Part shown: piece after piece, positions 1-64,000 of the stretch
How the letters are laid out: every line of letters begins with the position of its first letter
How positions within the stretch are numbered: the first letter of the stretch is position 1
Virus record (IMG/VR): IMGVR_UViG_3300048910_000141
Direction: 5' to 3' (one strand)
DNA length: 64,000 nt
Source of the DNA: a virus
Translations under genes and position numbers: made by a program
The notes under the pieces: model-generated
The model's database searches: none
Told to the model about the DNA's origin: nothing
The model's input: the letters and a program-made list of their open reading frames with translations, nothing else

Positions 1-92
1 TCTTGGTCAAGGACCTCGGCGCGTGGAGCCTCGTCGAATACGCCCCCGGCAAGCAAGGCTACGTCGCCGACCAGTATCTTCGGAAGGAATAA
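1..92 (+). CDS. C-terminal end of a gene cut by the window edge (possible endolysin cell-wall-binding tail)
   Basis: Frame open from edge to TAA 90-92 (...WSLVEYAPGKQGYVADQYLRKE); GYV..YL ending resembles SH3b domains; directly upstream of a spanin pair. Confidence 0.3.
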   Translation, partial: LVKDLGAWSLVEYAPGKQGYVADQYLRKE

Positions 93-94
93 TC

Positions 95-523
95 ATGGAA
101 CCCATCGAATGGGCACTCATCGGTAAAAAGATCGGTGGGTTCTTCAAGTCCAAGTGGCTGTACATCGCGTTGGCCGTCATCGCGGTAGGTGGGGGCACCT
201 ACTTGTACCTCCAGCATGACAAGAAGGAAGCGGTGACCACGGCCGTCAAAGCGGCCGACACCACCGCGACCATCAAGTCTCAGGCGGCCGACATCGTCGT
301 CACTACCCGAAACCAAGCCGTCGACCAGAAGATGGATCGACTCAAAGTCCAGACCGTGAAGGATTTCACCAATGCACGAGCAACTCTCCAAGCCGCGCCC
401 GCGTCGGATCGCGATGCTCAAGCCCCTCGTGTCATCATTGATACTATCAATGACCTTGACCGCCTGCGGGCTGGGCGCGACGACGCGGGTACAGTTTCTA
501 ACACCGAAGTTCCGGCCGGATGA
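95..523 (+). CDS. i-spanin (Rz-like)
   Basis: ATG 95 after GGAAGGA; N-terminal TM segment WLYIALAVIAVGGGTYLYL then charged helical periplasmic part; an out-of-frame lipoprotein gene starts inside it. Confidence 0.6.
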   Translation: MEPIEWALIGKKIGGFFKSKWLYIALAVIAVGGGTYLYLQHDKKEAVTTAVKAADTTATIKSQAADIVVTTRNQAVDQKMDRLKVQTVKDFTNARATLQAAPASDRDAQAPRVIIDTINDLDRLRAGRDDAGTVSNTEVPAG

Positions 524-743
524 ACTGGTCTGCATGGACGCGCCGCGCGGTCAGTTGCCGCCGACCGCGTCCAATGGGGATGTCTCCTCACGGATCATCG
601 GCAATGATGAAGCCGGCGAGGACTGCCGTCAGAAGCTCGCCCGCGTCCGGATGAAGACGGAAGTCTTCGACGATGTCGTTGCCCAACTCAACGCCGGAAA
701 AGACCCGTCCAAGCCGGCGAAGACCAAGAGGGACAAGAAGTGA
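414..743 (+). CDS. o-spanin (Rz1-like lipoprotein), overlapped architecture
   Basis: MLKPLVSSLILSMTLTAC with lipobox LTAC, Pro-rich mature region; starts within 95-523 in another frame. Confidence 0.6.
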   Translation: MLKPLVSSLILSMTLTACGLGATTRVQFLTPKFRPDELVCMDAPRGQLPPTASNGDVSSRIIGNDEAGEDCRQKLARVRMKTEVFDDVVAQLNAGKDPSKPAKTKRDKK

Positions 744-1648
744 ACGCTCCGATCGTAATCCCGTCTGCACCCAAGCCGATCGAGTTCGTCCCCCTGTCGC
801 CGTTGATCTCGGCCGTCGTTCTGGCGGACTCGATCACGGCCGAAGGCGTGCGGCTGACAACCCTCGAACTCGTCTATCCGCGCTTCATCCACTCGGAGTT
901 CATGACGCACCGGGTGTTCTCGAAGAACGCGGCATCGAGTCGCGCCATCCCGTGGAAGCGGATGAAGCAGATGCTCCGGGATAACCCGGCCGTGCCGGCG
1001 TCTTGGCGCATGAACGAAGGTGGCATGCAGGGCTTCACCGTCGCCAACGAAGCCGTCACTCAGCAGGCTGAGCAGATTTGGCTTGGGCTGATGGAGCAGG
1101 CGATTGATCACGCCGACAAGATGGACGCGCTGGGCATCCATAAGCAGACCGTCAATCGCATGGTCGAGCCGTGGGTCCATATGAAGACCGTCATGACTGG
1201 CGTCTACTTCGACAATTTCGAAGTCCTTCGCGATCACGAAATGGCCGATCCCACGATCGAGGCGCTGGCCAAGGCGATCAAGGCGGCCCGTGCCGCATCG
1301 ACGCCCAAGCAGCTTGCGGTAGGAGAGTGGCATCTGCCGTATATTTCCGATGATGATCTGGCGACGCTCGGGATCGAGAACGCCAAGCAGGTGTCGGCCG
1401 CTCGGTGCGCTCGCGTCAGCTACAACAACATGTCTGGTAAGGTCTCGACGCTGGATGAGGATCAGGCGCTGTTCAATCGCCTACTGGTCGATCAGCCGAT
1501 CCACGCGAGCCCAGCCGAGCATCAGGCGACGCCGGACTGGAAGGAAGCGGGCGACTACCAGAACCGCCATCGGTGGGGAAATCTCGCCGGCTGGCAGCAG
1601 CACCGCAAGTTCCTCAAGTTCGAGAACATGGACACTCCGATCATTTGA
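740..1648 (+). CDS. thyX: flavin-dependent thymidylate synthase ThyX
   Basis: ThyX signature-like THRVFSKNAASSR (RHRxxSxxxxSxR family), ARCARVSY; GTG start overlapping the o-spanin stop. Confidence 0.85.
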   Translation: MNAPIVIPSAPKPIEFVPLSPLISAVVLADSITAEGVRLTTLELVYPRFIHSEFMTHRVFSKNAASSRAIPWKRMKQMLRDNPAVPASWRMNEGGMQGFTVANEAVTQQAEQIWLGLMEQAIDHADKMDALGIHKQTVNRMVEPWVHMKTVMTGVYFDNFEVLRDHEMADPTIEALAKAIKAARAASTPKQLAVGEWHLPYISDDDLATLGIENAKQVSAARCARVSYNNMSGKVSTLDEDQALFNRLLVDQPIHASPAEHQATPDWKEAGDYQNRHRWGNLAGWQQHRKFLKFENMDTPII

Positions 1649-1666
1649 TCGGTGGTGTTAGGCTAA

Positions 1667-3876
<2,210 letters not shown>

Positions 3877-3877
<1 letters not shown>

Positions 3878-4074
3878 TGCTCGATTTCATCATCAACATC
3901 GGCTGGGCGCTTGGCGCGATAGTCGCAATCATCGCCGTATTGGTAGCCGCCTTCTGGCTCTGGGATCAGGGCATCGTGAAGGTCATCCTGTTCTTCGCTG
4001 CCTGCCTTGCAGCCGTTGGCCTCGTTCTCTGGGAAATCGCCATGTTCGGCGGTTGGGTGAGGGGTCTTTTCTGA
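3877..4074 (+). CDS. small membrane protein (2 TM)
   Basis: ATGA overlap with ligA stop; hydrophobic ALGAIVAIIAVLVAAFWLW / VILFFAACLAAVGLVLW. Confidence 0.6.
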
Positions 4075-4205
4075 TGTGCCCCAACCATGGAATCCTCAAC
4101 GTGGATACCGGACTCTGCAACCAGACGCTCGCGTTCATGGCCGCGATCGTGACGACGATTGTCGTTTGCACGATCATCTACCTCCTCCCCGAGGAGCGCT
4201 TCTGA
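4074..4205 (+). CDS. small membrane protein (43 aa, below ORF-track cutoff)
   Basis: ATG 4074 overlaps previous TGA; MCPNHGILNVDTGLCNQTLAFMAAIVTTIVVCTIIYLLPEERF; stop overlaps next ATG. Confidence 0.4.
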   Translation: MCPNHGILNVDTGLCNQTLAFMAAIVTTIVVCTIIYLLPEERF

Positions 4206-4399
4206 TGTACCGCGTCCACATCATGGCACGCTGGCCGCAGGTGTTCGACACTCTGGCCGGCGCCATCGGCTACATCCGCAACACTGCCGGTCTGTGGTAC
4301 GCGCTTGAAGAGAAGAACGCGGACGGACCGTGGCGTTGGCTCGTGGGCGCGTGGGAATCGCGCGACCGAGGCCAAGACGGTGTCGAGGACCGTTCCTGA
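4205..4399 (+). CDS. hypothetical protein
   Basis: MYRVHIMARWPQVF...; ATGA coupling on both sides. Confidence 0.55.
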   Translation: MYRVHIMARWPQVFDTLAGAIGYIRNTAGLWYALEEKNADGPWRWLVGAWESRDRGQDGVEDRS

Positions 4400-4578
4400 T
4401 GGCACGTCTGCAAGGCCGCGCCCGCGTTGATCAACTCCGCGCCGAGGGAAAAGGTACGTGGGAGATCAGCCGCACCCTGAAACGAGAGAAGCTGGAGGAT
4501 GCGATCCTCGACATCCGCGACATCGCCGACGTGAAGAGCGTCCTCGAACAAATGCTCAAAGAGATGGTGATCCACTGA
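4399..4578 (+). CDS. hypothetical small protein (possible HTH)
   Basis: MARLQGRARVDQLRAEGKGTWEISRTLK...; coupled start/stop overlaps. Confidence 0.5.
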   Translation: MARLQGRARVDQLRAEGKGTWEISRTLKREKLEDAILDIRDIADVKSVLEQMLKEMVIH

Positions 4579-5000
4579 TGACCGACGAACAGCACATGGC
4601 CGGTGCGGCGACACTGCTGGAGGTTGCAGGTACGCTGTACCGGGCCGCCAACGTCGCCGACCAGCTTGTGATCCTCCACCCGGACATCCCGTCGATCGCG
4701 CATTACGCCGCGCTTCGCCGCAAGCAGGCGGATGCCCATCTCGCCGCCGCCGAGGCGCTGGAGGACATGCCGCCGGCCGATGTCTTCTATCTGGAGGACG
4801 GCAAGCTCGGGTCGCAATACTCGATCCCGATGATTCTGACCTGCCCGTCCTGCGGCGAGCGTCACATCGACGAGGCGGCGTTCGAGAAGGTCGCCCATCA
4901 CACCCACGCATGTCAGGGCTGCGGCATGGTCTGGCGGCCGGCGAAGGTCAACACCCACGGCGTCCGGTTCCTGCCGGGCTACACGAACGAGACGAACTGA
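4578..5000 (+). CDS. hypothetical zinc-ribbon protein
   Basis: CPSCGERH...HACQGCGMVW four-Cys motif; ATGA coupling. Confidence 0.6.
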   Translation: MTDEQHMAGAATLLEVAGTLYRAANVADQLVILHPDIPSIAHYAALRRKQADAHLAAAEALEDMPPADVFYLEDGKLGSQYSIPMILTCPSCGERHIDEAAFEKVAHHTHACQGCGMVWRPAKVNTHGVRFLPGYTNETN

Positions 5001-5377
5001 TGCAGATCGAGATCATCAAGGTCCCCAAACAGAAGTCGTGGGGCATCTCTCCAAACCGCGACAAGTACGGTCACATCCATACCGGCTACGTTGGCTACAT
5101 GTCGACCTGTGCGGAGGAAGTGGGAACCAACGCGATCATCACGGGAGACTTCCACATCGACGGGATGTCGCGCGGTCGATCGGCAGCTAACTTCAACGGC
5201 CACTTTCGGGGCCACGAGGAGGCGGGGTACCAGCTTGGTATGTCGGGAACCGTTGATCTTCTTCTGTTGCTACAGGCGGATGATCACTTCCACATCGTCG
5301 ACGGTTACATCCGGGGAACATGGACGTTCGCCAAGCAGGGCGAGTCGATCTTCCTCAAGCCGCATGTTGGCGCGTGA
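5000..5377 (+). CDS. hypothetical protein
   Basis: MQIEIIKVPKQK...; coupled to neighbours. Confidence 0.6.
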   Translation: MQIEIIKVPKQKSWGISPNRDKYGHIHTGYVGYMSTCAEEVGTNAIITGDFHIDGMSRGRSAANFNGHFRGHEEAGYQLGMSGTVDLLLLLQADDHFHIVDGYIRGTWTFAKQGESIFLKPHVGA

Positions 5378-5775
5378 TGGGTGACCTTCCTGACGACTTC
5401 TGCCGCGACTGCGGCGTCCACCATCCGGAACTCGAAGACTGCGACGCATATGCGCTGATGCCGGTCGATCCGAGGTGGAAGCCGAAACCCAAGCCGGCGC
5501 CGCCGGTGGCAGCGTTGGTGGAACCATGGGCTGGCGAGCGCGGTGGACCGATCCCTCGCGGATACGCCGTCGTGAAGAAGCGCCGGACGGATGGTATGGT
5601 CATGATGATCTTCGGCTTCTTCCGGGATCGCGACGCAGCCTACGCCTACTGCGCCAACGCTAACGAGTGGTACGGCGAGGGACATCCGCTGACACCGCTG
5701 GAGGTTATTGGCGACATCCTGATCGAGCCGCGTCTGTTTCCCGTCGAGTCGCTTCGTCGCGCCTCGCGGCGTTAG
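5377..5775 (+). CDS. hypothetical protein
   Basis: MGDLPDDFCRDCGVHH...; coupled to upstream gene. Confidence 0.6.
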   Translation: MGDLPDDFCRDCGVHHPELEDCDAYALMPVDPRWKPKPKPAPPVAALVEPWAGERGGPIPRGYAVVKKRRTDGMVMMIFGFFRDRDAAYAYCANANEWYGEGHPLTPLEVIGDILIEPRLFPVESLRRASRR

Positions 5776-5799
5776 TCTAAATCAACACGAGTACGATAA

Positions 5800-6324
5800 G
5801 TGTCACTCATCATCCCCAAGTTCTGCGAAAATTGCGGCAAGCAATATATCCTGACGCAGATCGCCGATCCTTACCGCGAGGAGGACGGCTCCCACGAGTG
5901 CCGCTTCTGTGGTCACAAGCGGTGGGACAACCCACTGCCGGTCGTGGTCTGTGTCCAGTCGGTCGCCCACTGGTCCGGAGGGCTTGCCATCGCCCGCCGC
6001 GCGATCGAGCCCCGGATCGGAACGTGGAACCTGATCGGCGGCCACATCAGCAACGGCGAGACGGCCGAGGAAGCAGCTATCCGAGAGTGGCGCGAGGAGA
6101 CCAGCATCGAACCCGGCCGCGTCACCGGGCTCAGCAGCAGCTACGCCAACGGCAAGGGCCACATACTAATCGCCGTCCATTTCACACCGATCCCTTACGA
6201 TCGCTGGCAGGAAGCGCGGCTGTGTAAGGAGAACGACGCCTTCTCCCTGTGGTTCGGGGCGCCCTGCGATCCCGTCCTCGGATTTCCCATCCATCAAGAA
6301 ATAGCCAAGCGCTGGAAGGCTTGA
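5800..6324 (+). CDS. Nudix hydrolase with N-terminal zinc ribbon (NudC-like layout)
   Basis: Nudix box GGHISNGETAEEAAIREWREETSI; CENCG...CRFCGH. Confidence 0.8.
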   Translation: MSLIIPKFCENCGKQYILTQIADPYREEDGSHECRFCGHKRWDNPLPVVVCVQSVAHWSGGLAIARRAIEPRIGTWNLIGGHISNGETAEEAAIREWREETSIEPGRVTGLSSSYANGKGHILIAVHFTPIPYDRWQEARLCKENDAFSLWFGAPCDPVLGFPIHQEIAKRWKA

Positions 6325-6326
6325 AC

Positions 6327-6698
6327 ATGTACAATGTCATCGGCGGCGTCTGGACCGACACCACCTTCACCGAGATCGTCCCCGGCACCGAGGAAGAGTA
6401 CGGCCCATTCGAGAGCTACGACGAGGCCGTCAAGGTCTGGCGCGGCCGTATGGGCTGGATGGTCGATACCTGTGAACATCGGCTGTTCATTGTCCAGATC
6501 GGCATCGATTTCGCAGATGCCGAGCGCATACTCGCCCGCACAGGCGTATTTGACGAACAACCAAATTTCGGCACGCGGACGCCTGAGCCGTCCCTGCGAA
6601 CGCTGGTCTATGCCTACTACAGCACCTATTTCCGGGCGGACGACAGCGAACGACTGACGGACGAATATTTCGCCGCTCTGACCCCGCTGCTCGCATGA
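6327..6698 (+). CDS. DUF4170-like protein
   Basis: MYNVIGGVW...GPFESYDEAVKVWRGRMGWMVDTCEHRLFIV matches the remembered DUF4170 pattern (GG..F..Y.eA...W...D...hR.FIV). Confidence 0.5.
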   Translation: MYNVIGGVWTDTTFTEIVPGTEEEYGPFESYDEAVKVWRGRMGWMVDTCEHRLFIVQIGIDFADAERILARTGVFDEQPNFGTRTPEPSLRTLVYAYYSTYFRADDSERLTDEYFAALTPLLA

Positions 6699-6889
6699 CC
6701 TACGACCCTGATCCCAACGTCATGCGGATGATGACTTCCGAAGAAATGGCCGTTGTCGAGGCAGGCGCGCGCGCCGGCCGAGCTGGTGAGCCGATCGAGG
6801 CCAATCCGCACCCTGAGAAGAGTGACCCATGGTTCTCGTGGCGCTCGGGATGGCGTCGGCCGTCCATGTACATCGGAGACGAAGCATGA
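6695..6889 (+). CDS. Rmf/CrpP-like small protein
   Basis: EAGARAGRAGEPIEANPH...DPWFSWRSGWRR resembles the G..AG..G....P....W..GW core of the Rmf/CrpP fold. Confidence 0.4.
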   Translation: MTYDPDPNVMRMMTSEEMAVVEAGARAGRAGEPIEANPHPEKSDPWFSWRSGWRRPSMYIGDEA

Positions 6890-7338
6890 GTCGCTACGTC
6901 ACCAAGAAACACGGGCTGGTTATTGGCTCGGACAACATCTTCTTCGTGGTCGACCGCAATCACCCCGAGGGCGTCGAAGAGTTTCGCGACGGCTACAACT
7001 CGATCGTGGCCTTCTACGGCTATAGATTCGAGCGTAGTAGCACGGCGAACTGCTGGCTCCTGACCCCGGCACAACAACTGTGCTGGAGCAAGCAATCACG
7101 GCCGGAGGTACAAACTTTCGGAAGCAAGCCGTGGACCATCGACAAGCAGTTCTGGACTTTGCGTTCGTCGATCGAGCGATGGCTTAACGAACACATCGGC
7201 GCGCGCTACGACCGATGGGACACCTATACCGAGTGCGAAAACTCCAACAGGACGCTGTTCTTCAAGCGCCGCAAGGACGCGCTCGCGTTCTGCGCCATGA
7301 TCGATAGCCTGCTCGCCGGCATCAAGTTCAGCGTCTGA
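6886..7338 (+). CDS. hypothetical protein
   Basis: MSRYVTKKHGLVIGS...; 4-nt overlap with upstream stop. Confidence 0.6.
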   Translation: MSRYVTKKHGLVIGSDNIFFVVDRNHPEGVEEFRDGYNSIVAFYGYRFERSSTANCWLLTPAQQLCWSKQSRPEVQTFGSKPWTIDKQFWTLRSSIERWLNEHIGARYDRWDTYTECENSNRTLFFKRRKDALAFCAMIDSLLAGIKFSV

Positions 7339-7715
7339 TGGTTCGCCACGGCGTCGCCCCGTTCCTTGAGTGCAGCACTGCCGGCGATCGTCGGTTCAGT
7401 GCTTATTGCGCCCGGATCAAGGCGCGCGGAGGCGCGTCGATCGAGGAATTGTATCAGGCCGCCAAGGTCTTCCGGAACGGAGACACCGGTCTCTCGATCG
7501 AAGAGGCGAGGGGCTTTCGACCGGTCAACTTGAAGGAGTGCCGCGAACTCTACGCGACCCTTTGGGACGAATATATCTCTGAGAACCTCCCCCTCATCCC
7601 CGTCTTGTTGGCCCAGAGCGGCTTGCAGGATCGCTTCGGCCGCAAGGGCGGGCAATGCCAAGCCACGGAGCTTTGGCGCATCCGCGCGGCGCATCTACCC
7701 AAGGACGCCTCATGA
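7338..7715 (+). CDS. hypothetical protein
   Basis: MVRHGVAPFLECSTAGDRRFSAY...; coupled. Confidence 0.6.
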   Translation: MVRHGVAPFLECSTAGDRRFSAYCARIKARGGASIEELYQAAKVFRNGDTGLSIEEARGFRPVNLKECRELYATLWDEYISENLPLIPVLLAQSGLQDRFGRKGGQCQATELWRIRAAHLPKDAS

Positions 7716-8350
7716 CTCTCTATGGTAAGCTCCCCGACGATCTCGGAGAGATCGACATCTCGCCGACCGAGATGTGCTTCTGGATGTATACCCCGATCTC
7801 ATTGCCGGGGCAGGCGCGCTACGTTCTGCCCGATAATCTCAAGCAGTTCGCGCCGATCGTCTCCCACGCCAAGTGGGCTAGGGTGGGTCAGTTCGAGGAC
7901 GCCTACGTCTACCTGACCGCCAAGACCTTGTGGGTCGAGGGCTCGTATATCGGTAATCGGCCGGGCTGGCACTCGGATGGCTTCGGTACCGACGACATCA
8001 ATTATATCTGGTGCGACCGCGCCCCGACCGAGTTCGTCAAGACCGAGACGCCACTGTCTGACGATTGTGATCTCTCGATGCGGCAGATGGCTGCGATCGG
8101 CAAGGCCCATGAGATCGCGGGCCGCATCTTCACCTATCCGGACAAGCACCTGCTCCGGCTCGACCAGCGCGTTATCCATCGTTCTCCGGCCGCGTTCCCA
8201 GCAGGGATGAGAACCTTCGTGAAGGTGTCCTTGTCGGCCGATCGCTACGACCTGATTGGCAACTCGCGGAACCACTCACTGCCGGGTAGCGACTGGCCGC
8301 TCGTGCCGCGCCGGCTGGAACGCAACCACCCGCAGTCGAGGCTCGCATGA
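7712..8350 (+). CDS. hypothetical protein, possible Fe(II)/2OG-type oxygenase
   Basis: GWHSDG (HxD), later VIHRS (H) and RTFVKVS (R) in the order of the facial triad plus Arg; weak. Confidence 0.35.
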   Translation: MTLYGKLPDDLGEIDISPTEMCFWMYTPISLPGQARYVLPDNLKQFAPIVSHAKWARVGQFEDAYVYLTAKTLWVEGSYIGNRPGWHSDGFGTDDINYIWCDRAPTEFVKTETPLSDDCDLSMRQMAAIGKAHEIAGRIFTYPDKHLLRLDQRVIHRSPAAFPAGMRTFVKVSLSADRYDLIGNSRNHSLPGSDWPLVPRRLERNHPQSRLA

Positions 8351-8529
8351 ACAAGGATCGTCTCAAGGTTTCGCTCAAGCTCGCACGCAAGATTGCGAAG
8401 GAAGACCCAGCGACCGAGCCCGTCCGCGATCTAGATGGGCGCACCAAGTGGGTACCCGCCGTCGTGGTGCCACTCGACACGCTAAACCGCCTGATCAAGG
8501 CTGCCGCCAAGGAACTGTCACGCTCATGA
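8347..8529 (+). CDS. hypothetical protein
   Basis: ORF track, coupled overlaps. Confidence 0.5.
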   Translation: MNKDRLKVSLKLARKIAKEDPATEPVRDLDGRTKWVPAVVVPLDTLNRLIKAAAKELSRS

Positions 8530-9044
8530 CACCCGAACTCACCGAACTCCTCAAGCAGGCTAAGGCGCACGTGGATGCCATGACGCCGGAAGAGCGCGAC
8601 GAGATGTTCATCCAGCAGCGACTTAGCTGGATGCGATCGGCACGACAGTATGTCGAAGGTGATCGTGAGACGGTTGTCGTCGTGGTACCGGCCGAAACCG
8701 CGCCGCTCTACGCGCACGGTCGTCCTAACTACGACCAGATCGCCGCTGTAGCGGGCGTGGACCGCGATACGGCCAAGAAGGTCACACTGGCCGCTGCGTA
8801 CGCCGGATCGCCTCCTGCGGCTCCGGAGCCCGATTATAAGGCGATCCTGATCGGCCTGTGTGCCCACCTCTATCTATGCGAGGGTAGGGGCGATGTTGGA
8901 GAGGACGTTTCGCGGGCGCTAAAGCTCGCAGGGATCACGCCGCCGGATCACATCGACAACGACAGTGATCTATCTGATTGGCTCGCGATCGAGCATGACG
9001 CGGAAAGCATCTGGGTGCTGAAAGCGCCCGGCGAAGTACGGTGA
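8526..9044 (+). CDS. hypothetical protein
   Basis: MTPELTELLKQAKAHVDAMTPEERDEMF...; ATGA coupling. Confidence 0.6.
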   Translation: MTPELTELLKQAKAHVDAMTPEERDEMFIQQRLSWMRSARQYVEGDRETVVVVVPAETAPLYAHGRPNYDQIAAVAGVDRDTAKKVTLAAAYAGSPPAAPEPDYKAILIGLCAHLYLCEGRGDVGEDVSRALKLAGITPPDHIDNDSDLSDWLAIEHDAESIWVLKAPGEVR

Positions 9045-9268
9045 CCACGTCGTCGCTCCCTGATCCTCAGTCGAATTATGCCTATTCAGGCGTTGAGGAG
9101 GATTGGGATGACGACGAACTTAGAAGGTCATCGGCTCAGTGGCTTTTTGACGAAGCACTGCTACCGGCGACAATCTTGTTCGCGACTTCATTACTGCTGT
9201 TCGGAACGATCTCGGCGATCTGGGCTATGTTAAGGTTGACAGCCTCGATAGTCGCTTTGATCAAGTGA
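9041..9268 (+). CDS. small membrane protein
   Basis: C-terminal TM LLPATILFATSLLLFGTISAIWAML; last gene of the plus block. Confidence 0.55.
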   Translation: MTTSSLPDPQSNYAYSGVEEDWDDDELRRSSAQWLFDEALLPATILFATSLLLFGTISAIWAMLRLTASIVALIK

Positions 9269-9279
9269 CAGCATTACAC

Positions 9280-9303
9280 AGCCCCGCGAGAAATCGTGGG
9301 GCT
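9280..9303. terminator. hairpin between convergent genes
   Basis: AGCCCCGCGA-GAAA-TCGTGGGGCT. Confidence 0.45.
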
Positions 9304-9328
9304 TCGTGATATACACACTGGGGAGGAA

Positions 9329-10063
9329 TTATTCGCCCGAGCGCATCTCGTCGCTGCGCCGGATTGTCGACACGACCCCGCCGAGAAAGTGGAGATCGCT
9401 GACCTTAGCCGTGAGCGCGCGACCATTCGGGTCCGAGAAGGAGATGGTCTTACCGCGTGGAGCCGCACCATAGTGTGGATTGACGCGGATCAATTCCATG
9501 CCGGCTTGCGTCTTGATGACATAGAGGCCGCCCTTGTCGGTGGGTGTCGTGATCGAGGTGTCCGAGATGAGCAGGTCGCCGGCTTCGATGCCGAAGGCCT
9601 TAGCTGCGTGAGGCATGACGTAGGCGACGATATTGTCGCGCGAGATGCCTAGTTCGGTCACCCGTTCCTTGGAATAGGCCATAGTGGACGACACATATTG
9701 TCCGTCCTTGCCAAAGCTGATCTCAGGGAAAGAAATCATTTCCACGTCCTTGAGAGCGGAAATACCCTCCACGACATGCTCGCCGAACGCGATGTAGCTC
9801 GGGCTTACGCCCAACTGCTTCGCGATAAGTTCGACGACATCAAGGGGAGGCATGATATTGTTTGCCTCATACTGGACGATCGTCGCGCGCGATTTGGAAG
9901 ACCCATCGCGGTTCTTGACGCGTTCGGCAAGGTCCTTCTGGGTCATTTCCTTTCGCATCCGCGCCCATGCGATACGACCGCCAAGGGTGGACGTGTCGAC
10001 GTGGTCGGCTGCCCCCTTGATGTCTACGCGGCGAGGCGGAGCGGTTTCTGTCGCTGCCTGCAC
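9329..10063 (-). CDS. CI/LexA-like repressor (XRE HTH + S24-like C-terminal domain)
   Basis: HTH MTQKDLAERV...SRATIVQYEANNIMPPLDVVELIAKQLGVSPSYI; C-terminal EAGDLLISD...GLYVIKT...LIRV; GTG start after GAAAGGAGG. Confidence 0.75.
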   Translation of the reverse strand: MQAATETAPPRRVDIKGAADHVDTSTLGGRIAWARMRKEMTQKDLAERVKNRDGSSKSRATIVQYEANNIMPPLDVVELIAKQLGVSPSYIAFGEHVVEGISALKDVEMISFPEISFGKDGQYVSSTMAYSKERVTELGISRDNIVAYVMPHAAKAFGIEAGDLLISDTSITTPTDKGGLYVIKTQAGMELIRVNPHYGAAPRGKTISFSDPNGRALTAKVSDLHFLGGVVSTIRRSDEMRSGE

Positions 10064-10149
10064 TGTTGCCTCCTTTCTGGTTTACCATTTCGGAAAACGA
10101 ATCACTGATTCGCGAGTTGCGGTCTGGTCTAAAGCGAAATGAGTGTCAA

Positions 10150-10188
10150 CTAAAAATAACGGCCGGCCCGCCTGATGGCGAGCCGGCC
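10150..10188 (-). terminator. rho-independent terminator of the nrd/glutaredoxin operon
   Basis: GGCCGGCTCGCC-ATCA-GGCGGGCCGGCC followed by GTTATTTTT on the minus strand. Confidence 0.6.
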
Positions 10189-10305
10189 TCAACATTTGTC
10201 CTCCGTTAGGGTAGCTTAACTACCCTATATGCGATCCGAGGCAACCATAGAAAAAGGCCGCTCAAACAATCTAGTGACCGATGTCAAGAGGGTGACCAAT
10301 GTGGA

Positions 10306-10578
10306 TCAATCAATAGAATCGATAACAGACCAATCCGTCGAAACATCATCCCACCCGCCCAATCGCCGACCGGAAGGGGCAGCCAAACTGAACACTTCCT
10401 CGGTCGCGAAGAGTTGGGGCACAGAGTTAACCCCTTCGCCCACGATGGCGTAGAACGCCTTGCGATCGACATCGTCAGATGCGTCGACCTCGGTGAAGGT
10501 AGCGCCTCGCTTGCGGAGTTCCAGCTTGAGGAGCGAGCAGAAGGGACAACCTGCCTTGGAAACGAGATAGAGAGCCAT
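10306..10578 (-). CDS. glutaredoxin / NrdH-like redoxin
   Basis: CPFC active site at the N-terminus; immediately downstream of nrdB. Confidence 0.8.
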   Translation of the reverse strand: MALYLVSKAGCPFCSLLKLELRKRGATFTEVDASDDVDRKAFYAIVGEGVNSVPQLFATEEVFSLAAPSGRRLGGWDDVSTDWSVIDSID

Positions 10579-11627
10579 TAGAGAACGGCTCCCTCTTTCG
10601 CGCCAGCGGCGGAATTACGCAACAGCAGTTTGATGCGATCGACGAACCCGAACGGGTTTCTATCCCAACCCGTGACACCGCCCTTCGAGTATTCGGTCGA
10701 GCGACCCTCGAAGAAGTTGGTGTGGGTATGGGCCGTCGTCATCTCGTCGATCCACTCCAGCGGGTTGTCCTTCTGCCGGTAGATCGGCTTGAGGCCCAAC
10801 TGGATCATGCGGCGATCGGCGATGTAGCGGATGTAGGTCTTGACCTCTTCCTTGGTGATGCCGGCGATCGTTCCCATGGCAAACATGAGGTCGATGAACT
10901 TGTCCTCCAGCTTCACCATCGTTTTCGCGATGTCGCGGATGGCGTCCTTGAGGTCGTCGTCCCAGAGGTCAGGGTTTTCGCGGATCAATGCGTGGAACAG
11001 CTTGATCATCATCTCGACGTGGTGCGACTCATCGCGCAGCGACCACTCGACGATCGTTGACATACCCTTCATCAGCCCACGGCGCTTGAACGACAGCAGG
11101 ACCGCGAAGGAGGAGAACAACTGCATTCCTTCGCCGAACGCCGAGAAGACGGCGACGTTGAGCGCGAGCTTGGCCTTTTTCGACCACTTGGTGCCGTCGC
11201 TCTTCAAACCACGATCGGCGAACATGTAGGCGTGCTTGGCCTGCATCTCCTCGAACTCGGCAAAGGCGGCGTAGTCGCTCTCCGGCATACCGACCGTGTC
11301 GATAAGCTGGGAATAGGCGTCGATGTGGTTGGCCTCGGCCGTCGAGAACGACGACAGCATCATCCGAATCTCGGTCGGCTTGAACGCCGGCATGTACTCG
11401 TCGATATAGCCGTTGTTGATGTCCTCATCGCCCTTGGTGAAGAAGCGGAAAAGCTGCGTGAGCAGGTTGCGCTCCGCATCGCTCAGCTTCTCCCACCAGT
11501 CGTGCACGTCCTCTTGGAGCGGAACTTCCTCGGGCAGCCAGTGGAGTTGCTGCATCTTTTTGTAGGCATCGTAGGCCCACGGATATTCGAAGGGCTTGTA
11601 CGCTTTCGACGGCTTGAGAAGGGGCAT
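10578..11627 (-). CDS. nrdB: ribonucleotide reductase small (beta) subunit
   Basis: Ferritin-like di-iron motifs (EANHIDAY, GEGMQLFSSF, DESHHVEM); ATG 11627 gives MPLLKPSKAYKPFEYPW. Confidence 0.9.
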   Translation of the reverse strand: MPLLKPSKAYKPFEYPWAYDAYKKMQQLHWLPEEVPLQEDVHDWWEKLSDAERNLLTQLFRFFTKGDEDINNGYIDEYMPAFKPTEIRMMLSSFSTAEANHIDAYSQLIDTVGMPESDYAAFAEFEEMQAKHAYMFADRGLKSDGTKWSKKAKLALNVAVFSAFGEGMQLFSSFAVLLSFKRRGLMKGMSTIVEWSLRDESHHVEMMIKLFHALIRENPDLWDDDLKDAIRDIAKTMVKLEDKFIDLMFAMGTIAGITKEEVKTYIRYIADRRMIQLGLKPIYRQKDNPLEWIDEMTTAHTHTNFFEGRSTEYSKGGVTGWDRNPFGFVDRIKLLLRNSAAGAKEGAVL

Positions 11628-11869
11628 TAGCGGTAGCTCTCGGGCATGACGGTGTGGATGCTGGTGCGGTTGAAGTGGACTTCCGCGCCGGTGTGGACGC
11701 TGGTGCCGACATAGGTGTCCGGCATATCGGCGAACTCGGTTTGAATACCGATCACCCGTGCCCATTTCGTCGTTTCGGCAACGGCCGAACCATCCGGTTC
11801 AATATGTGAAGGATGGAGAAAATAGGGGTAGCTGTAGCCGACTGTGCGGCCGGCGAGATTATCCTTCAC
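11627..11869 (-). CDS. hypothetical protein between nrdA and nrdB
   Basis: 80-aa ORF, GTG start overlapping the nrdA stop, TAATG overlap with nrdB. Confidence 0.45.
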   Translation of the reverse strand: MKDNLAGRTVGYSYPYFLHPSHIEPDGSAVAETTKWARVIGIQTEFADMPDTYVGTSVHTGAEVHFNRTSIHTVMPESYR

Positions 11870-13622
11870 AGGCTAGGCATCCTTCTTCTTGAGCAGGAGC
11901 GATGAGTTCCATCTGCTCCACCTTGGTGTTCACGTTCTCGCCCTTCTGGAGGGTTTTGGTCCGCATGTAGTACATGGACTTGCTACCGCCGGCCCACGCC
12001 ATGGCATGCACTTCCATGAGGTATTCCGCGTCCACGGTAGCGGGAACAGAAATATTGAGCGAAATTCCTTGGTCGACGAACGGGGTGCGATCGTTGTTCA
12101 TCTGAACAGTATCGCGCTGGTCTGTCTCAAAGGCCGTCAAGAAGACCAGCTTCTCGGCCGGCGTCAGGAAGCTCAGATGCTGGACCGAGCCGTCATTGGC
12201 GAGAATGTCCTTCCACACCGCATCGGTGTTCTTGCCCTTGGCTTCCAGCAACGCTTCAAGTGCTGGGTTCTTGATCGTGTGCGAACCACTGAGCGTCTTG
12301 TGGATGTAGATGTTCTCCGGCCACTGCTCGATTGAAGGCGAGCAACCGAGGAAGATCGACGAAGACGCGTTTGGAGCAATGGCCATCTTGTGACCGAAGC
12401 GATGACCGGTACCGGCCATGTCGGGGGCTTCACCGCGCTCAGCGCCGAGCTTGAGCGACGCCGCGTCCGTCATCTTTTGCAGATGCTCGAACATCATGAT
12501 GTTGTAACCGCGCGCGAGGTCCGAACCCCACGGGATCATCTTACGCTGGAGGAAGGAGTGCAGACCCATCGCGCCGAGACCGACCGACCGCTCGTTCTTG
12601 GCTGAGTTGATGGCACGCCACATCGTCTCGGGATCGGCGTTTTCGATGAAGTCCGTCAGCGTGTTGTCGAGCATCCGCATCAGGTCTTCGATGAACAGTG
12701 GATCGTCCTTCCACTCCTCCCACTTGTCGAGGTTGGTGGACGACAGGCAGCACACGGCCGTGCGATCGGCCGAGGTCGGCAGCATGATCTCGGTGCAGAG
12801 ATTCGAATGATTGATGATCAGACCGAGCAGGCGAAGCGGCTCCGGAAGAGCCCGGTTCGCGGTGTCGGTGAACAGGATGAATGGCTCGCCGGTCTGGTGA
12901 CGCGTCTCGACAAGCTTACGGAACAGCGAGCGGGCGTTGACCTGCTTCTTGACCTTGCCAGTTTTTGGCGACACGAGATTCCACATCTCGTTACGCAACA
13001 CGGCCCACATAAATGCGTCCGGGATGTTGACTGCGTGGTGGAGATTGAGCGCCTTGCGATTGGCGTCGCCGCCCGAAGGCTTACGGATGCCGAGCCACTC
13101 TTCGATCTCGGGGTGCGAGATGTCGAGATATCCGCAATAGGAACCGCGACGCGTCTTGCCCTGCGAGAAGGCGAGCATCAAACGATCGATGACGGTTACG
13201 AACGGGATGCCACCCGACGACGCTGAGCCCTTCGAGGTTTCCTCCGGCCCACGCACGGCGATGTAACCACCGACGCCGCCTCCCATGCTGGACAGCATGG
13301 AGGTCTCCTCGTAGTGGTCGAGAATGCCCTGACGACTGTCCGGCATGTAGTTCAGATAACAGGAAATCGGAAGTCCACGCTTCGTCCCACCGTTGGACAG
13401 CAACGGGGTTGCGAACATGAACCAACCCTTGGTCACATACTCGTAGAGACGCTGGGCATGAGCGGCATCATCAGCGAAGGCGGCGCAGGCGCGCGCGAAG
13501 GCATGTTGCGGACTGGTTTCCCCGGCGACGAGATAGCGATCGGCGAGAGTTTCGAGGGCGTGTTGCGACAGGCGTGCATCACGCCCGAGGTCGATTACGA
13601 CCTCGTTCGGGGAGACTGGCAT
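11859..13622 (-). CDS. nrdA: ribonucleotide reductase large (alpha) subunit, short form without ATP-cone
   Basis: Active-site SNLCTEI, C-terminal redox pair CLACEG, 587 aa. Confidence 0.9.
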   Translation of the reverse strand: MPVSPNEVVIDLGRDARLSQHALETLADRYLVAGETSPQHAFARACAAFADDAAHAQRLYEYVTKGWFMFATPLLSNGGTKRGLPISCYLNYMPDSRQGILDHYEETSMLSSMGGGVGGYIAVRGPEETSKGSASSGGIPFVTVIDRLMLAFSQGKTRRGSYCGYLDISHPEIEEWLGIRKPSGGDANRKALNLHHAVNIPDAFMWAVLRNEMWNLVSPKTGKVKKQVNARSLFRKLVETRHQTGEPFILFTDTANRALPEPLRLLGLIINHSNLCTEIMLPTSADRTAVCCLSSTNLDKWEEWKDDPLFIEDLMRMLDNTLTDFIENADPETMWRAINSAKNERSVGLGAMGLHSFLQRKMIPWGSDLARGYNIMMFEHLQKMTDAASLKLGAERGEAPDMAGTGHRFGHKMAIAPNASSSIFLGCSPSIEQWPENIYIHKTLSGSHTIKNPALEALLEAKGKNTDAVWKDILANDGSVQHLSFLTPAEKLVFLTAFETDQRDTVQMNNDRTPFVDQGISLNISVPATVDAEYLMEVHAMAWAGGSKSMYYMRTKTLQKGENVNTKVEQMELIAPAQEEGCLACEG

Positions 13623-13665
13623 ATTGATGTGGGGTCCGCTTTACGGGAGTGACAAAGGGCCGAGC

Positions 13666-13694
13666 AGTATATGCAAACTAACCTAAAAAGGCAA
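13666..13694 (-). promoter_or_regulatory. promoter of the nrd operon (TTGCCT-N17-TATACT, GTTAGTTT in spacer)
   Basis: Minus strand reads TTGCCTttttagGTTAGTTTgcaTATACT, about 40 nt upstream of the nrdA ATG. Confidence 0.55.
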
Positions 13695-13761
13695 GAAGTC
13701 TATTTTTGCTAACCCATCTTGACACGAATTTTCTGGGATCGGGACGGCTGTGCAATGGGTA

Positions 13762-14196
13762 TCAGAACGGCACTCCGGCCTGCCAACGACCCGATGAAGC
13801 GAAGTCCATCCGCTGGTAGTATCGAGGGGTGTGACGGAAGCGGCTCGACGGGTAAGCTGCGCCGAAGGTGTCACCGACGATCCAGAAGATGCCGGCGTGG
13901 TCACGGATAGCACCTACCATGTGGTTGACTTGACCGTAGACCGTGCCCTCGGCAGTGACCATAACGCGCCAACGCGAGGATCGTGCTGCGCCGTTCCGAC
14001 CGAGAGCATCGAGTGTCGTGGTCGTGAGATCGTCACAATCACCTGCCCACCGGCGGCCCGCCAACACGTCCTGATAGAAGGACTGCCAGCGGTCCACCAC
14101 GTCGGCCCGGTAATCGAAGCCGCGCCGGCAGATCGCGTCGACCCGCTTGATCTCATCACTTCGCATGGTGACACCAATCGAGCTTCGGCTGATCAT
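13762..14196 (-). CDS. transglutaminase-like cysteine peptidase (BTLCP/C93-like)
   Basis: D.WQS...GDCDDLTTTTLDAL...NHMVGAI...D in Cys-His-Asp order; start uncertain (ATG 14196 or 14166). Confidence 0.55.
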   Translation of the reverse strand: MISRSSIGVTMRSDEIKRVDAICRRGFDYRADVVDRWQSFYQDVLAGRRWAGDCDDLTTTTLDALGRNGAARSSRWRVMVTAEGTVYGQVNHMVGAIRDHAGIFWIVGDTFGAAYPSSRFRHTPRYYQRMDFASSGRWQAGVPF

Positions 14197-14311
14197 GGCA
14201 CTGCGCCGACACAGCTTCGTCCCAATAGTGAATTTCCTCGCCGGGCGCGACGCGGTGATGAGCGCAGCCGCCGAGCAAGATCGCCAGAAGAAGAAGCGAC
14301 GCTCGGATCAT
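14156..14311 (-). CDS. small lipoprotein ORF (51 aa, below ORF-track cutoff)
   Basis: MIRASLLLLAILLGGC lipobox LGGC; ATGA overlap with upstream stop; overlaps the start of 13762-14196 in another frame. Confidence 0.4.
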   Translation of the reverse strand: MIRASLLLLAILLGGCAHHRVAPGEEIHYWDEAVSAQCHDQPKLDWCHHAK

Positions 14312-14913
14312 AGGACCTTCGATAACGCGTTGGCGATATCGAAGCGGGGCAGGGCGAGGCCGGTACCATATGCCCAGCGGCCGAACTCATGATGCTCGCG
14401 GATTCCGTAGGAACCAATCTCGATCCCGCCAAGGTCGATATCGCTTGATCCCTCGAAGGTCTTTACCGACAGATGATTAGCCCTTGCGTGGACCATGAAA
14501 AAATCCATCGCGGAAGCGCGGATCGCTTCTTCTGTCGCCTCTGGCCGGTTGTCGAAAAGCTCTACCTTCATGAAAGCGGTGCGGGTGAAGATGTTCTGTT
14601 CATCCTCGCAGCGAAAGCACGGCGTCACCCCGACATAGCGGCCGGGCGCCAAATCAAGCGTTAGAAAACCCTGCTCTGCCGATCCGACCAAAGCCGACGC
14701 GTCGCCGCGTGTCTCCAACAGGTCTGTCCGGGGACCATAGTCGCCACCGTGATGGCAGGCGGTGCCGATCTGCCAGAAATCGAAGCCTTCTGGGAGTGTC
14801 GCTCGGACGACATAGTCCGAAACCAGCCACGGAACCTCGACATAGGTATAGCTGAATCTTTCGTAGAAGTGGATGGCCTCGCCAAGCAGCCAGTAATTGA
14901 TTTTGGGTGTCAT
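14308..14913 (-). CDS. class II aminoacyl-tRNA-synthetase-like catalytic core (201 aa, no anticodon-binding domain)
   Basis: Motif 1-like FSYTYVEVPWLV, motif 2-like CFRCEDEQNIFTRTAFMKVELF, motif 3-like GTGLALPRFDIA. Confidence 0.5.
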   Translation of the reverse strand: MTPKINYWLLGEAIHFYERFSYTYVEVPWLVSDYVVRATLPEGFDFWQIGTACHHGGDYGPRTDLLETRGDASALVGSAEQGFLTLDLAPGRYVGVTPCFRCEDEQNIFTRTAFMKVELFDNRPEATEEAIRASAMDFFMVHARANHLSVKTFEGSSDIDLGGIEIGSYGIREHHEFGRWAYGTGLALPRFDIANALSKVL

Positions 14914-15248
14914 GCAGCCAATCCAATCTTGTAGCCGTACTCGCGCACGCTCTCGATCACGATCGGCACACCAGCCTCCGCGAACTTGCGACGGATTTTG
15001 CAGATACGAGTCCTCACCACATCCGTGCCGCAGTATTCACCGCTGGGCAGGATCGCGAGCGCATCATAGGACGCCCGGCCGCGCCGCATCATCGTGTAAA
15101 GCTGACGTGATTCCGCCGGGGAAATGTTGAGCCGCTTACCCTTCCACAAGGTCTCGGGCGGGTTATAGCTGACGGCCAGATCGCCGAGCGTCAGCGTGTC
15201 TGGCGTCTCGGCGCCGCAATGCGGGCAGCAAGGAACGGGCGGTATCAC
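14910..15248 (-). CDS. OmpR/PhoB-type winged-helix DNA-binding protein with N-terminal zinc ribbon
   Basis: CCPHCG; C-terminal LSPAESRQLYTMM...VRTRICKIRRKF...IESVREYGYKI matches the Trans_reg_C pattern. Confidence 0.6.
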   Translation of the reverse strand: MIPPVPCCPHCGAETPDTLTLGDLAVSYNPPETLWKGKRLNISPAESRQLYTMMRRGRASYDALAILPSGEYCGTDVVRTRICKIRRKFAEAGVPIVIESVREYGYKIGLAA

Positions 15249-15526
15249 GTCCGCGCCTCCCGGTGCCCGGACTCGAACACACGCTTGGTCACCTCGGCCA
15301 TTTCGTCGAGATCGTTGATGGTGATCGATGGGTGGTGCTTGGCTAGCCAGCCCTTGATCGCACCAATCAGGTCCGATAGCTCGACAAGCGCCATGATCGC
15401 GACACCCTGCCGCAGGGCATCGTCGAACTCATCGACCTCCTCGAAAATCTTCGAGACCTCACCGAACTCGCCGCGAGCGATGTTGGTAAGGTGGTAGCCC
15501 TGTGGTTTGTCCACCGCCTCAGTCAT
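15245..15526 (-). CDS. MazG-like nucleotide pyrophosphohydrolase
   Basis: GEFGEVSKIFEEVDEFDDA...LVELSDLIGAI; ATG 15526 chosen. Confidence 0.5.
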   Translation of the reverse strand: MTEAVDKPQGYHLTNIARGEFGEVSKIFEEVDEFDDALRQGVAIMALVELSDLIGAIKGWLAKHHPSITINDLDEMAEVTKRVFESGHREART

Positions 15527-15911
15527 CGAGGCCGGTCGTTTCGAAAAAGTCCACGCTCTCGGAATAATATCCGTTGCTTTGACCATTGAAGCGAAGGGTC
15601 ACGTCACCGCCATGAGTGCGTAGCTTGTAGAAGGTCCACGTCCCGCTTTCACTGGCGTTCGAATCTTCTTCTCTGATCTCTTCCGCAAGGAGGACCGGAC
15701 CGTCGTTAACGAGATCGGAAAGCTCGCCAATTACTTCGGCAAGGTAGACGTACTCGCAACAATCCTGCCGGTGATAGAGGACGAACGAACACCCGTCATC
15801 GGTATCGAAGAATACCGCATCCTCCAGTTGGAACTTACCGACTTCGGCCCGCGTCAGGACGCGATCAAGCAACACGTCGAACGAACGCATTTCATTATAC
15901 GAAACGTACAT
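15519..15911 (-). CDS. hypothetical protein
   Basis: 130-aa ORF with HRQDCCEYV motif. Confidence 0.6.
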   Translation of the reverse strand: MYVSYNEMRSFDVLLDRVLTRAEVGKFQLEDAVFFDTDDGCSFVLYHRQDCCEYVYLAEVIGELSDLVNDGPVLLAEEIREEDSNASESGTWTFYKLRTHGGDVTLRFNGQSNGYYSESVDFFETTGLDD

Positions 15912-15947
15912 TGATACTCTCGGCTCAGCCGACGTGGGGGCGATGCG

Positions 15948-16100
15948 CTAGAACCAGCGTCCGATCGCGGCACCAAGCGCCAGCAGGGAAATGTGATAGA
16001 TGACAACCGTGATGCAGCCGGTGACGAAGCAGCCCTTCGTGAACACCCGCTCCAGAACACCAAACGGGGCGTCGAACATCTCCGCGATGTGGTTACTCAT
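15948..16100 (-). CDS. small membrane protein
   Basis: MSNHIAEMF...CITVVIYHISLLALGAAIGRWF; preceded by promoter cassette 16121-16149. Confidence 0.5.
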   Translation of the reverse strand: MSNHIAEMFDAPFGVLERVFTKGCFVTGCITVVIYHISLLALGAAIGRWF

Positions 16101-16120
16101 AATCGCCTCCGTTGCCTTTG

Positions 16121-16149
16121 GAGTTAGCCAAACTAACTCCAAAGGTCAA
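16121..16149 (-). promoter_or_regulatory. promoter cassette (TTGACC-N17-TAACTC, GTTAGTTT in spacer)
   Basis: Minus: TTGACCtttggaGTTAGTTTggcTAACTC. Confidence 0.55.
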
Positions 16150-16161
16150 GCGAAATGGAGA

Positions 16162-16287
16162 TCAGGCGAAGACGAACTTCGCCATCGCCGCGATCGTCAA
16201 CCCGGTGATAGCGACCCCGGCCGAAGCACAGAAAACGAACCACACACGGAACGCGACAGGCATTTGCCTCCACATGTCAGCGAACAT
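16162..16287 (-). CDS. small membrane protein (41 aa)
   Basis: MFADMWRQMPVAFRVWFVFCASAGVAITGLTIAAMAKFVFA; ATGA coupling. Confidence 0.4.
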   Translation of the reverse strand: MFADMWRQMPVAFRVWFVFCASAGVAITGLTIAAMAKFVFA

Positions 16288-16439
16288 CAGAACACTCCGA
16301 GATATTTGAGGGCGACGGCCGCGATCAGACCGAAGAAGGCAAGCTTGACGATGACGACACAGCCGCAGCCGATTAGCTGCCCTGCCGCTTCTTCCCTCTG
16401 CTTGCGACGTAGAGCGTCGTGATATGACCAGTCTGCCAT
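16287..16439 (-). CDS. small membrane protein (50 aa)
   Basis: MADWSYHDALRRKQREEAAGQLIGCGCVVIVKLAFFGLIAAVALKYLGVF; ATGA coupling. Confidence 0.4.
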   Translation of the reverse strand: MADWSYHDALRRKQREEAAGQLIGCGCVVIVKLAFFGLIAAVALKYLGVF

Positions 16440-17038
16440 CAGTGCACCGTGGGCTTGTCGGCGCGCTGCTGGGCGGCAACATCGCTGTAGCCGTCCTTGT
16501 AGCGGACACCGAGTTTCGAGATGTTGGTGGCGAGAATTTCCGACAGCGTGATTCCGAAGAAGTCGCGGATCGTCTCCAGCACAGCTTGGAACTCTCCGAG
16601 CGCGGTGACAATCGCGGCGCGGTCCAGTTCCTTGTTGTAGATGACCCACTTCTTCACGGCGTCGAACACGTCCGCCGCCTTGCCGGGGAGGGCGAAGATC
16701 GCCTCTTCCATTTCGATTCCATTCACTGGGCCGGCGGCACATACCTCCGCGCGGGAGATGCCGAGCGGCGCTCGTAGACCTTCCGTGTAGAACTCAAGAT
16801 CGCCGAGTTCTTCGACGACGTTCTCGATGTCGAGCGTGTAGTCGCGGAAGAGGTGATCCGCCAGCGGGGCGAAGAGTTCGCCGGCCTCACCGGGGATGCA
16901 CGAGGCCATATGCCATGCATGCGCTTTGTCCCCGGTAAGGCTGTCGAGAATGGCGTCACCGCTCTTGGCAAGATTGGCGACGAGTTGGGGGTGGGTGATC
17001 TGCTGCCCGGACGGCAGCGGGAAGAATGCGTTGTTCAA
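16439..17038 (-). CDS. MazG-like NTP pyrophosphohydrolase (two-lobed)
   Basis: GEAGELF, EELGDLEFY, NISKLGVRYKDGYS; TTG 17038 six nt after AGGAG (ORF track start 17077 overlaps the upstream gene). Confidence 0.6.
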   Translation of the reverse strand: MNNAFFPLPSGQQITHPQLVANLAKSGDAILDSLTGDKAHAWHMASCIPGEAGELFAPLADHLFRDYTLDIENVVEELGDLEFYTEGLRAPLGISRAEVCAAGPVNGIEMEEAIFALPGKAADVFDAVKKWVIYNKELDRAAIVTALGEFQAVLETIRDFFGITLSEILATNISKLGVRYKDGYSDVAAQQRADKPTVH

Positions 17039-17048
17039 GGAACTCCTA

Positions 17049-17330
17049 TCAGGCCGCCTCCTCGGCTGCCGTGTCATTGGCCGGCGCGTCGATCTTCTGG
17101 TCCGGGTTCACGATCGTACCGCCGGGGTTGCTGCGCATGATATCTTCTGCGTAATCCCAGACCTGCTTGAGGAACACGGGGTTCCCCATCTGGTCCTTGA
17201 GGAATACTGCGAAGAAGTGAGCGGCTGTGACGTGACCATCGTCGAGCTTGGTCCCTTCAATGACAACGTCGCAGGAGACGGTGCCGTCGTCGAGGTTGAT
17301 GTCTTCGATGGTGATTACTGCCTTAGCCAT
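17049..17330 (-). CDS. hypothetical protein
   Basis: 93-aa ORF. Confidence 0.6.
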   Translation of the reverse strand: MAKAVITIEDINLDDGTVSCDVVIEGTKLDDGHVTAAHFFAVFLKDQMGNPVFLKQVWDYAEDIMRSNPGGTIVNPDQKIDAPANDTAAEEAA

Positions 17331-17415
17331 TAGTAGCGCCTTCCTGTTCCTGTTTGGTTCCTATTGGACCATGACCCATAACTAGGCTTGTAGGAAAGCG
17401 CTTTTTCGCGCCGGC

Positions 17416-18021
17416 CTATAGCCCTTGCAAAACGGTGAGAAAACGGAACTGGAACTCTTGAATGGCTTGCTGGGTAAAGCCCGGCAGACCCTTCCGATTG
17501 GCGATCCGACGACTCGCGGGAAGCGAGGCGATCAGACTGTCGATCAGAGCTTCACTTTCGTGTTCGCCCTCCTGCGGAGTGATCCAGTCCGCTTCGATGC
17601 CAAGCGTGACACCTCCTTCGTCCTCGATCCCGCTTCCTTCATTGGGAAACCGAACATCAGTGATGACGACCTTGTTACCGGTCTCCATCAGGTCCTGTGT
17701 CCGACGCATCGTCGCGCCATGCCACAAGTCCTCTCCGATGAGCTTCCGCCCCCATTCGGTGCCGAGCGTCTGCATCGCATAGCGAGGCGTCTTCCCGGCC
17801 AGATACTCGGTGGGTACCTCTTTCAGGTCACCCTCGATCATCCGTTCGATCGTCTCCTTGTCCACCCCCTGATAGGCGAGAACAGTGGCGATCATTTCCT
17901 TCAAGGCGCCCGCGAACTTGACGTTCACAAACCCTTGATTCAGCAGCGTTTCAGCCGCCGTATCCTTGCCCGATCCCTTGCGACCGATGAGGCCGATCAG
18001 GTGGGGCAATGTCGATGTCAT
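17416..18021 (-). CDS. deoxynucleoside monophosphate kinase
   Basis: P-loop GLIGRKGSGKDT followed by FAGALKEM, typical of phage dNMP kinases. Confidence 0.7.
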   Translation of the reverse strand: MTSTLPHLIGLIGRKGSGKDTAAETLLNQGFVNVKFAGALKEMIATVLAYQGVDKETIERMIEGDLKEVPTEYLAGKTPRYAMQTLGTEWGRKLIGEDLWHGATMRRTQDLMETGNKVVITDVRFPNEGSGIEDEGGVTLGIEADWITPQEGEHESEALIDSLIASLPASRRIANRKGLPGFTQQAIQEFQFRFLTVLQGL

Positions 18022-18215
18022 GGTTGTAATCTCCGCGTTAGTTTCGATCCAGTGCAAGCGATGAACCGGTAGAAAAAAGGGGTTGAACCGATGGAACCCG
18101 TCGTTAACACGTTACCGAAACGAACAGGGCCGGCAGGCCGCAAACGGCTGAAAAGCGGGGCTTGTTTCGGAAACGTTACGTTAACACGTTGGCCGAAATG
18201 TCCATTGTGGGTATA

Positions 18216-19550
18216 TCAGTCAGCGACGATAACTAGACGTTCCGCAGCACGGGTGATTGCCGTGTAAAGCCACTGATCGGCGGCCTCTTTGAACACGTAT
18301 GATTCGTCGTGGACGATCACCTCATCCCACTGCGAACCTTGCGATTTGTGGCAGGTGATGGCCCAGCCGAAGTCGATGTGATTGTCCGTTACCTTCGACT
18401 TGAAGGCGGCAGATTTCGACGCCGACGAGAAGTTCGGTTCGCGCGTGACGTGCTGTTCGAACAAGCCTTGGAAGGCGTACATCTCATGCAGGACGCCTTC
18501 GTCGTTGTGGACGCGTGCGAGGAACCGAGCCATGCCGTCCTCGGCGTCGCCGTGATCCATCGCCGAGAACACCTGCGTGCCATTGACCAGCGTGGGGTGC
18601 TGCTTCGAGTTCTTGCACATGATCAGCGGCTCGCCCTCCATCGGGAGGGTCGACTCAAAGCCACCGGCCTTCCGAAGACGGCTCGTGGTTTTCCAGCGGT
18701 GCTTGTTCGTGCCGACGATGATCTGGGCGTCGCGCTCCAGATCGAGCGTGTAGATGTCCTTCTTGCGCGGGACGATCAGCACACCGTCGCCGTAATCGCC
18801 AAAGTCGGCACGTCCGCCCTTGCGAACGATCGTCGCGATGCGGATGATCGGGTTCTCAGCAGCCTGACGATGCACCTCGGTGAGGAACACGTCGGCCGAT
18901 CCATCGAAGAAGCCCGGATCATCACCGACCGGCGGAAGCTGTCCGGGATCACCCATCACCATGATGGGAATCTCGAAATACTCCATGTCTTCGGCGATCT
19001 TCTTGCCGACCATCGAGCCTTCGTCGCAGATGATGAGACGGATGTTCTCCTGCGTCAGGCGGGAGTCGGCGTTCATCTGGAAGCGCAGATCGTTAGTGTC
19101 GTACGCGCGATCGAGGTCCTTGGTGAGGATAGCGATCTGGGTGTCGAGCGTCTTGAGATCGGCGCGCAGGTCACCGGACGGCGGCGGGATGATCCCGGCC
19201 TTCATCTCGACGTACTGCTTCTTGTGATCCTCAAGCTCGCGCTCGATGATCTCGGCACGCTGCGGCTTGGGCAGGTAGATGAGCGAGTGGATCGTCGTCG
19301 GGTAGACGTTGATCCCTTGGGCGCGTAGCTTTTCGCCCATGATCTTCGCGGCCTTCCCGGTCGGCGCACAGAAGGCAACCTCGGAAGGTGAGAGTCCGGT
19401 GGACTCCATGATATCGGGCAGGATGGTGGACTTACCGGTGCCGGCGAACCCCGCGAGACGAAACACCGGCTGATGTGCGGTGTCGTTGCGGAACCAGTTC
19501 GCGACTTTCTTGACGGCGGCCCCCTGCTGCGGTGACAGGGTGAATCCCAT
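18216..19550 (-). CDS. Dda/RecD-like SF1 DNA helicase
   Basis: Walker A GFAGTGKST, Walker B ICDEGSMV, GDPGQLPPV, TCHKSQGSQWDEVIV, YTAITRAAERL. Confidence 0.85.
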   Translation of the reverse strand: MGFTLSPQQGAAVKKVANWFRNDTAHQPVFRLAGFAGTGKSTILPDIMESTGLSPSEVAFCAPTGKAAKIMGEKLRAQGINVYPTTIHSLIYLPKPQRAEIIERELEDHKKQYVEMKAGIIPPPSGDLRADLKTLDTQIAILTKDLDRAYDTNDLRFQMNADSRLTQENIRLIICDEGSMVGKKIAEDMEYFEIPIMVMGDPGQLPPVGDDPGFFDGSADVFLTEVHRQAAENPIIRIATIVRKGGRADFGDYGDGVLIVPRKKDIYTLDLERDAQIIVGTNKHRWKTTSRLRKAGGFESTLPMEGEPLIMCKNSKQHPTLVNGTQVFSAMDHGDAEDGMARFLARVHNDEGVLHEMYAFQGLFEQHVTREPNFSSASKSAAFKSKVTDNHIDFGWAITCHKSQGSQWDEVIVHDESYVFKEAADQWLYTAITRAAERLVIVAD

Positions 19551-19556
19551 GATCCC

Positions 19557-19862
19557 TCAGGCGAGCTTGATGTTGATCTTCGCCGGCTCACCTCTGACCT
19601 TCTGGATCAGCACCCATGCGAGGCACATCGGAAGGTAGCAGCAGGCGGCGAGGAAGATGACGACCCACGAGATCACGAGCGTGATCGGCCAGCGGGCCAC
19701 GAGATAGCTTACGCGGACGCCCTGAGTGATCGCCGCGAAAAGCCGCGCCGCCGCTTGCTGCACGGCCTCGGGGTCCTTCTTCCAATACTGGTACACGACG
19801 ATTGCGGTCGTGAAGACGAGGAGGATGAGAGGTCCGGCAACAAGCGGCGGAACGGTCTTCAT
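19557..19862 (-). CDS. membrane protein
   Basis: Three hydrophobic segments. Confidence 0.6.
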   Translation of the reverse strand: MKTVPPLVAGPLILLVFTTAIVVYQYWKKDPEAVQQAAARLFAAITQGVRVSYLVARWPITLVISWVVIFLAACCYLPMCLAWVLIQKVRGEPAKINIKLA

Positions 19863-19865
19863 GAC

Positions 19866-20165
19866 TTACGCCTTCTTGGGCGAAGTCGGCTCGGGCGCGT
19901 GGAAGCCCGGCGAACGGACCTCGAACAGTGCAAGCCCGGCGGAGAGGAAATCGCGAAATTCCTGTTCGCCCATCACCAGCGCGCCGCGCCCGTTGACGCT
20001 GACGGTCCAAGTGATCTGCGGCACCTTTTCGCCGTGCATCACATTGACGAGGACGTTGCTCTTCTCACAGAAGGCGCCGTTGATCTTGACGCCGGGACTC
20101 TGCTCGAAGTCACCGGTAATCTGAGCGTCGGGAAGACGCTTGAGGAAGTCGAATGGGCTGGACAC
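19866..20165 (-). CDS. hypothetical protein
   Basis: 99-aa ORF. Confidence 0.6.
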   Translation of the reverse strand: MSSPFDFLKRLPDAQITGDFEQSPGVKINGAFCEKSNVLVNVMHGEKVPQITWTVSVNGRGALVMGEQEFRDFLSAGLALFEVRSPGFHAPEPTSPKKA

Positions 20166-20238
20166 AGAGGTCTCCTGAGCCCGCCGGGCGCGAGGCCCGG
20201 CGGGTGCTGATTGTCAGCAGTGGGGAAGTGCTTCGAGG

Positions 20239-21408
20239 TTAGTCGAAGCGACGCAGGCGAGCGTTGCTCGGGGCGCCACGACCGGAACGCGGCGCCGGAG
20301 CCTCGTCTTCCTCGGCCGGCTCTTCGCGACGACCGCGACGGGGCGCGGGCGCCTCATCCTCTTCGGCCGGTTCTTCGCGGCGGCTGCGACGCGGCGCCGG
20401 AGCGACATCCTCGTCCTGAGCGTCTTCGTCGGCCGGAGCGGCGTCACGAGCGCGGCGAGCTTCCGAGCGACCACGCGGAGCCGGAGCGGCATCCTCGTCT
20501 TCGTCGGGCTCTTCACGCCGCGTTCCGCGACGCGGTGCCGGGGCCTCGTCCTCGTCGGCCGGCTCTTCACGACGGCTGCGGCGCGGGGCCGGAGCCTCGT
20601 CTTCCTCGGCCGGCTCTTCGCGACGACCGCGACGGGGCGCGGGCGCCTCATCCTCTTCGGCCGGTTCTTCGCGGCGGCTGCGACGCGGCGCCGGGGCCTC
20701 GTCTTCGTCGCGATCACGACGCGAGGCAGCCTTCGGCTTTTCCTCGGGCTCGTAGTCGCTCTCGTCGTCGCCATGGTCGCCGGCCATCATGGCCTCGGCC
20801 TCGGCCGCGCTGACCCAGCCGACGATCTTCATCACGAGGCTGTACTTGCGCCCGTGCTTCTTGACCTTCGGCATGTAGCTCTCGACCGTCAGTTCGACGA
20901 TCGGGAGTTCGTCCGGATGCTGCATGAAGAGACGGCCATACTGGCCGGCGAGCTTCTTGAGCGAACGGACCTGACCACCGGTCGAAGTCTTGAACAGCAG
21001 CTTGGTACCGACCGCTTCGTCCTTGGTGTCCTCGCCGTAGCTGTACAGGACAGCCGAAACCGAGGCGGCTTCGCGCCAGCCGTCGTCGTCGTCGTTGAAC
21101 GGGCCGTGGTCCGTCAGTTCGTGTTCGAGCGGCGGTTTGCCATCGACCACGTTGACCAGCACTTCCTCGACGACCTGACTGTCGTCCCAGCAAATCCAGC
21201 CGAGGGCCATGGATTGCATGTCGACGATGATCAGCGACTTCTCCGGCAGATCGTCATCGTCCGAACCGAACGTGATGTCGCCCTTGTTGCCGTTGAACTT
21301 GAGATAGGCCCCATCGGCAACGCCGCGAGCCGCTTCGGCCCACGGGTTTGCGCCGCCATAAGCCGCGAGGGCGTTGCCGCCCCCGTTAGTGGTAACGAGA
21401 GAACCCAT
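20239..21408 (-). CDS. hypothetical protein with an Arg/Glu/Pro-rich tandem-repeat C-terminal tail (possible ssDNA-binding or recombination accessory protein)
   Basis: Globular N-terminal 220 aa, then about 10 copies of EAPAPRR(S/G)RREEPAEEDE; sits near the Cas4-like nuclease. Confidence 0.6.
   Translation of the reverse strand: MGSLVTTNGGGNALAAYGGANPWAEAARGVADGAYLKFNGNKGDITFGSDDDDLPEKSLIIVDMQSMALGWICWDDSQVVEEVLVNVVDGKPPLEHELTDHGPFNDDDDGWREAASVSAVLYSYGEDTKDEAVGTKLLFKTSTGGQVRSLKKLAGQYGRLFMQHPDELPIVELTVESYMPKVKKHGRKYSLVMKIVGWVSAAEAEAMMAGDHGDDESDYEPEEKPKAASRRDRDEDEAPAPRRSRREEPAEEDEAPAPRRGRREEPAEEDEAPAPRRSRREEPADEDEAPAPRRGTRREEPDEDEDAAPAPRGRSEARRARDAAPADEDAQDEDVAPAPRRSRREEPAEEDEAPAPRRGRREEPAEEDEAPAPRSGRGAPSNARLRRFD
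20294..20694. repeat. identical 107-bp direct repeat (20294-20400 and 20588-20694) within a 51-bp-unit tandem array
   Basis: Both copies read GCCGGAGCCTCGTCTTCCTCGGCCGG...GACGCGGCGCCGG; offset 294 bp, in frame; encodes the EAPAPRRxRREEPAEEDE units. Confidence 0.85.
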
Positions 21409-21476
21409 ATCATCTCCAATGGGTGGTTAGGGGAATGACCGGTTGTGGACCCTTCACCGGTGGGAAGGTGGACCGC

Positions 21477-21788
21477 TTAGTTGGCGGCGGTCATGGCCGG
21501 GGTGTTGCCCGGCAGCGCGGCCTTGAGGGCCGCGATGATGGCGGCGGACGCCACCTTGTCCTCGATCTTGGACTTGATGGTTTCCACCTCGTCCTCGACC
21601 ATCGCTGCGATGCGAGCGATTTCCGCCTTGGCGTGGCTCTCGGCGATCTCGATGTCCTCATGCATCGCGGCGACATCGAGGTGATGTTTGGCGAGGAATG
21701 CGTCGAGCCGGGCGTCGAGCTTCTTGAAGAACGCGACGATCGCGTTCGCGTCCCGCGCGATGACGCGCAGGAAGGCACTGGTCAGCAT
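21477..21788 (-). CDS. hypothetical coiled-coil protein
   Basis: MLTSAFLRVIARDANAIVAFFKKLDARLD...; downstream of promoter cassette 21860-21888. Confidence 0.55.
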   Translation of the reverse strand: MLTSAFLRVIARDANAIVAFFKKLDARLDAFLAKHHLDVAAMHEDIEIAESHAKAEIARIAAMVEDEVETIKSKIEDKVASAAIIAALKAALPGNTPAMTAAN

Positions 21789-21859
21789 GTCGGGTTGCTT
21801 TCCGTTATGGGTGAATGGAGGCGGTTGTCCATGAGCGGCTCTCCACGCTCGGCCTATTC

Positions 21860-21901
21860 TCGCTAGACCCAATGCCCATGAATGTCAAGTGAAACTAACA
21901 C
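21860..21901 (-). promoter_or_regulatory. promoter cassette with upstream GTGTTAGTTTCAC box
   Basis: Minus: GTGTTAGTTTCAC-TTGACA-N17-TAGCGA. Confidence 0.55.
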
Positions 21902-22280
21902 TCGTGGTCATTGTTCTAGCGGTTGTAGAGGGTCGGGTCGGTCGAATAGTCGGGCGCACGTCCTTCATCCGCAGCACCATCGGAGTCCATGGGTTGTCCG
22001 CTGGCCGCCGGCTTTTTCTGGAGTCGAAGGGCGAGGATGAATCCTTGCTCGAACAAGTCACAGCCGTGCTTGAATGCGGTGGCATCCTTTTCGCTATCTT
22101 CTGCGCGTCGGTGTAAAGCGGAACGATCAAGGAGATCGGAGGCCGCCCGGCCGCTGCTTCCTGCATCTTGTCGAGGATGGCCGCAGTGCAAACCAACGGC
22201 TGATCTTTCACGGGATCACGTGGTGGTAGAGCGACGGTAGGGGAAGCAGCAAAGGCCGCTGCGAGCAACGCGATCATCAT
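21885..22280 (-). CDS. small secreted protein, reading frame uncertain (possible frameshift)
   Basis: Signal peptide MMIALLAAAFAASPTVA starts 5 nt after the nuclease stop; the 3' half has better GC3 in the frame of ORF 21916-22191. Confidence 0.3.
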   Translation of the reverse strand: MMIALLAAAFAASPTVALPPRDPVKDQPLVCTAAILDKMQEAAAGRPPISLIVPLYTDAQKIAKRMPPHSSTAVTCSSKDSSSPFDSRKSRRPADNPWTPMVLRMKDVRPTIRPTRPSTTARTMTTSVSFT

Positions 22281-22285
22281 GTCGA

Positions 22286-23341
22286 TCAGTCCTTGAGCTT
22301 GACGGTCAGGCGCTCGTAGCCGTTGCCTTCTTTCTGATAGTCCTCGATCGACTTGCCGGCCTCGGCGAGGTCGGCCGCGAGCAATGTCTGGTCGAGGGAT
22401 TTCTTGCCGCCGATCCACGCAAGCGAGATCGAGAAGCGGTCGTCCGAGGCACCACGGCTGTCCGCCTTGCGGAGCAGTTCCTTGATTTCGACCTCGACGG
22501 CCTTCTTGTCTTCGTCCGCGTCCTTGGCGACTGCGGCGAGTTCCTTCTGCCGCGCGGCGAGGACCGCGAGACGTTCCAGCGTCTCGTCGTTGACCTTCTG
22601 CTTTTTCGTCGGCATCGCCTCCTCGGACGCGATGGCGCATTCGGTCTGGAACTCGCAGAAGTCGCAAGCGCCGCTCAGCTTGCCCTCGGCCATCAGGTCC
22701 TTGGGATTCTCGGTGCGGAACACCTGCTTCGAGCGATCGATCGCGACCTGATAAATTTTCGGGTTGCGCTTGATCACGAAGATGCGGATGTCGGTGAGCC
22801 ACGACGCGTTCATGTAGATGATGATCGCGTACTCGGGCCGATACTCGGTCAACTCGTGGAGAAGACCCATCTGCACCTGCGTCTGTCCGGCGTGGACCGG
22901 CTTCGCTTCCTTGATGTTGGCGCGCGGGTCGAACGACTTGAACTCGACCACGAAGCAATCGGACTCGATATCTTCGACCCCAAGCTGGGCGAGTGCATCA
23001 CGCGGCGCGTCGATCACCAGACCGTCCGGCGTGGCGGACAGGCGGCCCTTCTTCAAGGTCTCTTGCTCATCACCCGCAAACAGGAACTCGCATCCCTTGG
23101 GAAGGATCGACTTGACGGCGGGGACCGCGAAATGATTTTCGATGATATCGCCGCGCGTCGCCGCACCCCAATCGGGGTTGTGGCCATCGTCGGGCTCGTA
23201 CTGGTATTTCTTGAAGTACGCCTTGCGGATGCAATCGAAGGCCTCGGACGCACCGACCGACGCATTGCGATCGTACTTCCAAGACTTCTCGTTCGACTCC
23301 TTGAAGCCGGCGAACATGTTGGCGAAATCAAAGGCTGCCAT
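22286..23341 (-). CDS. PD-(D/E)XK Cas4/RecB-like exonuclease with Fe-S cysteines
   Basis: N-terminal Cys (AFDCIRKAY), D...VVEFKS nuclease core, QVQMGL, C-terminal CDFCEFQTEC. Confidence 0.75.
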   Translation of the reverse strand: MAAFDFANMFAGFKESNEKSWKYDRNASVGASEAFDCIRKAYFKKYQYEPDDGHNPDWGAATRGDIIENHFAVPAVKSILPKGCEFLFAGDEQETLKKGRLSATPDGLVIDAPRDALAQLGVEDIESDCFVVEFKSFDPRANIKEAKPVHAGQTQVQMGLLHELTEYRPEYAIIIYMNASWLTDIRIFVIKRNPKIYQVAIDRSKQVFRTENPKDLMAEGKLSGACDFCEFQTECAIASEEAMPTKKQKVNDETLERLAVLAARQKELAAVAKDADEDKKAVEVEIKELLRKADSRGASDDRFSISLAWIGGKKSLDQTLLAADLAEAGKSIEDYQKEGNGYERLTVKLKD

Positions 23342-23350
23342 GTGGTGAAC

Positions 23351-23584
23351 TCAGTAGGGGTCCACGCTCGCGGACTGGCGGCGACGCGCCTCGTCGACCG
23401 GCGTGCGGACCTTGGTGGAAATGGGATGTGAGCAGGTTGGACAGTCGACCGTGATGAAGTCGCCGTCGCGCTGGTCACCGGCGATCTTGCCGTCTGCGCC
23501 GGTGAACTCGAACCTACAGGTGCACCGCGTGCAATCTGCCGTGTACTTGATCTCGGCGGGGACGATTCCCGGCTTGATGGCCAT
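23351..23584 (-). CDS. hypothetical zinc-ribbon protein
   Basis: CTRCTC...CPTCSH. Confidence 0.55.
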   Translation of the reverse strand: MAIKPGIVPAEIKYTADCTRCTCRFEFTGADGKIAGDQRDGDFITVDCPTCSHPISTKVRTPVDEARRRQSASVDPY

Positions 23585-23847
23585 CACGCCTCGTCCTCGT
23601 CCACGAAGGGTTCGGGCTTGTAGGGAGCGCCCTCCCAGATCACGTCCGCGATCTTGGTGGGGAGGGAGCCGAAGTCGTTGAGCCAATTGAGGTTGACCCA
23701 CCGGTCTTCCAACGACATGTCGCCGCCAAACTCCATGGCGAGGCGCATCCCCTCCATGAGGTCTATCTGATGACCCTCGGTGCGGAGAGTGCCGTCCACG
23801 TAGATGCCGATCCAGTCGTCACCCTTAGCGACTACGAGATGGGTCAC
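23584..23847 (-). CDS. hypothetical protein
   Basis: 87-aa ORF, ATGA coupling. Confidence 0.6.
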   Translation of the reverse strand: MTHLVVAKGDDWIGIYVDGTLRTEGHQIDLMEGMRLAMEFGGDMSLEDRWVNLNWLNDFGSLPTKIADVIWEGAPYKPEPFVDEDEA

Positions 23848-24395
23848 TGGACCATCCGGGTTTTCAGCCCGACCTTCTCACTGGTCTTGTTGAACTTTCG
23901 GGTGGCCGCGTCGTCAGCATCGATCCCGGCGAGTGCCGCGATGATTGAGATGTTCGTCAGCGTCTCTTCGAGATGGATTTCCAAGTCACCCACGGTCGCC
24001 CGCGAGCCCGGCATCCCAAGTTCTTCACGCTCCAGCTTTTTGACGACGTTGCAGGCCTTACCGGCCGAAATGGCCAGAGAGATAAGCGTGGAGCGGAGGT
24101 AGTCGTGCCGTTCTTCGGCCGAGACAGACGGGTAGATGTGCGAATGAATCGATGGCAGTACGATGTTGAATCGCAAGGCCACGAGATCGATACAGATCAC
24201 ACCGTCGCCGATCTCATCGAGCAGCGCTTCGAAGCGCAAATCGCAGGGATTCCACGACCAGTCATCGGCCGCGTCGATTAATTCGGAGACCTCGCCGGCA
24301 AGCTCGTTGCTGGCATAGGTGTGGGTAGTCTTACCGGCCGCCCACTCGACCTGACGCACGAGGTTCGCTTCGCGTAGCGTGTTGTACGTGGCCAT
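23844..24395 (-). CDS. MazG-like nucleotide pyrophosphohydrolase
   Basis: ELAGEVSELIDA, AGKACNVVKKLEREELG, FNKTSEKVG. Confidence 0.5.
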   Translation of the reverse strand: MATYNTLREANLVRQVEWAAGKTTHTYASNELAGEVSELIDAADDWSWNPCDLRFEALLDEIGDGVICIDLVALRFNIVLPSIHSHIYPSVSAEERHDYLRSTLISLAISAGKACNVVKKLEREELGMPGSRATVGDLEIHLEETLTNISIIAALAGIDADDAATRKFNKTSEKVGLKTRMVQ

Positions 24396-24775
24396 CAGAG
24401 CGACGCCGCGCCGAAGCCGATGATCCCGGCCTGAGCCACGATCTTGAACAGCTTGTCCTTGAACTGCTGGTCGGCCGGAAGCTGGTCGAACGGCACGATA
24501 CACGGGTGCGTCTTGGCTTCCGCGTCCTTGATCTCGCCATAGACCCAGCCGTCGTTGACCTTCTCGGCCATCCACGAGTCATGGGTCGCCGAGTCCGAGG
24601 CCTCGGGATTGTTGTTGACGAAGTGGACGCCTTTGATGGCGCTTTCCTGCTGCCAGAGTGGCGATTCCGCCCACGGCTTCTGGCTGTTGTCGCCGGTAAA
24701 GATGCAGAACTTGCGGTTCGCCTCGTGGCAGCAGATCGCGATCAGCGTCGCGGCGGTGTCGCTAAGCTGTGTCAT
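24395..24775 (-). CDS. RyR-domain protein
   Basis: HDSWMAEKVNDGWVYGEIKDAEAKTHPCIVPFDQLPADQQFKDK matches the RyR repeat pattern (HE.W....GW.yG....k.hP.lvpy.eL). Confidence 0.6.
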   Translation of the reverse strand: MTQLSDTAATLIAICCHEANRKFCIFTGDNSQKPWAESPLWQQESAIKGVHFVNNNPEASDSATHDSWMAEKVNDGWVYGEIKDAEAKTHPCIVPFDQLPADQQFKDKLFKIVAQAGIIGFGAASL

Positions 24776-25071
24776 CAGTTGAGCGCCTGACGCAGGGCGG
24801 CGCGGAGCGCTGACACGCTGATCATCGCGGTGTAGTCGGGATTGACCTGCGAGTGTTCGAGCGCTGCGGCGTAGGAGCAGATCACGAACGTCCCGTCCGC
24901 AAAGACGACCTGATGCTGGCCCTTGCTGTCGCTCGGATCACCCAGACCGTCCTCGCCTGTCGTGGCAAGGAACTCGGCCATGAGAGCGCTACGGGGCACG
25001 GTCATTTCGACCGTCTGGACATAGCTGTCCGTGGCGTCGTCGCGGACGCACGAAATCGTCTTGATGTTCAC
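24775..25071 (-). CDS. hypothetical protein
   Basis: 98-aa ORF. Confidence 0.6.
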   Translation of the reverse strand: MNIKTISCVRDDATDSYVQTVEMTVPRSALMAEFLATTGEDGLGDPSDSKGQHQVVFADGTFVICSYAAALEHSQVNPDYTAMISVSALRAALRQALN

Positions 25072-25079
25072 GAGTTACC

Positions 25080-25283
25080 TCAGATTCTGTTGGCGTTTGC
25101 GATGGCGAGGCCGAGTTCGTGTGTGGCCTCGTCGATGTTCATGAATGGTCCGGTGCAGTCACCACGCAGCGGTTCGCGGAAGTACCACTCGCCGCGCTGG
25201 TGTCCGTTGAACTGGTCCGGGATGCGGAAGGGCACGCCCCACGGCCACTGCATGTCCGTCTTGATATGCAGGATGTTGCCCAT
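25080..25283 (-). CDS. hypothetical protein
   Basis: 67-aa ORF. Confidence 0.5.
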   Translation of the reverse strand: MGNILHIKTDMQWPWGVPFRIPDQFNGHQRGEWYFREPLRGDCTGPFMNIDEATHELGLAIANANRI

Positions 25284-25564
25284 CAGCCGACCAGTGCCGT
25301 GACGATCTTTTCGAGCCGGCAGACCGCGATCTTGATGGATCGGCGATATGTCAGGAGACGTGCGACGTACTCTTCCGGGTCTTCGCCCGGCTCTGCTAGC
25401 CGTTCGAAAACTTCCTTGCGGAGACGACGCACTTCGAACTCAGCCGCGACCGGTGTCAGGTGAATCGAGCGCGCGATCGGCTCGCCCCACGTCGTGTTGT
25501 TTCCCGCGCCCGAGGGATGGGGCAGAGACACGACGACATAGGCGCGGTTCGGGATCGCGCTCAT
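25283..25564 (-). CDS. hypothetical protein
   Basis: 93-aa ORF, coupled. Confidence 0.55.
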   Translation of the reverse strand: MSAIPNRAYVVVSLPHPSGAGNNTTWGEPIARSIHLTPVAAEFEVRRLRKEVFERLAEPGEDPEEYVARLLTYRRSIKIAVCRLEKIVTALVG

Positions 25565-26358
25565 ACCAGCACCTTCGACGCAATGATCTGCTCGGCCAGC
25601 GCGTTCTCGAAGGTCGTGCCGGACACGTTCAGTTCGGTATCGGCGCGGGTGATCATCTCAACGAGCGCGGCGCGCTTGTCGGCGGCCGTGGGGATGTCGA
25701 GCCAATTGACGACGTTCGGATCGAGGCCGCCCTTGATCAACTGTTCGTCGAGGTAACCAAGACCGCCTAGTTTATGGAACACGCGGCGCGTGGCGAGGAT
25801 GTCGACGATGGCCGAGTGGGCGCCGTCCAGCCCTTCGTTGAAGAAGAACTGCATCGCCTCGATCAGCTTGGGCCACTTGAAGCCTGAGCCCTTGCCGTCT
25901 CCCTTGGGCAGCCGACACACCGGCGTCGCCGCGAGCATGGTGCAAATTGTCGGGCGACCGCATAGTACCGTTTTTGGCGACACGTCCGGCCGCAGCCGGT
26001 TGTATTCCATGCCGATGATCTTGGTGTCGAAGGCGACGTTGTGGCAGACGATGAAGTCGGCGTTCTCGGCCGCGACCACGAACAGTTCCACCGCGTCGGC
26101 GATCGGGATGCCGGACTCGCGGCACATCTCTTCCGTGATGCCAGTCAGTTCGCTGGCGATCTTGCCGATACCGGTCCCGGAGTCCTGCTGGATCGGCCAG
26201 TTGTCCGGCTCGATCAGCGTGTCCACGACCATCGCATCGTGGCCATTCACCTCAAGGATGAAACCAAGCTGCGTGATGTGAGGCTGTTCGGGATGGTTGT
26301 ACGGCTTAGATGCCTTGGGCAGGCCGGTCGTTTCCGTGTCGAAGTAAAGGACGTTCAC
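25561..26358 (-). CDS. DnaQ-like DEDDh 3'-5' exonuclease
   Basis: Exo I YFDTETTGL, Exo II CHNVAFD, Exo III HSAIVD. Confidence 0.8.
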   Translation of the reverse strand: MNVLYFDTETTGLPKASKPYNHPEQPHITQLGFILEVNGHDAMVVDTLIEPDNWPIQQDSGTGIGKIASELTGITEEMCRESGIPIADAVELFVVAAENADFIVCHNVAFDTKIIGMEYNRLRPDVSPKTVLCGRPTICTMLAATPVCRLPKGDGKGSGFKWPKLIEAMQFFFNEGLDGAHSAIVDILATRRVFHKLGGLGYLDEQLIKGGLDPNVVNWLDIPTAADKRAALVEMITRADTELNVSGTTFENALAEQIIASKVLV

Positions 26359-26687
26359 TCGGCACCGTCCATCTGGGCACGCAGCACCATCGGCGTGAGG
26401 GTGCGGCTGGCGGCGCTGCGGCTCTGTTCCAGCACATGTTCATCGAGTGCGGCATCGGAGGCGGCGAGACGCAACGCCTCGTGGGTCGCGTTCCGGATCG
26501 TCCGATAGGCGATCATGATCACGATCAGCAGCACGAAGGGCGCGACCGCGACGACGGGATTGATCTTCGTGTATCCGAAGAAGTTGCTGGCGGTCATCGC
26601 AGCCGAGGCGAGCGTGAGAACGACCGCTTCTGTGACGGTCACAGAACCGGGGTTCTCCGCATACGGGAGATCATCGAAATTGATCAT
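26355..26687 (-). CDS. membrane protein
   Basis: Start moved to ATG 26687 because ORF-track start 26741 lies inside promoter cassette 26713-26741; TM VVAVAPFVLLIVIMIAY. Confidence 0.5.
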   Translation of the reverse strand: MINFDDLPYAENPGSVTVTEAVVLTLASAAMTASNFFGYTKINPVVAVAPFVLLIVIMIAYRTIRNATHEALRLAASDAALDEHVLEQSRSAASRTLTPMVLRAQMDGAE

Positions 26688-26712
26688 GTCGGGGAACTTT
26701 CGTTGTGCAGTT

Positions 26713-26754
26713 TCGATAGACACAGGATGGTTAAATGTCAAGTGAAACTAACAC
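26713..26754 (-). promoter_or_regulatory. promoter cassette with upstream GTGTTAGTTTCAC box
   Basis: Minus: GTGTTAGTTTCAC-TTGACA-N17-TATCGA. Confidence 0.55.
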
Positions 26755-27131
26755 TCGTCGTTACGGTCAGTGAGCGCAGGACCGAACTCGATGGGTCCGC
26801 GCGAGATCGTTGCTTCGCGGTAACCGTCGATTTTTGCTTGCCAGTGCAAGTCCCGCTTTTCGCTGAGGACGGCCCGCAAGGCGTTGAACCCATCGAAGCC
26901 CTCTGCGGCGAGATCATCGGCGCCGATAACGAGACCGGCATCGTAATCGGCCGCAAACTGGCCGCCGTACGAGCGCTGCCAGTATTCACGCATAGAGACC
27001 GAGGCGTTGCCGGCCGCGCCGGGATTTCCGACGTTGTACGGACCTCCGCTGGTCGAGCCACCGAAGTGGGTGCCGACCGTGTAGGGTTTACCGACGCCGG
27101 GGCGCCGCTTGTCGCTGAGACGATAGGTCAT
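26748..27131 (-). CDS. hypothetical protein
   Basis: MTYRLSDKRRPGVGKPYTVG... Confidence 0.55.
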   Translation of the reverse strand: MTYRLSDKRRPGVGKPYTVGTHFGGSTSGGPYNVGNPGAAGNASVSMREYWQRSYGGQFAADYDAGLVIGADDLAAEGFDGFNALRAVLSEKRDLHWQAKIDGYREATISRGPIEFGPALTDRNDEC

Positions 27132-27231
27132 ATCAGGTCCTTGACTCGGTCGCCGTTGAAGCGGAGCGACCACCACGCCATGACGCCGGCCGCCAAAGCG
27201 ACCACGCCGACAATTGCTGCGAGGTCCCAGA

Positions 27232-27420
27232 TCACAGGCGGCTCACGGCCATGAGGGCGACGCCGATCAGCGCCAGCACGAACGAGACGCGCTTGTTCTC
27301 CGTCATGTCGTGGATCATGATCTTGTAGATACCGCTGAGGCTGGCCAGCGCGAGCAGTGTCAGAAAGCCGCCGAGGAAGAGAACGATTCCGGGGCAATAG
27401 GCTTCGAGTCCGGTATTCAT
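27232..27420 (-). CDS. small membrane protein
   Basis: Two TM segments; ATGA-coupled to an upstream mini-ORF. Confidence 0.5.
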   Translation of the reverse strand: MNTGLEAYCPGIVLFLGGFLTLLALASLSGIYKIMIHDMTENKRVSFVLALIGVALMAVSRL

Positions 27421-27659
27421 GCGATGTCCTTCGGGAGTTGGAGGCAGCCAGTGCAGGTCACGTGGCTGCGACGGTAATCGGACCAGATGCCGACATTCGG
27501 TATGCCACAGGCCACCATGCCGGCTTCGTCTCGGGCTGGCTCTTCGTGACGCCAGTGGATCGTGTTATCGTCCACGTCGATTCCTTGGAGTGATGATGGA
27601 GATAACGAGGGCGGCCACGAGGCCGCCCACGATGAGGGCTGGGAGATAATCGTCGGGGA

Positions 27660-29870
27660 TCAATGCGTTTGAGCCCAGTTGTAGCCCCAATCAGCAGATG
27701 CCTCGACGGGGAGCAGAAAGTTTAGGTACTTGCCGCACTCGATCGCTGCCCGCGTACAGATTTCCATGATCTCCTCGTGGAGACCTTCACGGCACGCGAT
27801 CTGAATCTCGTCGTGCACCCAAGCGCAGAAGACGAAATCGCCATCCCAGCCATAGGTCAGGCCCGCGTCGGCGAGCATGTCTTCGACGAAGATCAACCAC
27901 CAGTTAGCGATCGTCGCACCCATGCCCTGCAAGTCGGTGTTCAGCGCCGCGTGCTTCGAGCGGACGAACAGTTTGCGCCCGTCGAGCCCGGTCAGGTACT
28001 TGCGGTTCGCCTGACGCTGAATCTCGCGAATGACCTTCGAGAGCGCCGGCAGGTTGCGGAGGAAGCGGGCCTTGAGTTCCTTACCGATCTTCGCCTGAAT
28101 GTGCGGCGGCGATAGCGGGCTCACGATCTTGCCGATCTTCTCGTCGCCCGCCCCGTAGAGGAAGGCGTAGATGAAGGTTTTGGCCGTATCGCGAGTCTCA
28201 AGCTCGGCGAGGCGCTGGTTTTCCGAGTGGATATCGCCTTCGAGAAGCACGCGGCCGTAAGCGCCGCCGTCGTACTTCGCCATTTCGTGAGCGAGGCAGC
28301 GAAGCTCGATGCCGGCCAAGTCGGAGCCGACAAGGACCCAACCCTCCGGCACACCGAAGAGCGAGCGGCACTCGTAGCCCCAACCACCCTTGAGCCCGAG
28401 GATGACGACCATGACGGTCGTGTCTTCCCCATTGTCGTCGGTGTGGCTCAGTTCCTGCCACGGAATCTTCTCACCGCGCTTACCAACCACGAGGACGGGA
28501 CCGCCCTTCCACATGGCGTTGGCGCCGACGATGCCCTGCTTACCGGTCCAGCGCTGGAGGTCCTTGACCTTCGCCTTCTTCTTACGAACGGCCGGGACCT
28601 GCGCGAGGTTCGGAAAGGCATGGGTCGCGCGCGTGGTGACCGCGCCGCAAGGATTGACGTAGGCATGAATGAACGAGTTTTCGTCCACCAGCTTGAGCCA
28701 TGCTTGTTTACCGTCCGCAAGCTGGCCCATCAGCTTGTTGACCGCCATCAGGTCCGCGAGTGGTTCAGCGACCGGGAATCGCTCGACGATACGACGCAGG
28801 ATCACGTCGTTCGCTTTGACGTTCCCCTTCTCCGTATAGTCTTCGTCCTCCGGCTCCCATCCCATCTCTTGGAGACGGTCCGTGATCTGCGGACGCGAAC
28901 GCGGATTGAACTCCTGCCACTGGATCGGGGTGTACCAAGCACCCTCTTCCCATTGCGGCTTGAGCGCGTCCTTGTACTTCGGCGAAGCATTCTTGCGGCG
29001 CTCGGGCTGACCGTACCAGCGTCGTTCCATGTCGGGGTCCATCCCGAACTCGGGATATTCGCCACCGGTGACACAGCGGCCGACCGGCTGCGTGTCCATG
29101 CGCTTCTTCGGAATGTATCGACCGGGGAACTCGACATCGAGCCGCTCTTCGAGACCGGTCTTGGCCTCGGTAAGATCGTCGGCCAGAACCTGACCACGCT
29201 CGCGGTCGAACATGAAGCCGTTGTCTTGCTGACGGGCCATCAGGTCCGCGAGCCGGTGCTGGACGTAGACGGCTTGTGGCGCGCCCTCACGCTGGTCGAT
29301 CATCCGGACCAGCAGCGAGGTCACCTCAACGTCGTTGACGCAGTATTCCTCAAGCTCCTCGGTCCACGTCCCCCAGACCCAGAGACGCATCTCGATCGAG
29401 TCCTTCGCGTAGCCACGCGCCAGACCGATCTCTTCCTTGATCTTCTTGTAGTCGCCCTTGTACATGCCGAGGCGCTGGCCCCAGCTATCGAGCGTGTGCT
29501 TGCCGATGTTGATGCCATCGAGCTTACCGGCCTCATGGAGGCGGAAGTCCTTATCCTTCTGATCCGGGAAGAGCAGGCGGGCGAGGACGAGGGTGTCGCG
29601 GATGCGGGCCTTCGGCGTCCAGTCGAACAACAGTTCGAGCATGGGAATATCGTAGGCCACGATGTTGTGGCCCCAGATTTCCTCGGCGTCGTCCAGCAGC
29701 GCGAACAGCTTGGGGATCGTGTTCTCGCGCTTGTTGCGCCGGAACACCCACCGCTGACCGGTATCGTAATCGCGGACGCAGACGCAGTGACAGACCGTGA
29801 CCTGATGAAGCAGGCCATCGGTCTCGGCGTCGAACACCAAGCGGTGATATTTTGGGGGACGGAGCTTCAA
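27660..29870 (-). CDS. polA: family A DNA polymerase with 3'-5' exonuclease domain
   Basis: Exo motifs VFDAETDGL / GHNIVAYD; pol motif A GSDLAGIELR, motif B RDTAKTFIYAFLYG, motif C WVHDEIQI; TTG start. Confidence 0.9.
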   Translation of the reverse strand: MKLRPPKYHRLVFDAETDGLLHQVTVCHCVCVRDYDTGQRWVFRRNKRENTIPKLFALLDDAEEIWGHNIVAYDIPMLELLFDWTPKARIRDTLVLARLLFPDQKDKDFRLHEAGKLDGINIGKHTLDSWGQRLGMYKGDYKKIKEEIGLARGYAKDSIEMRLWVWGTWTEELEEYCVNDVEVTSLLVRMIDQREGAPQAVYVQHRLADLMARQQDNGFMFDRERGQVLADDLTEAKTGLEERLDVEFPGRYIPKKRMDTQPVGRCVTGGEYPEFGMDPDMERRWYGQPERRKNASPKYKDALKPQWEEGAWYTPIQWQEFNPRSRPQITDRLQEMGWEPEDEDYTEKGNVKANDVILRRIVERFPVAEPLADLMAVNKLMGQLADGKQAWLKLVDENSFIHAYVNPCGAVTTRATHAFPNLAQVPAVRKKKAKVKDLQRWTGKQGIVGANAMWKGGPVLVVGKRGEKIPWQELSHTDDNGEDTTVMVVILGLKGGWGYECRSLFGVPEGWVLVGSDLAGIELRCLAHEMAKYDGGAYGRVLLEGDIHSENQRLAELETRDTAKTFIYAFLYGAGDEKIGKIVSPLSPPHIQAKIGKELKARFLRNLPALSKVIREIQRQANRKYLTGLDGRKLFVRSKHAALNTDLQGMGATIANWWLIFVEDMLADAGLTYGWDGDFVFCAWVHDEIQIACREGLHEEIMEICTRAAIECGKYLNFLLPVEASADWGYNWAQTH

Positions 29871-29896
29871 GGGAGCCTCAACTAGAGGAAGGATCG

Positions 29897-29938
29897 TGTT
29901 AAGGGAAACTAACCCTATAAGTCAAGTGAAACTAACAC
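29897..29938 (-). promoter_or_regulatory. promoter cassette upstream of polA (two GTTAGTTT boxes)
   Basis: Minus: GTGTTAGTTTCAC-TTGACT-tatagGGTTAGTTTccc-TTAACA. Confidence 0.6.
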
Positions 29939-30027
29939 TCGCGATGTCCGGATAATGTCCGGCAATGGCCATGCGAAGCGGCAGAAATGGCGGATTTCGG
30001 TGGTTACACGCTCACGGCGATGTCCGG

Positions 30028-30330
30028 CTAATGTCCGGCAACGGCCGTATCGCGCCAATCGAACCCATTCGCCTTGCGGTAGATTGGTTCGCAGTGACAG
30101 GGTTCGGGGACGCAGTGGCAAAGCAGATCGCAGCCTGCGAGCGCCGACACGTCGAGATCGGGGAGGACATGTTTCTCGAACTTGGCGATCACCATCGCCC
30201 GACTGCCATGGACACCGCCGCGATAGGGGTTGCCGTATGGCGACGACCGTCCGCAATACACCGCACCCCGAGGGATCGGGATGCGGTGCTGGTGCTTGAT
30301 GTTGTAGATGCCCGGCCGCTTAGTCGTCAT
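30028..30330 (-). CDS. DUF4326 family protein
   Basis: VYCGRSSPYGNPY...LLCHCVPEPCHCE. Confidence 0.6.
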   Translation of the reverse strand: MTTKRPGIYNIKHQHRIPIPRGAVYCGRSSPYGNPYRGGVHGSRAMVIAKFEKHVLPDLDVSALAGCDLLCHCVPEPCHCEPIYRKANGFDWRDTAVAGH

Positions 30331-30550
30331 GAGCGCTTGCGCCACACTCACCACAGACCACGATCGATTCGCATGTGCAGACTGACGTAAACACGGGCTC
30401 GCCCGTCTCCTCGGCGATCTCAACCTCGTCCCAGCACTGGCAAGGATATTGGTAGTCCACCATGCGTCCGCGACACGACCCCCGCCAACAGGTCTCGCCT
30501 GCGTACATCCCGTACTCTTTGGGATAGTCGTAGCTAGTCACGGGAGGCAT
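30320..30550 (-). CDS. hypothetical Cys-rich protein
   Basis: Nine Cys in 76 aa. Confidence 0.5.
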   Translation of the reverse strand: MPPVTSYDYPKEYGMYAGETCWRGSCRGRMVDYQYPCQCWDEVEIAEETGEPVFTSVCTCESIVVCGECGASAHDD

Positions 30551-30834
30551 CGTGGACTGCCGCCACAGACATTGGTGAAGTGTCCGAACTCGAAGTCCTC
30601 GGGCTCGCCATACCACTCGGAGTCCTGACCACATGACCGGCACTCGAACATAAGCGTTCCGTCCTTCGCCCACAGCCCGTCCGGAAGTGGGACTTCGGTC
30701 ACGACGTAGGTGTCGCCGCCGAGGACGATGGTCTCGACCTCGCCCGGCTCGATGCGACCTTCCCGCAGCGCCACGATGAAGGGATCATTGTCGTCCTTGA
30801 TCGCGAGGCCGTAATACCAGTTGATCGGGATCAT
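30538..30834 (-). CDS. hypothetical protein
   Basis: 98-aa ORF with CRSCG...CGGSPRC. Confidence 0.55.
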   Translation of the reverse strand: MIPINWYYGLAIKDDNDPFIVALREGRIEPGEVETIVLGGDTYVVTEVPLPDGLWAKDGTLMFECRSCGQDSEWYGEPEDFEFGHFTNVCGGSPRCLP

Positions 30835-30980
30835 ACGAACGCGTCCGGATCGTCGGGCGTGTTGTCGTCGAGCCAGTCCATCACGCGCTCGAACCCAAGC
30901 ATCGCGACGAAGATGGCAGCAGCGACGTTGAGTGGCGCCATGACGGCAACCGCAATCGTGAGATTAGAAGCTGAATTCAT
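30831..30980 (-). CDS. small membrane protein
   Basis: MNSASNLTIAVAVMAPLNVAAAIFVAMLGF; ATG overlaps the end of the kinase-like gene. Confidence 0.4.
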   Translation of the reverse strand: MNSASNLTIAVAVMAPLNVAAAIFVAMLGFERVMDWLDDNTPDDPDAFV

Positions 30981-31446
30981 GCTGCTCCCCGGCAGCGGCA
31001 CGGATGCCGTCGCGGATGAAGTGATTGAAGCCATAGTCGTGACAAACGACTCGACCATCGAGCATCCCGAAGTTGCCGAAATGAACGTCGTCGAAGAAAG
31101 CAGGAAGAGGACCTGCCTTGGTGTCGATCAGGGCCGCGTGGAACTCTTCCTCGCTCCGAAATGGCAGGGTCTTCTTCTGAATGAGAGCGATACCGAGACT
31201 GTCTATTTCGATACAAGGAGCGAACCACTTGGCGAGGGGTGTCAATTCGACTTCCTGCCACACTCGCATCTCGGCTACGTTGCAGAACTCCTTGCCGTAG
31301 TACTCGACCTTGACGACGCAGGTTTCATCCTGCGTCAGTGCGTAGACCCGGCGGTAGGCGCCACTACCAATCTGCTTGTCCACGAAGAGTTCGAGGACAC
31401 AGTTCTTGGCAGTGACTCCTTCGTCGTAAATTCGATCGGAAGACAT
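30964..31446 (-). CDS. minimal protein-kinase-like protein (160 aa)
   Basis: Gly-loop IGSGAYRRVY, VVKV lysine, catalytic-loop-like DDVHFGN, DFG-like HDYG. Confidence 0.5.
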   Translation of the reverse strand: MSSDRIYDEGVTAKNCVLELFVDKQIGSGAYRRVYALTQDETCVVKVEYYGKEFCNVAEMRVWQEVELTPLAKWFAPCIEIDSLGIALIQKKTLPFRSEEEFHAALIDTKAGPLPAFFDDVHFGNFGMLDGRVVCHDYGFNHFIRDGIRAAAGEQHEFSF

Positions 31447-33077
31447 CAGGCGTACCAGCGACCACGGTTCATCGTTATGATGGTCCGCTTGCCATTCTGG
31501 TACGTGATGATGTGGCTATGCGCCCACGACGACAGGCCCTTGTTGTAGCCCATGTCGAGCTTGCCCGAGACGCCCGCCACATAGGCCCCGTCCCGGATCG
31601 CCGGGCTGTGGGTGTGACCGGTATTCGACTTCTGGCCGGCGCGGGCAAAGGTCAGCGGCGAGCCCTTGGTACCATTGGCACCGAGGTGGCCGTGCATCCC
31701 GCACTCGATCGAGCCGCAAATGACGAAGCCTTGATCCTCGGAGATGAACACCGTGTCGTCGGGGATGCCCTTGTCGCGAAGGACCTTCTCCAGCACCGGC
31801 GGGCTGCTGTTGCCGGAAGCAAGCTGGCGATAGACCCACGATTGGCTTTCGAGGAAGAAGATCGCGTTCGCCGGATCGGTGCGGTAATCACCCTCCTTGA
31901 GCCAGCGGAGCAGAGCTTGATCGTGATTGGATTCCACCACGATGTCCTGCGTGTCGTCGCGGTGGACGGCGCGAAGAAATGACGCCGAGCCAGCGACCTC
32001 GTCTTCGACGCGATCGTAGCCCTTGTTGTGCATCATGAAGCGGAAGTACGGGTCCTTGATGCTGTGGTGGTTGCGGCGCTGCTGGTCGAACAGGTCGTGG
32101 TAGAATGCGAAGTTCGGCCGCAGGAAGTCGCATAGAGGCGTGTAATTCGGGTCCACGACGCGCGTCTTCGTCAGCGTATCGTAACCCCACGTCGTGTCCG
32201 CCACCACCGGGTCCAACTTGTCTTCATGGATGTCGCCGTAGGTGATAGCTTCGACATGGACACCTTCATCGACGCCGTCGCGCGTGACGTGGCAGTCCAA
32301 GTCGTAGAAGGACCCGTCGTCGAGTGATGTCGCCAACAGATGCCGGCAGAAGGTCGAACCGTCCGGGGCAAGTTCGACCAGCACCGCGCCGATGACGTGG
32401 TGGAACATGCCCTTGATGCCGGCCTTTTTGCGGATATAGTTCGGCAACGTGACGCAGCCCGTCGTCATGATCTGCTTGGCGCGGTCGCCCTTCATCGTCG
32501 GGACCGATTCCAACTGCACCTTCGGGTGTGGGAACACGCCCCACCGCTTACCGGTGTAGGTCGAGAATCCAGACAGCGGAGTGACTGCCGTGGGGAGGGT
32601 GTTCATCTCGCCGCAAAACTCGACTTCGTCGCCGATGCGAATGCGATCGTGGATGATGTACTCGTCGATCAGCGGGTGGAAACCGACCTTGGGCGAGCGC
32701 GTGTCATGATCCTCGAACAGCGTCTTGCTGTACGTGAATCCGCCGATCATGATCTCGCAGTTCTCCAGCCACTCGGCGTAGACCTTGAGACAGGTGAGGA
32801 AATCTTCATGGACCTTCGAGGAGTCCTGCGCGGCCGTGAAGATGAAGTAGCGCGGCAGGCCGTCGATCGGCTCGAACACCTGCGGGCGCGGCGGCCGGTT
32901 CGCGGTGAAGACGAACGTCTCCTGTTCCGCGTCCTGATCGAGCTTCTTGAGCAGGCGTTCGGCGTCGCGCTTGAGGCGCATACGGATCGTGGACTCCGCG
33001 ATGCCAAGTTCACGGGCAGCAGGACGAATCCCGCCGTGTTCGGCCACGGTCGACTGGAGTTGCAGAATGGAGAGCAT
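31446..33077 (-). CDS. HTH domain fused to a calcineurin-like metallophosphoesterase
   Basis: N-terminal AARELGIAESTIRMRLKR; phosphoesterase motifs GDIHED, ESNHDQ, GMHGH, GHTHSP in canonical order. Confidence 0.6.
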   Translation of the reverse strand: MLSILQLQSTVAEHGGIRPAARELGIAESTIRMRLKRDAERLLKKLDQDAEQETFVFTANRPPRPQVFEPIDGLPRYFIFTAAQDSSKVHEDFLTCLKVYAEWLENCEIMIGGFTYSKTLFEDHDTRSPKVGFHPLIDEYIIHDRIRIGDEVEFCGEMNTLPTAVTPLSGFSTYTGKRWGVFPHPKVQLESVPTMKGDRAKQIMTTGCVTLPNYIRKKAGIKGMFHHVIGAVLVELAPDGSTFCRHLLATSLDDGSFYDLDCHVTRDGVDEGVHVEAITYGDIHEDKLDPVVADTTWGYDTLTKTRVVDPNYTPLCDFLRPNFAFYHDLFDQQRRNHHSIKDPYFRFMMHNKGYDRVEDEVAGSASFLRAVHRDDTQDIVVESNHDQALLRWLKEGDYRTDPANAIFFLESQSWVYRQLASGNSSPPVLEKVLRDKGIPDDTVFISEDQGFVICGSIECGMHGHLGANGTKGSPLTFARAGQKSNTGHTHSPAIRDGAYVAGVSGKLDMGYNKGLSSWAHSHIITYQNGKRTIITMNRGRWYA

Positions 33078-33083
33078 GAAACC

Positions 33084-33911
33084 TCAGTGCTTGGTGGTGG
33101 CGGGGCTGGGCGCGAAGTCGGGGTGCGAGTAGGCGATGCCGCCAGAGCCGGCCTTGTGGCGCCAATCCCAGATGAACCACGCGTAGTTGTGGCGTGGAGA
33201 ACCGGTGGACCCGGCGATCCAACGCGGGCGCTTCGTCACCACGATCTTCTTGTGAAACGGAGGTAGACCGAACAGGTCCATACGGTTCTTACCGCAGTCG
33301 AACTCGTTGCGGAGAAACATCGCGACCTGTCCGCGTACCGGTTGCATGAGCTTGATCGCGTGACGGGCGAACTTCTCGGCCAGTCCGTCCGCGTATGGCG
33401 GGTTGGTGATGATCGAGCGGACGTTCGGATTGGGAAGACCGGCCTGCATGAGGAAGTCCATCCCCGGCGTGCCGTAGCCTTGATCGTGGAGGTCGCTGCT
33501 CCACGTCTCGAAGCCGTAGTCCATCAGGCGGAGCGAGATGTCTCCCTTACCGCAGGCCGGCTCCCAGATCAGGTTGGGTGCGCCATGCGGCGCAAAATGC
33601 TCCAGCAAGCAGTCCACGTTCTCGGGTGGAGTCGGATAGAAGTCCGCCTCGATCCGTTCGTAGCCGCTGTCGCCTAGCATGGCGGCGTCACGGTTCGCGG
33701 CGACCTTGCGACGAAGAATGTCACGCTCAAGCTCGGTGAGCGGGAACGACTGTCCGTTAGGAATCTCGACACCAGCGTCGGCGAAGAGTTGCTGATCCGG
33801 CGTCAAGTCGTCGACATTGAGGCCCATGGCGGGCAGCGGCGATCGGTTCTCGTAGGCATACGAGCCGGGTTCGACCTCCTTCCACGGAAGGTCGGAAAGC
33901 AAATCGTTCAT
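33084..33911 (-). CDS. N6-adenine DNA methyltransferase (no adjacent restriction gene)
   Basis: Motif I EPACGKG, motif IV TNPPYA. Confidence 0.75.
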   Translation of the reverse strand: MNDLLSDLPWKEVEPGSYAYENRSPLPAMGLNVDDLTPDQQLFADAGVEIPNGQSFPLTELERDILRRKVAANRDAAMLGDSGYERIEADFYPTPPENVDCLLEHFAPHGAPNLIWEPACGKGDISLRLMDYGFETWSSDLHDQGYGTPGMDFLMQAGLPNPNVRSIITNPPYADGLAEKFARHAIKLMQPVRGQVAMFLRNEFDCGKNRMDLFGLPPFHKKIVVTKRPRWIAGSTGSPRHNYAWFIWDWRHKAGSGGIAYSHPDFAPSPATTKH

Positions 33912-33912
33912 G

Positions 33913-34437
33913 TCAGTCCTGACGGGGAATTACGACCATCTCGACGCCGGCTTCCGCGAAGATCGCGGCAGTCTTGGCGAGAGAAGAGGCCCAGCGGTCG
34001 GCGGCCTCGACTGGCACCGCTCGCGTCACCACGCGTTTGATGCCGGCCTGCACGACGAACACGGCGCAGCGGTCGCAAGGAGGGAAGGTGTTGTAGAGTG
34101 TGAAGCCATCCACAGGCCCGTGGGCATTGAGGATGGCGTTCATCTCAGCGTGGACGACGCGGCTGTACTTGGTCTCCCGGTCCTCATAGAGTTCCGGCGC
34201 GTCAGACAACCCGCGAGGGAAGCCGTTGTAGCCGACCGAGGCAACGGTGTTCGTTGGTCGGACGATGACCGAGCCCACCTTCGTGGACGGGTCCTTCGAC
34301 GCGGTGGCGACGTACTCGGCCATGCCGAGGTAGAAGCAGTCCCACTTCGCGCGTCGCTGAGCGTCCGCGAAAATCCGCTGTCGACCGGGGGAGAGATCGT
34401 CCAGCCGGTCGACTACCTCATCAGCGATCGTGCCCAT
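33913..34437 (-). CDS. dCMP deaminase
   Basis: Zinc motifs VHAEMNA and PCDRCA. Confidence 0.85.
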   Translation of the reverse strand: MGTIADEVVDRLDDLSPGRQRIFADAQRRAKWDCFYLGMAEYVATASKDPSTKVGSVIVRPTNTVASVGYNGFPRGLSDAPELYEDRETKYSRVVHAEMNAILNAHGPVDGFTLYNTFPPCDRCAVFVVQAGIKRVVTRAVPVEAADRWASSLAKTAAIFAEAGVEMVVIPRQD

Positions 34438-35147
34438 CAGGCAGCCGCTCGAAGAACGTCACTGGCCGTGATCTCCTCCCACTTCGCAAGGAAGCGGGTC
34501 ATGGCCGTCTTGCGATCCCAGACGTGGAAGTCGGGAACCACGTCGTCGATCGTGAAGCCGGGATGATCGTCTTCGTTGATGTAGGGGACGACCGGTGGAC
34601 CGGCCATCTTGTCGCGCTCCAAGAAGATCATCCAGTTGTCGACGATCTTGGTGAGCTTGGTGATCTCCGGCGTGACGATGACGCCGAACTCGGCCACCAA
34701 TCGATCCATCAACGCGGCTTCGTAGATGTAATAGTCGCCGTTACCGAGCGCTCCCTTGATGGGACGCGGGAAGTCCTTGAGATAGGCTTCCGACCAGTCA
34801 TGGGCGAACGCGTAACCGATCGGCGACGGGTGGTTGTCCCAGTCAACCTCGGGCATGATCACCCGACGCTTGGCGTACGCGATGTCGGCTGTATGCACGA
34901 GATGCTGGGCGACCGAATAATCGAGCGGGAAGCCGTCCTCATCGACGAGGATACCGCCCCAGCGACGCTCACCGGCCAGCACCATGCCGATGAACTCCAT
35001 GTCGAAGTCGTTGCCGGGGTGGTTTGCTTCGAGCGGCCAGAAGTAGCGGCCGTGGGTGATCTGGCAGGCGTTGCTCAGATCGGAGACAAGCGCGATCGAG
35101 CGGTTGCGGGCGACGGCTGTCGCCCACTGTGCGGGAGTTCGGAGCAT
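34437..35147 (-). CDS. HD-domain phosphohydrolase-like protein
   Basis: YSVAQHLVH ... FAHDWSEAYLKDFPRPIK resembles the H..HD..E/D pattern of YfbR-type HD enzymes. Confidence 0.4.
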   Translation of the reverse strand: MLRTPAQWATAVARNRSIALVSDLSNACQITHGRYFWPLEANHPGNDFDMEFIGMVLAGERRWGGILVDEDGFPLDYSVAQHLVHTADIAYAKRRVIMPEVDWDNHPSPIGYAFAHDWSEAYLKDFPRPIKGALGNGDYYIYEAALMDRLVAEFGVIVTPEITKLTKIVDNWMIFLERDKMAGPPVVPYINEDDHPGFTIDDVVPDFHVWDRKTAMTRFLAKWEEITASDVLRAAA

Positions 35148-35172
35148 TTAGGATGTCCTTTCGGGAGGTCAG

Positions 35173-35214
35173 GCGTTAGCCAAACTAACTCTCAAAGTCA
35201 AGTGAAACTAACAC
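35173..35214 (-). promoter_or_regulatory. promoter cassette (two GTTAGTTT boxes)
   Basis: Minus: GTGTTAGTTTCAC-TTGACT-ttgagaGTTAGTTTggc-TAACGC. Confidence 0.6.
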
Positions 35215-35505
35215 TCACGCAGCCGCGAGCGTCCAGTCGATCTCGTCGTCATACGCCTTGGCGATGTACCAGAAGACGCAGAGCGTCCACGCGGCGTTCG
35301 AGAGCAACATCGAGCCGGCGCCGGCCACCGACCACATGTCGAGGCGTTGCCAGAAATAGACCATCTCGACCGCGTTCGTCGTCATGAAGACGAAGGTCGG
35401 AATCAGGCTCACGCCCTTCACCGCCTTGTCCTTGACGATCTGGTGGACGTGTAGCCAGCAGACGATCGAGCAGGCGAAGAAGCAGACCGAGAGAAGGGGG
35501 CTCAT
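35215..35505 (-). CDS. 3-TM membrane protein, PQ-loop/SemiSWEET-like
   Basis: 96 aa, three TM; HQIVKDKAVKGVSL resembles the PQ-loop motif. Confidence 0.35.
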   Translation of the reverse strand: MSPLLSVCFFACSIVCWLHVHQIVKDKAVKGVSLIPTFVFMTTNAVEMVYFWQRLDMWSVAGAGSMLLSNAAWTLCVFWYIAKAYDDEIDWTLAAA

Positions 35506-35513
35506 GGAGGTTC

Positions 35514-35777
35514 CTATGACTGGCAACTGCCGGTGTGGCCGACGCCGCGATAGCAATAGTATGTGTGGCACTTGCCGCAGGCAGCGCAGCTTTGCAGCAT
35601 TCCGACGCCGTGCGGACAGGTCCACGGAGGCAGTACGACCCGCTGTTGGCGAGCATCACAATCGGGGCGCTTGCAGCGCTCTACGATAAGTTCGGCGCCG
35701 CTGATTGACGGGTCAGCGACCCTCGTTTCGACCTGCCATTTGTGATCGCCCAACCGGCATAACCAACGACCGATCAC
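35514..35777 (-). CDS. small zinc-ribbon paralog A (LCxLGxHxW family)
   Basis: GTGA overlap start; WLCRLGDHKW then multiple Cys pairs. Confidence 0.5.
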   Translation of the reverse strand: MIGRWLCRLGDHKWQVETRVADPSISGAELIVERCKRPDCDARQQRVVLPPWTCPHGVGMLQSCAACGKCHTYYCYRGVGHTGSCQS

Positions 35778-35914
35778 AGCGGTGAACTCTCGCCGCACCG
35801 CTCGCAATAGAAGCAGTCGTGAAATTGTCCGTCCTCAAGGGAATAATAGCGCATCCGTTCCGTGGACCAGCGGTGGAAACCGAGTCGGCAGAAGAGGAGT
35901 TCGAAAATGAACAT
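35774..35914 (-). CDS. small zinc-ribbon paralog B (46 aa)
   Basis: MFIFELLFCRLGFHRW...CFYCERCG; ATGA junction CGCGTGATG. Confidence 0.5.
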   Translation of the reverse strand: MFIFELLFCRLGFHRWSTERMRYYSLEDGQFHDCFYCERCGESSPL

Positions 35915-36162
35915 CACGCGTCTTCCAAAACAGCAGCGATGACCATGTCGAGCCCGTCTTGACCCGCCGCTCGCCAAGAGGAAAAGCTGACAGGCACGAT
36001 CTCGCCGGTATCACGGTTGAGCAAAGTGACATTGGTATAGTCGTCGCCGTGAAAGGCGCCGAAGCTATAGAACGTAATCAAGTAGTGCTCGTTCGCGTCC
36101 ATCTCCCTACGCGCTTCGGCGAACATAGCGCCGTCCACCTTGATGCGATATTCGACATCCAT
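35914..36162 (-). CDS. hypothetical protein
   Basis: MDVEYRIKVDGAMF...; conserved junction at both ends. Confidence 0.5.
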   Translation of the reverse strand: MDVEYRIKVDGAMFAEARREMDANEHYLITFYSFGAFHGDDYTNVTLLNRDTGEIVPVSFSSWRAAGQDGLDMVIAAVLEDA

Positions 36163-36299
36163 CACGCGTCCTCCGGCATTTCGATCTCGCAGCGACCGCA
36201 CGCGAGATAGAGACGGATGTTGCCCGTCCGGACGTTGTACGCCTTGCGCCAGAACGGCGATCGACGATGCCAGCCTAGCCAGCAGAGCAGCTTGCCCAT
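36162..36299 (-). CDS. small zinc-ribbon paralog C (45 aa)
   Basis: MGKLLCWLGWHRR...LACGRCE. Confidence 0.5.
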   Translation of the reverse strand: MGKLLCWLGWHRRSPFWRKAYNVRTGNIRLYLACGRCEIEMPEDA

Positions 36300-36475
36300 C
36301 AGTTGATCCTCGACGCAGCAGCTTCGACATCGAGCATGGCGTCGGTCAGGCCGCGCTTTGTCAGCATGACGGACGGACGCTCGATCGGGCCGAGCAACTG
36401 GATTGCTGCCTTGAGGAAGCCTACGCCTTTCTCGACCTCGGCGCGGGCGAGCGCCATGCGGGTTGCGTCGTCCAT
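36299..36475 (-). CDS. hypothetical protein
   Basis: MDDATRMALARAEVEKGVGFLK... Confidence 0.45.
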   Translation of the reverse strand: MDDATRMALARAEVEKGVGFLKAAIQLLGPIERPSVMLTKRGLTDAMLDVEAAASRIN

Positions 36476-36723
36476 CACGCGCCGTCCGCCACTTGAAACG
36501 GCGGAACAATGACGTGCCCCAACGCGGTCACGTAGCGCCACGTCTCCCGACCCAGCTTGACTTCGTACCATGTGAAAATGAGGTTGTAAGGCGAGGCAGC
36601 AGCATGAAGCTCCGGGAACGCGTCGAGCGAAGGACAATAACAATTCCCCGGACCCTCAGCGAGCCACTTGGCTCCGTCGATCTCGTCCCACAGGTCAATG
36701 AGTTGTCTCTTGGTGATGTCCAT
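36475..36723 (-). CDS. hypothetical protein
   Basis: MDITKRQLIDLWDEIDGAKW... Confidence 0.5.
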   Translation of the reverse strand: MDITKRQLIDLWDEIDGAKWLAEGPGNCYCPSLDAFPELHAAASPYNLIFTWYEVKLGRETWRYVTALGHVIVPPFQVADGA

Positions 36724-36854
36724 CACGCGTTCTCCCGCGTCGTGCCGCACCGGTGACGACATTCCTGCTTGACGTGCCACTTACGGGTGCGGAGGTTGAA
36801 GGAGATCGACGGGACAAAGCGATGCTGACCGAGCCAGCAGAGGATGCGATGCAT
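36723..36854 (-). CDS. small zinc-ribbon paralog D (43 aa, below ORF-track cutoff)
   Basis: MHRILCWLGQHRF...ECRHRCG translated by hand; ATGA junctions at both ends. Confidence 0.45.
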   Translation of the reverse strand: MHRILCWLGQHRFVPSISFNLRTRKWHVKQECRHRCGTTRENA

Positions 36855-37477
36855 CACGCGTGCCGATCGTCGTCGGGGTACGGGCCGCTGATCCGCACCG
36901 AGAGGATCGCCATGTCATCGCCCAAGCCGACCGACGACAGCGCGCAAGGCGTATCGTTGCTCGTGATGTACGTGATGTGGGCGATGGCGACGCGGCCGGT
37001 GTAGCCGCCGCCGAACGGATCGAACTCGCGCAGCAGCATCCGGTCACCGACCTTATAGCTGCGGTCCTTCTTGTTCCGCATGTCGTGGAGCTTCTTGCCC
37101 GCGACCATTGGCTCGAAGAACTGCGGCCACGACTTGACCTCGTAGTCGTAGGGCGGGAGGCCGGTCGGGATCGTGTTCGGCACCGGGTCGGCCAGCGTAT
37201 GGGCGGCCGGCGGGATCAGCGGCGCGTACAGATCGTCGGCCGTGGTGGCGTTGCGGATCACCTGATCTCGGTCCATCCAGCCATGTTGGAACTGCTCGCG
37301 CTCCGGGGTGCCCGGAAGATACCGATCGTCGCGAACGTCGATGTGCTGTCCTGCATCGCGAGCCCGCTGACCTGCGATGTTGGCTTCGCTCCGGCACTTC
37401 CATTGGATGGGAGGGAGTCCGTCAATGACCTTGCGACGGTACTCGGGCGATGCCGCTGCTAACTCGAAGTTTTCCAT
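36854..37477 (-). CDS. ASCH/DUF3850-like protein with Rmf/CrpP-like N-terminal segment
   Basis: YEVKSWPQFFEPMVAGKKLHDMRNKKDRSYKVGDRMLLREFD...YTGR (DUF3850 pattern); N-terminal AGQRARDAGQ...FQHGWMDR. Confidence 0.55.
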   Translation of the reverse strand: MENFELAAASPEYRRKVIDGLPPIQWKCRSEANIAGQRARDAGQHIDVRDDRYLPGTPEREQFQHGWMDRDQVIRNATTADDLYAPLIPPAAHTLADPVPNTIPTGLPPYDYEVKSWPQFFEPMVAGKKLHDMRNKKDRSYKVGDRMLLREFDPFGGGYTGRVAIAHITYITSNDTPCALSSVGLGDDMAILSVRISGPYPDDDRHA

Positions 37478-37722
37478 TACGATGCCTTCTTGGCTGATGT
37501 TTGGAGGGTGCGGACGAAGTGCTGGACGACCGAGCCCCGGACCACGTCGACCTGAAAGTCTTCGTCCTTGGCCGCATCGATCTCGGCGACCTGCCGGCGC
37601 ATGTGGTCTGCGTGGGCGCGGACCTGCGAGATCATGTCGTCCACGGTGCAGACGCCATGGTCCATGAACCCGTGGTGGGCCTTGCTGCCGGGTAACCGGA
37701 TGCGCGTCATTGTGTCTGCCAT
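37477..37722 (-). CDS. hypothetical protein
   Basis: MADTMTRIRLPGSKAHHGF... Confidence 0.5.
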   Translation of the reverse strand: MADTMTRIRLPGSKAHHGFMDHGVCTVDDMISQVRAHADHMRRQVAEIDAAKDEDFQVDVVRGSVVQHFVRTLQTSAKKAS

Positions 37723-37994
37723 CAGGAAACCTTGCGATTGACGGCACCGTGTTCGGCCATGCAGCGGAAGCCGATCGTCGTAATCTTCCGCATGATGTCG
37801 AGCGCGCCCATCTCCGGTGCGGACTCGGTGGACCAAGCGGCGCGCGCCTTGGCGGCATATTCCTCGATCAGGAGAATGCGTTCGCCGATCGACAGCACAC
37901 CATCTCCGTTCGGGCCGCTCTCCGGCCACACGAAATCCTGATAGGCGAGTTCAGAGTCGATCGCGGCGATTACTTCTTCCTTGGTAGCGGTCAT
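37722..37994 (-). CDS. hypothetical protein, possibly all-alpha NTP-pyrophosphohydrolase-like
   Basis: SELAYQDFVW...ILLIEEYAAKA; weak resemblance. Confidence 0.35.
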   Translation of the reverse strand: MTATKEEVIAAIDSELAYQDFVWPESGPNGDGVLSIGERILLIEEYAAKARAAWSTESAPEMGALDIMRKITTIGFRCMAEHGAVNRKVS

Positions 37995-37997
37995 GAG

Positions 37998-39818
37998 TTA
38001 GGCTGCTTTCTTGTAGCTGGAGGGATCGGTCCCATCGACGGCGCGCTCAATGATCTCGATACGCGTGATGAGGGTTTGTACCGTGTTCGCGTCCATCGTC
38101 CCGTCCACGACGAGGTACTGAATGAGGACGTTGTGTTCGAGACCGTAGCGGTGGGCGCGGTCCTCGCACTGTTCCATGTCACCGGGCACCGACCACATCT
38201 CCACGAACACGACCACGGTCGCTTCCGTCAGTGTGTGACCGACGCCGGCCGCCTTGAGGTTGCCGATGATGACTCGGCATTCGGGGTCAGGCGCGATGTG
38301 GTTGTCGTTGTCGCCTTGGAACCGAAGCTTCTCGGCCTCGACCTTCTTGGCCGTCATGCCGCCCACGATCTTGGCCGCAGTGGGGAAGGCTTCGTACAGG
38401 CCAGCCACCACGTCCTTGTGGATGGCGAAGATGATCACCTTCTCGCCGGCCTCCACGAGGCGCTTGATATGCTCGATCGCCATCGGCAGCTTCGAGAGCG
38501 CCAGATCATGTCGAGCCTCAGAGTAAGCCGCGAACCCCGGCTCGATTTCACCCGGAGCCAGATCGCCGATGTCAGCGTTCTTGAAACCCTGCGGCAGAAT
38601 CTTGGTCATGCAGTCCAGCACGAAGCCGGGGTCGAGGTCCTTGTGGGCGACCTTGGGCTTGTACTCGACGTTGTCGTTGGCGGCGGCCAGCATCGCGAGC
38701 GCTGAGGTGAACTTGTCGCGCTCGGTCTTGATGAGCTTCTTCAAGCCCTCGGCTGGGAAGACCACCACCTGACGGGTCTTCTCGGGCAGGTCTTTCAGGA
38801 CGTTCGACTTCAAGCGGCGGATCATGAAGGTCTTCCGCAGCTTTTCGTTCAGTTCGTCTTCGTTCGAACCACCATCGGCGACAAACCCGAAGTCGCCCTG
38901 ATAGCCAGCACAATAGCGGGTACCGAAGTCGATCCAGTTCTTGCCGAGACCACGCGGATCGAAGTCGCGGATCATCGGCCACATGTCTGCCGGCCGCTTC
39001 ATCATCGGCGTCCCGGTGAGCATCACGCGGTACTCGGCGCGAAGACACGGAACCTTGAGTATCGTGGTCCGGCCATTCTTGTCCGGTCGGCTCTTGATAG
39101 CGAACTTCTTCCGCTTCGTTTCGCTGTTCCATTCGCCATAGTCGCCGAAGATCGCTTGAGTGCGCTTCGACTTCCCGTTCGACAGGTATTGGGCCTCGTC
39201 GCAGATCAGGATGTCCCAATGGTCACGCCACAAGGTGTCCCGATTGCGGGCGAGAATGTCGTAGTTGACGATGACGAAATCGGTCTCCGGGATTTCTCCC
39301 CCGAATGCGACACCGATGGTCAGGCCCTTGTCCAAGAGCCACTTCGTCATCTCCTTGAGCCAGTTGAGCTTCAAGGTCGCCGGACACACGATCAGACCTG
39401 ACCGCAGTCCGAGGTTGTTGATCACGCCGATCGCTTGGATCGTCTTGCCGAGACCCGGCGAGTCGGCGATCAGCGTGTCGTACCGTTCGCAGGCGTAGAG
39501 GATGCCCGCCTTCTGGTAAGGGAGGTAGTCGAGGACCTCTCCCTTATGGTTCTTGATGTAGGGGACAGGGATGTCCGCCTCGGCGTGCATCGCATAGGAT
39601 GCCGCCAGTTCCGCCTCATGCTGGTCGACGATCCCCTTGAGCCGCGAGTAGGCTTCGCCCACACACGAGTCCAAGAAGATGGCGGCCTTACGCCAGTCTC
39701 GGGTGTACCATTTGCGCATGCCCAGCGCGTCGAAGATGAAGCCCGCTTCCTTGAGGGCGTCCTTCTCCGACAATCGGCATGTCGCTACCCAACAATCGTC
39801 GATCAGCGTGATTTGCAC
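37998..39818 (-). CDS. SNF2-family helicase/ATPase
   Basis: Motif I DSPGLGKT, motif II ICDEAQYL, LTGTPMMKRP, C-terminal lobe AAGVGHTLTEA...QCEDRAHRYG. Confidence 0.85.
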   Translation of the reverse strand: MQITLIDDCWVATCRLSEKDALKEAGFIFDALGMRKWYTRDWRKAAIFLDSCVGEAYSRLKGIVDQHEAELAASYAMHAEADIPVPYIKNHKGEVLDYLPYQKAGILYACERYDTLIADSPGLGKTIQAIGVINNLGLRSGLIVCPATLKLNWLKEMTKWLLDKGLTIGVAFGGEIPETDFVIVNYDILARNRDTLWRDHWDILICDEAQYLSNGKSKRTQAIFGDYGEWNSETKRKKFAIKSRPDKNGRTTILKVPCLRAEYRVMLTGTPMMKRPADMWPMIRDFDPRGLGKNWIDFGTRYCAGYQGDFGFVADGGSNEDELNEKLRKTFMIRRLKSNVLKDLPEKTRQVVVFPAEGLKKLIKTERDKFTSALAMLAAANDNVEYKPKVAHKDLDPGFVLDCMTKILPQGFKNADIGDLAPGEIEPGFAAYSEARHDLALSKLPMAIEHIKRLVEAGEKVIIFAIHKDVVAGLYEAFPTAAKIVGGMTAKKVEAEKLRFQGDNDNHIAPDPECRVIIGNLKAAGVGHTLTEATVVVFVEMWSVPGDMEQCEDRAHRYGLEHNVLIQYLVVDGTMDANTVQTLITRIEIIERAVDGTDPSSYKKAA

Positions 39819-39824
39819 GAAGGC

Positions 39825-40457
39825 TTAGCCGAGATTCACCCGGAACAGCACGTCCTTGGCGTCGGCATCGATGACGACGGTCTCGAACGCCTCTTCGACC
39901 ATCTGACTGAGGACTCCCTTGACGCCGATGGTCGCGATCTCGTCGCGTGTGGCGAAGCGCTCGCAAATCGCCGCGCCCGTCAGCGTGGGCAGGATATCGT
40001 CCAGCGTCGCCGGCTCGCCGAAGGGCGACTGACCGTCTTCCAACTTGGTCTGCACCTGCCTGATGGCGCTCTGGGTGATGCGAACGTCGATCGCCTCGCC
40101 GAGACCGTCCATTGTGCGGGCACGATTGAGCAGGTACCTCGGGTTGAAAACCGCGTCGTGCATGTCGGTGTCGTTGAGCAGGTCGGCGTCGGCGAGCGCC
40201 TTGAGGATCACGAGCAAGAGGGTGGTCTTGCCGGCGCCCTGACGGCCGTTGACGCTGATCGTGAACGCGGCGGGAGCGGCGACGGCTTCGTCCTTCTGCC
40301 GATTGATCTCGGCGGCGCACGCCTTGGTCTGGTCGCAGTCGTTCGTCGCGGTCGGGAGGGGCAGGGGGCCGCAAACCGCCTCGAACTCGCTGATCAGGTT
40401 GTCGGCTTCGCGCGGAGTGAGGCCGAGGACGTTGGTGAGGATTTCCTTGGGGGACAT
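39825..40457 (-). CDS. P-loop protein
   Basis: Walker A NGRQGAGKTT. Confidence 0.5.
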   Translation of the reverse strand: MSPKEILTNVLGLTPREADNLISEFEAVCGPLPLPTATNDCDQTKACAAEINRQKDEAVAAPAAFTISVNGRQGAGKTTLLLVILKALADADLLNDTDMHDAVFNPRYLLNRARTMDGLGEAIDVRITQSAIRQVQTKLEDGQSPFGEPATLDDILPTLTGAAICERFATRDEIATIGVKGVLSQMVEEAFETVVIDADAKDVLFRVNLG

Positions 40458-40574
40458 GTGTTAGTCTCGCTTTACACTGGTGGACGTAGCTCCGCCGTGT
40501 CGATCTTTTTGAACGGCGGTGTGGATCGGAGCGGGGAAGTCAAAGAAGATTGACAATCCCGGCGGCGATTGGGT

Positions 40575-40757
40575 TCAGGACAGGTTAGTTTGACCGTCCT
40601 GTTTGAGGTCGATCATGGTCCGCTCGATGGAGCCGGACCATGTGGTGCCTAGCATCTGGATCATCCCGGCGGCGCGGAGCGCGTCGATCATCACGTCGAG
40701 CGCTTCGGCGTCGCGAAGGCTATCCGCGTCGGTGATGATGATCATCGGCGTTCCCAC
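40575..40757 (-). CDS. hypothetical protein
   Basis: 60-aa ORF. Confidence 0.4.
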   Translation of the reverse strand: MGTPMIIITDADSLRDAEALDVMIDALRAAGMIQMLGTTWSGSIERTMIDLKQDGQTNLS

Positions 40758-41671
40758 CGAAGCAGGCGCTTGCGCCGCCTGTGTTCCGCGACAGCGCCGT
40801 TGGCGATGTCGAGGCGTTCTTCCGGCGACAGGTCATAGACCTCGTCCGGCGCGTCCACGGTAACCTCGGAGCCGTAGAAGCGGCTGGGCCGTTCGGTGAC
40901 GGTCGTGGGAACAGCGCCCGTTGGAGAGGTGACGGCGATCTTGTTGGTGATCTCTGAGGGCTTCCCCGCGTCGCTCATCTCACCATCAAGCTTAGCGTAA
41001 CCTTCCCAAGGGAACTGTGGGTCCTTGAAGCCGGCGAGGCTCGCGATTTCGTCGTGCGTGGCGGGACGCACGAGTTCGGGGGCGAAGCGCTCCTTCACGC
41101 CGGTGGGGTAGTCGCTGTAGGTAAAGGCCCAGATACCTCCGTCGACATCGACGTAGCTGACCTTCCCAAGCCGTTCGATGAACTGGTCGGTTCGGTCAAT
41201 GAAAACGATGTCTCCCGTGGCGAATGCCGGGGCGCCGGCCATGCTCGGCGCTGGACTCAAGCCTTCTTTCACCGCCCACGCGAGGTTCGCGATGAACTGC
41301 AACTCGCGCGTCGAGAAGCCGCCAACCGAGTCAGCATCTTCCTTGTCGCGGCCGGTCATCATGTGCCGGATCACGTCGTCCATCATCTTCTGGGCGCTGG
41401 GCAGCATCCTCGGGTTGCCGAAGATGTAGGCGTAGGCGGCCGTCTTGCTCGGGTTCTTCATCTTGCGGCCATACAGCCACGCGATGAAGCTCAAGGCGCG
41501 CGACTGCATCACGCCCTTGGCGTGAAGGACGGCGAGAACGGCGGCTGCTTGAGCGTCGCTCAGTTCCTTGAGGTCTTCGGCGAGGAAGCAGAGGTCCATG
41601 ATGTCGTGGCTCTCGACGATGAGAGCGTCGCCGACGTGCGGCACCACTGGAGGTAGACTCGATTGACGCAT
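40742..41671 (-). CDS. hypothetical protein
   Basis: ATG 41671 six nt after AAGGAG; first gene of the minus block. Confidence 0.6.
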   Translation of the reverse strand: MRQSSLPPVVPHVGDALIVESHDIMDLCFLAEDLKELSDAQAAAVLAVLHAKGVMQSRALSFIAWLYGRKMKNPSKTAAYAYIFGNPRMLPSAQKMMDDVIRHMMTGRDKEDADSVGGFSTRELQFIANLAWAVKEGLSPAPSMAGAPAFATGDIVFIDRTDQFIERLGKVSYVDVDGGIWAFTYSDYPTGVKERFAPELVRPATHDEIASLAGFKDPQFPWEGYAKLDGEMSDAGKPSEITNKIAVTSPTGAVPTTVTERPSRFYGSEVTVDAPDEVYDLSPEERLDIANGAVAEHRRRKRLLRWERR

Positions 41672-41685
41672 TCCATGCTCCTTGA

Positions 41686-41739
41686 GAGTTAGTCTCCCTA
41701 ACCATTTCTCTTGCAAAGTCAAGTGAAACCAGCTATAGG
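41686..41739. promoter_or_regulatory. divergent control region: variant minus-strand cassette and plus-strand TTGCAA-N17-TATAGG promoter
   Basis: Minus: GGTTTCAC-TTGACT...GGTTAGGGAgacTAACTC (spacer 25); plus: TTGCAA 41711-41716, TATAGG 41734-41739. Confidence 0.45.
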
Positions 41740-41745
41740 AAAGGC

Positions 41746-41994
41746 ATGCAGGAAGCCAAAGTAACGCGGGGCCGGACCAGTCCGTTGCCTGACCCCGAGG
41801 AATGGGCCGTCCAGATCAAGGGTGATTGGGACGAAGCTGACTGCCTTTGTCAGGGAAAAGTGCCAGCCGACAAGCAAGTCGTTTACGAACGACGCATCCT
41901 CCGAGAGCGCGACGAGAAATGGGTGTGGAAGCCCTTCATGCGCCTTCACATCGACTGCCCGATCCACGGCCCCAATCGCAACCCGGAGGACTAA
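41746..41994 (+). CDS. hypothetical protein, possibly leaderless
   Basis: ATG lies 7 nt after a TTGCAA-N17-TATAGG promoter. Confidence 0.5.
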   Translation: MQEAKVTRGRTSPLPDPEEWAVQIKGDWDEADCLCQGKVPADKQVVYERRILRERDEKWVWKPFMRLHIDCPIHGPNRNPED

Positions 41995-41996
41995 CC

Positions 41997-42188
41997 ATGC
42001 CGCGTGGGCTCAGCCCGAATAATTGCAACGATATTGAGCGCACCGGCGTCATCCCTCCCGAGTGCCTGTTCCTCAACGATACCCTGCATTTCTGTCCGTC
42101 GTGGCAGGGTGCGCTTATTGACGATACGGACCCCGAGTTCGATCGTTGCCGCTGTGAAGGAGTACCACGTGCAGCCGACCCGCGCTGA
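41997..42188 (+). CDS. hypothetical Cys-rich protein
   Basis: MPRGLSPNNCNDIERTG... Confidence 0.45.
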   Translation: MPRGLSPNNCNDIERTGVIPPECLFLNDTLHFCPSWQGALIDDTDPEFDRCRCEGVPRAADPR

Positions 42189-42543
42189 TATCGCCACGCA
42201 GGTTGCCAGCGACCGCCGACCATCAGGTCCGGACGGTGCCGCCAATTGCGATCGTACCGCTTTCATCTTCGAGGTGTTCGAGTGCGATGCTCTGGACCTC
42301 GATGCCCACTACGATTTCCTCAACATCACGACCTGCAAAGACCTCGATCAGGTCGAGGCGTGTAAGCACATCGCTCTCCTCAAGATGCAGTACACCAAGG
42401 AGTTGGCGGATTATGGGCTGATCCAACCGATCGACGCGGACGTGACGCTGAATTTCCTGACGCTCACCGTACAGCGCATCAACTGGCATCTCCAGCATCT
42501 CGGTATGGGTCGCCGCACACCTCCGTTTCCCGGCCTGAATTAA
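42169..42543 (+). CDS. hypothetical protein
   Basis: GTG 42169 after GGAG. Confidence 0.45.
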   Translation: MQPTRADIATQVASDRRPSGPDGAANCDRTAFIFEVFECDALDLDAHYDFLNITTCKDLDQVEACKHIALLKMQYTKELADYGLIQPIDADVTLNFLTLTVQRINWHLQHLGMGRRTPPFPGLN

Positions 42544-42570
42544 CCAAACCCAACAATTTGTCCTCATGTG

Positions 42571-42599
42571 TTGACTCGTGGACGGTGACTCGATACTTC
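42571..42599 (+). promoter_or_regulatory. candidate promoter of the recombinase gene
   Basis: TTGACT-N17-TACTTC. Confidence 0.35.
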
Positions 42600-42636
42600 G
42601 AGCCACCGAAAGCGAATCACACAGGAGGCACAACCC

Positions 42637-43254
42637 ATGGCGACAAAGCGCGCCAAGATTCTCGACGAGGGGCAGTTCAACAAGCTGCTCCTGTACATCG
42701 ACCAGAACTCGAACATGCCAGAGCGTGATCGACTGATCGTCATGCTCTCCTTCAAGGCTGGTCTGCGCGTCGCGGAGATCGCGAAGATCGACTTCACCGC
42801 GATGACCGATCCGGAAGGCCGGATCGCCAAGACGATCCATGTCTACTCGAACGTCGCGAAGAAGAATCGCGAGCGCGAGGTGCCCATGCACCCGATGGTG
42901 AAGAATGCCTTCGCCGCGTTCCGGAAGAAATATCCGGATGCGCCCTGCGTCGCCATCTCGTCGCAGCCTTTCCAGCACGGCCGCTCCATCTGGGACTCGC
43001 CGGCTCCGCTCATCCGCATGAGCGTCAACGCCCTCACACTATATTATCGCCGGCTGCTCATCGCGGCCGGGTTCGACGGCTGCTCGACGCACTCGGGCAG
43101 GCGGACGTTTGCGACTGACGTGTCCCGCATCCTGTCGCGGCACCACCAGTCGATCAAGGACCTCCAGAGACTGATGGGCCATGCCCGTCTGGACACAACG
43201 GAACGGTATCTGGAACCTTCCAATGACACATTCAATCTCGTGGCCGCGATCTGA
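42637..43254 (+). CDS. short tyrosine recombinase (catalytic domain only, 205 aa)
   Basis: Catalytic residues in order: GLRVAEI (R), HSGRRTF (HxxR), GHARLDTTERY (H, Y); RBS AGGAGG. Confidence 0.8.
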   Translation: MATKRAKILDEGQFNKLLLYIDQNSNMPERDRLIVMLSFKAGLRVAEIAKIDFTAMTDPEGRIAKTIHVYSNVAKKNREREVPMHPMVKNAFAAFRKKYPDAPCVAISSQPFQHGRSIWDSPAPLIRMSVNALTLYYRRLLIAAGFDGCSTHSGRRTFATDVSRILSRHHQSIKDLQRLMGHARLDTTERYLEPSNDTFNLVAAI

Positions 43255-43281
43255 TACGTGGACATGAACGTGAACTGAGAC

Positions 43282-43310
43282 TTGACAGTGAAGCAAGACT
43301 CAAACTAGAC
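43282..43310 (+). promoter_or_regulatory. candidate promoter
   Basis: TTGACA-N17-CTAGAC. Confidence 0.35.
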
Positions 43311-43341
43311 GCAAATCATCAATAGGAAAAGGAGACACAAT

Positions 43342-43974
43342 ATGGCTACCCCGACCACCAAAACTGCACCCAAAGCTACCACCAAGCGCGTTACCGGTAA
43401 AGCAGGCTCGACCGCGCCGAAGCGGGCGCCCAAGTCCGAGCAGCAGCAGGCCGGCGGCACGACCGCGCTGGAGAAGTCGCGCGCTCACATCACTGGGCAA
43501 CCGGCGGCCGGGGGCAAGCCAGCCGGCGCAGCGCCGGAAGTAAAAGCTCCAGCGGATTCGCTGAATGCCGGTGGCGCCGCGATCGAGAACAAGGTGGCCG
43601 GCGAGGGCGCGATTGCGACCGACCAGATCATCACCGAAGCCGATGGCACCATGCGCGGCGGCACCAAGCGGGTGAAGATCGAGGTGATGGAGGTCCTGTC
43701 GCGCGGTGGTCTCAACACGCGCCGCGAGGAGGAATATCCCTTCACCGCTCTTCCGATGTCCGAAGTGATCGACGGTAAGCCCAAGGGTCCGTCGTTCTTC
43801 ATTCCGAAGAGCGATGCTCCGGACCAGAAGGTCGCCACCGCCCGCAAGCGTTATCGCGGCAAGGACGTGCAGTTCGTGACGCGCAAGCACGAGGAAGTCG
43901 TCGAGGGCGAAGAGAAGAAGGGCAAGCAGCCCGGTCTCCGCGTCTGGAAGGTTCCGGGCGGCACTCTCCGATAA
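43342..43974 (+). CDS. hypothetical protein with Lys/Ala/Pro-rich N-terminus
   Basis: 210-aa ORF followed by a strong terminator. Confidence 0.6.
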   Translation: MATPTTKTAPKATTKRVTGKAGSTAPKRAPKSEQQQAGGTTALEKSRAHITGQPAAGGKPAGAAPEVKAPADSLNAGGAAIENKVAGEGAIATDQIITEADGTMRGGTKRVKIEVMEVLSRGGLNTRREEEYPFTALPMSEVIDGKPKGPSFFIPKSDAPDQKVATARKRYRGKDVQFVTRKHEEVVEGEEKKGKQPGLRVWKVPGGTLR

Positions 43975-43995
43975 GCTTCCGGCTTCGGCTGGATC

Positions 43996-44030
43996 GGCCG
44001 TCGCCCGTTAGCGGGCGGCGGCCTTTTTAT
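43996..44030 (+). terminator. rho-independent terminator
   Basis: GGCCGTCGCCCG-TTAG-CGGGCGGCGGCC + TTTTT. Confidence 0.75.
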
Positions 44031-44116
44031 TGAACTACTCCGGACGAACGGGGTTGACGGCGCAGCGAGAATAAGCCATCTCGCGGTAGAGAGTTGAGTC
44101 GGACTCACATTCTCGC

Positions 44117-44145
44117 TTGACTTGTCGAGTGAAAGTGTGCATATG
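44117..44145 (+). promoter_or_regulatory. candidate promoter of a non-coding transcript
   Basis: TTGACT-N17-CATATG. Confidence 0.45.
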
Positions 44146-44460
44146 GCCACTCTCCCTGAACGGGGCCGCCGGTATATCCCCCAACAGCCGGCGGCCCTAA
44201 GGGATGCTCCATGGTTTACCGAGGGGCTGGATCAGCCCGCCAAACCTACCCGGACGCCGCCTAGCTTGGGCAGACGAAGGATAACATAGGCAGGTCCGGC
44301 AGTGATGAGAGTGAAAGCGGTCGTTCTTGATGGCCCTTCGTGAAGTGGGAGATAAGCGCCTCACGGATCGCTGGTCTTGATGGAGCGGAGTTAGTAACCC
44401 GCTGTCAGGGTAAGTGGTCCAGTCTCGTGGTAAGCCGTGGACAAAATAATTTCACAAAGG
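44146..44460 (+). ncRNA. unassigned structured non-coding transcript
   Basis: Starts after promoter 44117-44145; no credible ORF; 10-bp hairpin GGGCCGCCGG...CCGGCGGCCC plus other GC-rich helices. Confidence 0.3.
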
Positions 44461-44464
44461 GGGG

Positions 44465-44493
44465 TTGACTTTAGTCCATGAGTTGGACTATAA
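44465..44493 (+). promoter_or_regulatory. promoter of tRNA cluster 1
   Basis: TTGACT-N17-CTATAA. Confidence 0.55.
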
Positions 44494-44719
44494 GCTGCAC
44501 TCCAACGCGGTTCGCCGCATTTGAAAGAGTTTCGAGTTCCAGTCATGGCACGCAATATCAACAACCCAGCACCAATGATCGCCGCCGTCGCGGCGATTGT
44601 GGTTGTGCGTGTCGAAGACGGAGGAACGCAGGTCTAGCCCGACCTACATTCCTGACACCACCGAATTTGAAGGGCCTCAGATCATCCGATCCGGGGCCTT
44701 TTTCTTTTCACGGTTTTGT

Positions 44720-44796
44720 CAGGGTGTGGCTCAGTCCGGTAGAGCGTGCCCCTCGGAAGGGTGAGGTCGCGGGTTCGAATCCCGCCGCCCTGACCA
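44720..44796 (+). tRNA. tRNA-Pro (anticodon CGG by eye, A37)
   Basis: Acceptor CAGGGTG/CGCCCTG, loop CTCGGAA, T-loop TTCGAAT, A73, encoded CCA. Confidence 0.7.
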
Positions 44797-44886
44797 AACC
44801 GTGATCCACTGAGGTGGTTCGCAAGATTTGAAGTTGACCGACTGGTCGCTTCCGACTAGCAGCACCGCCTCACTCGATGTGGTTGG

Positions 44887-44963
44887 CGGGAAGTGGCGCA
44901 GTCTGGTAGCGCACCGGTCTCGGGGTCCGGGGGTCGCAGGTTCGAATCCTGTCTTCCCGACCA
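44887..44963 (+). tRNA. tRNA-Pro (CGG)
   Basis: Collinear with remembered E. coli proK; loop CTCGGGG; T31:T39 mismatch; CCA encoded. Confidence 0.8.
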
Positions 44964-44966
44964 CAT

Positions 44967-45043
44967 TGCAGTGTAGCTCAGCCCGGTAGAGCGGCGGATT
45001 CATGCTCCGCGCAGCGTTGGTTCAAATCCAGCCACTGCAACCA
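44967..45043 (+). tRNA. tRNA-Met or Ile2 (CAT)
   Basis: Acceptor TGCAGTG/CACTGCA, loop TTCATGC, CCA encoded. Confidence 0.7.
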
Positions 45044-45057
45044 GTTTCGTAGGTAAT

Positions 45058-45133
45058 GCGGGATTAGCTCAGGGGTAGAGCGTCGGTATGACATGCCGAG
45101 ACAGCGGTGGTTCAAATCCATCATTCCGCACCA
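45058..45133 (+). tRNA. tRNA-Val (GAC)
   Basis: Acceptor GCGGGAT/ATTCCGC, loop ATGACAT, 6-nt variable region, CCA. Confidence 0.7.
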
Positions 45134-45138
45134 CCTAC

Positions 45139-45214
45139 GCCTCGTTAGCTCAGGGGTAGAGCGTCGGTATCACACACCGAGCCAGCGGTGGTTCAAATCC
45201 ATCACGAGGCACCA
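45139..45214 (+). tRNA. tRNA-Val (CAC)
   Basis: Acceptor GCCTCGT/ACGAGGC, loop ATCACAC, CCA. Confidence 0.7.
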
Positions 45215-45563
45215 GATAGAGGCTGAAATGCCGAAACATCGGAATTAACCAGTCCGAGAAGGTTGCAGTTACGAAGAACATGCACCGGCAGGCAGGGTGG
45301 TCCCCTGACGATACCGGACTTGGTATGTAGGCTTCGTCAGCGAGCAGCGTCCGGTGCGAGAGCATCAGACCAGTGATGGTCAGGCGGCCGTGGGTCCGAG
45401 GCAGATACCCACCGAAATTTCCCGGTCCCAGCCGGCCGTCAGTCCCATGGGACGATCGCCACACAAAGGGAGGGTAAACGGTGTGACAGTACCGGCGGCG
45501 CGCAATCCCGCGATCAGCCGCTGCGGAAAGCACACGGGCCGGAGACAAGACATACCGGGCTAC
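45215..45563 (+). ncRNA. RNase P RNA specificity-domain-like RNA embedded between tRNA-Val and tRNA-Ala
   Basis: Four collinear blocks resemble remembered type-A RNase P RNA: GGCAGGGTG; GGTGCGAGAGCATCAGACCAGTGATGG; AAGGGAGGGTAAACGGTG; GCGGAAAGCACACGGGCCGGAGACAAGAC. No clear P4/P15-P18. Confidence 0.4.
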
Positions 45564-45640
45564 GGGGATGTAGCTCAGTTGGGTAGAGCGCCTGCCTTGC
45601 AAGCAGGATGTCGCGAGTTCGAACCTCGCCTTCTCCACCA
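45564..45640 (+). tRNA. tRNA-Ala (TGC)
   Basis: G3:U70 present, loop CTTGCAA, CCA. Confidence 0.8.
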
Positions 45641-45650
45641 GCCCGGTTGT

Positions 45651-45727
45651 TTGCCGTAGCCGAACAAGGTGGACGGGGCTGACTGTTAATCAGCTTATGG
45701 TAGGTTCGATGCCTACACGGCAAGCCA
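45651..45727 (+). tRNA. tRNA-Asn (GTT), atypical D arm
   Basis: Acceptor TTGCCGT/ACGGCAA, loop CTGTTAA, G73, 3-bp D stem with 11-nt loop. Confidence 0.65.
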
Positions 45728-45742
45728 GTTTCAAAGACCCGT

Positions 45743-45820
45743 CCTCGGGTAGCTCAGTTGGTAGAGCGGTGGACCGATAATCCATGTCTTGCGGTGGTTC
45801 AAACCCACCCCTGAGGACCA
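45743..45820 (+). tRNA. tRNA-Ile (GAT) with C33
   Basis: Acceptor CCTCGGG/CCTGAGG, loop CCGATAA, CCA. Confidence 0.65.
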
Positions 45821-45956
45821 TCTATTACCGTCCGTTTATCTGTCCCGGTAGGGCGCGGAGATACGGCTTGGTGAAGATGTACCGTCTATAGGCTGCGGCT
45901 GCTTCGGCCCCGTCAGCTTGGCCGGTGCACTCTAAGCGCGGTAATCACCAGCCCCG

Positions 45957-45991
45957 GAGCCCGTCACCCTAGTGGTGGCGGGCTTTGTGAT
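45957..45991 (+). terminator. terminator-like hairpin after tRNA cluster 1
   Basis: 11-bp stem AGCCCGTCACC/GGTGGCGGGCT then TTGTGATT. Confidence 0.5.
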
Positions 45992-46033
45992 TCATGCTCA
46001 GCAACATTCCGACACATTTAAGCAAAGAATGAC

Positions 46034-46062
46034 TTGACATATGCGAGTCTAGAGTTAGTGAT
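46034..46062 (+). promoter_or_regulatory. candidate promoter of the ygiB/ygiC-like module
   Basis: TTGACA then weak -10 (AGTGAT/TGATAC); GTTAGT in spacer. Confidence 0.35.
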
Positions 46063-46093
46063 ACTCATCACCCATCCAAGGGAGATTCGCAAA

Positions 46094-46621
46094 ATGGTCA
46101 AGAAGGTTATTCTCGCTGCCACCGTGGCCGGCCTCGCGCTGACTGCTTCGGCCTGTAACCGGGCTCCCGCCTATGGTTACTACAACGACGGCTACTATGC
46201 CGGCGCAAACACGCAGGTCTGCACCGATCGCGCCGGCCGCCGCGTCCCCGATATCAACTGCCAGCAGGCCTATTACGGCGGCGGCTACAATCCCTACCTC
46301 TGGTATTATGTCGGCGGCGGTTACCCCGTTCCCTATTACGGGACCGTGGTCCACGGCGGTACTTGGTCGCGTCCGTCGAACTTCCGCAGTTATGTCCGCG
46401 CACCGGCTCAAGCCAACGTGACCCGCTCGGTCGCCGTTTCGCGCGGCGGCCTCGGCTCGACCAGCCGCAGCTTCGCGCAGACCTATTCATCGCCGTCGCG
46501 CTCGTATTCGTCGAGCAGCTATTCGTCGCCGTCCCGATCCTACTCGTCGAGCAGCTATAGCTCGTCGCGTTCGTCGTTCAGCGGGGGCGGGCGCTCGTTC
46601 GGCGGGAGCGTCAGTTCGTGA
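46094..46621 (+). CDS. DUF1190 (YgiB/YjfM)-like lipoprotein with Ser/Tyr-rich repeats
   Basis: MVKKVILAATVAGLALTASAC; VSRGGLGSTSRSF resembles the YgiB C-terminal VTRGGFGES; SSPSRSYSSSSY x2. Confidence 0.55.
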   Translation: MVKKVILAATVAGLALTASACNRAPAYGYYNDGYYAGANTQVCTDRAGRRVPDINCQQAYYGGGYNPYLWYYVGGGYPVPYYGTVVHGGTWSRPSNFRSYVRAPAQANVTRSVAVSRGGLGSTSRSFAQTYSSPSRSYSSSSYSSPSRSYSSSSYSSSRSSFSGGGRSFGGSVSS

Positions 46622-47769
46622 AGCGCATCCAGACCACCCCGCGTACTGACTGGCAGGCCCGTATTCGTGATGCGGGGATGGTCTGGGCAGGCGCTGACAC
46701 CGGCGGCTGGAATGAGTCCGCCTATTACTCCTTCACCAATGAGGACATCGAGCGGATCGGCGAAGCCACCGCCGACCTCTATCGGCTGTTCATCCATTGC
46801 GGCGACGCAATGCTGGACTACCGCGACTTCTACTGGCTGCGTCAGATGGGGATGCCCGAGTGGCTGTTCCCCTATCTCAAGGCGGCGTGGGACGCGGAAC
46901 CACCGGCTCTCAATTTCGGTCGCTTCGATCTCGGGTTCGACGGTCGCAATGACCCGAAGCTGTTCGAGTTCAACTGCGACACGCCCGGCAGCCTGATCGA
47001 GGCATCGTTGGCGCAAGCGATCTGGCGCGAGGACCTGTTCCCGCGCGGTGACCAGTTCAACGGTATCAACCGGGCGCTCGTGTCGCGCTGGGCCGACCTT
47101 CGCACCTCGTTCTACGGTCGCACCTTCCACATGACGCACGTCTTCGACGAGGACGGCGAGGACACAGCCATCACCAACTATCTGGCCGAGACCGCTCGCA
47201 TGGCTGGTCTCGATCCCATGATGGTGGTGATCGACGACATCGGTCAGGACGAGGAAGGTCGCTTCGTTGACGCCGACGACATCCTCATGGACGTGGTGTA
47301 CAAGCACTACCCGTGGGAGTGGATCGTCCGTGAAGAATACGGCCGCGCCATCGTCGAGCAGTCCTCGGACCCGATGCTATGGATCGAGCCGATCTGGAAG
47401 ATGCTCTGGTCGAACAAGGGAATCCTCGTCGTCGCCAAGGCGCTGGAGCCCGAGAACCCTTACCTGCTTAACGCCAGCTTCGGGGATACCGGCGCGAAGG
47501 ACTTCGTGAAGAAGCCCATCTTCTCGCGACGTGGTGAGAACATCGAGATCGTAGATCAGCGCCAGACCAGCGCGCGGTCCACCGGCGGCTACGGTGCCGA
47601 GGGCTTCGTCTATCAGGAGAAGTTCGATCTCCCCGAGATGGCTCCCGGCATCTTCCCGGTGATCGACTCGTGGATCGTCGGCGGCGTCGCAGTCGGCATG
47701 GGTGTCCGCGAAGGCGGCCTCATCACAGACAGTTCGGCGGCTTTCGTCCCTCACATTATCGAGGGGTGA
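46618..47769 (+). CDS. glutathionylspermidine-synthase-family ATP-grasp amidoligase (YgiC/YjfC-like)
   Basis: Full-length collinear similarity to remembered E. coli YgiC (RTDW, DPKLFEFNCDTP, YPWEW, WIEPIWK..SNKGIL, KKPIFSRRGENI, FVPHIIEG). Confidence 0.8.
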   Translation: MKRIQTTPRTDWQARIRDAGMVWAGADTGGWNESAYYSFTNEDIERIGEATADLYRLFIHCGDAMLDYRDFYWLRQMGMPEWLFPYLKAAWDAEPPALNFGRFDLGFDGRNDPKLFEFNCDTPGSLIEASLAQAIWREDLFPRGDQFNGINRALVSRWADLRTSFYGRTFHMTHVFDEDGEDTAITNYLAETARMAGLDPMMVVIDDIGQDEEGRFVDADDILMDVVYKHYPWEWIVREEYGRAIVEQSSDPMLWIEPIWKMLWSNKGILVVAKALEPENPYLLNASFGDTGAKDFVKKPIFSRRGENIEIVDQRQTSARSTGGYGAEGFVYQEKFDLPEMAPGIFPVIDSWIVGGVAVGMGVREGGLITDSSAAFVPHIIEG

Positions 47770-47770
47770 G

Positions 47771-48052
47771 ATGAGCTACGACGGCAGTGTGAAGTGGCAG
47801 CATGTCGAGGCTGCTCTGGCCCGTGATGGCTTCGCGCTGACGTTCGCCTGCACCTACGGCGAGTCTCTCCCCGCCGACCTTGAGTACACCGGCCGGGAAA
47901 CCGGCTGGGAACTTCGCCGGAAGCTGAAATCCTACTGTGCCTCACATGGGATCACCAACTTCCAGATCATTCGCAACACGAGCTACCACCGCGATCTGCA
48001 CGGCAACGCCGTCTACGAGTTGTGGACTCGCCCTAACCAGATTGAGGGCTGA
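47771..48052 (+). CDS. hypothetical protein
   Basis: MSYDGSVKWQHVEAAL... Confidence 0.55.
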   Translation: MSYDGSVKWQHVEAALARDGFALTFACTYGESLPADLEYTGRETGWELRRKLKSYCASHGITNFQIIRNTSYHRDLHGNAVYELWTRPNQIEG

Positions 48053-48053
48053 C

Positions 48054-48275
48054 ATGGACGCGACACAATTCTGCTACTGGCTACAGGGCCTTTTCGAACT
48101 CGGCGAGCCGACGACGCTCGACGAAGTTCAGGTCGATCTCATCAAGCGACATCTCGCGATGGCTTTCGAGCATGACATCGACCGTCGCCCGCCAGTCGAA
48201 GAGCAGAAGGTCCTCAACAACATCCATGCTGGAACAACGCCCGCGTTTCAGCGGCCAAAAGGGATGAGGTGCTGA
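48054..48275 (+). CDS. hypothetical protein
   Basis: MDATQFCYWLQGLFELGEP... Confidence 0.55.
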   Translation: MDATQFCYWLQGLFELGEPTTLDEVQVDLIKRHLAMAFEHDIDRRPPVEEQKVLNNIHAGTTPAFQRPKGMRC

Positions 48276-48276
48276 C

Positions 48277-48507
48277 ATGGATACCGATCCCGCCACAATC
48301 GCGTCGAAGCTCAACCGTGGACAGAAGTCCACCATCCGCTGCCTCGACGATACCCCGTCCGTTCTCGGCTGCGCCGAACCAACGGCTTTACGGCTTTCGC
48401 GCGCCACAACTCGCCGGCCGGCGCTGACCTATTACACGCAAGGCGCTTCGTGGAAGATGTTCGCCCTCACGCCGATCGGACTCGAAGTTCAGGAGCATTG
48501 TTCGTGA
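48277..48507 (+). CDS. hypothetical protein
   Basis: 76-aa ORF. Confidence 0.5.
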   Translation: MDTDPATIASKLNRGQKSTIRCLDDTPSVLGCAEPTALRLSRATTRRPALTYYTQGASWKMFALTPIGLEVQEHCS

Positions 48508-48518
48508 CCAGTCCCGCC

Positions 48519-49028
48519 ATGCACTACGCCATCACGGCCCACGCCATCACGGCCCACGCCATCACGGCCCACGCCGGCCAAACCTATGGCGACAATGCGG
48601 TTCCCTACACGGAACATCTCTTCGCGGTCCGACAGGTGCTGCGGGACTTCGGGTATTTCGGCGACTATGAAGATGCCGGCGTCCTCCATGACGTGATCGA
48701 GGACACCGCCGAGAGCCGCCGCACCGTGGCCGTCAAGTTCGGAGATCGGGTCGCCACCATGGCGTGGGTCTGCACCGGCGTTGGCCCGAACCGCGTCGTT
48801 CGCAACTGGTCCATCTACGCCAAGATGAGCATGTTTCCCGAGGCCGCGCCGGTGAAGGTCGCCGATCGGATCGCGAATGTCGAGCAGGCCACACCCGGAT
48901 CGAAACACGCCAAGATGTATCTCGCCGAAGCGGGTGAGTTCCACGAACACGTCGCGCGGCTCGTGCCTCCACTGATGCAGGCCCGTCTCCTGCGGGCCTA
49001 CGACGCCGCAGCACAGGTGCCGGCATGA
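48519..49028 (+). CDS. RelA/SpoT-type HD hydrolase domain (small alarmone hydrolase-like)
   Basis: HAGQTYG..VPYTEHLFAV...LHDVIEDT...FGDRVA; alternative GTG start 48504. Confidence 0.65.
   Translation: MHYAITAHAITAHAITAHAGQTYGDNAVPYTEHLFAVRQVLRDFGYFGDYEDAGVLHDVIEDTAESRRTVAVKFGDRVATMAWVCTGVGPNRVVRNWSIYAKMSMFPEAAPVKVADRIANVEQATPGSKHAKMYLAEAGEFHEHVARLVPPLMQARLLRAYDAAAQVPA
48525..48579. repeat. 15-bp tandem repeat (3.6 copies) encoding HAITA repeats
   Basis: (T/C)ACGCCATCACGGCC x3 at the 5' end of the HD hydrolase gene. Confidence 0.85.
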
Positions 49029-49144
49029 CCCTCGGTGGCTTCCTCCTCATGCTGGTGATCGTGTTCGTCATCGTCCTGTTCGTCGCGATCGTATGCGGCG
49101 TGGACCTGTCGGACATCTTCTTCTTCCTGCCGGACGGTAACTGA
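49025..49144 (+). CDS. small membrane peptide (39 aa)
   Basis: MTLGGFLLMLVIVFVIVLFVAIVCG...; ATGA overlaps at both ends. Confidence 0.4.
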   Translation: MTLGGFLLMLVIVFVIVLFVAIVCGVDLSDIFFFLPDGN

Positions 49145-49344
49145 TGACCGCGCGCCAGTTCGTCTTCCTACTCCAGTGGGGTTGGTTGATGTTGCTCGCT
49201 GGTCTCTTCTCGCTTCTCTGCATGCCGATGTTCGCCATGCACGCGTGGATGGAGCGCAAGCCTCATCCGTGGCGCTGGGCGTGGGGTGTGGTGTCGAGCG
49301 GCGGCTTTCGGGATTTCGCGAAGGATTGGAGAAAGTACGGATGA
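49144..49344 (+). CDS. small membrane protein
   Basis: FVFLLQWGWLMLLAGLFSLLCMPMFAM. Confidence 0.5.
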   Translation: MTARQFVFLLQWGWLMLLAGLFSLLCMPMFAMHAWMERKPHPWRWAWGVVSSGGFRDFAKDWRKYG

Positions 49345-49853
49345 ACAAGCTCCAAGCCGCGACCGACACCGTCAAGGAACTGCTCTGCTGGTACGTCATC
49401 CTGCTGTTCGCAGCAGCCGGCGTCTACATGTTCGCGGAACACACATCACTCGACGACGCGCTCTATTGGGCAGCGACCACCGCGACCTCGACCGGGTATG
49501 GTGACCTGTCGCCGAAGACGATCGCCGGCCGGATTGATGCCGTGCTGCTCATGCACATCTCGATCTTCGTCATCGCGCCCATGATGATCGTCCGCCTCAT
49601 CGACAGGATGCGCGTCGATCCGAACGTCTTCACGGACGAGGAGCAGAAGGAGGTGCTGGAACACCTGCGAGCGATCCGGGACAAGGTCGGTGAGCCGGAT
49701 TACGGCAAGTCGCCCCGTCTAGCTCAGACGCTCAGGCAGCTTCGCAACACCTATTACCACATGCTGCGAGCGCCTGATTTCTGCACGAAGGCTGCTGCGG
49801 CCTCCATCAAGATGGCGATCGACCAGCTTGAGAAAGTGGCGAAGGAACAGTGA
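49341..49853 (+). CDS. two-TM potassium channel (viral Kcv/KcsA-like pore) with soluble C-terminal tail
   Basis: Selectivity filter TATSTGYGDLSP flanked by TM1 CWYVILLFAAAGVYMF and TM2 AVLLMHISIFVIAPMMIV. Confidence 0.75.
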   Translation: MNKLQAATDTVKELLCWYVILLFAAAGVYMFAEHTSLDDALYWAATTATSTGYGDLSPKTIAGRIDAVLLMHISIFVIAPMMIVRLIDRMRVDPNVFTDEEQKEVLEHLRAIRDKVGEPDYGKSPRLAQTLRQLRNTYYHMLRAPDFCTKAAAASIKMAIDQLEKVAKEQ

Positions 49854-50017
49854 TGGACGACATCGACGTGGATCAGTTCGTGGCCGAAGAGATCGAGAGC
49901 CTCCGCCGCTTCGCTGCGATGTGGAAATCCGAATCGGCGAACGACCCGGAAATCTGGCCGGCGAACATGCGGCGCGGCGAATGGGATGAGCAGTTCCGCT
50001 CGTACGAGGGCGCGTGA
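49853..50017 (+). CDS. hypothetical protein (54 aa)
   Basis: MDDIDVDQFVAEEIESLRRF...; ATGA overlaps. Confidence 0.45.
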   Translation: MDDIDVDQFVAEEIESLRRFAAMWKSESANDPEIWPANMRRGEWDEQFRSYEGA

Positions 50018-50325
50018 TGACGGACCCTATCGGCAACTGCGAATGCGGCGCACCGCTGGCTGAGACCGGTCCGCCGATCTGGGAAACCTACTGCACGGAC
50101 GAGAAGTGCAAGGTCGCTTGGAACAAACTGGTCAAGGCTATCCGCGAGGCGCCGTTGCCGCCGCTTACCGGACGATATGCCGCCGAGATCAAGCAGATCG
50201 CTGCCGAGCTTCGCCATACCTACGACCATCTGGTGAATGGCACCACCAGTGATCCCGCCGAATTGGCGAGAGGCCTGCTCGGCCCACAGATCGTGCGGCT
50301 TGAGAAGCTGACAGGAGGGAAGTGA
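50017..50325 (+). CDS. hypothetical protein
   Basis: MTDPIGNCECGAPL... Confidence 0.55.
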   Translation: MTDPIGNCECGAPLAETGPPIWETYCTDEKCKVAWNKLVKAIREAPLPPLTGRYAAEIKQIAAELRHTYDHLVNGTTSDPAELARGLLGPQIVRLEKLTGGK

Positions 50326-50957
50326 TGAAGAACAACGTCTATTACGAAGCCGTCGCAGGTGAGGTTCTCGCCTTCTGCTTCGACTACCGCGAGCGCCTGA
50401 TCGCAAAGCGCGACGTGTTTCAGGAGTACGCCAAGTCCAAGGGCGCGAAGGGCTGGGTTGGTTCATGGGGTGATTTCTTCGGCCTGCTCTATGAGCGCGA
50501 TGCCGATCGCCCTAAAGGCCTTGTTGCCGCCAAGCGCAAGACCAACGACGGCTACACTGTCTGGCGTCCCCATGGGAAGTCGCCCGAGGGTAAGGAACTT
50601 CGCCGCGAGTTCGACGACCTTGGTCGAGAGCCACGTGGTCACGAGTTCTGCAAGCGGTTCAACATCCCGGAGTCCTTGAGCTACCGGAAGTCCGAGGAGT
50701 GCTACGGCACCATGGCGCTCAACGCCATCTTCCCCGACTCGGCCTTCATCGGCTGGACCGGAGAAGGTGACGATCTTCGCTTCTGGGTCGTGCTACCGGA
50801 CGTGGATGGTGCCATCGCCGACAAGACTGCCGAGGGTTACACCTGCGATCCTGCTTCGTGGACTCTGCCGGCCGGGCTAATTCTCTCCAGCCGAGCCCGC
50901 TACGATCTCGCCGTGGCGCAGGCCAAGGTGCGGGAAGAGGAGCTTGAGGCGGCGTGA
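50325..50957 (+). CDS. hypothetical protein
   Basis: ATG after AGGAGGGA. Confidence 0.6.
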   Translation: MKNNVYYEAVAGEVLAFCFDYRERLIAKRDVFQEYAKSKGAKGWVGSWGDFFGLLYERDADRPKGLVAAKRKTNDGYTVWRPHGKSPEGKELRREFDDLGREPRGHEFCKRFNIPESLSYRKSEECYGTMALNAIFPDSAFIGWTGEGDDLRFWVVLPDVDGAIADKTAEGYTCDPASWTLPAGLILSSRARYDLAVAQAKVREEELEAA

Positions 50958-51172
50958 TCACCGACGATCAACTGGTGGCGCTGCTCATCGACGCCCACAC
51001 CACCCGGCACGATCCCGAGTTCGGATCGAGCTATCACCAGACCGACCGCTTCGATGTCGAGATCGAGAACGGGATCATCAAGGTCGGCACCGGCGGAGGT
51101 GACTTCTACGCGGTGACGCTCGATCTCGAACAGTTCCGTGCCGGCGTCGAAGCCCTGATCCGGAGCGATTGA
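50954..51172 (+). CDS. hypothetical protein
   Basis: GTGA overlap start. Confidence 0.5.
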   Translation: MITDDQLVALLIDAHTTRHDPEFGSSYHQTDRFDVEIENGIIKVGTGGGDFYAVTLDLEQFRAGVEALIRSD

Positions 51173-51366
51173 TGCTCACCTACCTAGACCGGGCTTTCTG
51201 CACCGCCAAGTGTCTCACCCTCGATTGTCCACGCAACGTGACGCCAGAGGTCGAAGCGGCTGCGGAGAAATGGTGGGGAGGCCCGGATTTCCCGATGAGG
51301 CTCATGCCGCTCAATGAGCAGTGTGATGGCTACCAGCCAGCGCCGGAGGGCATCTGCAATGCCTAA
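51172..51366 (+). CDS. hypothetical protein
   Basis: ATGA overlap start. Confidence 0.5.
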   Translation: MLTYLDRAFCTAKCLTLDCPRNVTPEVEAAAEKWWGGPDFPMRLMPLNEQCDGYQPAPEGICNA

Positions 51367-51730
51367 GGCCGGACGATTGCAGTGCAAGGACATCCCGGAT
51401 CAGCCGATCCTCCAGTTCCTACACGACCAGCCGGTAGTTGGCACCAGCGTCAGCAAGGACGGGTTACCGTTCAGGCGTTGGACCAACTGGTTCTGGGACC
51501 CGAAAGGATCATATGAGCCAAATCCTGAATACGAATACTTGCCTGACAACTCCGTTGCTCGTGCAATGCCGGAAGGCGTCTGTGACAAGCTGCGGATCGC
51601 CAAGATGGCGATGATGATCCGGCGCGGCATTGTGGATGGATGTCCGTGCGGGTGCCGAGGCGACTTTGTGATCACCAAGAAGGGCGAGGACCTGCTTGCC
51701 AAAATGAAAGAGGCCGAATGCCAGACGTAA
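51359..51730 (+). CDS. hypothetical protein
   Basis: MPKAGRLQCKDIPDQPILQF... Confidence 0.55.
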   Translation: MPKAGRLQCKDIPDQPILQFLHDQPVVGTSVSKDGLPFRRWTNWFWDPKGSYEPNPEYEYLPDNSVARAMPEGVCDKLRIAKMAMMIRRGIVDGCPCGCRGDFVITKKGEDLLAKMKEAECQT

Positions 51731-52254
51731 CGTTCACAGATGACGTGCAGGTGGTGGGCCTCCCGTTCAAACCCGGTGATTGGGCCGTCGATCCGTGCGG
51801 CGAACGTGTAGCGAAGGTCGTTCGCGTCTACCGGTGCGGCGAAGATGTGCTGCTCGATCTCTCGATCTACAGCCATAAGGGCGAACGCCTCGGCCGGACC
51901 TCTCCGGCGATGGGTGGTCCAACGAAGACCGAGCCCGCGTGTGATGCAAAGAATTGGGAGAGGATCGCCGAGCCTGACTTTCCGATCACCATAAAGTGGG
52001 TGCCCAGCAGCGACGGTAAGGTGTCGGCGCGATATTGGGCAGGGGATCGTCTGCCGCCAGCCAACTACGTCCCTCGGCCGAAGAAACCGAAGGCGAAGCC
52101 GGCGACGCGTCGCTCCGATTTCCCAGCGACGCTGGACAAGGAAGAGTACCAGCATCTGGTGGAGCTTTTCGCCGGTGCCAACGATCCGATCGCCATCTCG
52201 ATCGTGACCAAGGCGCAGGGGATGCTCGACTGGTACACGAAGATCGGACTCTAG
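51718..52254 (+). CDS. hypothetical protein
   Basis: MPDVTFTDDVQVVGLPF... Confidence 0.55.
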   Translation: MPDVTFTDDVQVVGLPFKPGDWAVDPCGERVAKVVRVYRCGEDVLLDLSIYSHKGERLGRTSPAMGGPTKTEPACDAKNWERIAEPDFPITIKWVPSSDGKVSARYWAGDRLPPANYVPRPKKPKAKPATRRSDFPATLDKEEYQHLVELFAGANDPIAISIVTKAQGMLDWYTKIGL

Positions 52255-52291
52255 CCAGACAAACTTTTTTCGTCCTTATGTCGATTTTGGG

Positions 52292-52320
52292 TTGACCTAG
52301 ACCATCCGCCTGTGTATAAG
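52292..52320 (+). promoter_or_regulatory. promoter of tRNA cluster 2
   Basis: TTGACC-N17-TATAAG, spacer ends CCTGTG. Confidence 0.6.
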
Positions 52321-52460
52321 CCCACCTCTCGACGCACTTCCGCGTCAACAGGATTATTGAGACCACCATGTTCTTCGGGACCAAACGAGATCGCCGAGAA
52401 GGCGAACGAGGTTTTAGCCTCTAACCCGGTGGTGTGTCCTGCTGCCGGTGTCGTTTTGAC

Positions 52461-52537
52461 GGATCGGTAGCTCAATAGCGTAGAGCGGTGGGTTCTTACC
52501 CCGCAGGTTGTGGGTTCGACCCCCACCCGATCCTCCA
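52461..52537 (+). tRNA. tRNA-Lys (CTT)
   Basis: Acceptor GGATCGG/CCGATCC, loop TTCTTAC, CCA. Confidence 0.8.
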
Positions 52538-52560
52538 AAACGACATCGGTAAAATTGACA

Positions 52561-52588
52561 CCCCATCGGCGACCCCGGTGGGGTTTTT
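52561..52588 (+). terminator. hairpin + T5 after tRNA-Lys(CTT)
   Basis: CCCCATCGG-CGACC-CCGGTGGGG-TTTTT. Confidence 0.5.
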
Positions 52589-52610
52589 CGCGTCCGCATT
52601 CTCGGCTCAT

Positions 52611-52685
52611 GGATCGGTAACTCAATGGGCAGAGTGGCGGACTTTTAATCCGAGGGTGTGGGTTCGAGGCCCACCCGATCTACCA
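52611..52685 (+). tRNA. tRNA-Lys (TTT)
   Basis: Acceptor GGATCGG/CCGATCT, loop CTTTTAA, CCA. Confidence 0.75.
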
Positions 52686-52701
52686 AATTTCACGGGCCTG
52701 A

Positions 52702-52774
52702 GCGGTTGTAGTCTCAGCGGTAGAGCGTCGGCTTGCCAAGTCGAAGGTCGCGGGTTCGATCCCCGCCTGCCGCT
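52702..52774 (+). tRNA. tRNA-Gly (GCC), no encoded CCA
   Basis: Loop TTGCCAA, T73, one acceptor mismatch. Confidence 0.7.
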
Positions 52775-52890
52775 CAAGCCCGTGATCACAAGTTTCCAGC
52801 GGGGTCCGCGCCAGTCCAAGACCTTCATGGGAAAGCCGATCGACCATAGGACCAGCGCAGTTGGTCGATCGTGAAATGAGATGTGTTGAT

Positions 52891-52965
52891 GCGGCCGTAG
52901 CCAAGCGGTCAAGGCAGGAGGCTTCCACCCTCCCAGCGCGGGTTCGATCCCCGCCGGCCGCTCCA
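52891..52965 (+). tRNA. tRNA-Gly (TCC)
   Basis: Acceptor GCGGCCG/CGGCCGC, loop CTTCCAC, CCA. Confidence 0.8.
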
Positions 52966-52976
52966 TCACCTCTCAC

Positions 52977-53051
52977 GGACACGTAGCTCAGTGGTAGAGT
53001 CTCGCACTGTCGATGCGAGTGTCGCGGGTTCGATCCCCGTCGTGTCCGCCA
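52977..53051 (+). tRNA. tRNA-Asp (GTC)
   Basis: Acceptor GGACACG/CGTGTCC, loop CTGTCGA, G73, CCA. Confidence 0.8.
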
Positions 53052-53057
53052 CTTCAC

Positions 53058-53133
53058 GGCCCGTTCGTCTAGCTGGACAGGACGACCGCCTCTCACGCGG
53101 TAAGCAGGGGTTCGATCCCCCTACGGGCTACCA
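53058..53133 (+). tRNA. tRNA-Glu (CTC)
   Basis: Glu-type D arm GTCTAGCTGGACAGGAC, loop CTCTCAC, CCA. Confidence 0.8.
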
Positions 53134-53154
53134 GTACCCACATGCTTTCAGCAT

Positions 53155-53228
53155 GGCCCCATAGACTAAGGGTAGGTCGCCAGTTTTTCACGCTGGAAGT
53201 CGGAGTTCAATTCTCCGTGGGGCTACCA
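53155..53228 (+). tRNA. tRNA-Glu (TTC)
   Basis: Acceptor GGCCCCA/TGGGGCT, loop TTTTCAC, CCA. Confidence 0.75.
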
Positions 53229-53270
53229 ATTTGACGGACACCGCGCTGGTCGCGATCCGTCCACGAGTAC

Positions 53271-53346
53271 GCCGCTATAGCTCAACAGGATAGAGCGCGG
53301 GATTACGAATCCCAAGGTCGAGGTTCGAGTCCTCGTAGCGGCTCCA
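53271..53346 (+). tRNA. tRNA-Arg (ACG)
   Basis: Acceptor GCCGCTA/TAGCGGC, loop TTACGAA, CCA. Confidence 0.8.
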
Positions 53347-53354
53347 GCCTCTTC

Positions 53355-53429
53355 GCCGAGGTAGCTCAGTGGTAGAGCGCCGGCTTGAAATCCCGGAAGT
53401 CGCAGGTTCAACTCCTGCTCTCGGCACCA
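53355..53429 (+). tRNA. tRNA-Phe (GAA)
   Basis: Loop TTGAAAT, C31:C39 mismatch, A73, CCA. Confidence 0.75.
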
Positions 53430-53469
53430 TCTCCAAATAGGGAAAATAACACTGCGTCAAAAATAGTTG

Positions 53470-53498
53470 TTGACACTACCACTCGACCTGTGTATAAG
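53470..53498 (+). promoter_or_regulatory. promoter of tRNA cluster 3
   Basis: TTGACA-N17-TATAAG, same CCTGTG-TATAAG-CC context as 52292. Confidence 0.6.
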
Positions 53499-53621
53499 CC
53501 GCTCCATGTTCACACAGACCCTCTTGAGCCTAACCGGCACGACGCTTTGGCATTATTGCCAACAGCATCTGAGTTCATCCCTCTAAGGGGAGTGGTCTGA
53601 CGCCCGCTCCCCTCTCCATAC

Positions 53622-53709
53622 GGAGGGTTGGCAGAGTGGGTTATTGCGGCGGTCTCGAAAACCGCTGAACCGAAAGGTTCCGTGGGTTCAAATCCCACAC
53701 CCTCCTCCA
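53622..53709 (+). tRNA. tRNA-Ser (CGA), long variable arm
   Basis: Acceptor GGAGGGT/ACCCTCC, loop CTCGAAA, variable hairpin GAACCGAAAGGTTC, CCA. Confidence 0.75.
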
Positions 53710-53718
53710 GATTTTCAG

Positions 53719-53758
53719 AGCGTCAGCAGCCTACGGGCCGCTGGCGCTTTTTCGTTTT
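53719..53758 (+). terminator. rho-independent terminator after tRNA-Ser(CGA)
   Basis: 13-bp stem AGCGTCAGCAGCC/GGCCGCTGGCGCT + TTTTTCGTTTT. Confidence 0.65.
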
Positions 53759-53848
53759 GGGTCGTCTTCCCCTCGCCGGACTGTAACCCCGGTGCCATCG
53801 AACCGAGGGGCTGTGTGGCGGGAGGTTCGAGTCCTCGACGACCCACCA
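53759..53848 (+). tRNA. atypical tRNA-like gene with Tyr (GTA) anticodon hairpin and no canonical D arm
   Basis: Perfect acceptor GGGTCGT/ACGACCC, T loop TTCGAGT, A73-CCA, hairpin CCGGA-CTGTAAC-CCCGG; only 10 nt between acceptor and anticodon arm. Confidence 0.45.
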
Positions 53849-53891
53849 TTCTATTCCAGCAGGAGTACGATCAAGAGTTCACGAGTTGCAC

Positions 53892-53979
53892 GCACTGGTG
53901 GCGGAACTGGATATACGCAGCAAGCTCAGACCTTGCCGCCCTTTGAGGATTGTGGGTTCGAGTCCCACCCGGTGTACCA
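53892..53979 (+). tRNA. tRNA-Leu (CAG)
   Basis: Type II, acceptor GCACTGG/CCGGTGT, loop CTCAGAC, CCA. Confidence 0.75.
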
Positions 53980-53990
53980 GCAACTCGAAC

Positions 53991-54075
53991 GCGGATGTGG
54001 TGAAATAGGTAAACGCAGCGGGTCGAGAGCCCGCCGGCTTCGGCCTTGTGGGTTCAAGTCCCACCTTCCGCACCA
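53991..54075 (+). tRNA. tRNA-Leu (GAG) with C33
   Basis: Type II, loop TCGAGAG, variable hairpin GGCTTCGGCC, CCA. Confidence 0.65.
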
Positions 54076-54089
54076 GTTACCTCGTGATT

Positions 54090-54163
54090 GCCGGCGTAGC
54101 TCAATGGTAGAGCTACGGCGTCGTAACCCGTAGACCTGAGTTCGATTCTCAGCGCCGGCTCCA
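54090..54163 (+). tRNA. tRNA-Thr (CGT)
   Basis: Acceptor GCCGGCG/CGCCGGC, loop GTCGTAA, C31:C39 mismatch, CCA. Confidence 0.75.
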
Positions 54164-54178
54164 CGAGTTGATCAGTGT

Positions 54179-54276
54179 CCATGGGCGTGGTGTGGCCTAA
54201 CGCAATACAGTGCGCGGCCGGATTGTGACTCCGGTGCTAGAGGGTGCAGGTCCCTCAGGTCACCCCACGCCCATGG
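54179..54276 (+). other. 98-nt structured element with a His-type (GTG) anticodon hairpin, closed by a 12-bp stem; not a canonical tRNA
   Basis: CCATGGGCGTGG ... CCACGCCCATGG; internal CCGGA-TTGTGAC-TCCGG and GAGGG-TGCAGGT-CCCTC hairpins; no GG D loop or TTCGA T loop. Confidence 0.35.
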
Positions 54277-54281
54277 ATAGT

Positions 54282-54355
54282 TGCCCCTTCGGCTAATGGT
54301 AAGCCTTCTGACTCTGAATCAGACAATCGAGGTTCGATTCCTCGCGGGGCATCCA
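54282..54355 (+). tRNA. tRNA-Gln (CTG)
   Basis: U1:A72 start, loop CTCTGAA, CCA. Confidence 0.75.
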
Positions 54356-54410
54356 GATTAGGGAGACGACGATATGGACGATACTCTCGATCGACAACCG
54401 AACGGCTTAA

Positions 54411-54484
54411 TGCCCGTTCGGCTAATGGTAAGTCGCTGCACTTTGAATGCGGAGACCTTGGTTCGATCCCAAGACGGGCATCCA
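54411..54484 (+). tRNA. tRNA-Gln (TTG)
   Basis: Acceptor TGCCCGT/ACGGGCA, loop CTTTGAA, CCA. Confidence 0.8.
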
Positions 54485-54486
54485 GA

Positions 54487-54813
54487 TCAGAGCGTCGTGT
54501 ATCCGTTATCGATGCACATGCTCATGATGCCGTAACGCAGTGTGGTGTTGTCCGCCGGGCTGGTGACATAGGCCTGATCGGCCCGAACGATGTGGCCAGC
54601 GGCGTTGCGGTAAATCGCTACCTTGAAGGTGCGGCCGTTCGCCCGTCCGCACACGACAACGGCGTCGGACTTGACCGGATCGGTTGCGATCTGCGGACGG
54701 TTGGGCAGGAAGCTGGCGATGGCGTTAGAGATCACAACCTTCTCGGTAGGCAGCAAGGGGCGCGCCTCGGCCGAGGGTGTAGCGACAAGAGCCGCGATGA
54801 GGATTAAGGACAT
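54487..54813 (-). CDS. small secreted protein embedded between tRNA genes
   Basis: Signal peptide MSLILIAALVATPSAEA; only minus-strand gene in the tRNA region. Confidence 0.5.
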   Translation of the reverse strand: MSLILIAALVATPSAEARPLLPTEKVVISNAIASFLPNRPQIATDPVKSDAVVVCGRANGRTFKVAIYRNAAGHIVRADQAYVTSPADNTTLRYGIMSMCIDNGYTTL

Positions 54814-54892
54814 GGGGGTTCTCCTATCTGGTGGAATTTCTGCCGGACCATAGGATGGACCGATAAAGGAGACAACAAGATTCAGGGTTAAC

Positions 54893-54979
54893 GGAAGGTT
54901 GGCCGAGCGGTAAGGCACCCGCTTGCTAGGCGGGCGAGACCTCAGGGTTGCGTGGGTTCGATCCCCACACCTTCCTCCA
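54893..54979 (+). tRNA. tRNA-Ser (GCT)
   Basis: Type II, acceptor GGAAGGT/ACCTTCC, loop TTGCTAG, CCA. Confidence 0.75.
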
Positions 54980-54986
54980 CCCTGTT

Positions 54987-55035
54987 TGCGTCATATATGG
55001 CGCACTAACCGGCTTTATGCGTCATATATGGCGCA
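54987..55035. promoter_or_regulatory. two copies of an 18-bp imperfect palindrome upstream of tRNA-Cys
   Basis: TGCGTCATATATGGCGCA at 54987-55004 and 55018-55035. Confidence 0.4.
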
Positions 55036-55038
55036 AAC

Positions 55039-55112
55039 GGCGCGATGGCCGAGTGGTAAGGCTCCGGATTGCAACCCCGGCATCGCCGGTTCAATTCCGG
55101 CTCGCGTCTCCA
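55039..55112 (+). tRNA. tRNA-Cys (GCA)
   Basis: Loop TTGCAAC, U73, A31:C39 mismatch, CCA. Confidence 0.75.
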
Positions 55113-55119
55113 GTTTCAT

Positions 55120-55194
55120 ATCGGTGTAGCTCAGTGGTAGAGCGGCGGCTTCCAATCCCGCGCGTCCGAGGTTCGATTCCTTGCACCGGTGCCA
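55120..55194 (+). tRNA. tRNA-Trp (CCA)
   Basis: Acceptor ATCGGTG/CACCGGT, loop TTCCAAT, G73, C31:C39 mismatch, CCA. Confidence 0.75.
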
Positions 55195-55701
55195 TTACGC
55201 TCCCAGCGGCTTGCGGAGGATGCCCCATTGGGAAATCCCCGCCTTGCGCAGCAGGGAGACGGGCTCGAAAGCAGTGATGCTGTTGAAATACACGAGATGG
55301 TCATGGGGACTGGTTCGACGCTGATTTAGTCCGAGCGTTTCCAGTATCCGCATCACCCAATCCATATGAGGAACCGGCGAGGTCAGTAGCAACACGCCGC
55401 CGGGTTTTAGCAGGGCCTTCGCCTCCTCCGTGAAATCAACATGCTCGATCACCTCGAAGGCCACGATCGCGTCAAACGACGCAGGCTCCAAACCGAGCTT
55501 TCGCCAATCGCGGATATCTCCGACGACATCGGCTGGCTCGACGATGTCATTCCCCACATAGTTGATCCATCCGTGGCTGCGAAGATACTCACCCACCCAC
55601 CGCGACCCACACCCGATCTCTAGGATGCGGGCGTCTTTTGGCAGCGGGTTCAAAAAATACTCGATCTTCTTGCGCTGTGCATATTCACTCAGGGCCGGCA
55701 T
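55195..55701 (-). CDS. class I SAM-dependent methyltransferase
   Basis: Motif I ILEIGCGS, acidic loop GNDIV, post-I AFEVIEH. Confidence 0.7.
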   Translation of the reverse strand: MPALSEYAQRKKIEYFLNPLPKDARILEIGCGSRWVGEYLRSHGWINYVGNDIVEPADVVGDIRDWRKLGLEPASFDAIVAFEVIEHVDFTEEAKALLKPGGVLLLTSPVPHMDWVMRILETLGLNQRRTSPHDHLVYFNSITAFEPVSLLRKAGISQWGILRKPLGA

Positions 55702-55950
55702 GACACCCCTCCTCGTCGCTCTAGATCGACCCTAAAGGCCTGATGGTTAACACTTTCCTACCGGAAAGAAACCAACTTATCAAACCACTTAAAGAGCGAA
55801 ACGATCAGTCGGGGTCCGTACGGTCCACGATGCGAAAAAAGATGGGCCACGTATGGTCCATCTTTATGCACGCTTCATGTTGATTTGGTATCCTCTTGGG
55901 TCCGCGTCCCTCTCTGGATGCGTCATCCCCATCATCCACGAGGAAGTACC

Positions 55951-56379
55951 ATGTCGAAGAGCAATACCTTCGAGAACGATCTGCTCAAGCTCATTTTTCA
56001 GGGGATCGCCATTCCGGGCATCGCTGACAACACTGCGACAGCGCCGTTGGGCAATCTGTACGTCGCGCTCCACACTGCCGATCCGGGCGAGGGTGGTGAC
56101 CAGACCACCAACGAAGTGAACTACACCGGTTATGCCCGTGTCGCTGTCACCCGTTCGGGCGCTGGCTGGACCGTTGCTGGCTCAGTCGTGAGCCCGACGA
56201 TTAATATCGACTTCCCCACAGGCACCGGAGGCGCCTCTACCGCAGCTTTCTTCTCGGTTGGTACCGCGCTGAACGGCGCCGGCAAGATTCTGTACTCGGG
56301 CACGATCACTCCGAGCATCGCCTGCGGCAACGGCGTCACCCCGCGTATCTCGACCGCCTCCACCATCACCGAGGATTAA
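55951..56379 (+). CDS. hypothetical protein (likely virion or fibre-associated)
   Basis: MSKSNTFENDLLKLIFQG...; immediately upstream of a fibre-like gene. Confidence 0.5.
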   Translation: MSKSNTFENDLLKLIFQGIAIPGIADNTATAPLGNLYVALHTADPGEGGDQTTNEVNYTGYARVAVTRSGAGWTVAGSVVSPTINIDFPTGTGGASTAAFFSVGTALNGAGKILYSGTITPSIACGNGVTPRISTASTITED

Positions 56380-56400
56380 TCCTCGGCCCGAGGGGGCTTC

Positions 56401-58011
56401 ATGTCGAACGTCTTCACCGACTCCTTCTCCGGTAGCGCCACGGTCGTCGATCTTTCGACGCACACAGGCGAGACCGGACATGGATGGCTAGTTCATCCGG
56501 GTTTTTCCGGTGGAGCGATGCGAGTCTCTCCGCCGGGCGAAGTCACGTGTCCGGCGTTCTCCGACACTGCCTACATCATCAATCAGGACTTGCCGGCCGG
56601 CGACCTCGATTTCAAGGTCAGCATTCTTTACAACCCTTCGGGCGCGTTCAGGGACGGCGGTATTATCTTTCGCGCGTCGACCACCGCCAAGACCTGTTAC
56701 CTGATTCACTCAAGCCTCAACACCACCTACCTCAGTCGTTACCTAAACGGTACGGAAACGGTATTGGCGGCCGGGGATTTCGCCCGCACCAGTAACACCT
56801 ACTACACGATGAGTGTGCGGGTGCGCGGAACCCGGATCACCATTCTCATGAATGGTACGCAGGTCGTTGATTTCGACGACACCAGCACTGCTGGTGCCAA
56901 CTTGCCGTCGCCGGGCCGGTTCGGTCTGTATGGTCCGGCCGGTAACAAGTTCGACGATCTCCAGATCGATACCGCCGCTGCTGCCGCTACCTCGGCAGAT
57001 GGTCTGGTGGCAGGAACTTCATCGGCAGTAGCGACCGGCGTCACCATCAAGAACGCGTCAATGCTGTCCACGAACGGCGCGAGCGCGGCAGGGACCGGGA
57101 CTGCTGTCATCACTGCTAACGGTGCCGCCGGTAGTAGCAGCACGGTCGGCGCAGTCGGCATCACGATCATCGAATCGATGTTCGCCATCCTCGGACAGGC
57201 GACTGGCGATGCGTTGACGCAAGTGGGCTACACCGGTTTTGGCAACGCGGCGGGTTCGGCGACCGCAGTAGCTGAAAGTGTTCTCTTCGAGACCGTTGTA
57301 GCGGTCGGTTCTGCATCTGGGACCACCGATACACGAGTCACCACGAAGAGTTTTTCGCTCGGTTCCATGAGCAGCCGGGGAGCGTCGGACGCCTTCGCAA
57401 TCAGTCGTGACGTACTGCCGGGCGAGACGTTTGGGCGTTCCCTCAACAACGCCGCAACGGTGTCCGGTGTCGGATCATCGGTGGTAACATCGATTGGCTT
57501 TTCGCGAGGCCTCGCTGAGGTTACCAGCATCCATGCCCAAGGGTTCTTGACCGGTGTCGGTCTTGCTCAGGGCTTCTCGTTTGCCACCACCGACCCTCCC
57601 GAGCCAGTTGTCCATGCTGCGGTGGGAGCGTCGGTAAGTAAAGCAACGCTGCATATCGTCGCTTTGACCAACTTGATGGCCGCGCTCGGTCGTGCGTCTG
57701 GGAACTCGTTTGCCGGCGCGCCGCGCCGCGTCATCATCGCAGGGGCCGCCTTGTCTGGTGGCGGTTCTTCGAGCGAGATCATCACGGCCAAGATCGCGCA
57801 AGCCGACGCGGCGTCGATCTCGATCTCCACGCTTACCGCGATCTCGGGATCGTTCATCCACAAGCCGCCTCCGGTTACCCAGACCATGGTGCTGGCGGCG
57901 GTACCTCGCTCGCTTTCACTGCCGGCCGCCGGTCCTCGGATCATCACGCTCGCGGCACGAGCTTCCCGCACCATCACTCTCGCATCCCAAGCACGGACCA
58001 TCACGCTATGA
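56401..58011 (+). CDS. putative tail fibre / receptor-binding protein with LamG/ConA-like N-terminal domain
   Basis: Beta-rich N-terminal 190 aa, then long Ala/Gly/Ser/Thr-rich region; C-terminal ITL repeats. Confidence 0.45.
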   Translation: MSNVFTDSFSGSATVVDLSTHTGETGHGWLVHPGFSGGAMRVSPPGEVTCPAFSDTAYIINQDLPAGDLDFKVSILYNPSGAFRDGGIIFRASTTAKTCYLIHSSLNTTYLSRYLNGTETVLAAGDFARTSNTYYTMSVRVRGTRITILMNGTQVVDFDDTSTAGANLPSPGRFGLYGPAGNKFDDLQIDTAAAAATSADGLVAGTSSAVATGVTIKNASMLSTNGASAAGTGTAVITANGAAGSSSTVGAVGITIIESMFAILGQATGDALTQVGYTGFGNAAGSATAVAESVLFETVVAVGSASGTTDTRVTTKSFSLGSMSSRGASDAFAISRDVLPGETFGRSLNNAATVSGVGSSVVTSIGFSRGLAEVTSIHAQGFLTGVGLAQGFSFATTDPPEPVVHAAVGASVSKATLHIVALTNLMAALGRASGNSFAGAPRRVIIAGAALSGGGSSSEIITAKIAQADAASISISTLTAISGSFIHKPPPVTQTMVLAAVPRSLSLPAAGPRIITLAARASRTITLASQARTITL

Positions 58012-58292
58012 GCTTCCCCAAGTTCCCGCATCCAAAAGACCCCGACGACGTGGCGGACTATGCCATCGATTGGACAGCACGACTCGACGCCGGTGATTCC
58101 CTTGCGGACTCTCTCTTCGAGGTGGTGTCGGGTACCATTTTGCTGGGCGCTCAATCGATCGACGGCAACAAGGCCACCGTCTGGGTCAACGGTGGCGAAG
58201 ACGGTGAAACGGCCACCATCCTCAACCGCGTGACGACCACCGGTGGGCGGCAATACGACCAGACGTTCGCGCTAAAAATTAAGACGCAGTGA
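58008..58292 (+). CDS. hypothetical protein (fibre-associated)
   Basis: ATGA coupling to 56401-58011. Confidence 0.5.
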   Translation: MSFPKFPHPKDPDDVADYAIDWTARLDAGDSLADSLFEVVSGTILLGAQSIDGNKATVWVNGGEDGETATILNRVTTTGGRQYDQTFALKIKTQ

Positions 58293-58301
58293 TATTCTTA
58301 G

Positions 58302-58330
58302 TTGACAGTGATGCGAATCACGTCTAGTAA
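58302..58330 (+). promoter_or_regulatory. promoter of the tmRNA / permuted-tRNA / intron-like RNA unit
   Basis: TTGACA-N17-TAGTAA. Confidence 0.55.
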
Positions 58331-58336
58331 GACTCA

Positions 58337-58680
58337 ACACCGAGGGCAATGCTTCCGCTGCGTTCTTGGTTAGCGCCGTTCAGGTGGGTCACTGGACCCT
58401 TAAAGGCATGACCATCCATCACATCTGTGATGGTCCGCCGCCTGAGTGGAGCGACAAGTGATTACCGATCACTGGCGATCGGGATAGATGGTAACGGGCG
58501 CCCGCTTTCTCCCCTTGGGCCGGCGCACGGTGTTTCTAGGGCTTCGAGCCGTCTATCTCGGTCGCCAGTGATGTTCACTTGCGATGCGGCAGGCCTTGCC
58601 GACCGTGGAGGTCGGTTGGTCAACACTAGGCCGGCGAGGCAGGGAGTAGTGTCCCGGCAACGAGCTTTGGTCTGCCCCAT
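58337..58680 (+). ncRNA. unassigned highly structured leader RNA
   Basis: About 25-bp long-range helix GATCACTGGCGATCGGGATAGATGG (58467-) with CCGTCTATCTCGGTCGCCAGTGATG (58549-); TCGCCAGTGAT recurs near 58678. Confidence 0.35.
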
Positions 58681-58762
58681 CGCCAGTGATGGCGAGATGA
58701 TCGTAATTCGGACGATCGAAGTTTTGGCTCGGACGCGGGGGCGGTTCCCGCCGGTTCCACCA
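58681..58762 (+). ncRNA. ssrA: tmRNA acceptor piece (3' tRNA-like part of a permuted two-piece tmRNA)
   Basis: Ends GGACGCGGG-GGCGGTT-CCCGC-CGGTTCC-A-CCA; CGGTTCC pairs 7/7 with GGGGCCG at 58853, including G3:U70; 5' boundary approximate. Confidence 0.7.
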
Positions 58763-58852
58763 CGAGCCCCGATATTACTGCCACTAGGGGCGACCTACCG
58801 CTCCGAAGAGGCGCGGAGTTATCGGCCGCGCTCTGTGTTCGGGGTTGATGAT

Positions 58853-59078
58853 GGGGCCGAAGTAGGATTCGACGGGCAAGGCGGAGGTTAGGACGCGATC
58901 TAGCATGACCGACTACGCTTCGGCGAGACAGGTCACCGTTTGTAAATGCGAACGACAACACTCCGGTGGTTGTCGCCCGCGACGAGGTTCGCCTCGCCGC
59001 GTAAGCGATAACTCTCAGCCTCCGGACTGAGAAAAGGGGCTCGGGGCCAGCCTTGCAACAGAATGGCCCCACGAGATT
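58853..59078 (+). ncRNA. ssrA: tmRNA coding piece; tag peptide ANDNTPVVVARDEVRLAA
   Basis: 5' GGGGCCGAAGTAGGATTCGACGGG (classic tmRNA 5' end); resume codon GCG at 58948, TAA at 59002-59004; downstream hairpins; 3' boundary approximate. Confidence 0.8.
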
Positions 59079-59155
59079 TGAGGTAGCTGGAGGTCGCCGG
59101 TTCGAGTCCGGTCATCCCCTGATCCGGGATGTAGCTCAGATGGTAGAGCGCCAGC
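59079..59155 (+). ncRNA. circularly permuted tRNA-like unit 1 (3' half, 4-nt linker, 5' half)
   Basis: 59086-59120 GCTGG-AGGTC-GCCGG-TTCGAGT-CCGGT-CATCCCC-T; 59125-59155 CGGGATG-TA-GCTC-AGATGGTA-GAGC-G-CCAGC; acceptor strands pair 6/7, anticodon stem 5/5. Confidence 0.45.
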
Positions 59156-59233
59156 GTAGGGGAGACACCGGTTCGACTCCGGTCCGGCTGTTGATCAGCA
59201 GCCGTTAGCTTAGAGGTAAAGCGCCTCGATTTT
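59156..59233 (+). ncRNA. circularly permuted tRNA-like unit 2 (Lys-UUU-like 5' half ending at nt 36)
   Basis: 59158-59191 AGGGG-AGAC-ACCGG-TTCGACT-CCGGT-CCGGCTG-T; linker TGATCAG; 59199-59233 CAGCCGT-TA-GCTT-AGAGGTA-AAGC-G-CCTCG-ATTTT; acceptor 6/7, anticodon stem 4/5. Confidence 0.45.
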
Positions 59234-59533
59234 GGGACGTGGTGAAACGATACATCCACATCTCCTTGAGCCGGCGAAAGCCTGACTGCCGGGAAAGTAC
59301 GGTGAAGAGCAGTGCGGATGGAGGGCACTTGATCTTCGGATCAAGTCCGGGCAACAGAAACCCTCCACTGGTTTCGGGCTTTCAGCCCAGACGAGATGGG
59401 GTGGCAAGACAGCGCCGGGTGCGTCCGGCGTGGCACGCACGCTAAGGCTGATGCTGATGTGTCTTGGGACCATCCCACCTATTTGCCGGGAGCAGGTTTG
59501 TGTCTCCCAATACAAAGTGATCCCGGCGGGTTA
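59234..59533 (+). ncRNA. group-I-intron-like structured RNA following the unit 2 5' half
   Basis: Possible P1 TTTT/GAAA with U-G at the junction; GAAA and TTCG tetraloop hairpins; GGCACGCACGCTAAGGCTGATGCTGATG resembles the remembered Azoarcus tRNA-Ile intron 3' end; no 3' exon downstream. Confidence 0.4.
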
Positions 59534-59572
59534 GGCCCGGTCGTTTTTCGGAACGACCGGGCCTTTCCTTTT
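59534..59572 (+). terminator. rho-independent terminator closing the RNA-only unit
   Basis: GGCCCGGTCGTT-TTTCGG-AACGACCGGGCC + TTTCCTTTT. Confidence 0.75.
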
Positions 59573-59578
59573 GCGAAA

Positions 59579-59620
59579 GTGTTACTTTCGCTTGACATCT
59601 GGTGTTAGTTTAGCTTAACA
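59579..59620 (+). promoter_or_regulatory. plus-strand copy of the promoter cassette (upstream of the HslV-like and primase genes)
   Basis: GTGTTACTTTCGC-TTGACA-tctggtGTTAGTTTagc-TTAACA. Confidence 0.6.
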
Positions 59621-59648
59621 GTCTGAGACAACAGACACAGGGCCGTTC

Positions 59649-60089
59649 ATGACCACGATCGCGTACCGTAGTGGCACCCTCGCTGCTGACTCTCAGATCG
59701 CTTACAGTAACTACCTGAACGGGCAACGCCCCAAGATCACCCAGTGCGGTCGCTTCCACGTTGCTCTCGCCGGAAAGGCTTGGCTGCGCCGACCGCTTGA
59801 AGAATGGTTAGCCGCTGGCGCCGACGAAGCCAATGTTCCCGTCGAATTGATGGAGAACCAAGCTGAGTTCTCCTGTCTCATCGTCGATGACGACGGCGTT
59901 ATGCTGACTTTCGATCGCGGGTATCTCCTACCTGTCGACGCTCCTTACGCCGCGATCGGCAGCGGCATGTTCTTCGCGATGGGCGCCATGGCTCATGGCG
60001 CCTCGGCTGAGGAAGCCGTCGCTGCGGCCATGGCCCATGACAAGAACACCGGCGGCCCGATCACCGTCGTCCGTTTTCCTCTTCACTGA
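59649..60089 (+). CDS. HslV/proteasome-beta-like Ntn peptidase
   Basis: N-terminal MTTIAYR (Thr nucleophile after Met), AADSQ, AIGSG, TGGPI. Confidence 0.6.
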   Translation: MTTIAYRSGTLAADSQIAYSNYLNGQRPKITQCGRFHVALAGKAWLRRPLEEWLAAGADEANVPVELMENQAEFSCLIVDDDGVMLTFDRGYLLPVDAPYAAIGSGMFFAMGAMAHGASAEEAVAAAMAHDKNTGGPITVVRFPLH

Positions 60090-60096
60090 GTTCCCG

Positions 60097-63000
60097 ATGC
60101 CCGCTTACACGCAACTCATAAACGACCTGTTCGCTCAGACGAATGGCGCGGTCACCGTTACCGACGCAAACGGCGAATCATTCACTTCGCATGACCTCAT
60201 CAAGGTCGGCGCGTGGGCCTCGAAAGCGGAAGACCCATGGATCGATCTCGCCACCGACGAAGGAGAGGCGATTGGTCTGTTCGTCGCGGGCAATCCGCAG
60301 GTCGTGAGTCCGCAGCCGTCGTTCGATGTCGATGGTGGTATGGTCTATATGCTCAAAGGCGCTCCAGTTGGTGGACAGAAGCAGGGCTTCCATATGTGCC
60401 CGCTCGATGTGTTTCTACACAAGGGCGAAGTGGACCTCGCCGGCCTCAATACCTTCGAACCGGAAGACCTCGACATCTGCACGCCGGGTTCGGATCGCGC
60501 GATCACCCTGATGACCGGACGGCGCCGCGACGAAGGGCAGGGACGTTGGAAGCCGGTGTCTTCCACGTTCGGGCAGTTCACCGACGTGCTGCGCGCCCAC
60601 AAGGAAGGCGAGAAGGACGGCTCCTGCTATCTTCAAGGTGAGTCGGCCGATGGCGCTCGCAAGTCGGCGGCGCAGATCGCCAACTACATCCTCGGCGTCG
60701 ACCTCGACTCAGGTGCTCCCCTTCACGACGTGATCGCGACGATTTCCAAACATGGTCTGGAGGCGGTGATCTACACCACCCACAGTCACTTGAAGGACAC
60801 GTCGGTCATCAAGCGCGACCACTTCATGAAGGAAATGGGCACCTCCGAGGCCGACGAGGACCTGATCCGCCAATACCTGATCGAGTGGAAGGGCGTGCTG
60901 CCCCACATCCTCGAAGAGGTCGAAATCCTCGACGACGCCAAGCACACCAGCGAGGGCATCGTCATCCTTGTCCGCCACCGGCCGATGCCGAAGTTCCGTG
61001 CGGTGTTCCCGCTCAGCGAAGGCTTCGTGTTCGCCAAGCGCGGCGGCAGCCAGAAGGACGCGATCCTTGAATGGAAAGAGCGCTACGCCGGGTTCTGCAC
61101 CGACATGGGCTTCTTCTACGACGAGAAGTGCGTTGATCCGGCGCGCCTCTTCTACATGCCTCGCCACCCCGCCGGTGATACCAAGTTCGGCTCGTGGCTG
61201 ATCGTTGGCGAACCGCTCGATCTCGACAAGTTCAACCGCGTCAAGATCAATCGCAAGCGCCGTGGGAAGCCGAGCGGGCCTGCCAACGCGTTCACTGACG
61301 CGGCGGGCGGCGCTGCTGTCGATGACGATGATGATGAAGCCGATCGCTATGTGACCGAGGACGGTTACAATCTGCGCGGCTGGGCGTCCAAACACGCCAA
61401 GCGGTTCGAGGTCCAGCGGATGCTCGAAGACGTGATCGGCGACGACATCATCCGTGAGGATCGCGGCTCGAAACCGGGCGTACATGTCGAGTGTCCGTTC
61501 GAGGCTGAGCATTCGAGCTTCGGTGGCGCCGGTTGCTTTGTGGTCAATGCCAGCGACAATGCCGACGAGGGTTATGACGGTGGCTACACCTTCAACTGCA
61601 CTCACAACGCGTGCGCCGGCCGCGATCGGCTCGATTTCCTCGTGGAGCTTTGCAATCAGGGACAGATCACCAAGGCCGATCTGACCAACAAGGAATATCT
61701 CTATGAGATCGAAGGCGACGAAGACGACGCTCGCGATGAGCCAGAGCCCGTTGGCGTTCGCAAGCGCGACGCCGCCGTTTCAAATGAGCGTGCCGGAAAA
61801 CCCTCCTCGGGCGTTTCCCAAGCTGACGAACGACGCGGAAATACTGCGCGCGATCGTGAAGGCGTTCAGGCGGACATCGACGAAGACCTAGCGTCTGACG
61901 AAGAGGATGTCGTTCTCAAGGCGTTCAACCGCCGCTACGCTGTAATTCGCACGTCCGGCGGGGTCCGTATCCTCGTGGAGCCTCGCACGGCTGACGACGA
62001 TGTGGCGTTCGAATCACAGAACGACGTGAGTCTGTACGAAAAGAACCGCGTGATCTGGACTGGCGGTAGCCGCAAAGGCGAGAGCGCCAAGAAACTCGAA
62101 GCCTTCAAGGTCTGGCTGGAGTGGGAACACCGCCGCACTTACAGCCGCGTCGTATTCGCGCCGGGGCAGTCGGTGCCACGTGACACCTACAACCTATTCC
62201 GGGGCTGGCCGTTCGAGCCGGTGGCGACGACGTGGACCGAGACATTGGAGAACTCCGACGCTCCGGTCCCCGGTGATTGGTCGATGCTACGTGGTCACAT
62301 CTTCGCCAACATCTGTGAGTCCGACGACGAACTGTTCAATTGGTTCATGACGTGGTTGGCAATGCTGTTCCAGAAGCCCAACGCCAAGCCGGGCTCGACC
62401 GTGGTAATCACCGGCGAGAAGGGCACCGGCAAGTCGACCGTGTTCGACTATGTGAATCAGCTTCTCGGCCGCTGTGGCATCACCGTCTCTCAGCGTAAGC
62501 AGATCGTCGGTCAGTTCAATGGACACTTGGCGACCACGTTGCTCATGGTCTGCGAAGAAGCCTTCTGGGCCGCCGATCCTCAGGCCGAAGGCGTCCTCAA
62601 GGACATGATCACCAACAAATCGGTGCTGATCGAAAAGAAAGGCTACGATCCGATCCAGTCGCAGAACTACACGCGACTCGCGCTGATCTCGAACAATGAG
62701 TGGGTGGTGCCGGCGTCGCTCAAGGACGAACGTCGCTTCTTCGTCCTGCGGTGTAACTCAGCCCGGCGCGGTGATCTCCGCTTCTTCGAGGACATGCGGG
62801 AGCAAATGGAGAAGCTTGGCGGGCTCGAAGCCTTCCTGTACGATCTTCTCCACTGGGAGCCCATCAATGGGACCTTCTCCTCGTTGTTCAATCCCCCAGT
62901 GACCTCGCATCTCCAGCAGCAGCAGATCGAGTCGCTCACCGGCGTCCAGAAGTTCATGCTCGAACTGGTCAAGGCCGGAATGTACGAGACGAACGACGAC

Positions 63001-63318
63001 AACATCACGCCGATCGAACTGAACGAGGACAAAGAGACTCGCATTTACGCGGTCGACATGCGGGCCGCCGTGCAGGACTATGTGAAATTCCGCTTCTCGT
63101 CCGACAAGGCGAAAACGTCCTTCGACGACATCGCCGTGGTCGTTACCGACTGGTTTGGGGCGCGAGAAGTTAGCATGGCTGTCGAAGGCTCAACGAATCG
63201 TAAACGAACCTTCGTGTTTCCTCCGCTCGATGACGTGCGCGCTAAGCTCAAGGAATCCAAGGGGCTCGATATCGAGGCGATGACCTTGGAGACGGTCAAG
63301 GCCATGAAAACGCGGTAA
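60097..63318 (+). CDS. primase-polymerase (AEP-like) fused to D5/P4-type SF3 helicase
   Basis: AEP-like GVDLD and YTTHSH, zinc motif CPFEAEH...CTHNAC, Walker A GEKGTGKST, Walker B LLMVCEEA. Confidence 0.75.
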   Translation: MPAYTQLINDLFAQTNGAVTVTDANGESFTSHDLIKVGAWASKAEDPWIDLATDEGEAIGLFVAGNPQVVSPQPSFDVDGGMVYMLKGAPVGGQKQGFHMCPLDVFLHKGEVDLAGLNTFEPEDLDICTPGSDRAITLMTGRRRDEGQGRWKPVSSTFGQFTDVLRAHKEGEKDGSCYLQGESADGARKSAAQIANYILGVDLDSGAPLHDVIATISKHGLEAVIYTTHSHLKDTSVIKRDHFMKEMGTSEADEDLIRQYLIEWKGVLPHILEEVEILDDAKHTSEGIVILVRHRPMPKFRAVFPLSEGFVFAKRGGSQKDAILEWKERYAGFCTDMGFFYDEKCVDPARLFYMPRHPAGDTKFGSWLIVGEPLDLDKFNRVKINRKRRGKPSGPANAFTDAAGGAAVDDDDDEADRYVTEDGYNLRGWASKHAKRFEVQRMLEDVIGDDIIREDRGSKPGVHVECPFEAEHSSFGGAGCFVVNASDNADEGYDGGYTFNCTHNACAGRDRLDFLVELCNQGQITKADLTNKEYLYEIEGDEDDARDEPEPVGVRKRDAAVSNERAGKPSSGVSQADERRGNTARDREGVQADIDEDLASDEEDVVLKAFNRRYAVIRTSGGVRILVEPRTADDDVAFESQNDVSLYEKNRVIWTGGSRKGESAKKLEAFKVWLEWEHRRTYSRVVFAPGQSVPRDTYNLFRGWPFEPVATTWTETLENSDAPVPGDWSMLRGHIFANICESDDELFNWFMTWLAMLFQKPNAKPGSTVVITGEKGTGKSTVFDYVNQLLGRCGITVSQRKQIVGQFNGHLATTLLMVCEEAFWAADPQAEGVLKDMITNKSVLIEKKGYDPIQSQNYTRLALISNNEWVVPASLKDERRFFVLRCNSARRGDLRFFEDMREQMEKLGGLEAFLYDLLHWEPINGTFSSLFNPPVTSHLQQQQIESLTGVQKFMLELVKAGMYETNDDNITPIELNEDKETRIYAVDMRAAVQDYVKFRFSSDKAKTSFDDIAVVVTDWFGAREVSMAVEGSTNRKRTFVFPPLDDVRAKLKESKGLDIEAMTLETVKAMKTR

Positions 63319-63394
63319 ACCTCAGGATAAATATTTAGTCCAACAATACTGACACGATCTCCGCTTGACGTTGATCCACGCTAACACTTATACA

Positions 63395-63446
63395 CCTCCC
63401 TGTAGCCGCGAATCACGTTTCGTTTGTGCAACAGGGAGGTTTTTTA
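63395..63446 (+). terminator. terminator after the primase/helicase gene
   Basis: CCTCCCTGT ... ACAGGGAGG + TTTTTT. Confidence 0.6.
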
Positions 63447-63674
63447 TGCGCTGAACCATAGGGTTGGCTCCCGATGAAAGCCCGAGTGACCATCATCCCA
63501 TGGGGCTGCTCGCGAAAAATTTAGGGGACTCGTTGGTGTTGGAAGCAACGAGTCCCCGTTCATGAAAGTTTAAGCGAAGATTTACACTTACCGACCCAGT
63601 GCTACGGATGATTCACATTCAGCCCACGTCAAGCCTCGGTCAGCTAAGTTACAGTAACCCAGAAGGAATTTGAA

Positions 63675-64000
63675 ATGCGAGTGGAACAGATCGACCGGAT
63701 CGACGGTCGCAAGGGTCTGATCAAGCTGTGGGAGCCCGCTGGCTATCCTTTCGAGGATCAGGCGATGGATCAGATTCGCCGGGTCGCGTCGATGCCGTTC
63801 ATCCACAAGCACATCGCCGTGATGCCCGACGCCCATGCCGGCATCGGTTCCACGGTGGGCACGGTGATCGCGACCAAGGGTGCGGTGATCCCGGCGGCCG
63901 TGGGCGTCGACATCGGCTGCGGCATGATGGCGATCAAGACCACGCTTCGGGCAGATCAGCTTCCCGACAACCTCGGGCAGATGCGCGCGGCGATCGAGGC
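63675..64000 (+). CDS. rtcB: RNA ligase RtcB (5' part, runs off the window)
   Basis: MPFIHKHIAVMPDAHAGIGSTVGTVIATKGAVIPAAVGVDIGCGM nearly collinear with remembered E. coli RtcB; RBS AGAAGGAA. Confidence 0.9.
   Translation, partial: MRVEQIDRIDGRKGLIKLWEPAGYPFEDQAMDQIRRVASMPFIHKHIAVMPDAHAGIGSTVGTVIATKGAVIPAAVGVDIGCGMMAIKTTLRADQLPDNLGQMRAAIE

Follow-up and report, generated by a model that had tools for sequence, protein, structure and literature searches.

A two-helix K+ channel encoded in the tRNA array of a large soil phage, and its candidate link to a lipoprotein and a YgiC-like ligase

The locus described here raises the question of why a large soil phage should carry a gene for a potassium channel, and which of the surrounding genes, if any, belong with it. 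The window, by which we mean the whole 64,000-nucleotide stretch analysed, is part of a 164,476-base virus record (IMGVR_UViG_3300048910_000141), and the virus sequence is present in root metagenomes. It contains 26 tRNA genes in two clusters, together with a tmRNA (44720-55194 and 58670-59095), and the channel gene lies within the first of these spans. At 69-73% identity, the DNA polymerase of the phage resembles its counterparts in Erythrobacter phages XM05 and L02 and Sphingobium phage Lacusarx, so that a sphingomonad is most likely the host. The account that we favour, at a little better than an even chance, is that the phage carries a minimal copy of a bacterial envelope module, a gene set tied to membrane stress, that would consist of a lipoprotein, a peptide-polyamine ligase and a K+ channel.

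The channel assignment made in the first-pass annotation holds, as does its description of two transmembrane helices around a pore helix. The 170-residue reading frame contains TATSTGYGDLSP exactly as claimed. Residues 19-79 match Pfam Ion_trans_2 with 47.2 bits (gathering cut-off 22.5) and residues 2-117 match positions 2-117 of the 122 in the PHROG 14690 profile (E 1.7e-34), both far beyond chance. Two hydropathy maxima fall at residues 13-31 and 67-85, helices span residues 2-33, 37-48, 61-90 and 99-116 in the AlphaFold model (mean pLDDT 82), and the best fold matches to this model are Kv4, KcsA and NaK. A longer start at 49176 was ruled out, since homologues begin at the Met of 49341. RCK, cNMP-binding and S1-S4 domains were not found by Pfam and lay far below the NCBIfam cut-offs, and the Kef/RCK-, cNMP- and voltage-gated labels carried by relatives in the databases are misleading.

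The selectivity filter departs from the 'canonical T-x-G-Y-G-D' that had been assigned to it, reading S-T-G-Y-G-D instead. Both the GYGD core (residues 52-55) and an aromatic pair (Y42-W43) are present, but alignment to KvLm places Ser50 where the S4-site Thr is expected (T75 of KcsA) and Thr51 in place of Val76, and the strict T-x-x-T-x-G-Y-G signature with Thr at S4 is thus absent. The S-T-GYGD sequence is the norm of the subfamily, being found in 163 of 176 channel-family sequences (a set that includes redundant ones); throughout the family GYGD is invariant and the preceding pair is TV, TI, TT or ST. A Thr-to-Ser change at S4 was selected in Kcv as a working channel resistant to Ba2+ and amantadine (PMC2759520), so that Ser50 weakens the word 'canonical' and not the identification as a K+ channel. 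In TM2, His72 and Pro80 are invariant in a 22-row alignment and no in-helix Gly follows residue 63. It could be argued from the two departures from TVGYGD, and from the lack of an RCK domain, a voltage sensor or an obvious hinge Gly, that the filter change or the fused tail described below leaves the pore non-selective for K+ or normally shut. We consider this improbable given the functional Kcv variant, the invariance of GYGD in a family that tolerates all four preceding pairs, and purifying selection on the gene (dN/dS of 0.04-0.22 for channel pairs).

Modelling of the protein as a homotetramer gave an ipSAE of 0.76 against 0.00 for the best control, with at least 69% of contacts common to runs and a pLDDT of at least 69. 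Of the solved pairs, 20 of 30 attained this mark, as did 1 of 23 single chains, and the channel may have passed it through likeness to solved channels. Confident contacts are confined to residues 38-120. As part of the account favoured here, and with the confidence attached to that account as a whole, the protein is predicted to assemble into a KcsA-type K+ pore of four identical subunits that would serve in the inner membrane of a Sphingomonadales host. The layout of TM1, pore helix, GYGD and TM2 is common to this protein and to KcsA, NaK2K, the KvLm pore and Kcv, which the modelled tetramer would also resemble, and KcsA likewise has a C-terminal bundle. The differences from KcsA-type pores are S-T for T-V, a Thr at the Glu71 position and the His and Pro in TM2. 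Channels of eukaryotic viruses are distant (31-39% identity over short stretches).

Taken by itself, the channel adds one more ordinary member to a phage family that has already been catalogued. The PHROG 14690 channels of the Mycobacterium phages Myrna (gp260) and Phabba, Acinetobacter phage ME3, Pseudomonas phage ventosus and Streptomyces phage BillNye belong to the same two-helix family of 117-125 residues, are 29-38% identical to the window channel and share its GYGD-x-x-P and F-T-x-E-E-Q motifs, whereas the window channel is of a Sphingomonadales subtype with an S-T filter and a fused tail of 50 residues. Those of Myrna, ME3, ventosus and BillNye are already catalogued in the K+ channel sections of a 2018 paper (Greiner et al., PMC6163359), sections that do not mention a linkage to lipoprotein or ligase genes. 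The remark that such channels are rarely characterised in phages is borne out by a 2026 paper, according to which there are no functional studies of phage K+ channels (PMC13715775).

What had been called a soluble tail of roughly 90 residues is indeed a tail, but one of about 80 residues, and it is made of two parts, a family helix and a fused module. The channel family ends near residue 120, with 117 of 120 family matches having at most 147 residues and only P0001-P0003 being longer, and residues 98-120 form a conserved helix that packs with four-fold symmetry in the tetramer model. The remainder resembles a 42-residue helical phage module with the consensus core A-Q-L-R-H-A-Y ... G-L-L-G-P-x-I-E-R-L-E, which is matched by 377 clusters and occurs as stand-alone proteins of 50-80 residues or fused to many unrelated proteins. 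A hidden Markov model built from 149 outside copies of the module gave 73 bits for the tail of the related channel P0002, 68 for a reading frame downstream in the window and 8 for the window channel tail; the window channel and P0002 are identical at 85 of 90 positions over residues 1-90 and at 17 of 49 in the tail. The intact copy in the window lies 340 nt downstream of the channel, within a 102-residue reading frame that has no Pfam or PHROG family match over its full length, and in the related phage L301 the module stands alone 530 nt behind the channel. An Atlas search with the tail module gave no match. The fusion is real rather than an assembly error, because a contig assembled from a run that is not flagged as a source spans 49374-50140 with zero differences, bridging the junction, and because P0002 shares the fusion, there with an intact copy. 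A gating or regulatory domain was ruled out by the lengths within the family and by the decay of the module to 8 bits. We regard the tail as a genuine fusion but a passive one, with residues 121-170 as a passenger that has no gating role.

Which neighbours, then, belong with the channel? The earlier proposal of an accessory module with several small membrane peptides (49025-49344) is not supported. There are only two such reading frames, of 39 and 66 residues (19-residue hydropathy of 3.6 and 2.0, respectively), and they were rejected as channel partners: neither has a Pfam or PHROG match, and neither was found in three related phages in which the channel site is retained. The conserved context lies instead 1.6 kb upstream, where a GspS-like ligase adjoins a DUF1190-type lipoprotein. 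The ligase matches Pfam GSP_synth (E 1e-106) and the YgiC structure 7uk8 (E 2.6e-64), while the lipoprotein, itself without a Pfam match, was assigned by homology to the lipoproteins of Sphingomonadales operons (30-43% identity). The E. coli pairs YgiB-YgiC and YjfM-YjfC also have the lipoprotein directly upstream of the ligase; in contrast to the window, descriptions of the E. coli tolC-ygiB-ygiC operon include no channel. A TTGACA-N16/17-TA promoter-like site is found upstream of the lipoprotein here and in three related phages, and the genes from the lipoprotein down to the channel mostly abut or overlap, so that a single transcript is likely. A scan for E. coli-type promoters and terminators was at chance level, and the E. 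coli consensus scan misses the site given in Table 1. No DUF350 gene was found in the 164-kb genome, and PspA, CesT and DUF2491 were not recognised among the neighbouring genes scanned. The HD hydrolase in the intervening run is a stand-alone HD_4 protein with weak RelA/SpoT similarity and a threefold N-terminal HAITA repeat, and it is also present at the P0002 locus.

Table 1. Features of the channel locus, with positions in the window.
Feature	Position	Strand	Basis or remark
Promoter-like TTGACA-N16-TA site before the lipoprotein	46034..46061	+	Same motif in three related phages
Lipoprotein, 175 aa, lipobox Cys21, RGG-L-G motif, Ser/Gly-rich tail (YgiB/YjfM/DUF1190-like)	46094..46621	+	
YgiC/YjfC-like ATP-grasp ligase (GSP_synth), 383 aa	46618..47769	+	Pfam, YgiC structure match
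Six variable small genes between ligase and channel	47771..49344	+	Passengers, not conserved partners
HD hydrolase within the intervening run	48519-49028	+	
Two hydrophobic peptides	49025-49144, 49144-49344	+	
Two-helix K+ channel gene, 170 aa	49341..49853	+	PHROG 14690 / Ion_trans_2, AlphaFold model, fold matches
TM1, residues 13-31	49377..49433	+	Hydropathy, model
Pore helix, residues 37-48, with Tyr-Trp aromatic pair	49449..49484	+	Alignments, model
Selectivity filter S-T-G-Y-G-D, residues 50-55	49488..49505	+	Ser at S4 site, Thr at Val76 position
TM2, residues 61-90	49521..49610	+	Alignment, model
Family C-terminal helix after F-T-x-E-E-Q motif, residues 98-120	49632..49700	+	Four-helix-bundle contacts in tetramer model
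Fused, decayed copy of 42-aa helical phage module, residues 127-165	49719..49835	+	HMM, homologues
102-aa ORF, Cys-rich N-terminal half and intact 42-aa module copy (50188-50310)	50017..50325	+	

A comparison can also be made with bacteria. The closest bacterial channels are those of Sphingomonadales (45-59% identity), where the channel is the last gene of operons of the order DUF350, lipoprotein, GSP_synth, channel, and these copies sit in the chromosome among housekeeping genes. The ligase lies directly upstream of the channel in 47 of the 49 closest bacterial genome loci, most of which also have DUF350 and the lipoprotein, and in 86 of 95 over all close bacterial loci; a sample of 16 host ligase loci contained no case of a channel within 1.5 kb. 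A group of such operons has been described previously as the third group of PspA/CesT operons, with a GspS-like ATP-grasp ligase, a K+ channel, DUF350, DUF1190 and PspA, and the operons tied to PspA were proposed to couple polyamine chemistry to the state of the membrane (Ravi et al., 10.1101/2020.09.24.301986). Lipoprotein, ligase and K+ channel recur in the window phage, which differs in that the genes are carried by a phage, DUF350 is lacking and the channel has no ligand-sensing domain, being a bare pore with a helix bundle. Quick trees on few columns place the phage and prophage channels (P0003-P0006, L018) as a clade sister to the host operon channels, and place the phage ligase with other Sphingomonas ligases rather than as sister to the channel-linked host ligases. 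Capture of a modern Sphingomonas operon in one step is thus supported by neither gene, and the position of the ligase points to no particular donor or direction of transfer. The closest channels (68-69% identity) were observed in small integrase-bearing Sphingomonas elements (L010:5526-9804 and L018:5001-8547), and in L010 the channel gene is followed by an AlpA gene, with a BstA_C gene not far off.

Related phages were found by querying with the ligase instead of the channel. Four of them (L197/8, L199-201, L202-204 and L224/L300) have the order lipoprotein, ligase, one to three variable genes, channel, and in these the trio lies between tRNA-Ile and tRNA-Lys, that is, at the same site of the tRNA array. 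Their ligases form a clade with the window ligase with a support of 98 (L300 is not in the tree), while their channels are of another subtype, T-T-GYGD, and the hypothesis that the channels of this phage group all share one clade is rejected by the AU test (p=0.015, on a quick tree). The shared site and ligase clade, taken with the different channel subtype and this rejection, suggest that the channel was swapped, and the simplest reading of the sequences is that it was probably replaced in place from the phage and prophage clade to which P0003-P0006 and L018 belong. The variable genes in between turn over within this phage clade while the trio stays, although the six genes that separate ligase and channel in the window must be counted against a module. 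Two ligase genes appear broken beside an intact channel, one split across two frames in L300 (L300:3572-4721) and one interrupted by TAA in the Aeromonas phage LAh_8 (L015:5896-7104), reflecting either decay or sequence error.

The linkage is not confined to this clade. At least five other viral lineages link ligase and channel within 620 nt in several gene orders, namely channel-DUF1190-ligase in the LAh_8 group of Aeromonas phages, LemA-lipoprotein-ligase-channel in L105/6, channel-lipoprotein-ligase-DUF350-like in L107 and, on putatively viral IMG/VR contigs, DUF350-lipoprotein-ligase-lipoprotein-channel in L318, lipoprotein-ligase-channel in L316 and lipoprotein-larger channel-ligase in L327. 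The linked genes are on the same strand, 0-620 nt apart, and several of the loci have no tRNA genes. Clustering at 60% identity gave 26 viral ligase clusters, 5 with a channel no more than 620 nt away and 21 with none nearby, and 30 viral channel clusters, 6 with a ligase no more than 560 nt away and 24 with none nearby. Linkage is thus optional in both directions, and the majority of viral ligases and of viral channels stand on their own. The ligase occurs in RSL1, OC, Phosso and Motura with no channel, the channel occurs in Myrna, ME3 and Wakanda with no ligase, and phiK7A1 has both, far apart. Channel and ligase are also more than 180 kb apart in three contigs of 435-465 kb (L303, L306 and L308 with L274, L277 and L281). 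In Achromobacter phage Motura, a homospermidine synthase gene lies two genes upstream of the ligase (L193:1803-4628), a further tie to polyamines.

These counts bear on the rival explanation that we take most seriously, although we regard it as doubtful, in which the K+ channel is a working moron that acts alone and lies close to the lipoprotein and ligase only because accessory genes of host origin accumulate in the gap in the tRNA array. The 24 channel clusters that have no ligase nearby fit this explanation, as do the closest channels (L008, L010 and L018), which sit in other mobile elements where no ligase is nearby, the several unlinked phage channels that are also found among tRNAs, and the disagreement between the ligase and channel trees. 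It accounts less readily for same-strand adjacency that recurs in unrelated viruses, several of them with no tRNAs at the locus, for the same gene link in bacteria, and for a trio that persists in this clade as the intervening genes change.

The partner that matters may be the lipoprotein rather than the enzyme. In L301, which belongs to the same phage clade, a lipoprotein with a Ser/Thr/Arg tail stands beside the channel and the ligase is absent, and Myrna gp259 (L016:4446-4910), encoded directly upstream of the channel gp260, has a long Ser/Gly/Asp-rich tail like that of the window lipoprotein. A crude screen for Ser/Gly-tailed lipoproteins, weak in that it missed known cases, found them within 2 kb at 4 of 36 channel loci and at none beyond.

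We suggest the following for how an envelope module of this kind might act. The promoter-like site is of a host type, and co-transcription from it would imply early or lysogenic expression. With confidence just above even, we propose that expression early in infection or in the prophage state keeps the host membrane energised and its K+ balanced. A K+-selective pore pulls the membrane potential toward E_K, and in a bacterium that is rich in K+ inside and has little of it outside, the main effect is to bring back a potential that has collapsed, not to cause lysis. By this Nernst relation, an open K+ pore would be expected to repolarise the membrane after a breach by DNA entry or stress, and not to lyse the cell. 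The ligase would probably add a polyamine to a peptide ending in Gly/Ser, perhaps, as a guess, the tail of the lipoprotein, and DUF350 and PspA would have been left out of the phage version. YgiC is a peptide-spermidine ligase, and what the YgiC/YjfC ligases modify in nature, and to what end, is still to be learned (PMC11762307). A bolder version, which we hold to be unlikely, is a three-part device, acquired repeatedly, in which the ligase attaches spermidine to the lipoprotein tail and the polyamine or the lipoprotein gates or blocks the channel; if true, it would give the natural substrate of YgiC-type ligases and a new form of channel control by phages. The lipoprotein is expected to face the periplasm and the ligase the cytoplasm, which counts against the module as a whole, and the periplasmic placement of the lipoprotein makes it less likely that a polyaminated tail gates the channel directly.

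A steadying role also has to be weighed against exclusion and lysis. The channel, with or without the lipoprotein, could shift the membrane potential so that a second phage fails to inject or to complete its cycle, as a means of superinfection exclusion or a prophage-borne defence. The K+ channel sections of the 2018 paper report that Kcv prevents hyperinfection in chloroviruses (PMC6163359), the nearest channels are in integrase-bearing elements, one of them near a BstA_C gene, and the window phage has a tyrosine-recombinase gene. Nevertheless, no PADLOC model matched and the bacterial copies belong to chromosomal DUF350-ligase operons with housekeeping genes around them, and we give exclusion a small chance. 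Far less probable is a Kcv-like role, either as a virion-borne channel that aids DNA ejection or as a late channel that times lysis, the latter having been among the roles first suggested. Tailed phages are not known to have a membrane that could carry such a channel. The gene belongs to an accessory run in the tRNA array behind a host-type TTGACA promoter-like site, and the isolated phages most closely related to this one, XM05, L02, Lacusarx and RXM, lack the channel; in the first three the ligase has no match either. What favours a Kcv-like role is the analogy with chloroviruses and the K+ flux that accompanies entry of T4 and T5, as given in those same sections (PMC6163359). Our preference, held with modest confidence, is thus for a module that steadies the host membrane and not for a lysis timer.

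The link between K+ channel and ligase in bacteria and the phage channel family are both known; what is new is that phages repeatedly pair the channel with a lipoprotein and a ligase. No paper on a phage-borne trio was found in the literature searched, whose scope was other than subscription papers. Phages pare the operon known from bacteria down to a set of two or three genes, and the phages of this clade appear to have swapped the channel subtype at the same site, which together hint at which parts work together. The locus also offers a small system for testing two questions, the function of a phage K+ channel and the substrate and role of the YgiC/YjfC ligases.

Several further features surround the tRNA array. 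Its tRNA order is nearly identical in L197, L199, L300 and L301, and the tmRNA is flagged as permuted, with an alphaproteobacterial-type tag. A 205-residue tyrosine recombinase consisting of the catalytic domain only (42637-43254) is conserved (53-57%) just before the array in the related phages L197, L199 and L202. It is followed by a 210-residue protein (43342-43974) that has no NCBIfam match, and whose C-terminal domain recurs once or twice near the array in the same three phages. Directly after the last tRNA lies a class I methyltransferase gene on the minus strand (55195-55701).

What the first reader, a model, noticed from the sequence alone, without database searches (positions are those of the whole stretch)
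59079..59233. Two tandem tRNA-like units with the 3' half encoded upstream of the 5' half
The order of tRNA parts is reversed in two adjacent units.

Unit 1:
- 59086-59120 reads as anticodon-stem 3' strand GCTGG, 5-nt variable loop, T arm GCCGG-TTCGAGT-CCGGT, acceptor 3' strand CATCCCC, then T.
- After a 4-nt linker (GATC), 59125-59155 reads as acceptor 5' strand CGGGATG, TA, D arm GCTC-AGATGGTA-GAGC, G, anticodon-stem 5' strand CCAGC.
- The acceptor strands pair 6/7 and the anticodon-stem strands pair 5/5.

Unit 2 follows directly:
- 59158-59191 is the 3' half, TGATCAG is the linker, and 59199-59233 is the 5' half, which ends ...CCTCG-ATTTT.
- Acceptor pairing is 6/7 and anticodon-stem pairing is 4/5.

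Read in the normal 5'-to-3' order, the middle segment has non-pairing acceptor strands (CGGGATG versus CCGGCTG) and no anticodon arm, so it is not an ordinary tRNA. No cognate 3' half lies downstream of either 5' half.

The tmRNA immediately upstream is also permuted, giving three consecutive permuted tRNA-like modules. Permuted tRNA genes are known from a red alga and a few other lineages, matured through circular intermediates. I know of none in phages or bacteria. The phage encodes RtcB 4 kb downstream, an enzyme that could seal an open anticodon loop; that link is speculation.
Basis: partly seen in the sequence, partly recalled or inferred. Interest (0 to 1): 0.9.

Follow-up and report, generated by a model that had tools for sequence, protein, structure and literature searches.

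The report
Tandem YrlA-type tRNA mimics after tmRNA
Two adjacent tRNA-shaped RNA modules with a hairpin-closed acceptor stem and no anticodon loop sit right after a phage tmRNA gene; they belong to the known YrlA class of tRNA mimics rather than being permuted tRNA genes, here in an unusual double form with no Ro60 gene nearby.

Summary
Window 59086-59155 and 59157-59228 each encode variable loop, T arm, hairpin-closed acceptor stem and D arm, closed by an anticodon-stem-like helix. ARAGORN accepts each unit as a tRNA once its halves are re-ordered, but rejects the cross combinations.

The interpretation as novel permuted tRNA genes is not supported. This layout defines the tRNA-like domain of bacterial and phage YrlA (Y RNA-like) RNAs, which the literature already describes as resembling circularly permuted tRNAs.
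- Rfam YrlA matches both units, below its gathering score.
- A covariance model built only from other phage modules, several next to Ro60 genes, scores unit 1 at 78 bits and unit 2 at 47 bits.
- Across 26 modules the acceptor hairpin and closing helix covary strongly.
- Neither unit has an anticodon loop.

What is unusual:
- The two modules are 1 nt apart, probably inside one outer stem.
- They abut the 3' end of a permuted tmRNA.
- No Ro60 or Band-7 gene was found in the window or in the flanks held for relatives.
- RtcB lies 4.4 kb downstream.

Comparable double modules occur in other viral contigs, and in Bacteroidota 40 of 45 pattern hits lie beside Band-7, 16 with RtcB in the held flanks. 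Verdict: a new variant of a known kind, of moderate interest.

The parts
58670..59072 (+). Permuted (two-piece, alphaproteobacterial type) tmRNA gene, given as context. Its last bases CCAC(G) overlap the 5' strand of the proposed outer stem.
   Evidence: ARAGORN tmRNA* 58670-59095 with tag ANDNTPVVVARDEVRLAA. Rfam RF01849 at 76.7 bits, 58680-59072, and RF04321 at 82.1 bits.
59069..59084 (+). Proposed outer-stem 5' strand (CCACGAGAUUUGAGGU). It pairs with 59223-59242 and encloses both modules.
   Evidence: With both cloverleaf cores enforced, the optimal fold closes them with this stem at -65.8 kcal/mol. Forcing unit 2's own closing helix gives -57.5 kcal/mol. Analogous long outer stems occur in L001/L005, L141, L142 and L145. 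There is no covariation test for the window itself.
59086..59155 (+). Unit 1, a complete YrlA-type tRNA-like module: closing helix, variable loop, T arm, hairpin-closed acceptor, D arm.
   Evidence: Rfam YrlA 38.1 bits, E 8.6e-5 over the whole window, model positions 23-85. Model R1, built without the window, gives 78.2 bits and E 1.6e-19 at exactly 59086-59155. Helices checked. ARAGORN accepts the re-ordered unit.
59157..59228 (+). Unit 2, a second tRNA-like module (T arm, closed acceptor, D arm). Its closing helix is probably supplied by the outer stem (GAGG 59080-83 / CCTC 59224-27).
   Evidence: Rfam YrlA 23.4 bits in the local scan only. R1 gives 47.3 bits, equal to the best dimeric-tRNA junction in the window at 47.0 bits. 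Helices checked. ARAGORN accepts the re-ordered unit. The D stem GCUU/AAGC is a compensated change relative to GCUC/GAGC, which is invariant in 26 modules.
59223..59242 (+). Proposed outer-stem 3' strand (GCCUCGA U UUU GGGA CGUGG).
   Evidence: Constrained fold.
59253..59404 (+). Downstream stem-closed RNA domain. It carries GGCGAAAG (59273-80), which fits the Ro60-site motif GNCGAAN0-1G, and a second copy of the alpha-tmRNA 3' motif (59346-68). Whether it belongs to the same RNA is uncertain.
   Evidence: MFE fold z = -2.1. Motif scan. GGCGAAAG is invariant in alignment A1, although the alignment around it is doubtful.
59533..59575 (+). The only strong intrinsic terminator after the tmRNA and tRNA-like cluster. 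This implies one transcription unit running from the tmRNA to here.
   Evidence: 14-bp stem with a T run. No sigma-70-like promoter was found in 58200-59750.
63678..63998 (+). RtcB RNA ligase gene, N-terminal part, running off the end of the window.
   Evidence: Pfam PF01139, E 1.4e-25. 66% identity to L005 RtcB. The gene is syntenic in every Lacusarx-like relative that retains the downstream flank, L001-L014.

Best explanation
Window 59069-59242 encodes one non-coding RNA of about 170 nt with two YrlA-class tRNA-mimic domains in tandem.

Structure:
- Each domain folds like the upper body of a tRNA: T arm, D arm, elbow, and a 6-bp acceptor helix.
- The acceptor end is sealed by a 5- or 8-nt loop, and there is no anticodon loop. 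The RNA therefore cannot be charged or decode as it stands.
- Unit 1 is closed by its own 5-bp helix.
- Unit 2, and the pair as a whole, are probably closed by an outer stem (inferred).

Production (inferred):
- The RNA is most likely co-transcribed with the permuted tmRNA and the downstream structured RNA up to the terminator at 59533-59575.
- It is then released by processing. RNase III-type cleavage in the outer stem is one possibility.

Function, inferred by analogy:
- It serves as a tRNA-shaped protein-binding scaffold or decoy in RNA repair and quality control.
- It would act with the phage RtcB ligase and/or host factors (Rsr/Ro60, PNPase, tRNA-elbow-binding enzymes), within a phage region devoted to maintaining translation (26 tRNAs, tmRNA, RtcB).

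The structure class is shown. Transcript ends, partners and function are inferred.
For: Match to known models:
- Rfam YrlA matches both units over the tRNA-like part of the model: 38.1 bits (E 8.6e-5 window-wide) and 23.4 bits.
- Covariance model R1 was built from 13 modules of other viral contigs and excludes the window.

The comparison set contains genuine YrlA:
- A pattern scan of IMG/VR was truncated at 119 loci. It gave 24 hits with a closed acceptor hairpin, and the pair-count distribution was bimodal.
- Five of these have a TROVE/Ro60 gene 100-130 nt downstream on the same strand. Two more have Ro60 by tblastn.

Covariation across 26 modules:
- Acceptor hairpin: compensatory changes at 7 of 7 pairs, 95.5% of cells paired.
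- Closing helix: 5 of 5 pairs, 84.6% paired.
- 0 of 500 shuffles reach the observed score, and slid controls drop to 26-43% paired.

Recurrence of the double layout:
- The syntenic relatives L001/L003/L004/L011 and L005 carry, directly after their tmRNA, a 17-25-bp outer stem. It encloses one full module plus a second T arm.
- The acceptor hairpin differs completely in sequence and length between L001 and L005.
- L141 has two full modules 2 nt apart inside an outer stem of about 21 bp. L142/L146 and L143/L145 have a module plus a second T arm. ARAGORN finds no tRNA in those loci.
- In bacteria the same tandem pattern gave 45 hits, mostly Bacteroidota. Of these, 40 have a Band-7 gene and 16 an RtcB gene in the held flanks. 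The order RNA, Band-7, RtcB was confirmed in L155 and L148, with paired partial YrlA hits.

Literature:
- YrlA has the order T arm, closed acceptor, D arm. Its crystal structure is tRNA-like, it probably derives from a dimeric tRNA, and it is often encoded next to RtcB.
- A phage Ro60 with Y RNA-like RNAs binds host PNPase.
Against: Both units score below the Rfam YrlA gathering score of 69 bits, because the Ro60-binding stem of the model is not matched.

No GNCGAAN0-1G motif lies within 59040-59243. The nearest is at 59273-80, outside the element.

No TROVE/Ro60 gene was found:
- Pfam on all large ORFs of the window found none.
- tblastn with five phage Ro60 proteins against the window and L001-L020 gave nothing better than E = 0.5.
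- Among 353 GenBank phage records with Ro60, none is from Sphingobium or Erythrobacter phages.

No Band-7 gene was found.

Unit 2 cannot be separated from a dimeric-tRNA junction by model score alone (47.3 against 47.0 bits).

RtcB is 4.4 kb away with two genes in between. It is also conserved in relatives that lack the modules, such as Lacusarx, vB_EliS-L02, L008 and L009, so the link is loose.

Unconstrained MFE folding does not recover the cloverleaf cores. The outer stem has no covariation support, because no close relative of this element was found.

There are no expression data.
Confidence: 0.8

Rival explanations
1. These are genuine circularly permuted tRNA genes. The transcript would be cut, circularised or ligated (for example by RtcB) at the anticodon end and opened at the acceptor loop. 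The products would be decoding or chargeable tRNAs.
For: - The halves are cognate and in permuted order.
- Acceptor helices are 6/7 paired.
- M. smegmatis YrlA, which has a 7-bp acceptor, is cut by RNase P and receives CCA.
- RtcB is present.
- No tRNA-His or tRNA-Tyr was found in the window.
Against: - Neither unit has anticodon-loop nucleotides. The closing helix of unit 1 abuts other helices with 1-2 nt linkers.
- No bulge-helix-bulge motif is visible. Bacteria are not known to have the splicing endonuclease that permuted pre-tRNAs need.
- No CCA is encoded.
- Flanks of the closing helix are not conserved across the modules printed.
- The same module type sits next to Ro60 genes, where it is a Y RNA domain.
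- Both units have short variable loops, so they cannot be bacterial tRNA-Tyr (established tRNA knowledge).
Confidence: 0.04
2. The region is inert debris of a tRNA array: three tandem tRNA genes that lost the outer halves and the middle anticodon arm by deletion. It would have no selected structure or function.
For: - Rfam tRNA matches 59131-59184 (the D arm of unit 1 plus the T arm of unit 2) at 29.7 bits with the anticodon arm missing.
- Unit 1 is 79% identical to a real tRNA-Gly / tRNA-His junction in Virus Rctr197k.
- The literature derives YrlA from dimeric tRNAs.
- The phage has large tRNA arrays.
Against: - In the real junction the neighbouring acceptor strands do not pair (CGTCCGC against GTGTCTG). 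In both window units they pair at 6/7, and unit 1's closing helix pairs 5/5.
- All tertiary-contact nucleotides are intact.
- The same architecture recurs with compensatory changes in unrelated contigs and at the syntenic site in relatives.
- This origin would need three precise deletions.
Confidence: 0.06
3. The modules are an accessory 3' domain of the tmRNA coding piece. They would act as a processing signal or an exonuclease-blocking cap that defines or protects its 3' end, and would not be an independent RNA.
For: - The element starts 0-13 nt after the tmRNA model end, and its outer stem uses the tmRNA's last bases.
- A stem-closed cassette follows the tmRNA in all Lacusarx-like relatives examined, with tRNA-like content in several.
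- No promoter or terminator lies in between.
- A second copy of the tmRNA 3' motif lies downstream at 59346-68 (compared with the consensus).
Against: - Rfam and ARAGORN tmRNA models are complete without it.
- Lacusarx, vB_EliS-L02 and L009 tmRNAs have no tRNA-like module after them.
- The same double modules occur in contigs where ARAGORN finds neither a tRNA nor a tmRNA gene.
- This reading is partly compatible with the best explanation, since it also assumes co-transcription.
Confidence: 0.1

Closest known systems
YrlA (Y RNA-like A; Rfam RF02553) of Salmonella, Mycobacterium and mycobacteriophages
   Same: - Same order of elements: variable region, T arm, hairpin-closed acceptor stem, D arm, closed by an anticodon-stem-like helix.
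- Same conserved D-arm sequence, GUAGCUCAG..GGUAGAGC.
- Same tRNA tertiary nucleotides.
- Encoded by phages and often genomically linked to RtcB.
   Different: - No recognisable Ro60-binding helix or GNCGAA motif in the element.
- No Ro60 gene in 64 kb.
- Two modules in tandem in one probable RNA.
- Fused to the 3' end of a tmRNA gene.
- Below the Rfam gathering score.
Band-7 (SPFH) / RtcB-associated tRNA-like ncRNAs of Bacteroidota (the 'b7a-tRNA' context of Burroughs and Aravind 2016, as cited in bioRxiv 10.1101/312249)
   Same: - Tandem layout: T arm, closed acceptor, D arm, short linker, second T arm.
- Partial YrlA hits overlapped by a truncated tRNA hit.
- Generally no Ro60 (1 of 45 loci).
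- RtcB nearby.
   Different: - No Band-7 gene in the window or relatives.
- RtcB is 4.4 kb away rather than in the same operon.
- Phage context, next to a tmRNA.
- I could not read the original description of b7a-tRNA.
Circularly permuted tRNA genes (Cyanidioschyzon merolae and other algae, Thermofilum)
   Same: The 3' half is encoded upstream of the 5' half. The acceptor stem is initially closed by an intervening loop, and the anticodon-side helix is formed by the transcript ends.
   Different: Those genes carry the full anticodon loop and a bulge-helix-bulge motif, and mature into decoding tRNAs through a circular intermediate. The window units have no anticodon loop and no such motif.
Two-piece (permuted) tmRNA of Alphaproteobacteria and their phages
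   Same: The tRNA-like domain is encoded in permuted order, with T arm and acceptor 3' strand upstream of the acceptor 5' strand. One lies immediately upstream in the same window.
   Different: - tmRNA encodes CCA and has a G-U alanine identity pair.
- It has a 77-nt excised spacer, no D stem, and an mRNA-like part.
- The two units have 5-8-nt loops, full D arms, no CCA and no reading frame.
Dimeric tRNA precursors (adjacent tRNA genes)
   Same: The T arm of one tRNA followed by the D arm of the next gives the same linear motif order and weak YrlA hits (25-27 bits in this window). Unit 1 is 79% identical to such a junction.
   Different: - In real junctions the two acceptor strands are not complementary.
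- Each half in a real junction belongs to a complete tRNA.
- Here the strands pair with each other and no complete tRNA is present.

Membership tests
YrlA (Y RNA-like tRNA mimic) | tRNA-like domain in the order variable region, T arm, closed acceptor stem-loop, D arm, closed by an anticodon-stem-like helix | tested here: met
   Helices verified. Rfam YrlA model positions 23-85 aligned. R1 full-length hits at 78.2 and 47.3 bits.
YrlA (Y RNA-like tRNA mimic) | Conserved tRNA tertiary nucleotides and near-invariant D and T stem sequences | tested here: met
   U8, A14, G15-C48, G18G19, T54-A58 and C56 are present in both units (sequence). Unit 1's D stem GCUC/GAGC is identical to all 26 modules. 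Unit 2 has a compensated U-A pair.
YrlA (Y RNA-like tRNA mimic) | Ro60-binding helix formed by the RNA ends, with GNCGAAN0-1G in the 5' strand | tested here: not met
   No motif in 59040-59243. The nearest is GGCGAAAG at 59273-80, downstream of the element. Rfam model positions 1-22 and 86-114 are unaligned.
YrlA (Y RNA-like tRNA mimic) | Encoded next to a Ro60/Rsr (TROVE) gene | tested here: not met
   Pfam on all large ORFs found no TROVE domain. tblastn with five phage Ro60 proteins gave a best E of 0.5. The rest of the phage genome and the host were not available.
YrlA (Y RNA-like tRNA mimic) | Reaches the Rfam RF02553 gathering score (69 bits) | tested here: not met
   38.1 and 23.4 bits.
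Circularly permuted tRNA gene | 3' half encoded upstream of the cognate 5' half | tested here: met
   ARAGORN calls the re-ordered units as tRNAs and rejects the cross combinations.
Circularly permuted tRNA gene | Complete anticodon loop split between the transcript ends, with a processing motif (bulge-helix-bulge) for excision and ligation | tested here: not met
   Linkers of 1-2 nt flank the closing helices, there is no 7-nt loop, and the flanks enter other helices.
Circularly permuted tRNA gene | Mature product is a linear tRNA of about 75 nt with a CCA end, formed via a circular intermediate | not testable with these tools
   Needs RNA sequencing of infected cells.
Band-7/RtcB-associated tandem tRNA-like ncRNA | Tandem T arm, closed acceptor, D arm, short linker, T arm | tested here: met
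   The pattern matching this layout retrieves 45 bacterial loci. The window has the same layout.
Band-7/RtcB-associated tandem tRNA-like ncRNA | Adjacent Band-7 (SPFH) gene followed by RtcB | tested here: not met
   No Band-7 homologue in the window or relatives at E <= 1. RtcB is present, but 4.4 kb downstream behind two unrelated genes.
tmRNA (two-piece) | The interval is covered by the tmRNA model | tested here: not met
   The Rfam alpha_tmRNA hit ends at 59072 (model position 354 of 355). Only ARAGORN's looser end at 59095 overlaps the first 10 nt of unit 1.

The most novel reading that the evidence does not exclude
The closed-acceptor modules may be precursors rather than end products. 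RNase P would open the acceptor loops, as it does for M. smegmatis YrlA, and CCA would be added. The phage RtcB would seal or re-join the ends. The result would be chargeable split or re-circularised tRNA-like adaptors that work alongside the two-piece tmRNA. That would make a bacterial-virus counterpart of the algal permuted-tRNA pathway.
Probability: 0.04. Interest if true: 0.85.

Novelty: new variant of a known kind. Interest (0 to 1): 0.4.

Why it matters
YrlA-type tRNA mimics have so far been found and interpreted through their Ro60 partner. This locus shows the tRNA-like module used without a detectable Ro60 gene. The same holds for the double modules found here in other viral contigs, and for the Band-7/RtcB loci of Bacteroidota, where only 1 of 45 loci has Ro60.

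The module is duplicated in tandem and sits with other translation-maintenance genes: tRNA arrays, tmRNA and RtcB. If the module acts independently of Ro60, its function is a tractable open question. It could be a cofactor for RtcB repair or a decoy for tRNA-binding host factors. A phage with a compact, dispensable-looking locus would be a convenient system for testing this.

In practical terms, the region should not be annotated as tRNA genes, tRNA pseudogenes or part of the tmRNA.

Tried and rejected
- Unconstrained MFE folding of 59040-59270 does not show the cloverleaf cores (z = -2.0). This is usual for tRNA-like RNAs, so it was not used as evidence either way.
- The Rfam gathering-threshold scan reports only a truncated tRNA hit in the interval. 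The YrlA lead appeared only at E-value thresholds.
- GenBank phages hold no homologue of the element. blastn hits were limited to tmRNA pieces and one dimeric-tRNA junction.
- No contig encodes exactly the neighbouring 1107-aa protein.
- The closest relatives are about 71% identical in protein and carry a diverged version of the element.
- A pattern specific to unit 1 found nothing in IMG/VR. The outer stem therefore could not be tested by covariation.
- Lacusarx, vB_EliS-L02, L008, L009 and L012 have other stem-closed cassettes after their tmRNA, without full modules.
- I considered that GGCGAAAG at 59273-80 is the Ro60 site of this RNA. In L001 the aligned motif is the 3' strand of the outer stem, but in the window it pairs downstream. 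The homology is doubtful and I left it open.
- RNase P RNA resemblance of 59290-59370: Rfam gives 8.5 bits. Rejected.
- Group I intron or permuted intron-exon arrangement: no Rfam support. Rejected.
- attP or integration scar: this cannot explain the D-arm halves or the complementary acceptor strands. Rejected.
- The review PMC10870794 and the paper tried as PMC5062991 (an id recalled from memory for Burroughs and Aravind 2016) were not held. The b7a-tRNA description is therefore second-hand.

Full report
**Context.** The window comes from a large tRNA-rich phage related to Sphingobium phage Lacusarx and Erythrobacter phage vB_EliS-L02. Synteny and 66-72% protein identity in the neighbouring 1107-aa DUF5906 protein support this. 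ARAGORN finds 26 tRNAs on the + strand between 44.7 and 55.2 kb, and a permuted tmRNA at 58670-59095. Rfam places the alphaproteobacterial tmRNA at 58680-59072. An RtcB gene starts at about 63678 and runs off the window.

**Observation.**
- Unit 1 (59086-59155) has a 5/5 closing helix, a 5-nt variable loop, and a 5-bp T arm with the loop TTCGAGT. Its acceptor helix is 6/7 paired and sealed by TGATC, and it has a 4-bp D arm.
- Unit 2 (59157-59228) has the same parts. Its acceptor is 6/7 paired and sealed by TTGATCAG. Its own closing helix is weak: 2 Watson-Crick pairs, 2 G-U pairs and one mismatch.
- Both units keep the nucleotides that build the tRNA elbow and core.
- When the halves are re-ordered around a dummy anticodon loop, ARAGORN calls each unit a tRNA. 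It finds nothing for the two cross combinations. The halves are therefore cognate within units, as claimed.
- No other T loop lies within 59000-59700.
- A structural descriptor gave no hit in shuffled sequence.

**Identity.** Scanned at E-value thresholds, Rfam matches both units to YrlA (RF02553). The scores are 38.1 bits (E 8.6e-5 over the whole window) and 23.4 bits, over model positions 23-85. That region is the tRNA-like domain only.

Chen et al. 2014 describe YrlA as a Ro60-binding stem plus a domain ordered variable region, T arm, closed acceptor stem-loop, D arm. They report likely Y RNAs near Ro60 in more than 250 bacterial and phage species, and they warn that dimeric tRNAs give false hits. 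Wang et al. 2018 solved the structure. [quoted passage not shown] They propose an origin from dimeric tRNAs and note frequent linkage to RtcB.

**Independent test.**
Of these, 24 have complementary acceptor strands with short loops, and the pair-count distribution is bimodal.
- Five of them have a TROVE/Ro60 gene 100-130 nt downstream on the same strand, and two more have Ro60 by tblastn. The set therefore contains bona fide phage YrlA RNAs.
- Unit 2's score equals that of the best dimeric-tRNA junction in the window (47.0 bits). Unit 2 therefore rests on its verified helices and context, not on score.
- Over 26 modules the acceptor hairpin has compensatory changes at all 7 pairs and the closing helix at all 5. 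No shuffle reaches the observed score, and slid controls collapse.
- The acceptor pairing was a selection criterion for the seeds. The closing helix was not.

**Dimeric tRNA or debris?** Unit 1 is 79% identical to a real tRNA-Gly/tRNA-His junction in Virus Rctr197k. There the adjacent acceptor strands do not pair and each half belongs to a full tRNA. In the window the strands pair with each other and no full tRNA exists. This fits descent from a tRNA array followed by selection for the closed form. It does not fit inert debris.

**Architecture of the pair.**
- With the cloverleaf cores enforced, the best fold closes both units with an outer stem, 59069-59084 paired with 59223-59242. It is 8 kcal/mol better than forcing unit 2's own helix.
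- The same design recurs elsewhere. Directly after the tmRNA in L001/L003/L004/L011 and L005, a 17-25-bp outer stem encloses one full module plus a second T arm. The acceptor hairpin is entirely different in sequence and length between L001 and L005.
- In unrelated contigs, L141 has two full modules 2 nt apart inside an outer stem of about 21 bp. L142/L146 and L143/L145 have a module plus a second T arm. ARAGORN finds no tRNA in those loci.
- I therefore read the two units as one RNA of about 170 nt. The outer stem in the window itself is untested by covariation, because no close relative of this element was found.

**Partners.**
- No TROVE gene was found in the window, in the held parts of the relatives, or in Lacusarx-type GenBank genomes.
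- No Band-7 gene was found.
- RtcB is conserved at the syntenic place in every Lacusarx-like relative that retains the downstream flank, L001-L014. These include relatives without modules.
- In bacterial genomes the tandem pattern gives 45 hits, mostly Bacteroidota. Forty have a Band-7 gene, 16 have RtcB and one has Ro60 in the held flanks.
- The gene order RNA, Band-7, RtcB was confirmed in two loci, and four loci show the same kind of partial YrlA hit, two successive hits in L150 and a YrlA hit overlapped by a truncated tRNA hit in L148 and L177.
- Tandem YrlA-type modules linked to RtcB without Ro60 are therefore a natural class. The window is a phage variant of it, with a looser RtcB link.

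**Mechanism.**
- Shown: two tRNA-shaped domains with sealed acceptor ends and no anticodon loop.
- Inferred: transcription together with the tmRNA up to the terminator at 59533-59575, since no promoter or terminator lies in between.
- Inferred: release by processing at the outer stem.
- Inferred: action as a tRNA-shaped scaffold or decoy in RNA repair and quality control, with RtcB and/or host Ro60, PNPase or tRNA-binding enzymes. This is by analogy with YrlA and with the phage phiLo Ro60-Yrl-PNPase complex.
- Maturation into decoding tRNAs is unlikely. There is no anticodon loop, no bulge-helix-bulge motif and no encoded CCA. An RNase P-opened form, as in M. smegmatis, is not excluded.

**Verdict.** The element is a new variant of a known kind: a tandem, tmRNA-adjacent, apparently Ro60-less YrlA-type tRNA mimic. 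My searches of the held literature found no description of this variant. That does not show it is undescribed.

Noticed in passing
window 59253-59404: A stem-closed structured domain lies downstream of the two units. Its 5' strand carries GGCGAAAG (59273-80), which fits the bacterial Ro60-site motif GNCGAAN0-1G. Inside it, 59346-59368 (GGCAACAGAAACCCTCCAC) repeats the conserved 3'-terminal motif of alpha-tmRNA, which also occurs at 59056-59072.
   Followed up: partly
window 59405-59575; L001 9220-9420; L006 6210-6620; L008 1840-2440; L012 2150-2520: A further conserved structured RNA ends in the terminator and shares the motif CCGGGAG...GTCTGTCTCC...CCCGG across relatives. In L001, L006, L008 and L012 it has its own TTGAC-N17-TAT promoter-like site. 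In the window no such promoter was found.
   Followed up: no
window 59591-59620: The promoter-like motif TTGACA-N15-TAGCTTAAC lies upstream of the 146-aa gene at 59649-60089. TAGCTTAAC is invariant in the five sequences of alignment A1. The homologous gene in vB_EliS-L02 is annotated as proteasome subunit alpha/beta, but the window protein has no Pfam hit.
   Followed up: no
L001 2675-2778 (also L003, L045, L095, L119, L134; variant in L136): The closest relatives carry another full YrlA-like RNA inside their tRNA array, with an outer stem GGGGCG/CGTCCC (37.5 bits over the full Rfam model; 74.5 bits with R1). The window has no counterpart.
   Followed up: partly
L001 687-1133: A GOLLD-like RNA (RF02032, 122 bits, below the gathering score of 150) lies in the tRNA region of the relative. 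It overlaps a tRNA hit at 715-787. Nothing similar was found in the window.
   Followed up: no
L028 7680-7850 and L042 345-520 (contigs with a crAss001_48-like gene): A nested double tRNA-like structure. An outer tRNA has the acceptor AGCACTG/CAGTGCT and its own D and T arms, and its anticodon stem covaries between the two loci (TCGTC/GACGA against ACGCC/GGCGT). In place of an anticodon loop it carries a complete closed-acceptor module. The pairing was read by eye. MFE folding did not reproduce it.
   Followed up: partly
L147-L191 (45 bacterial genome loci, mostly Bacteroidota): The tandem pattern (T arm, closed acceptor, D arm, T arm) marks loci that almost always hold a Band-7/SPFH gene (40 of 45) and often RtcB (16 of 45 in the held flanks). 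The gene order RNA, Band-7, RtcB was confirmed in Pedobacter (L155) and Ohtaekwangia (L148).
   Followed up: partly
L145 4486-4640 and window 59069-63318: In an unrelated viral contig, the double T-arm RNA also sits directly upstream of a DUF5906/D5-type primase-helicase gene. In the window, one small gene lies between the RNA cluster and the 1107-aa DUF5906 protein. This may be coincidence.
   Followed up: no
L013 2130-2225 and 1800-1945; L008 2190-2230; L012 2262-2290: Other Lacusarx-like relatives have different T-arm-containing elements between the tmRNA and the next gene.
- L013 has a 22-bp stem enclosing a T arm, and a D-arm ... T-arm element with a long insert.
- L008 has a T arm followed by TCCGGGGACCA.
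This intergenic region appears to be a hotspot for tRNA-like modules.
   Followed up: no
window 44720-55194: The 26 tRNAs include two identical-anticodon tRNA-Pro(cgg) genes. No tRNA-His or tRNA-Tyr is present in the window, whereas Lacusarx has tRNA-His at the syntenic place.
   Followed up: no
window 59120-59124 and 59191-59198: Both acceptor-closing loops contain TGATC (cTGATCc and tTGATCag), although the stems below them differ completely. This may be a remnant of duplication (the units are 64% identical) or a shared recognition motif.
   Followed up: no
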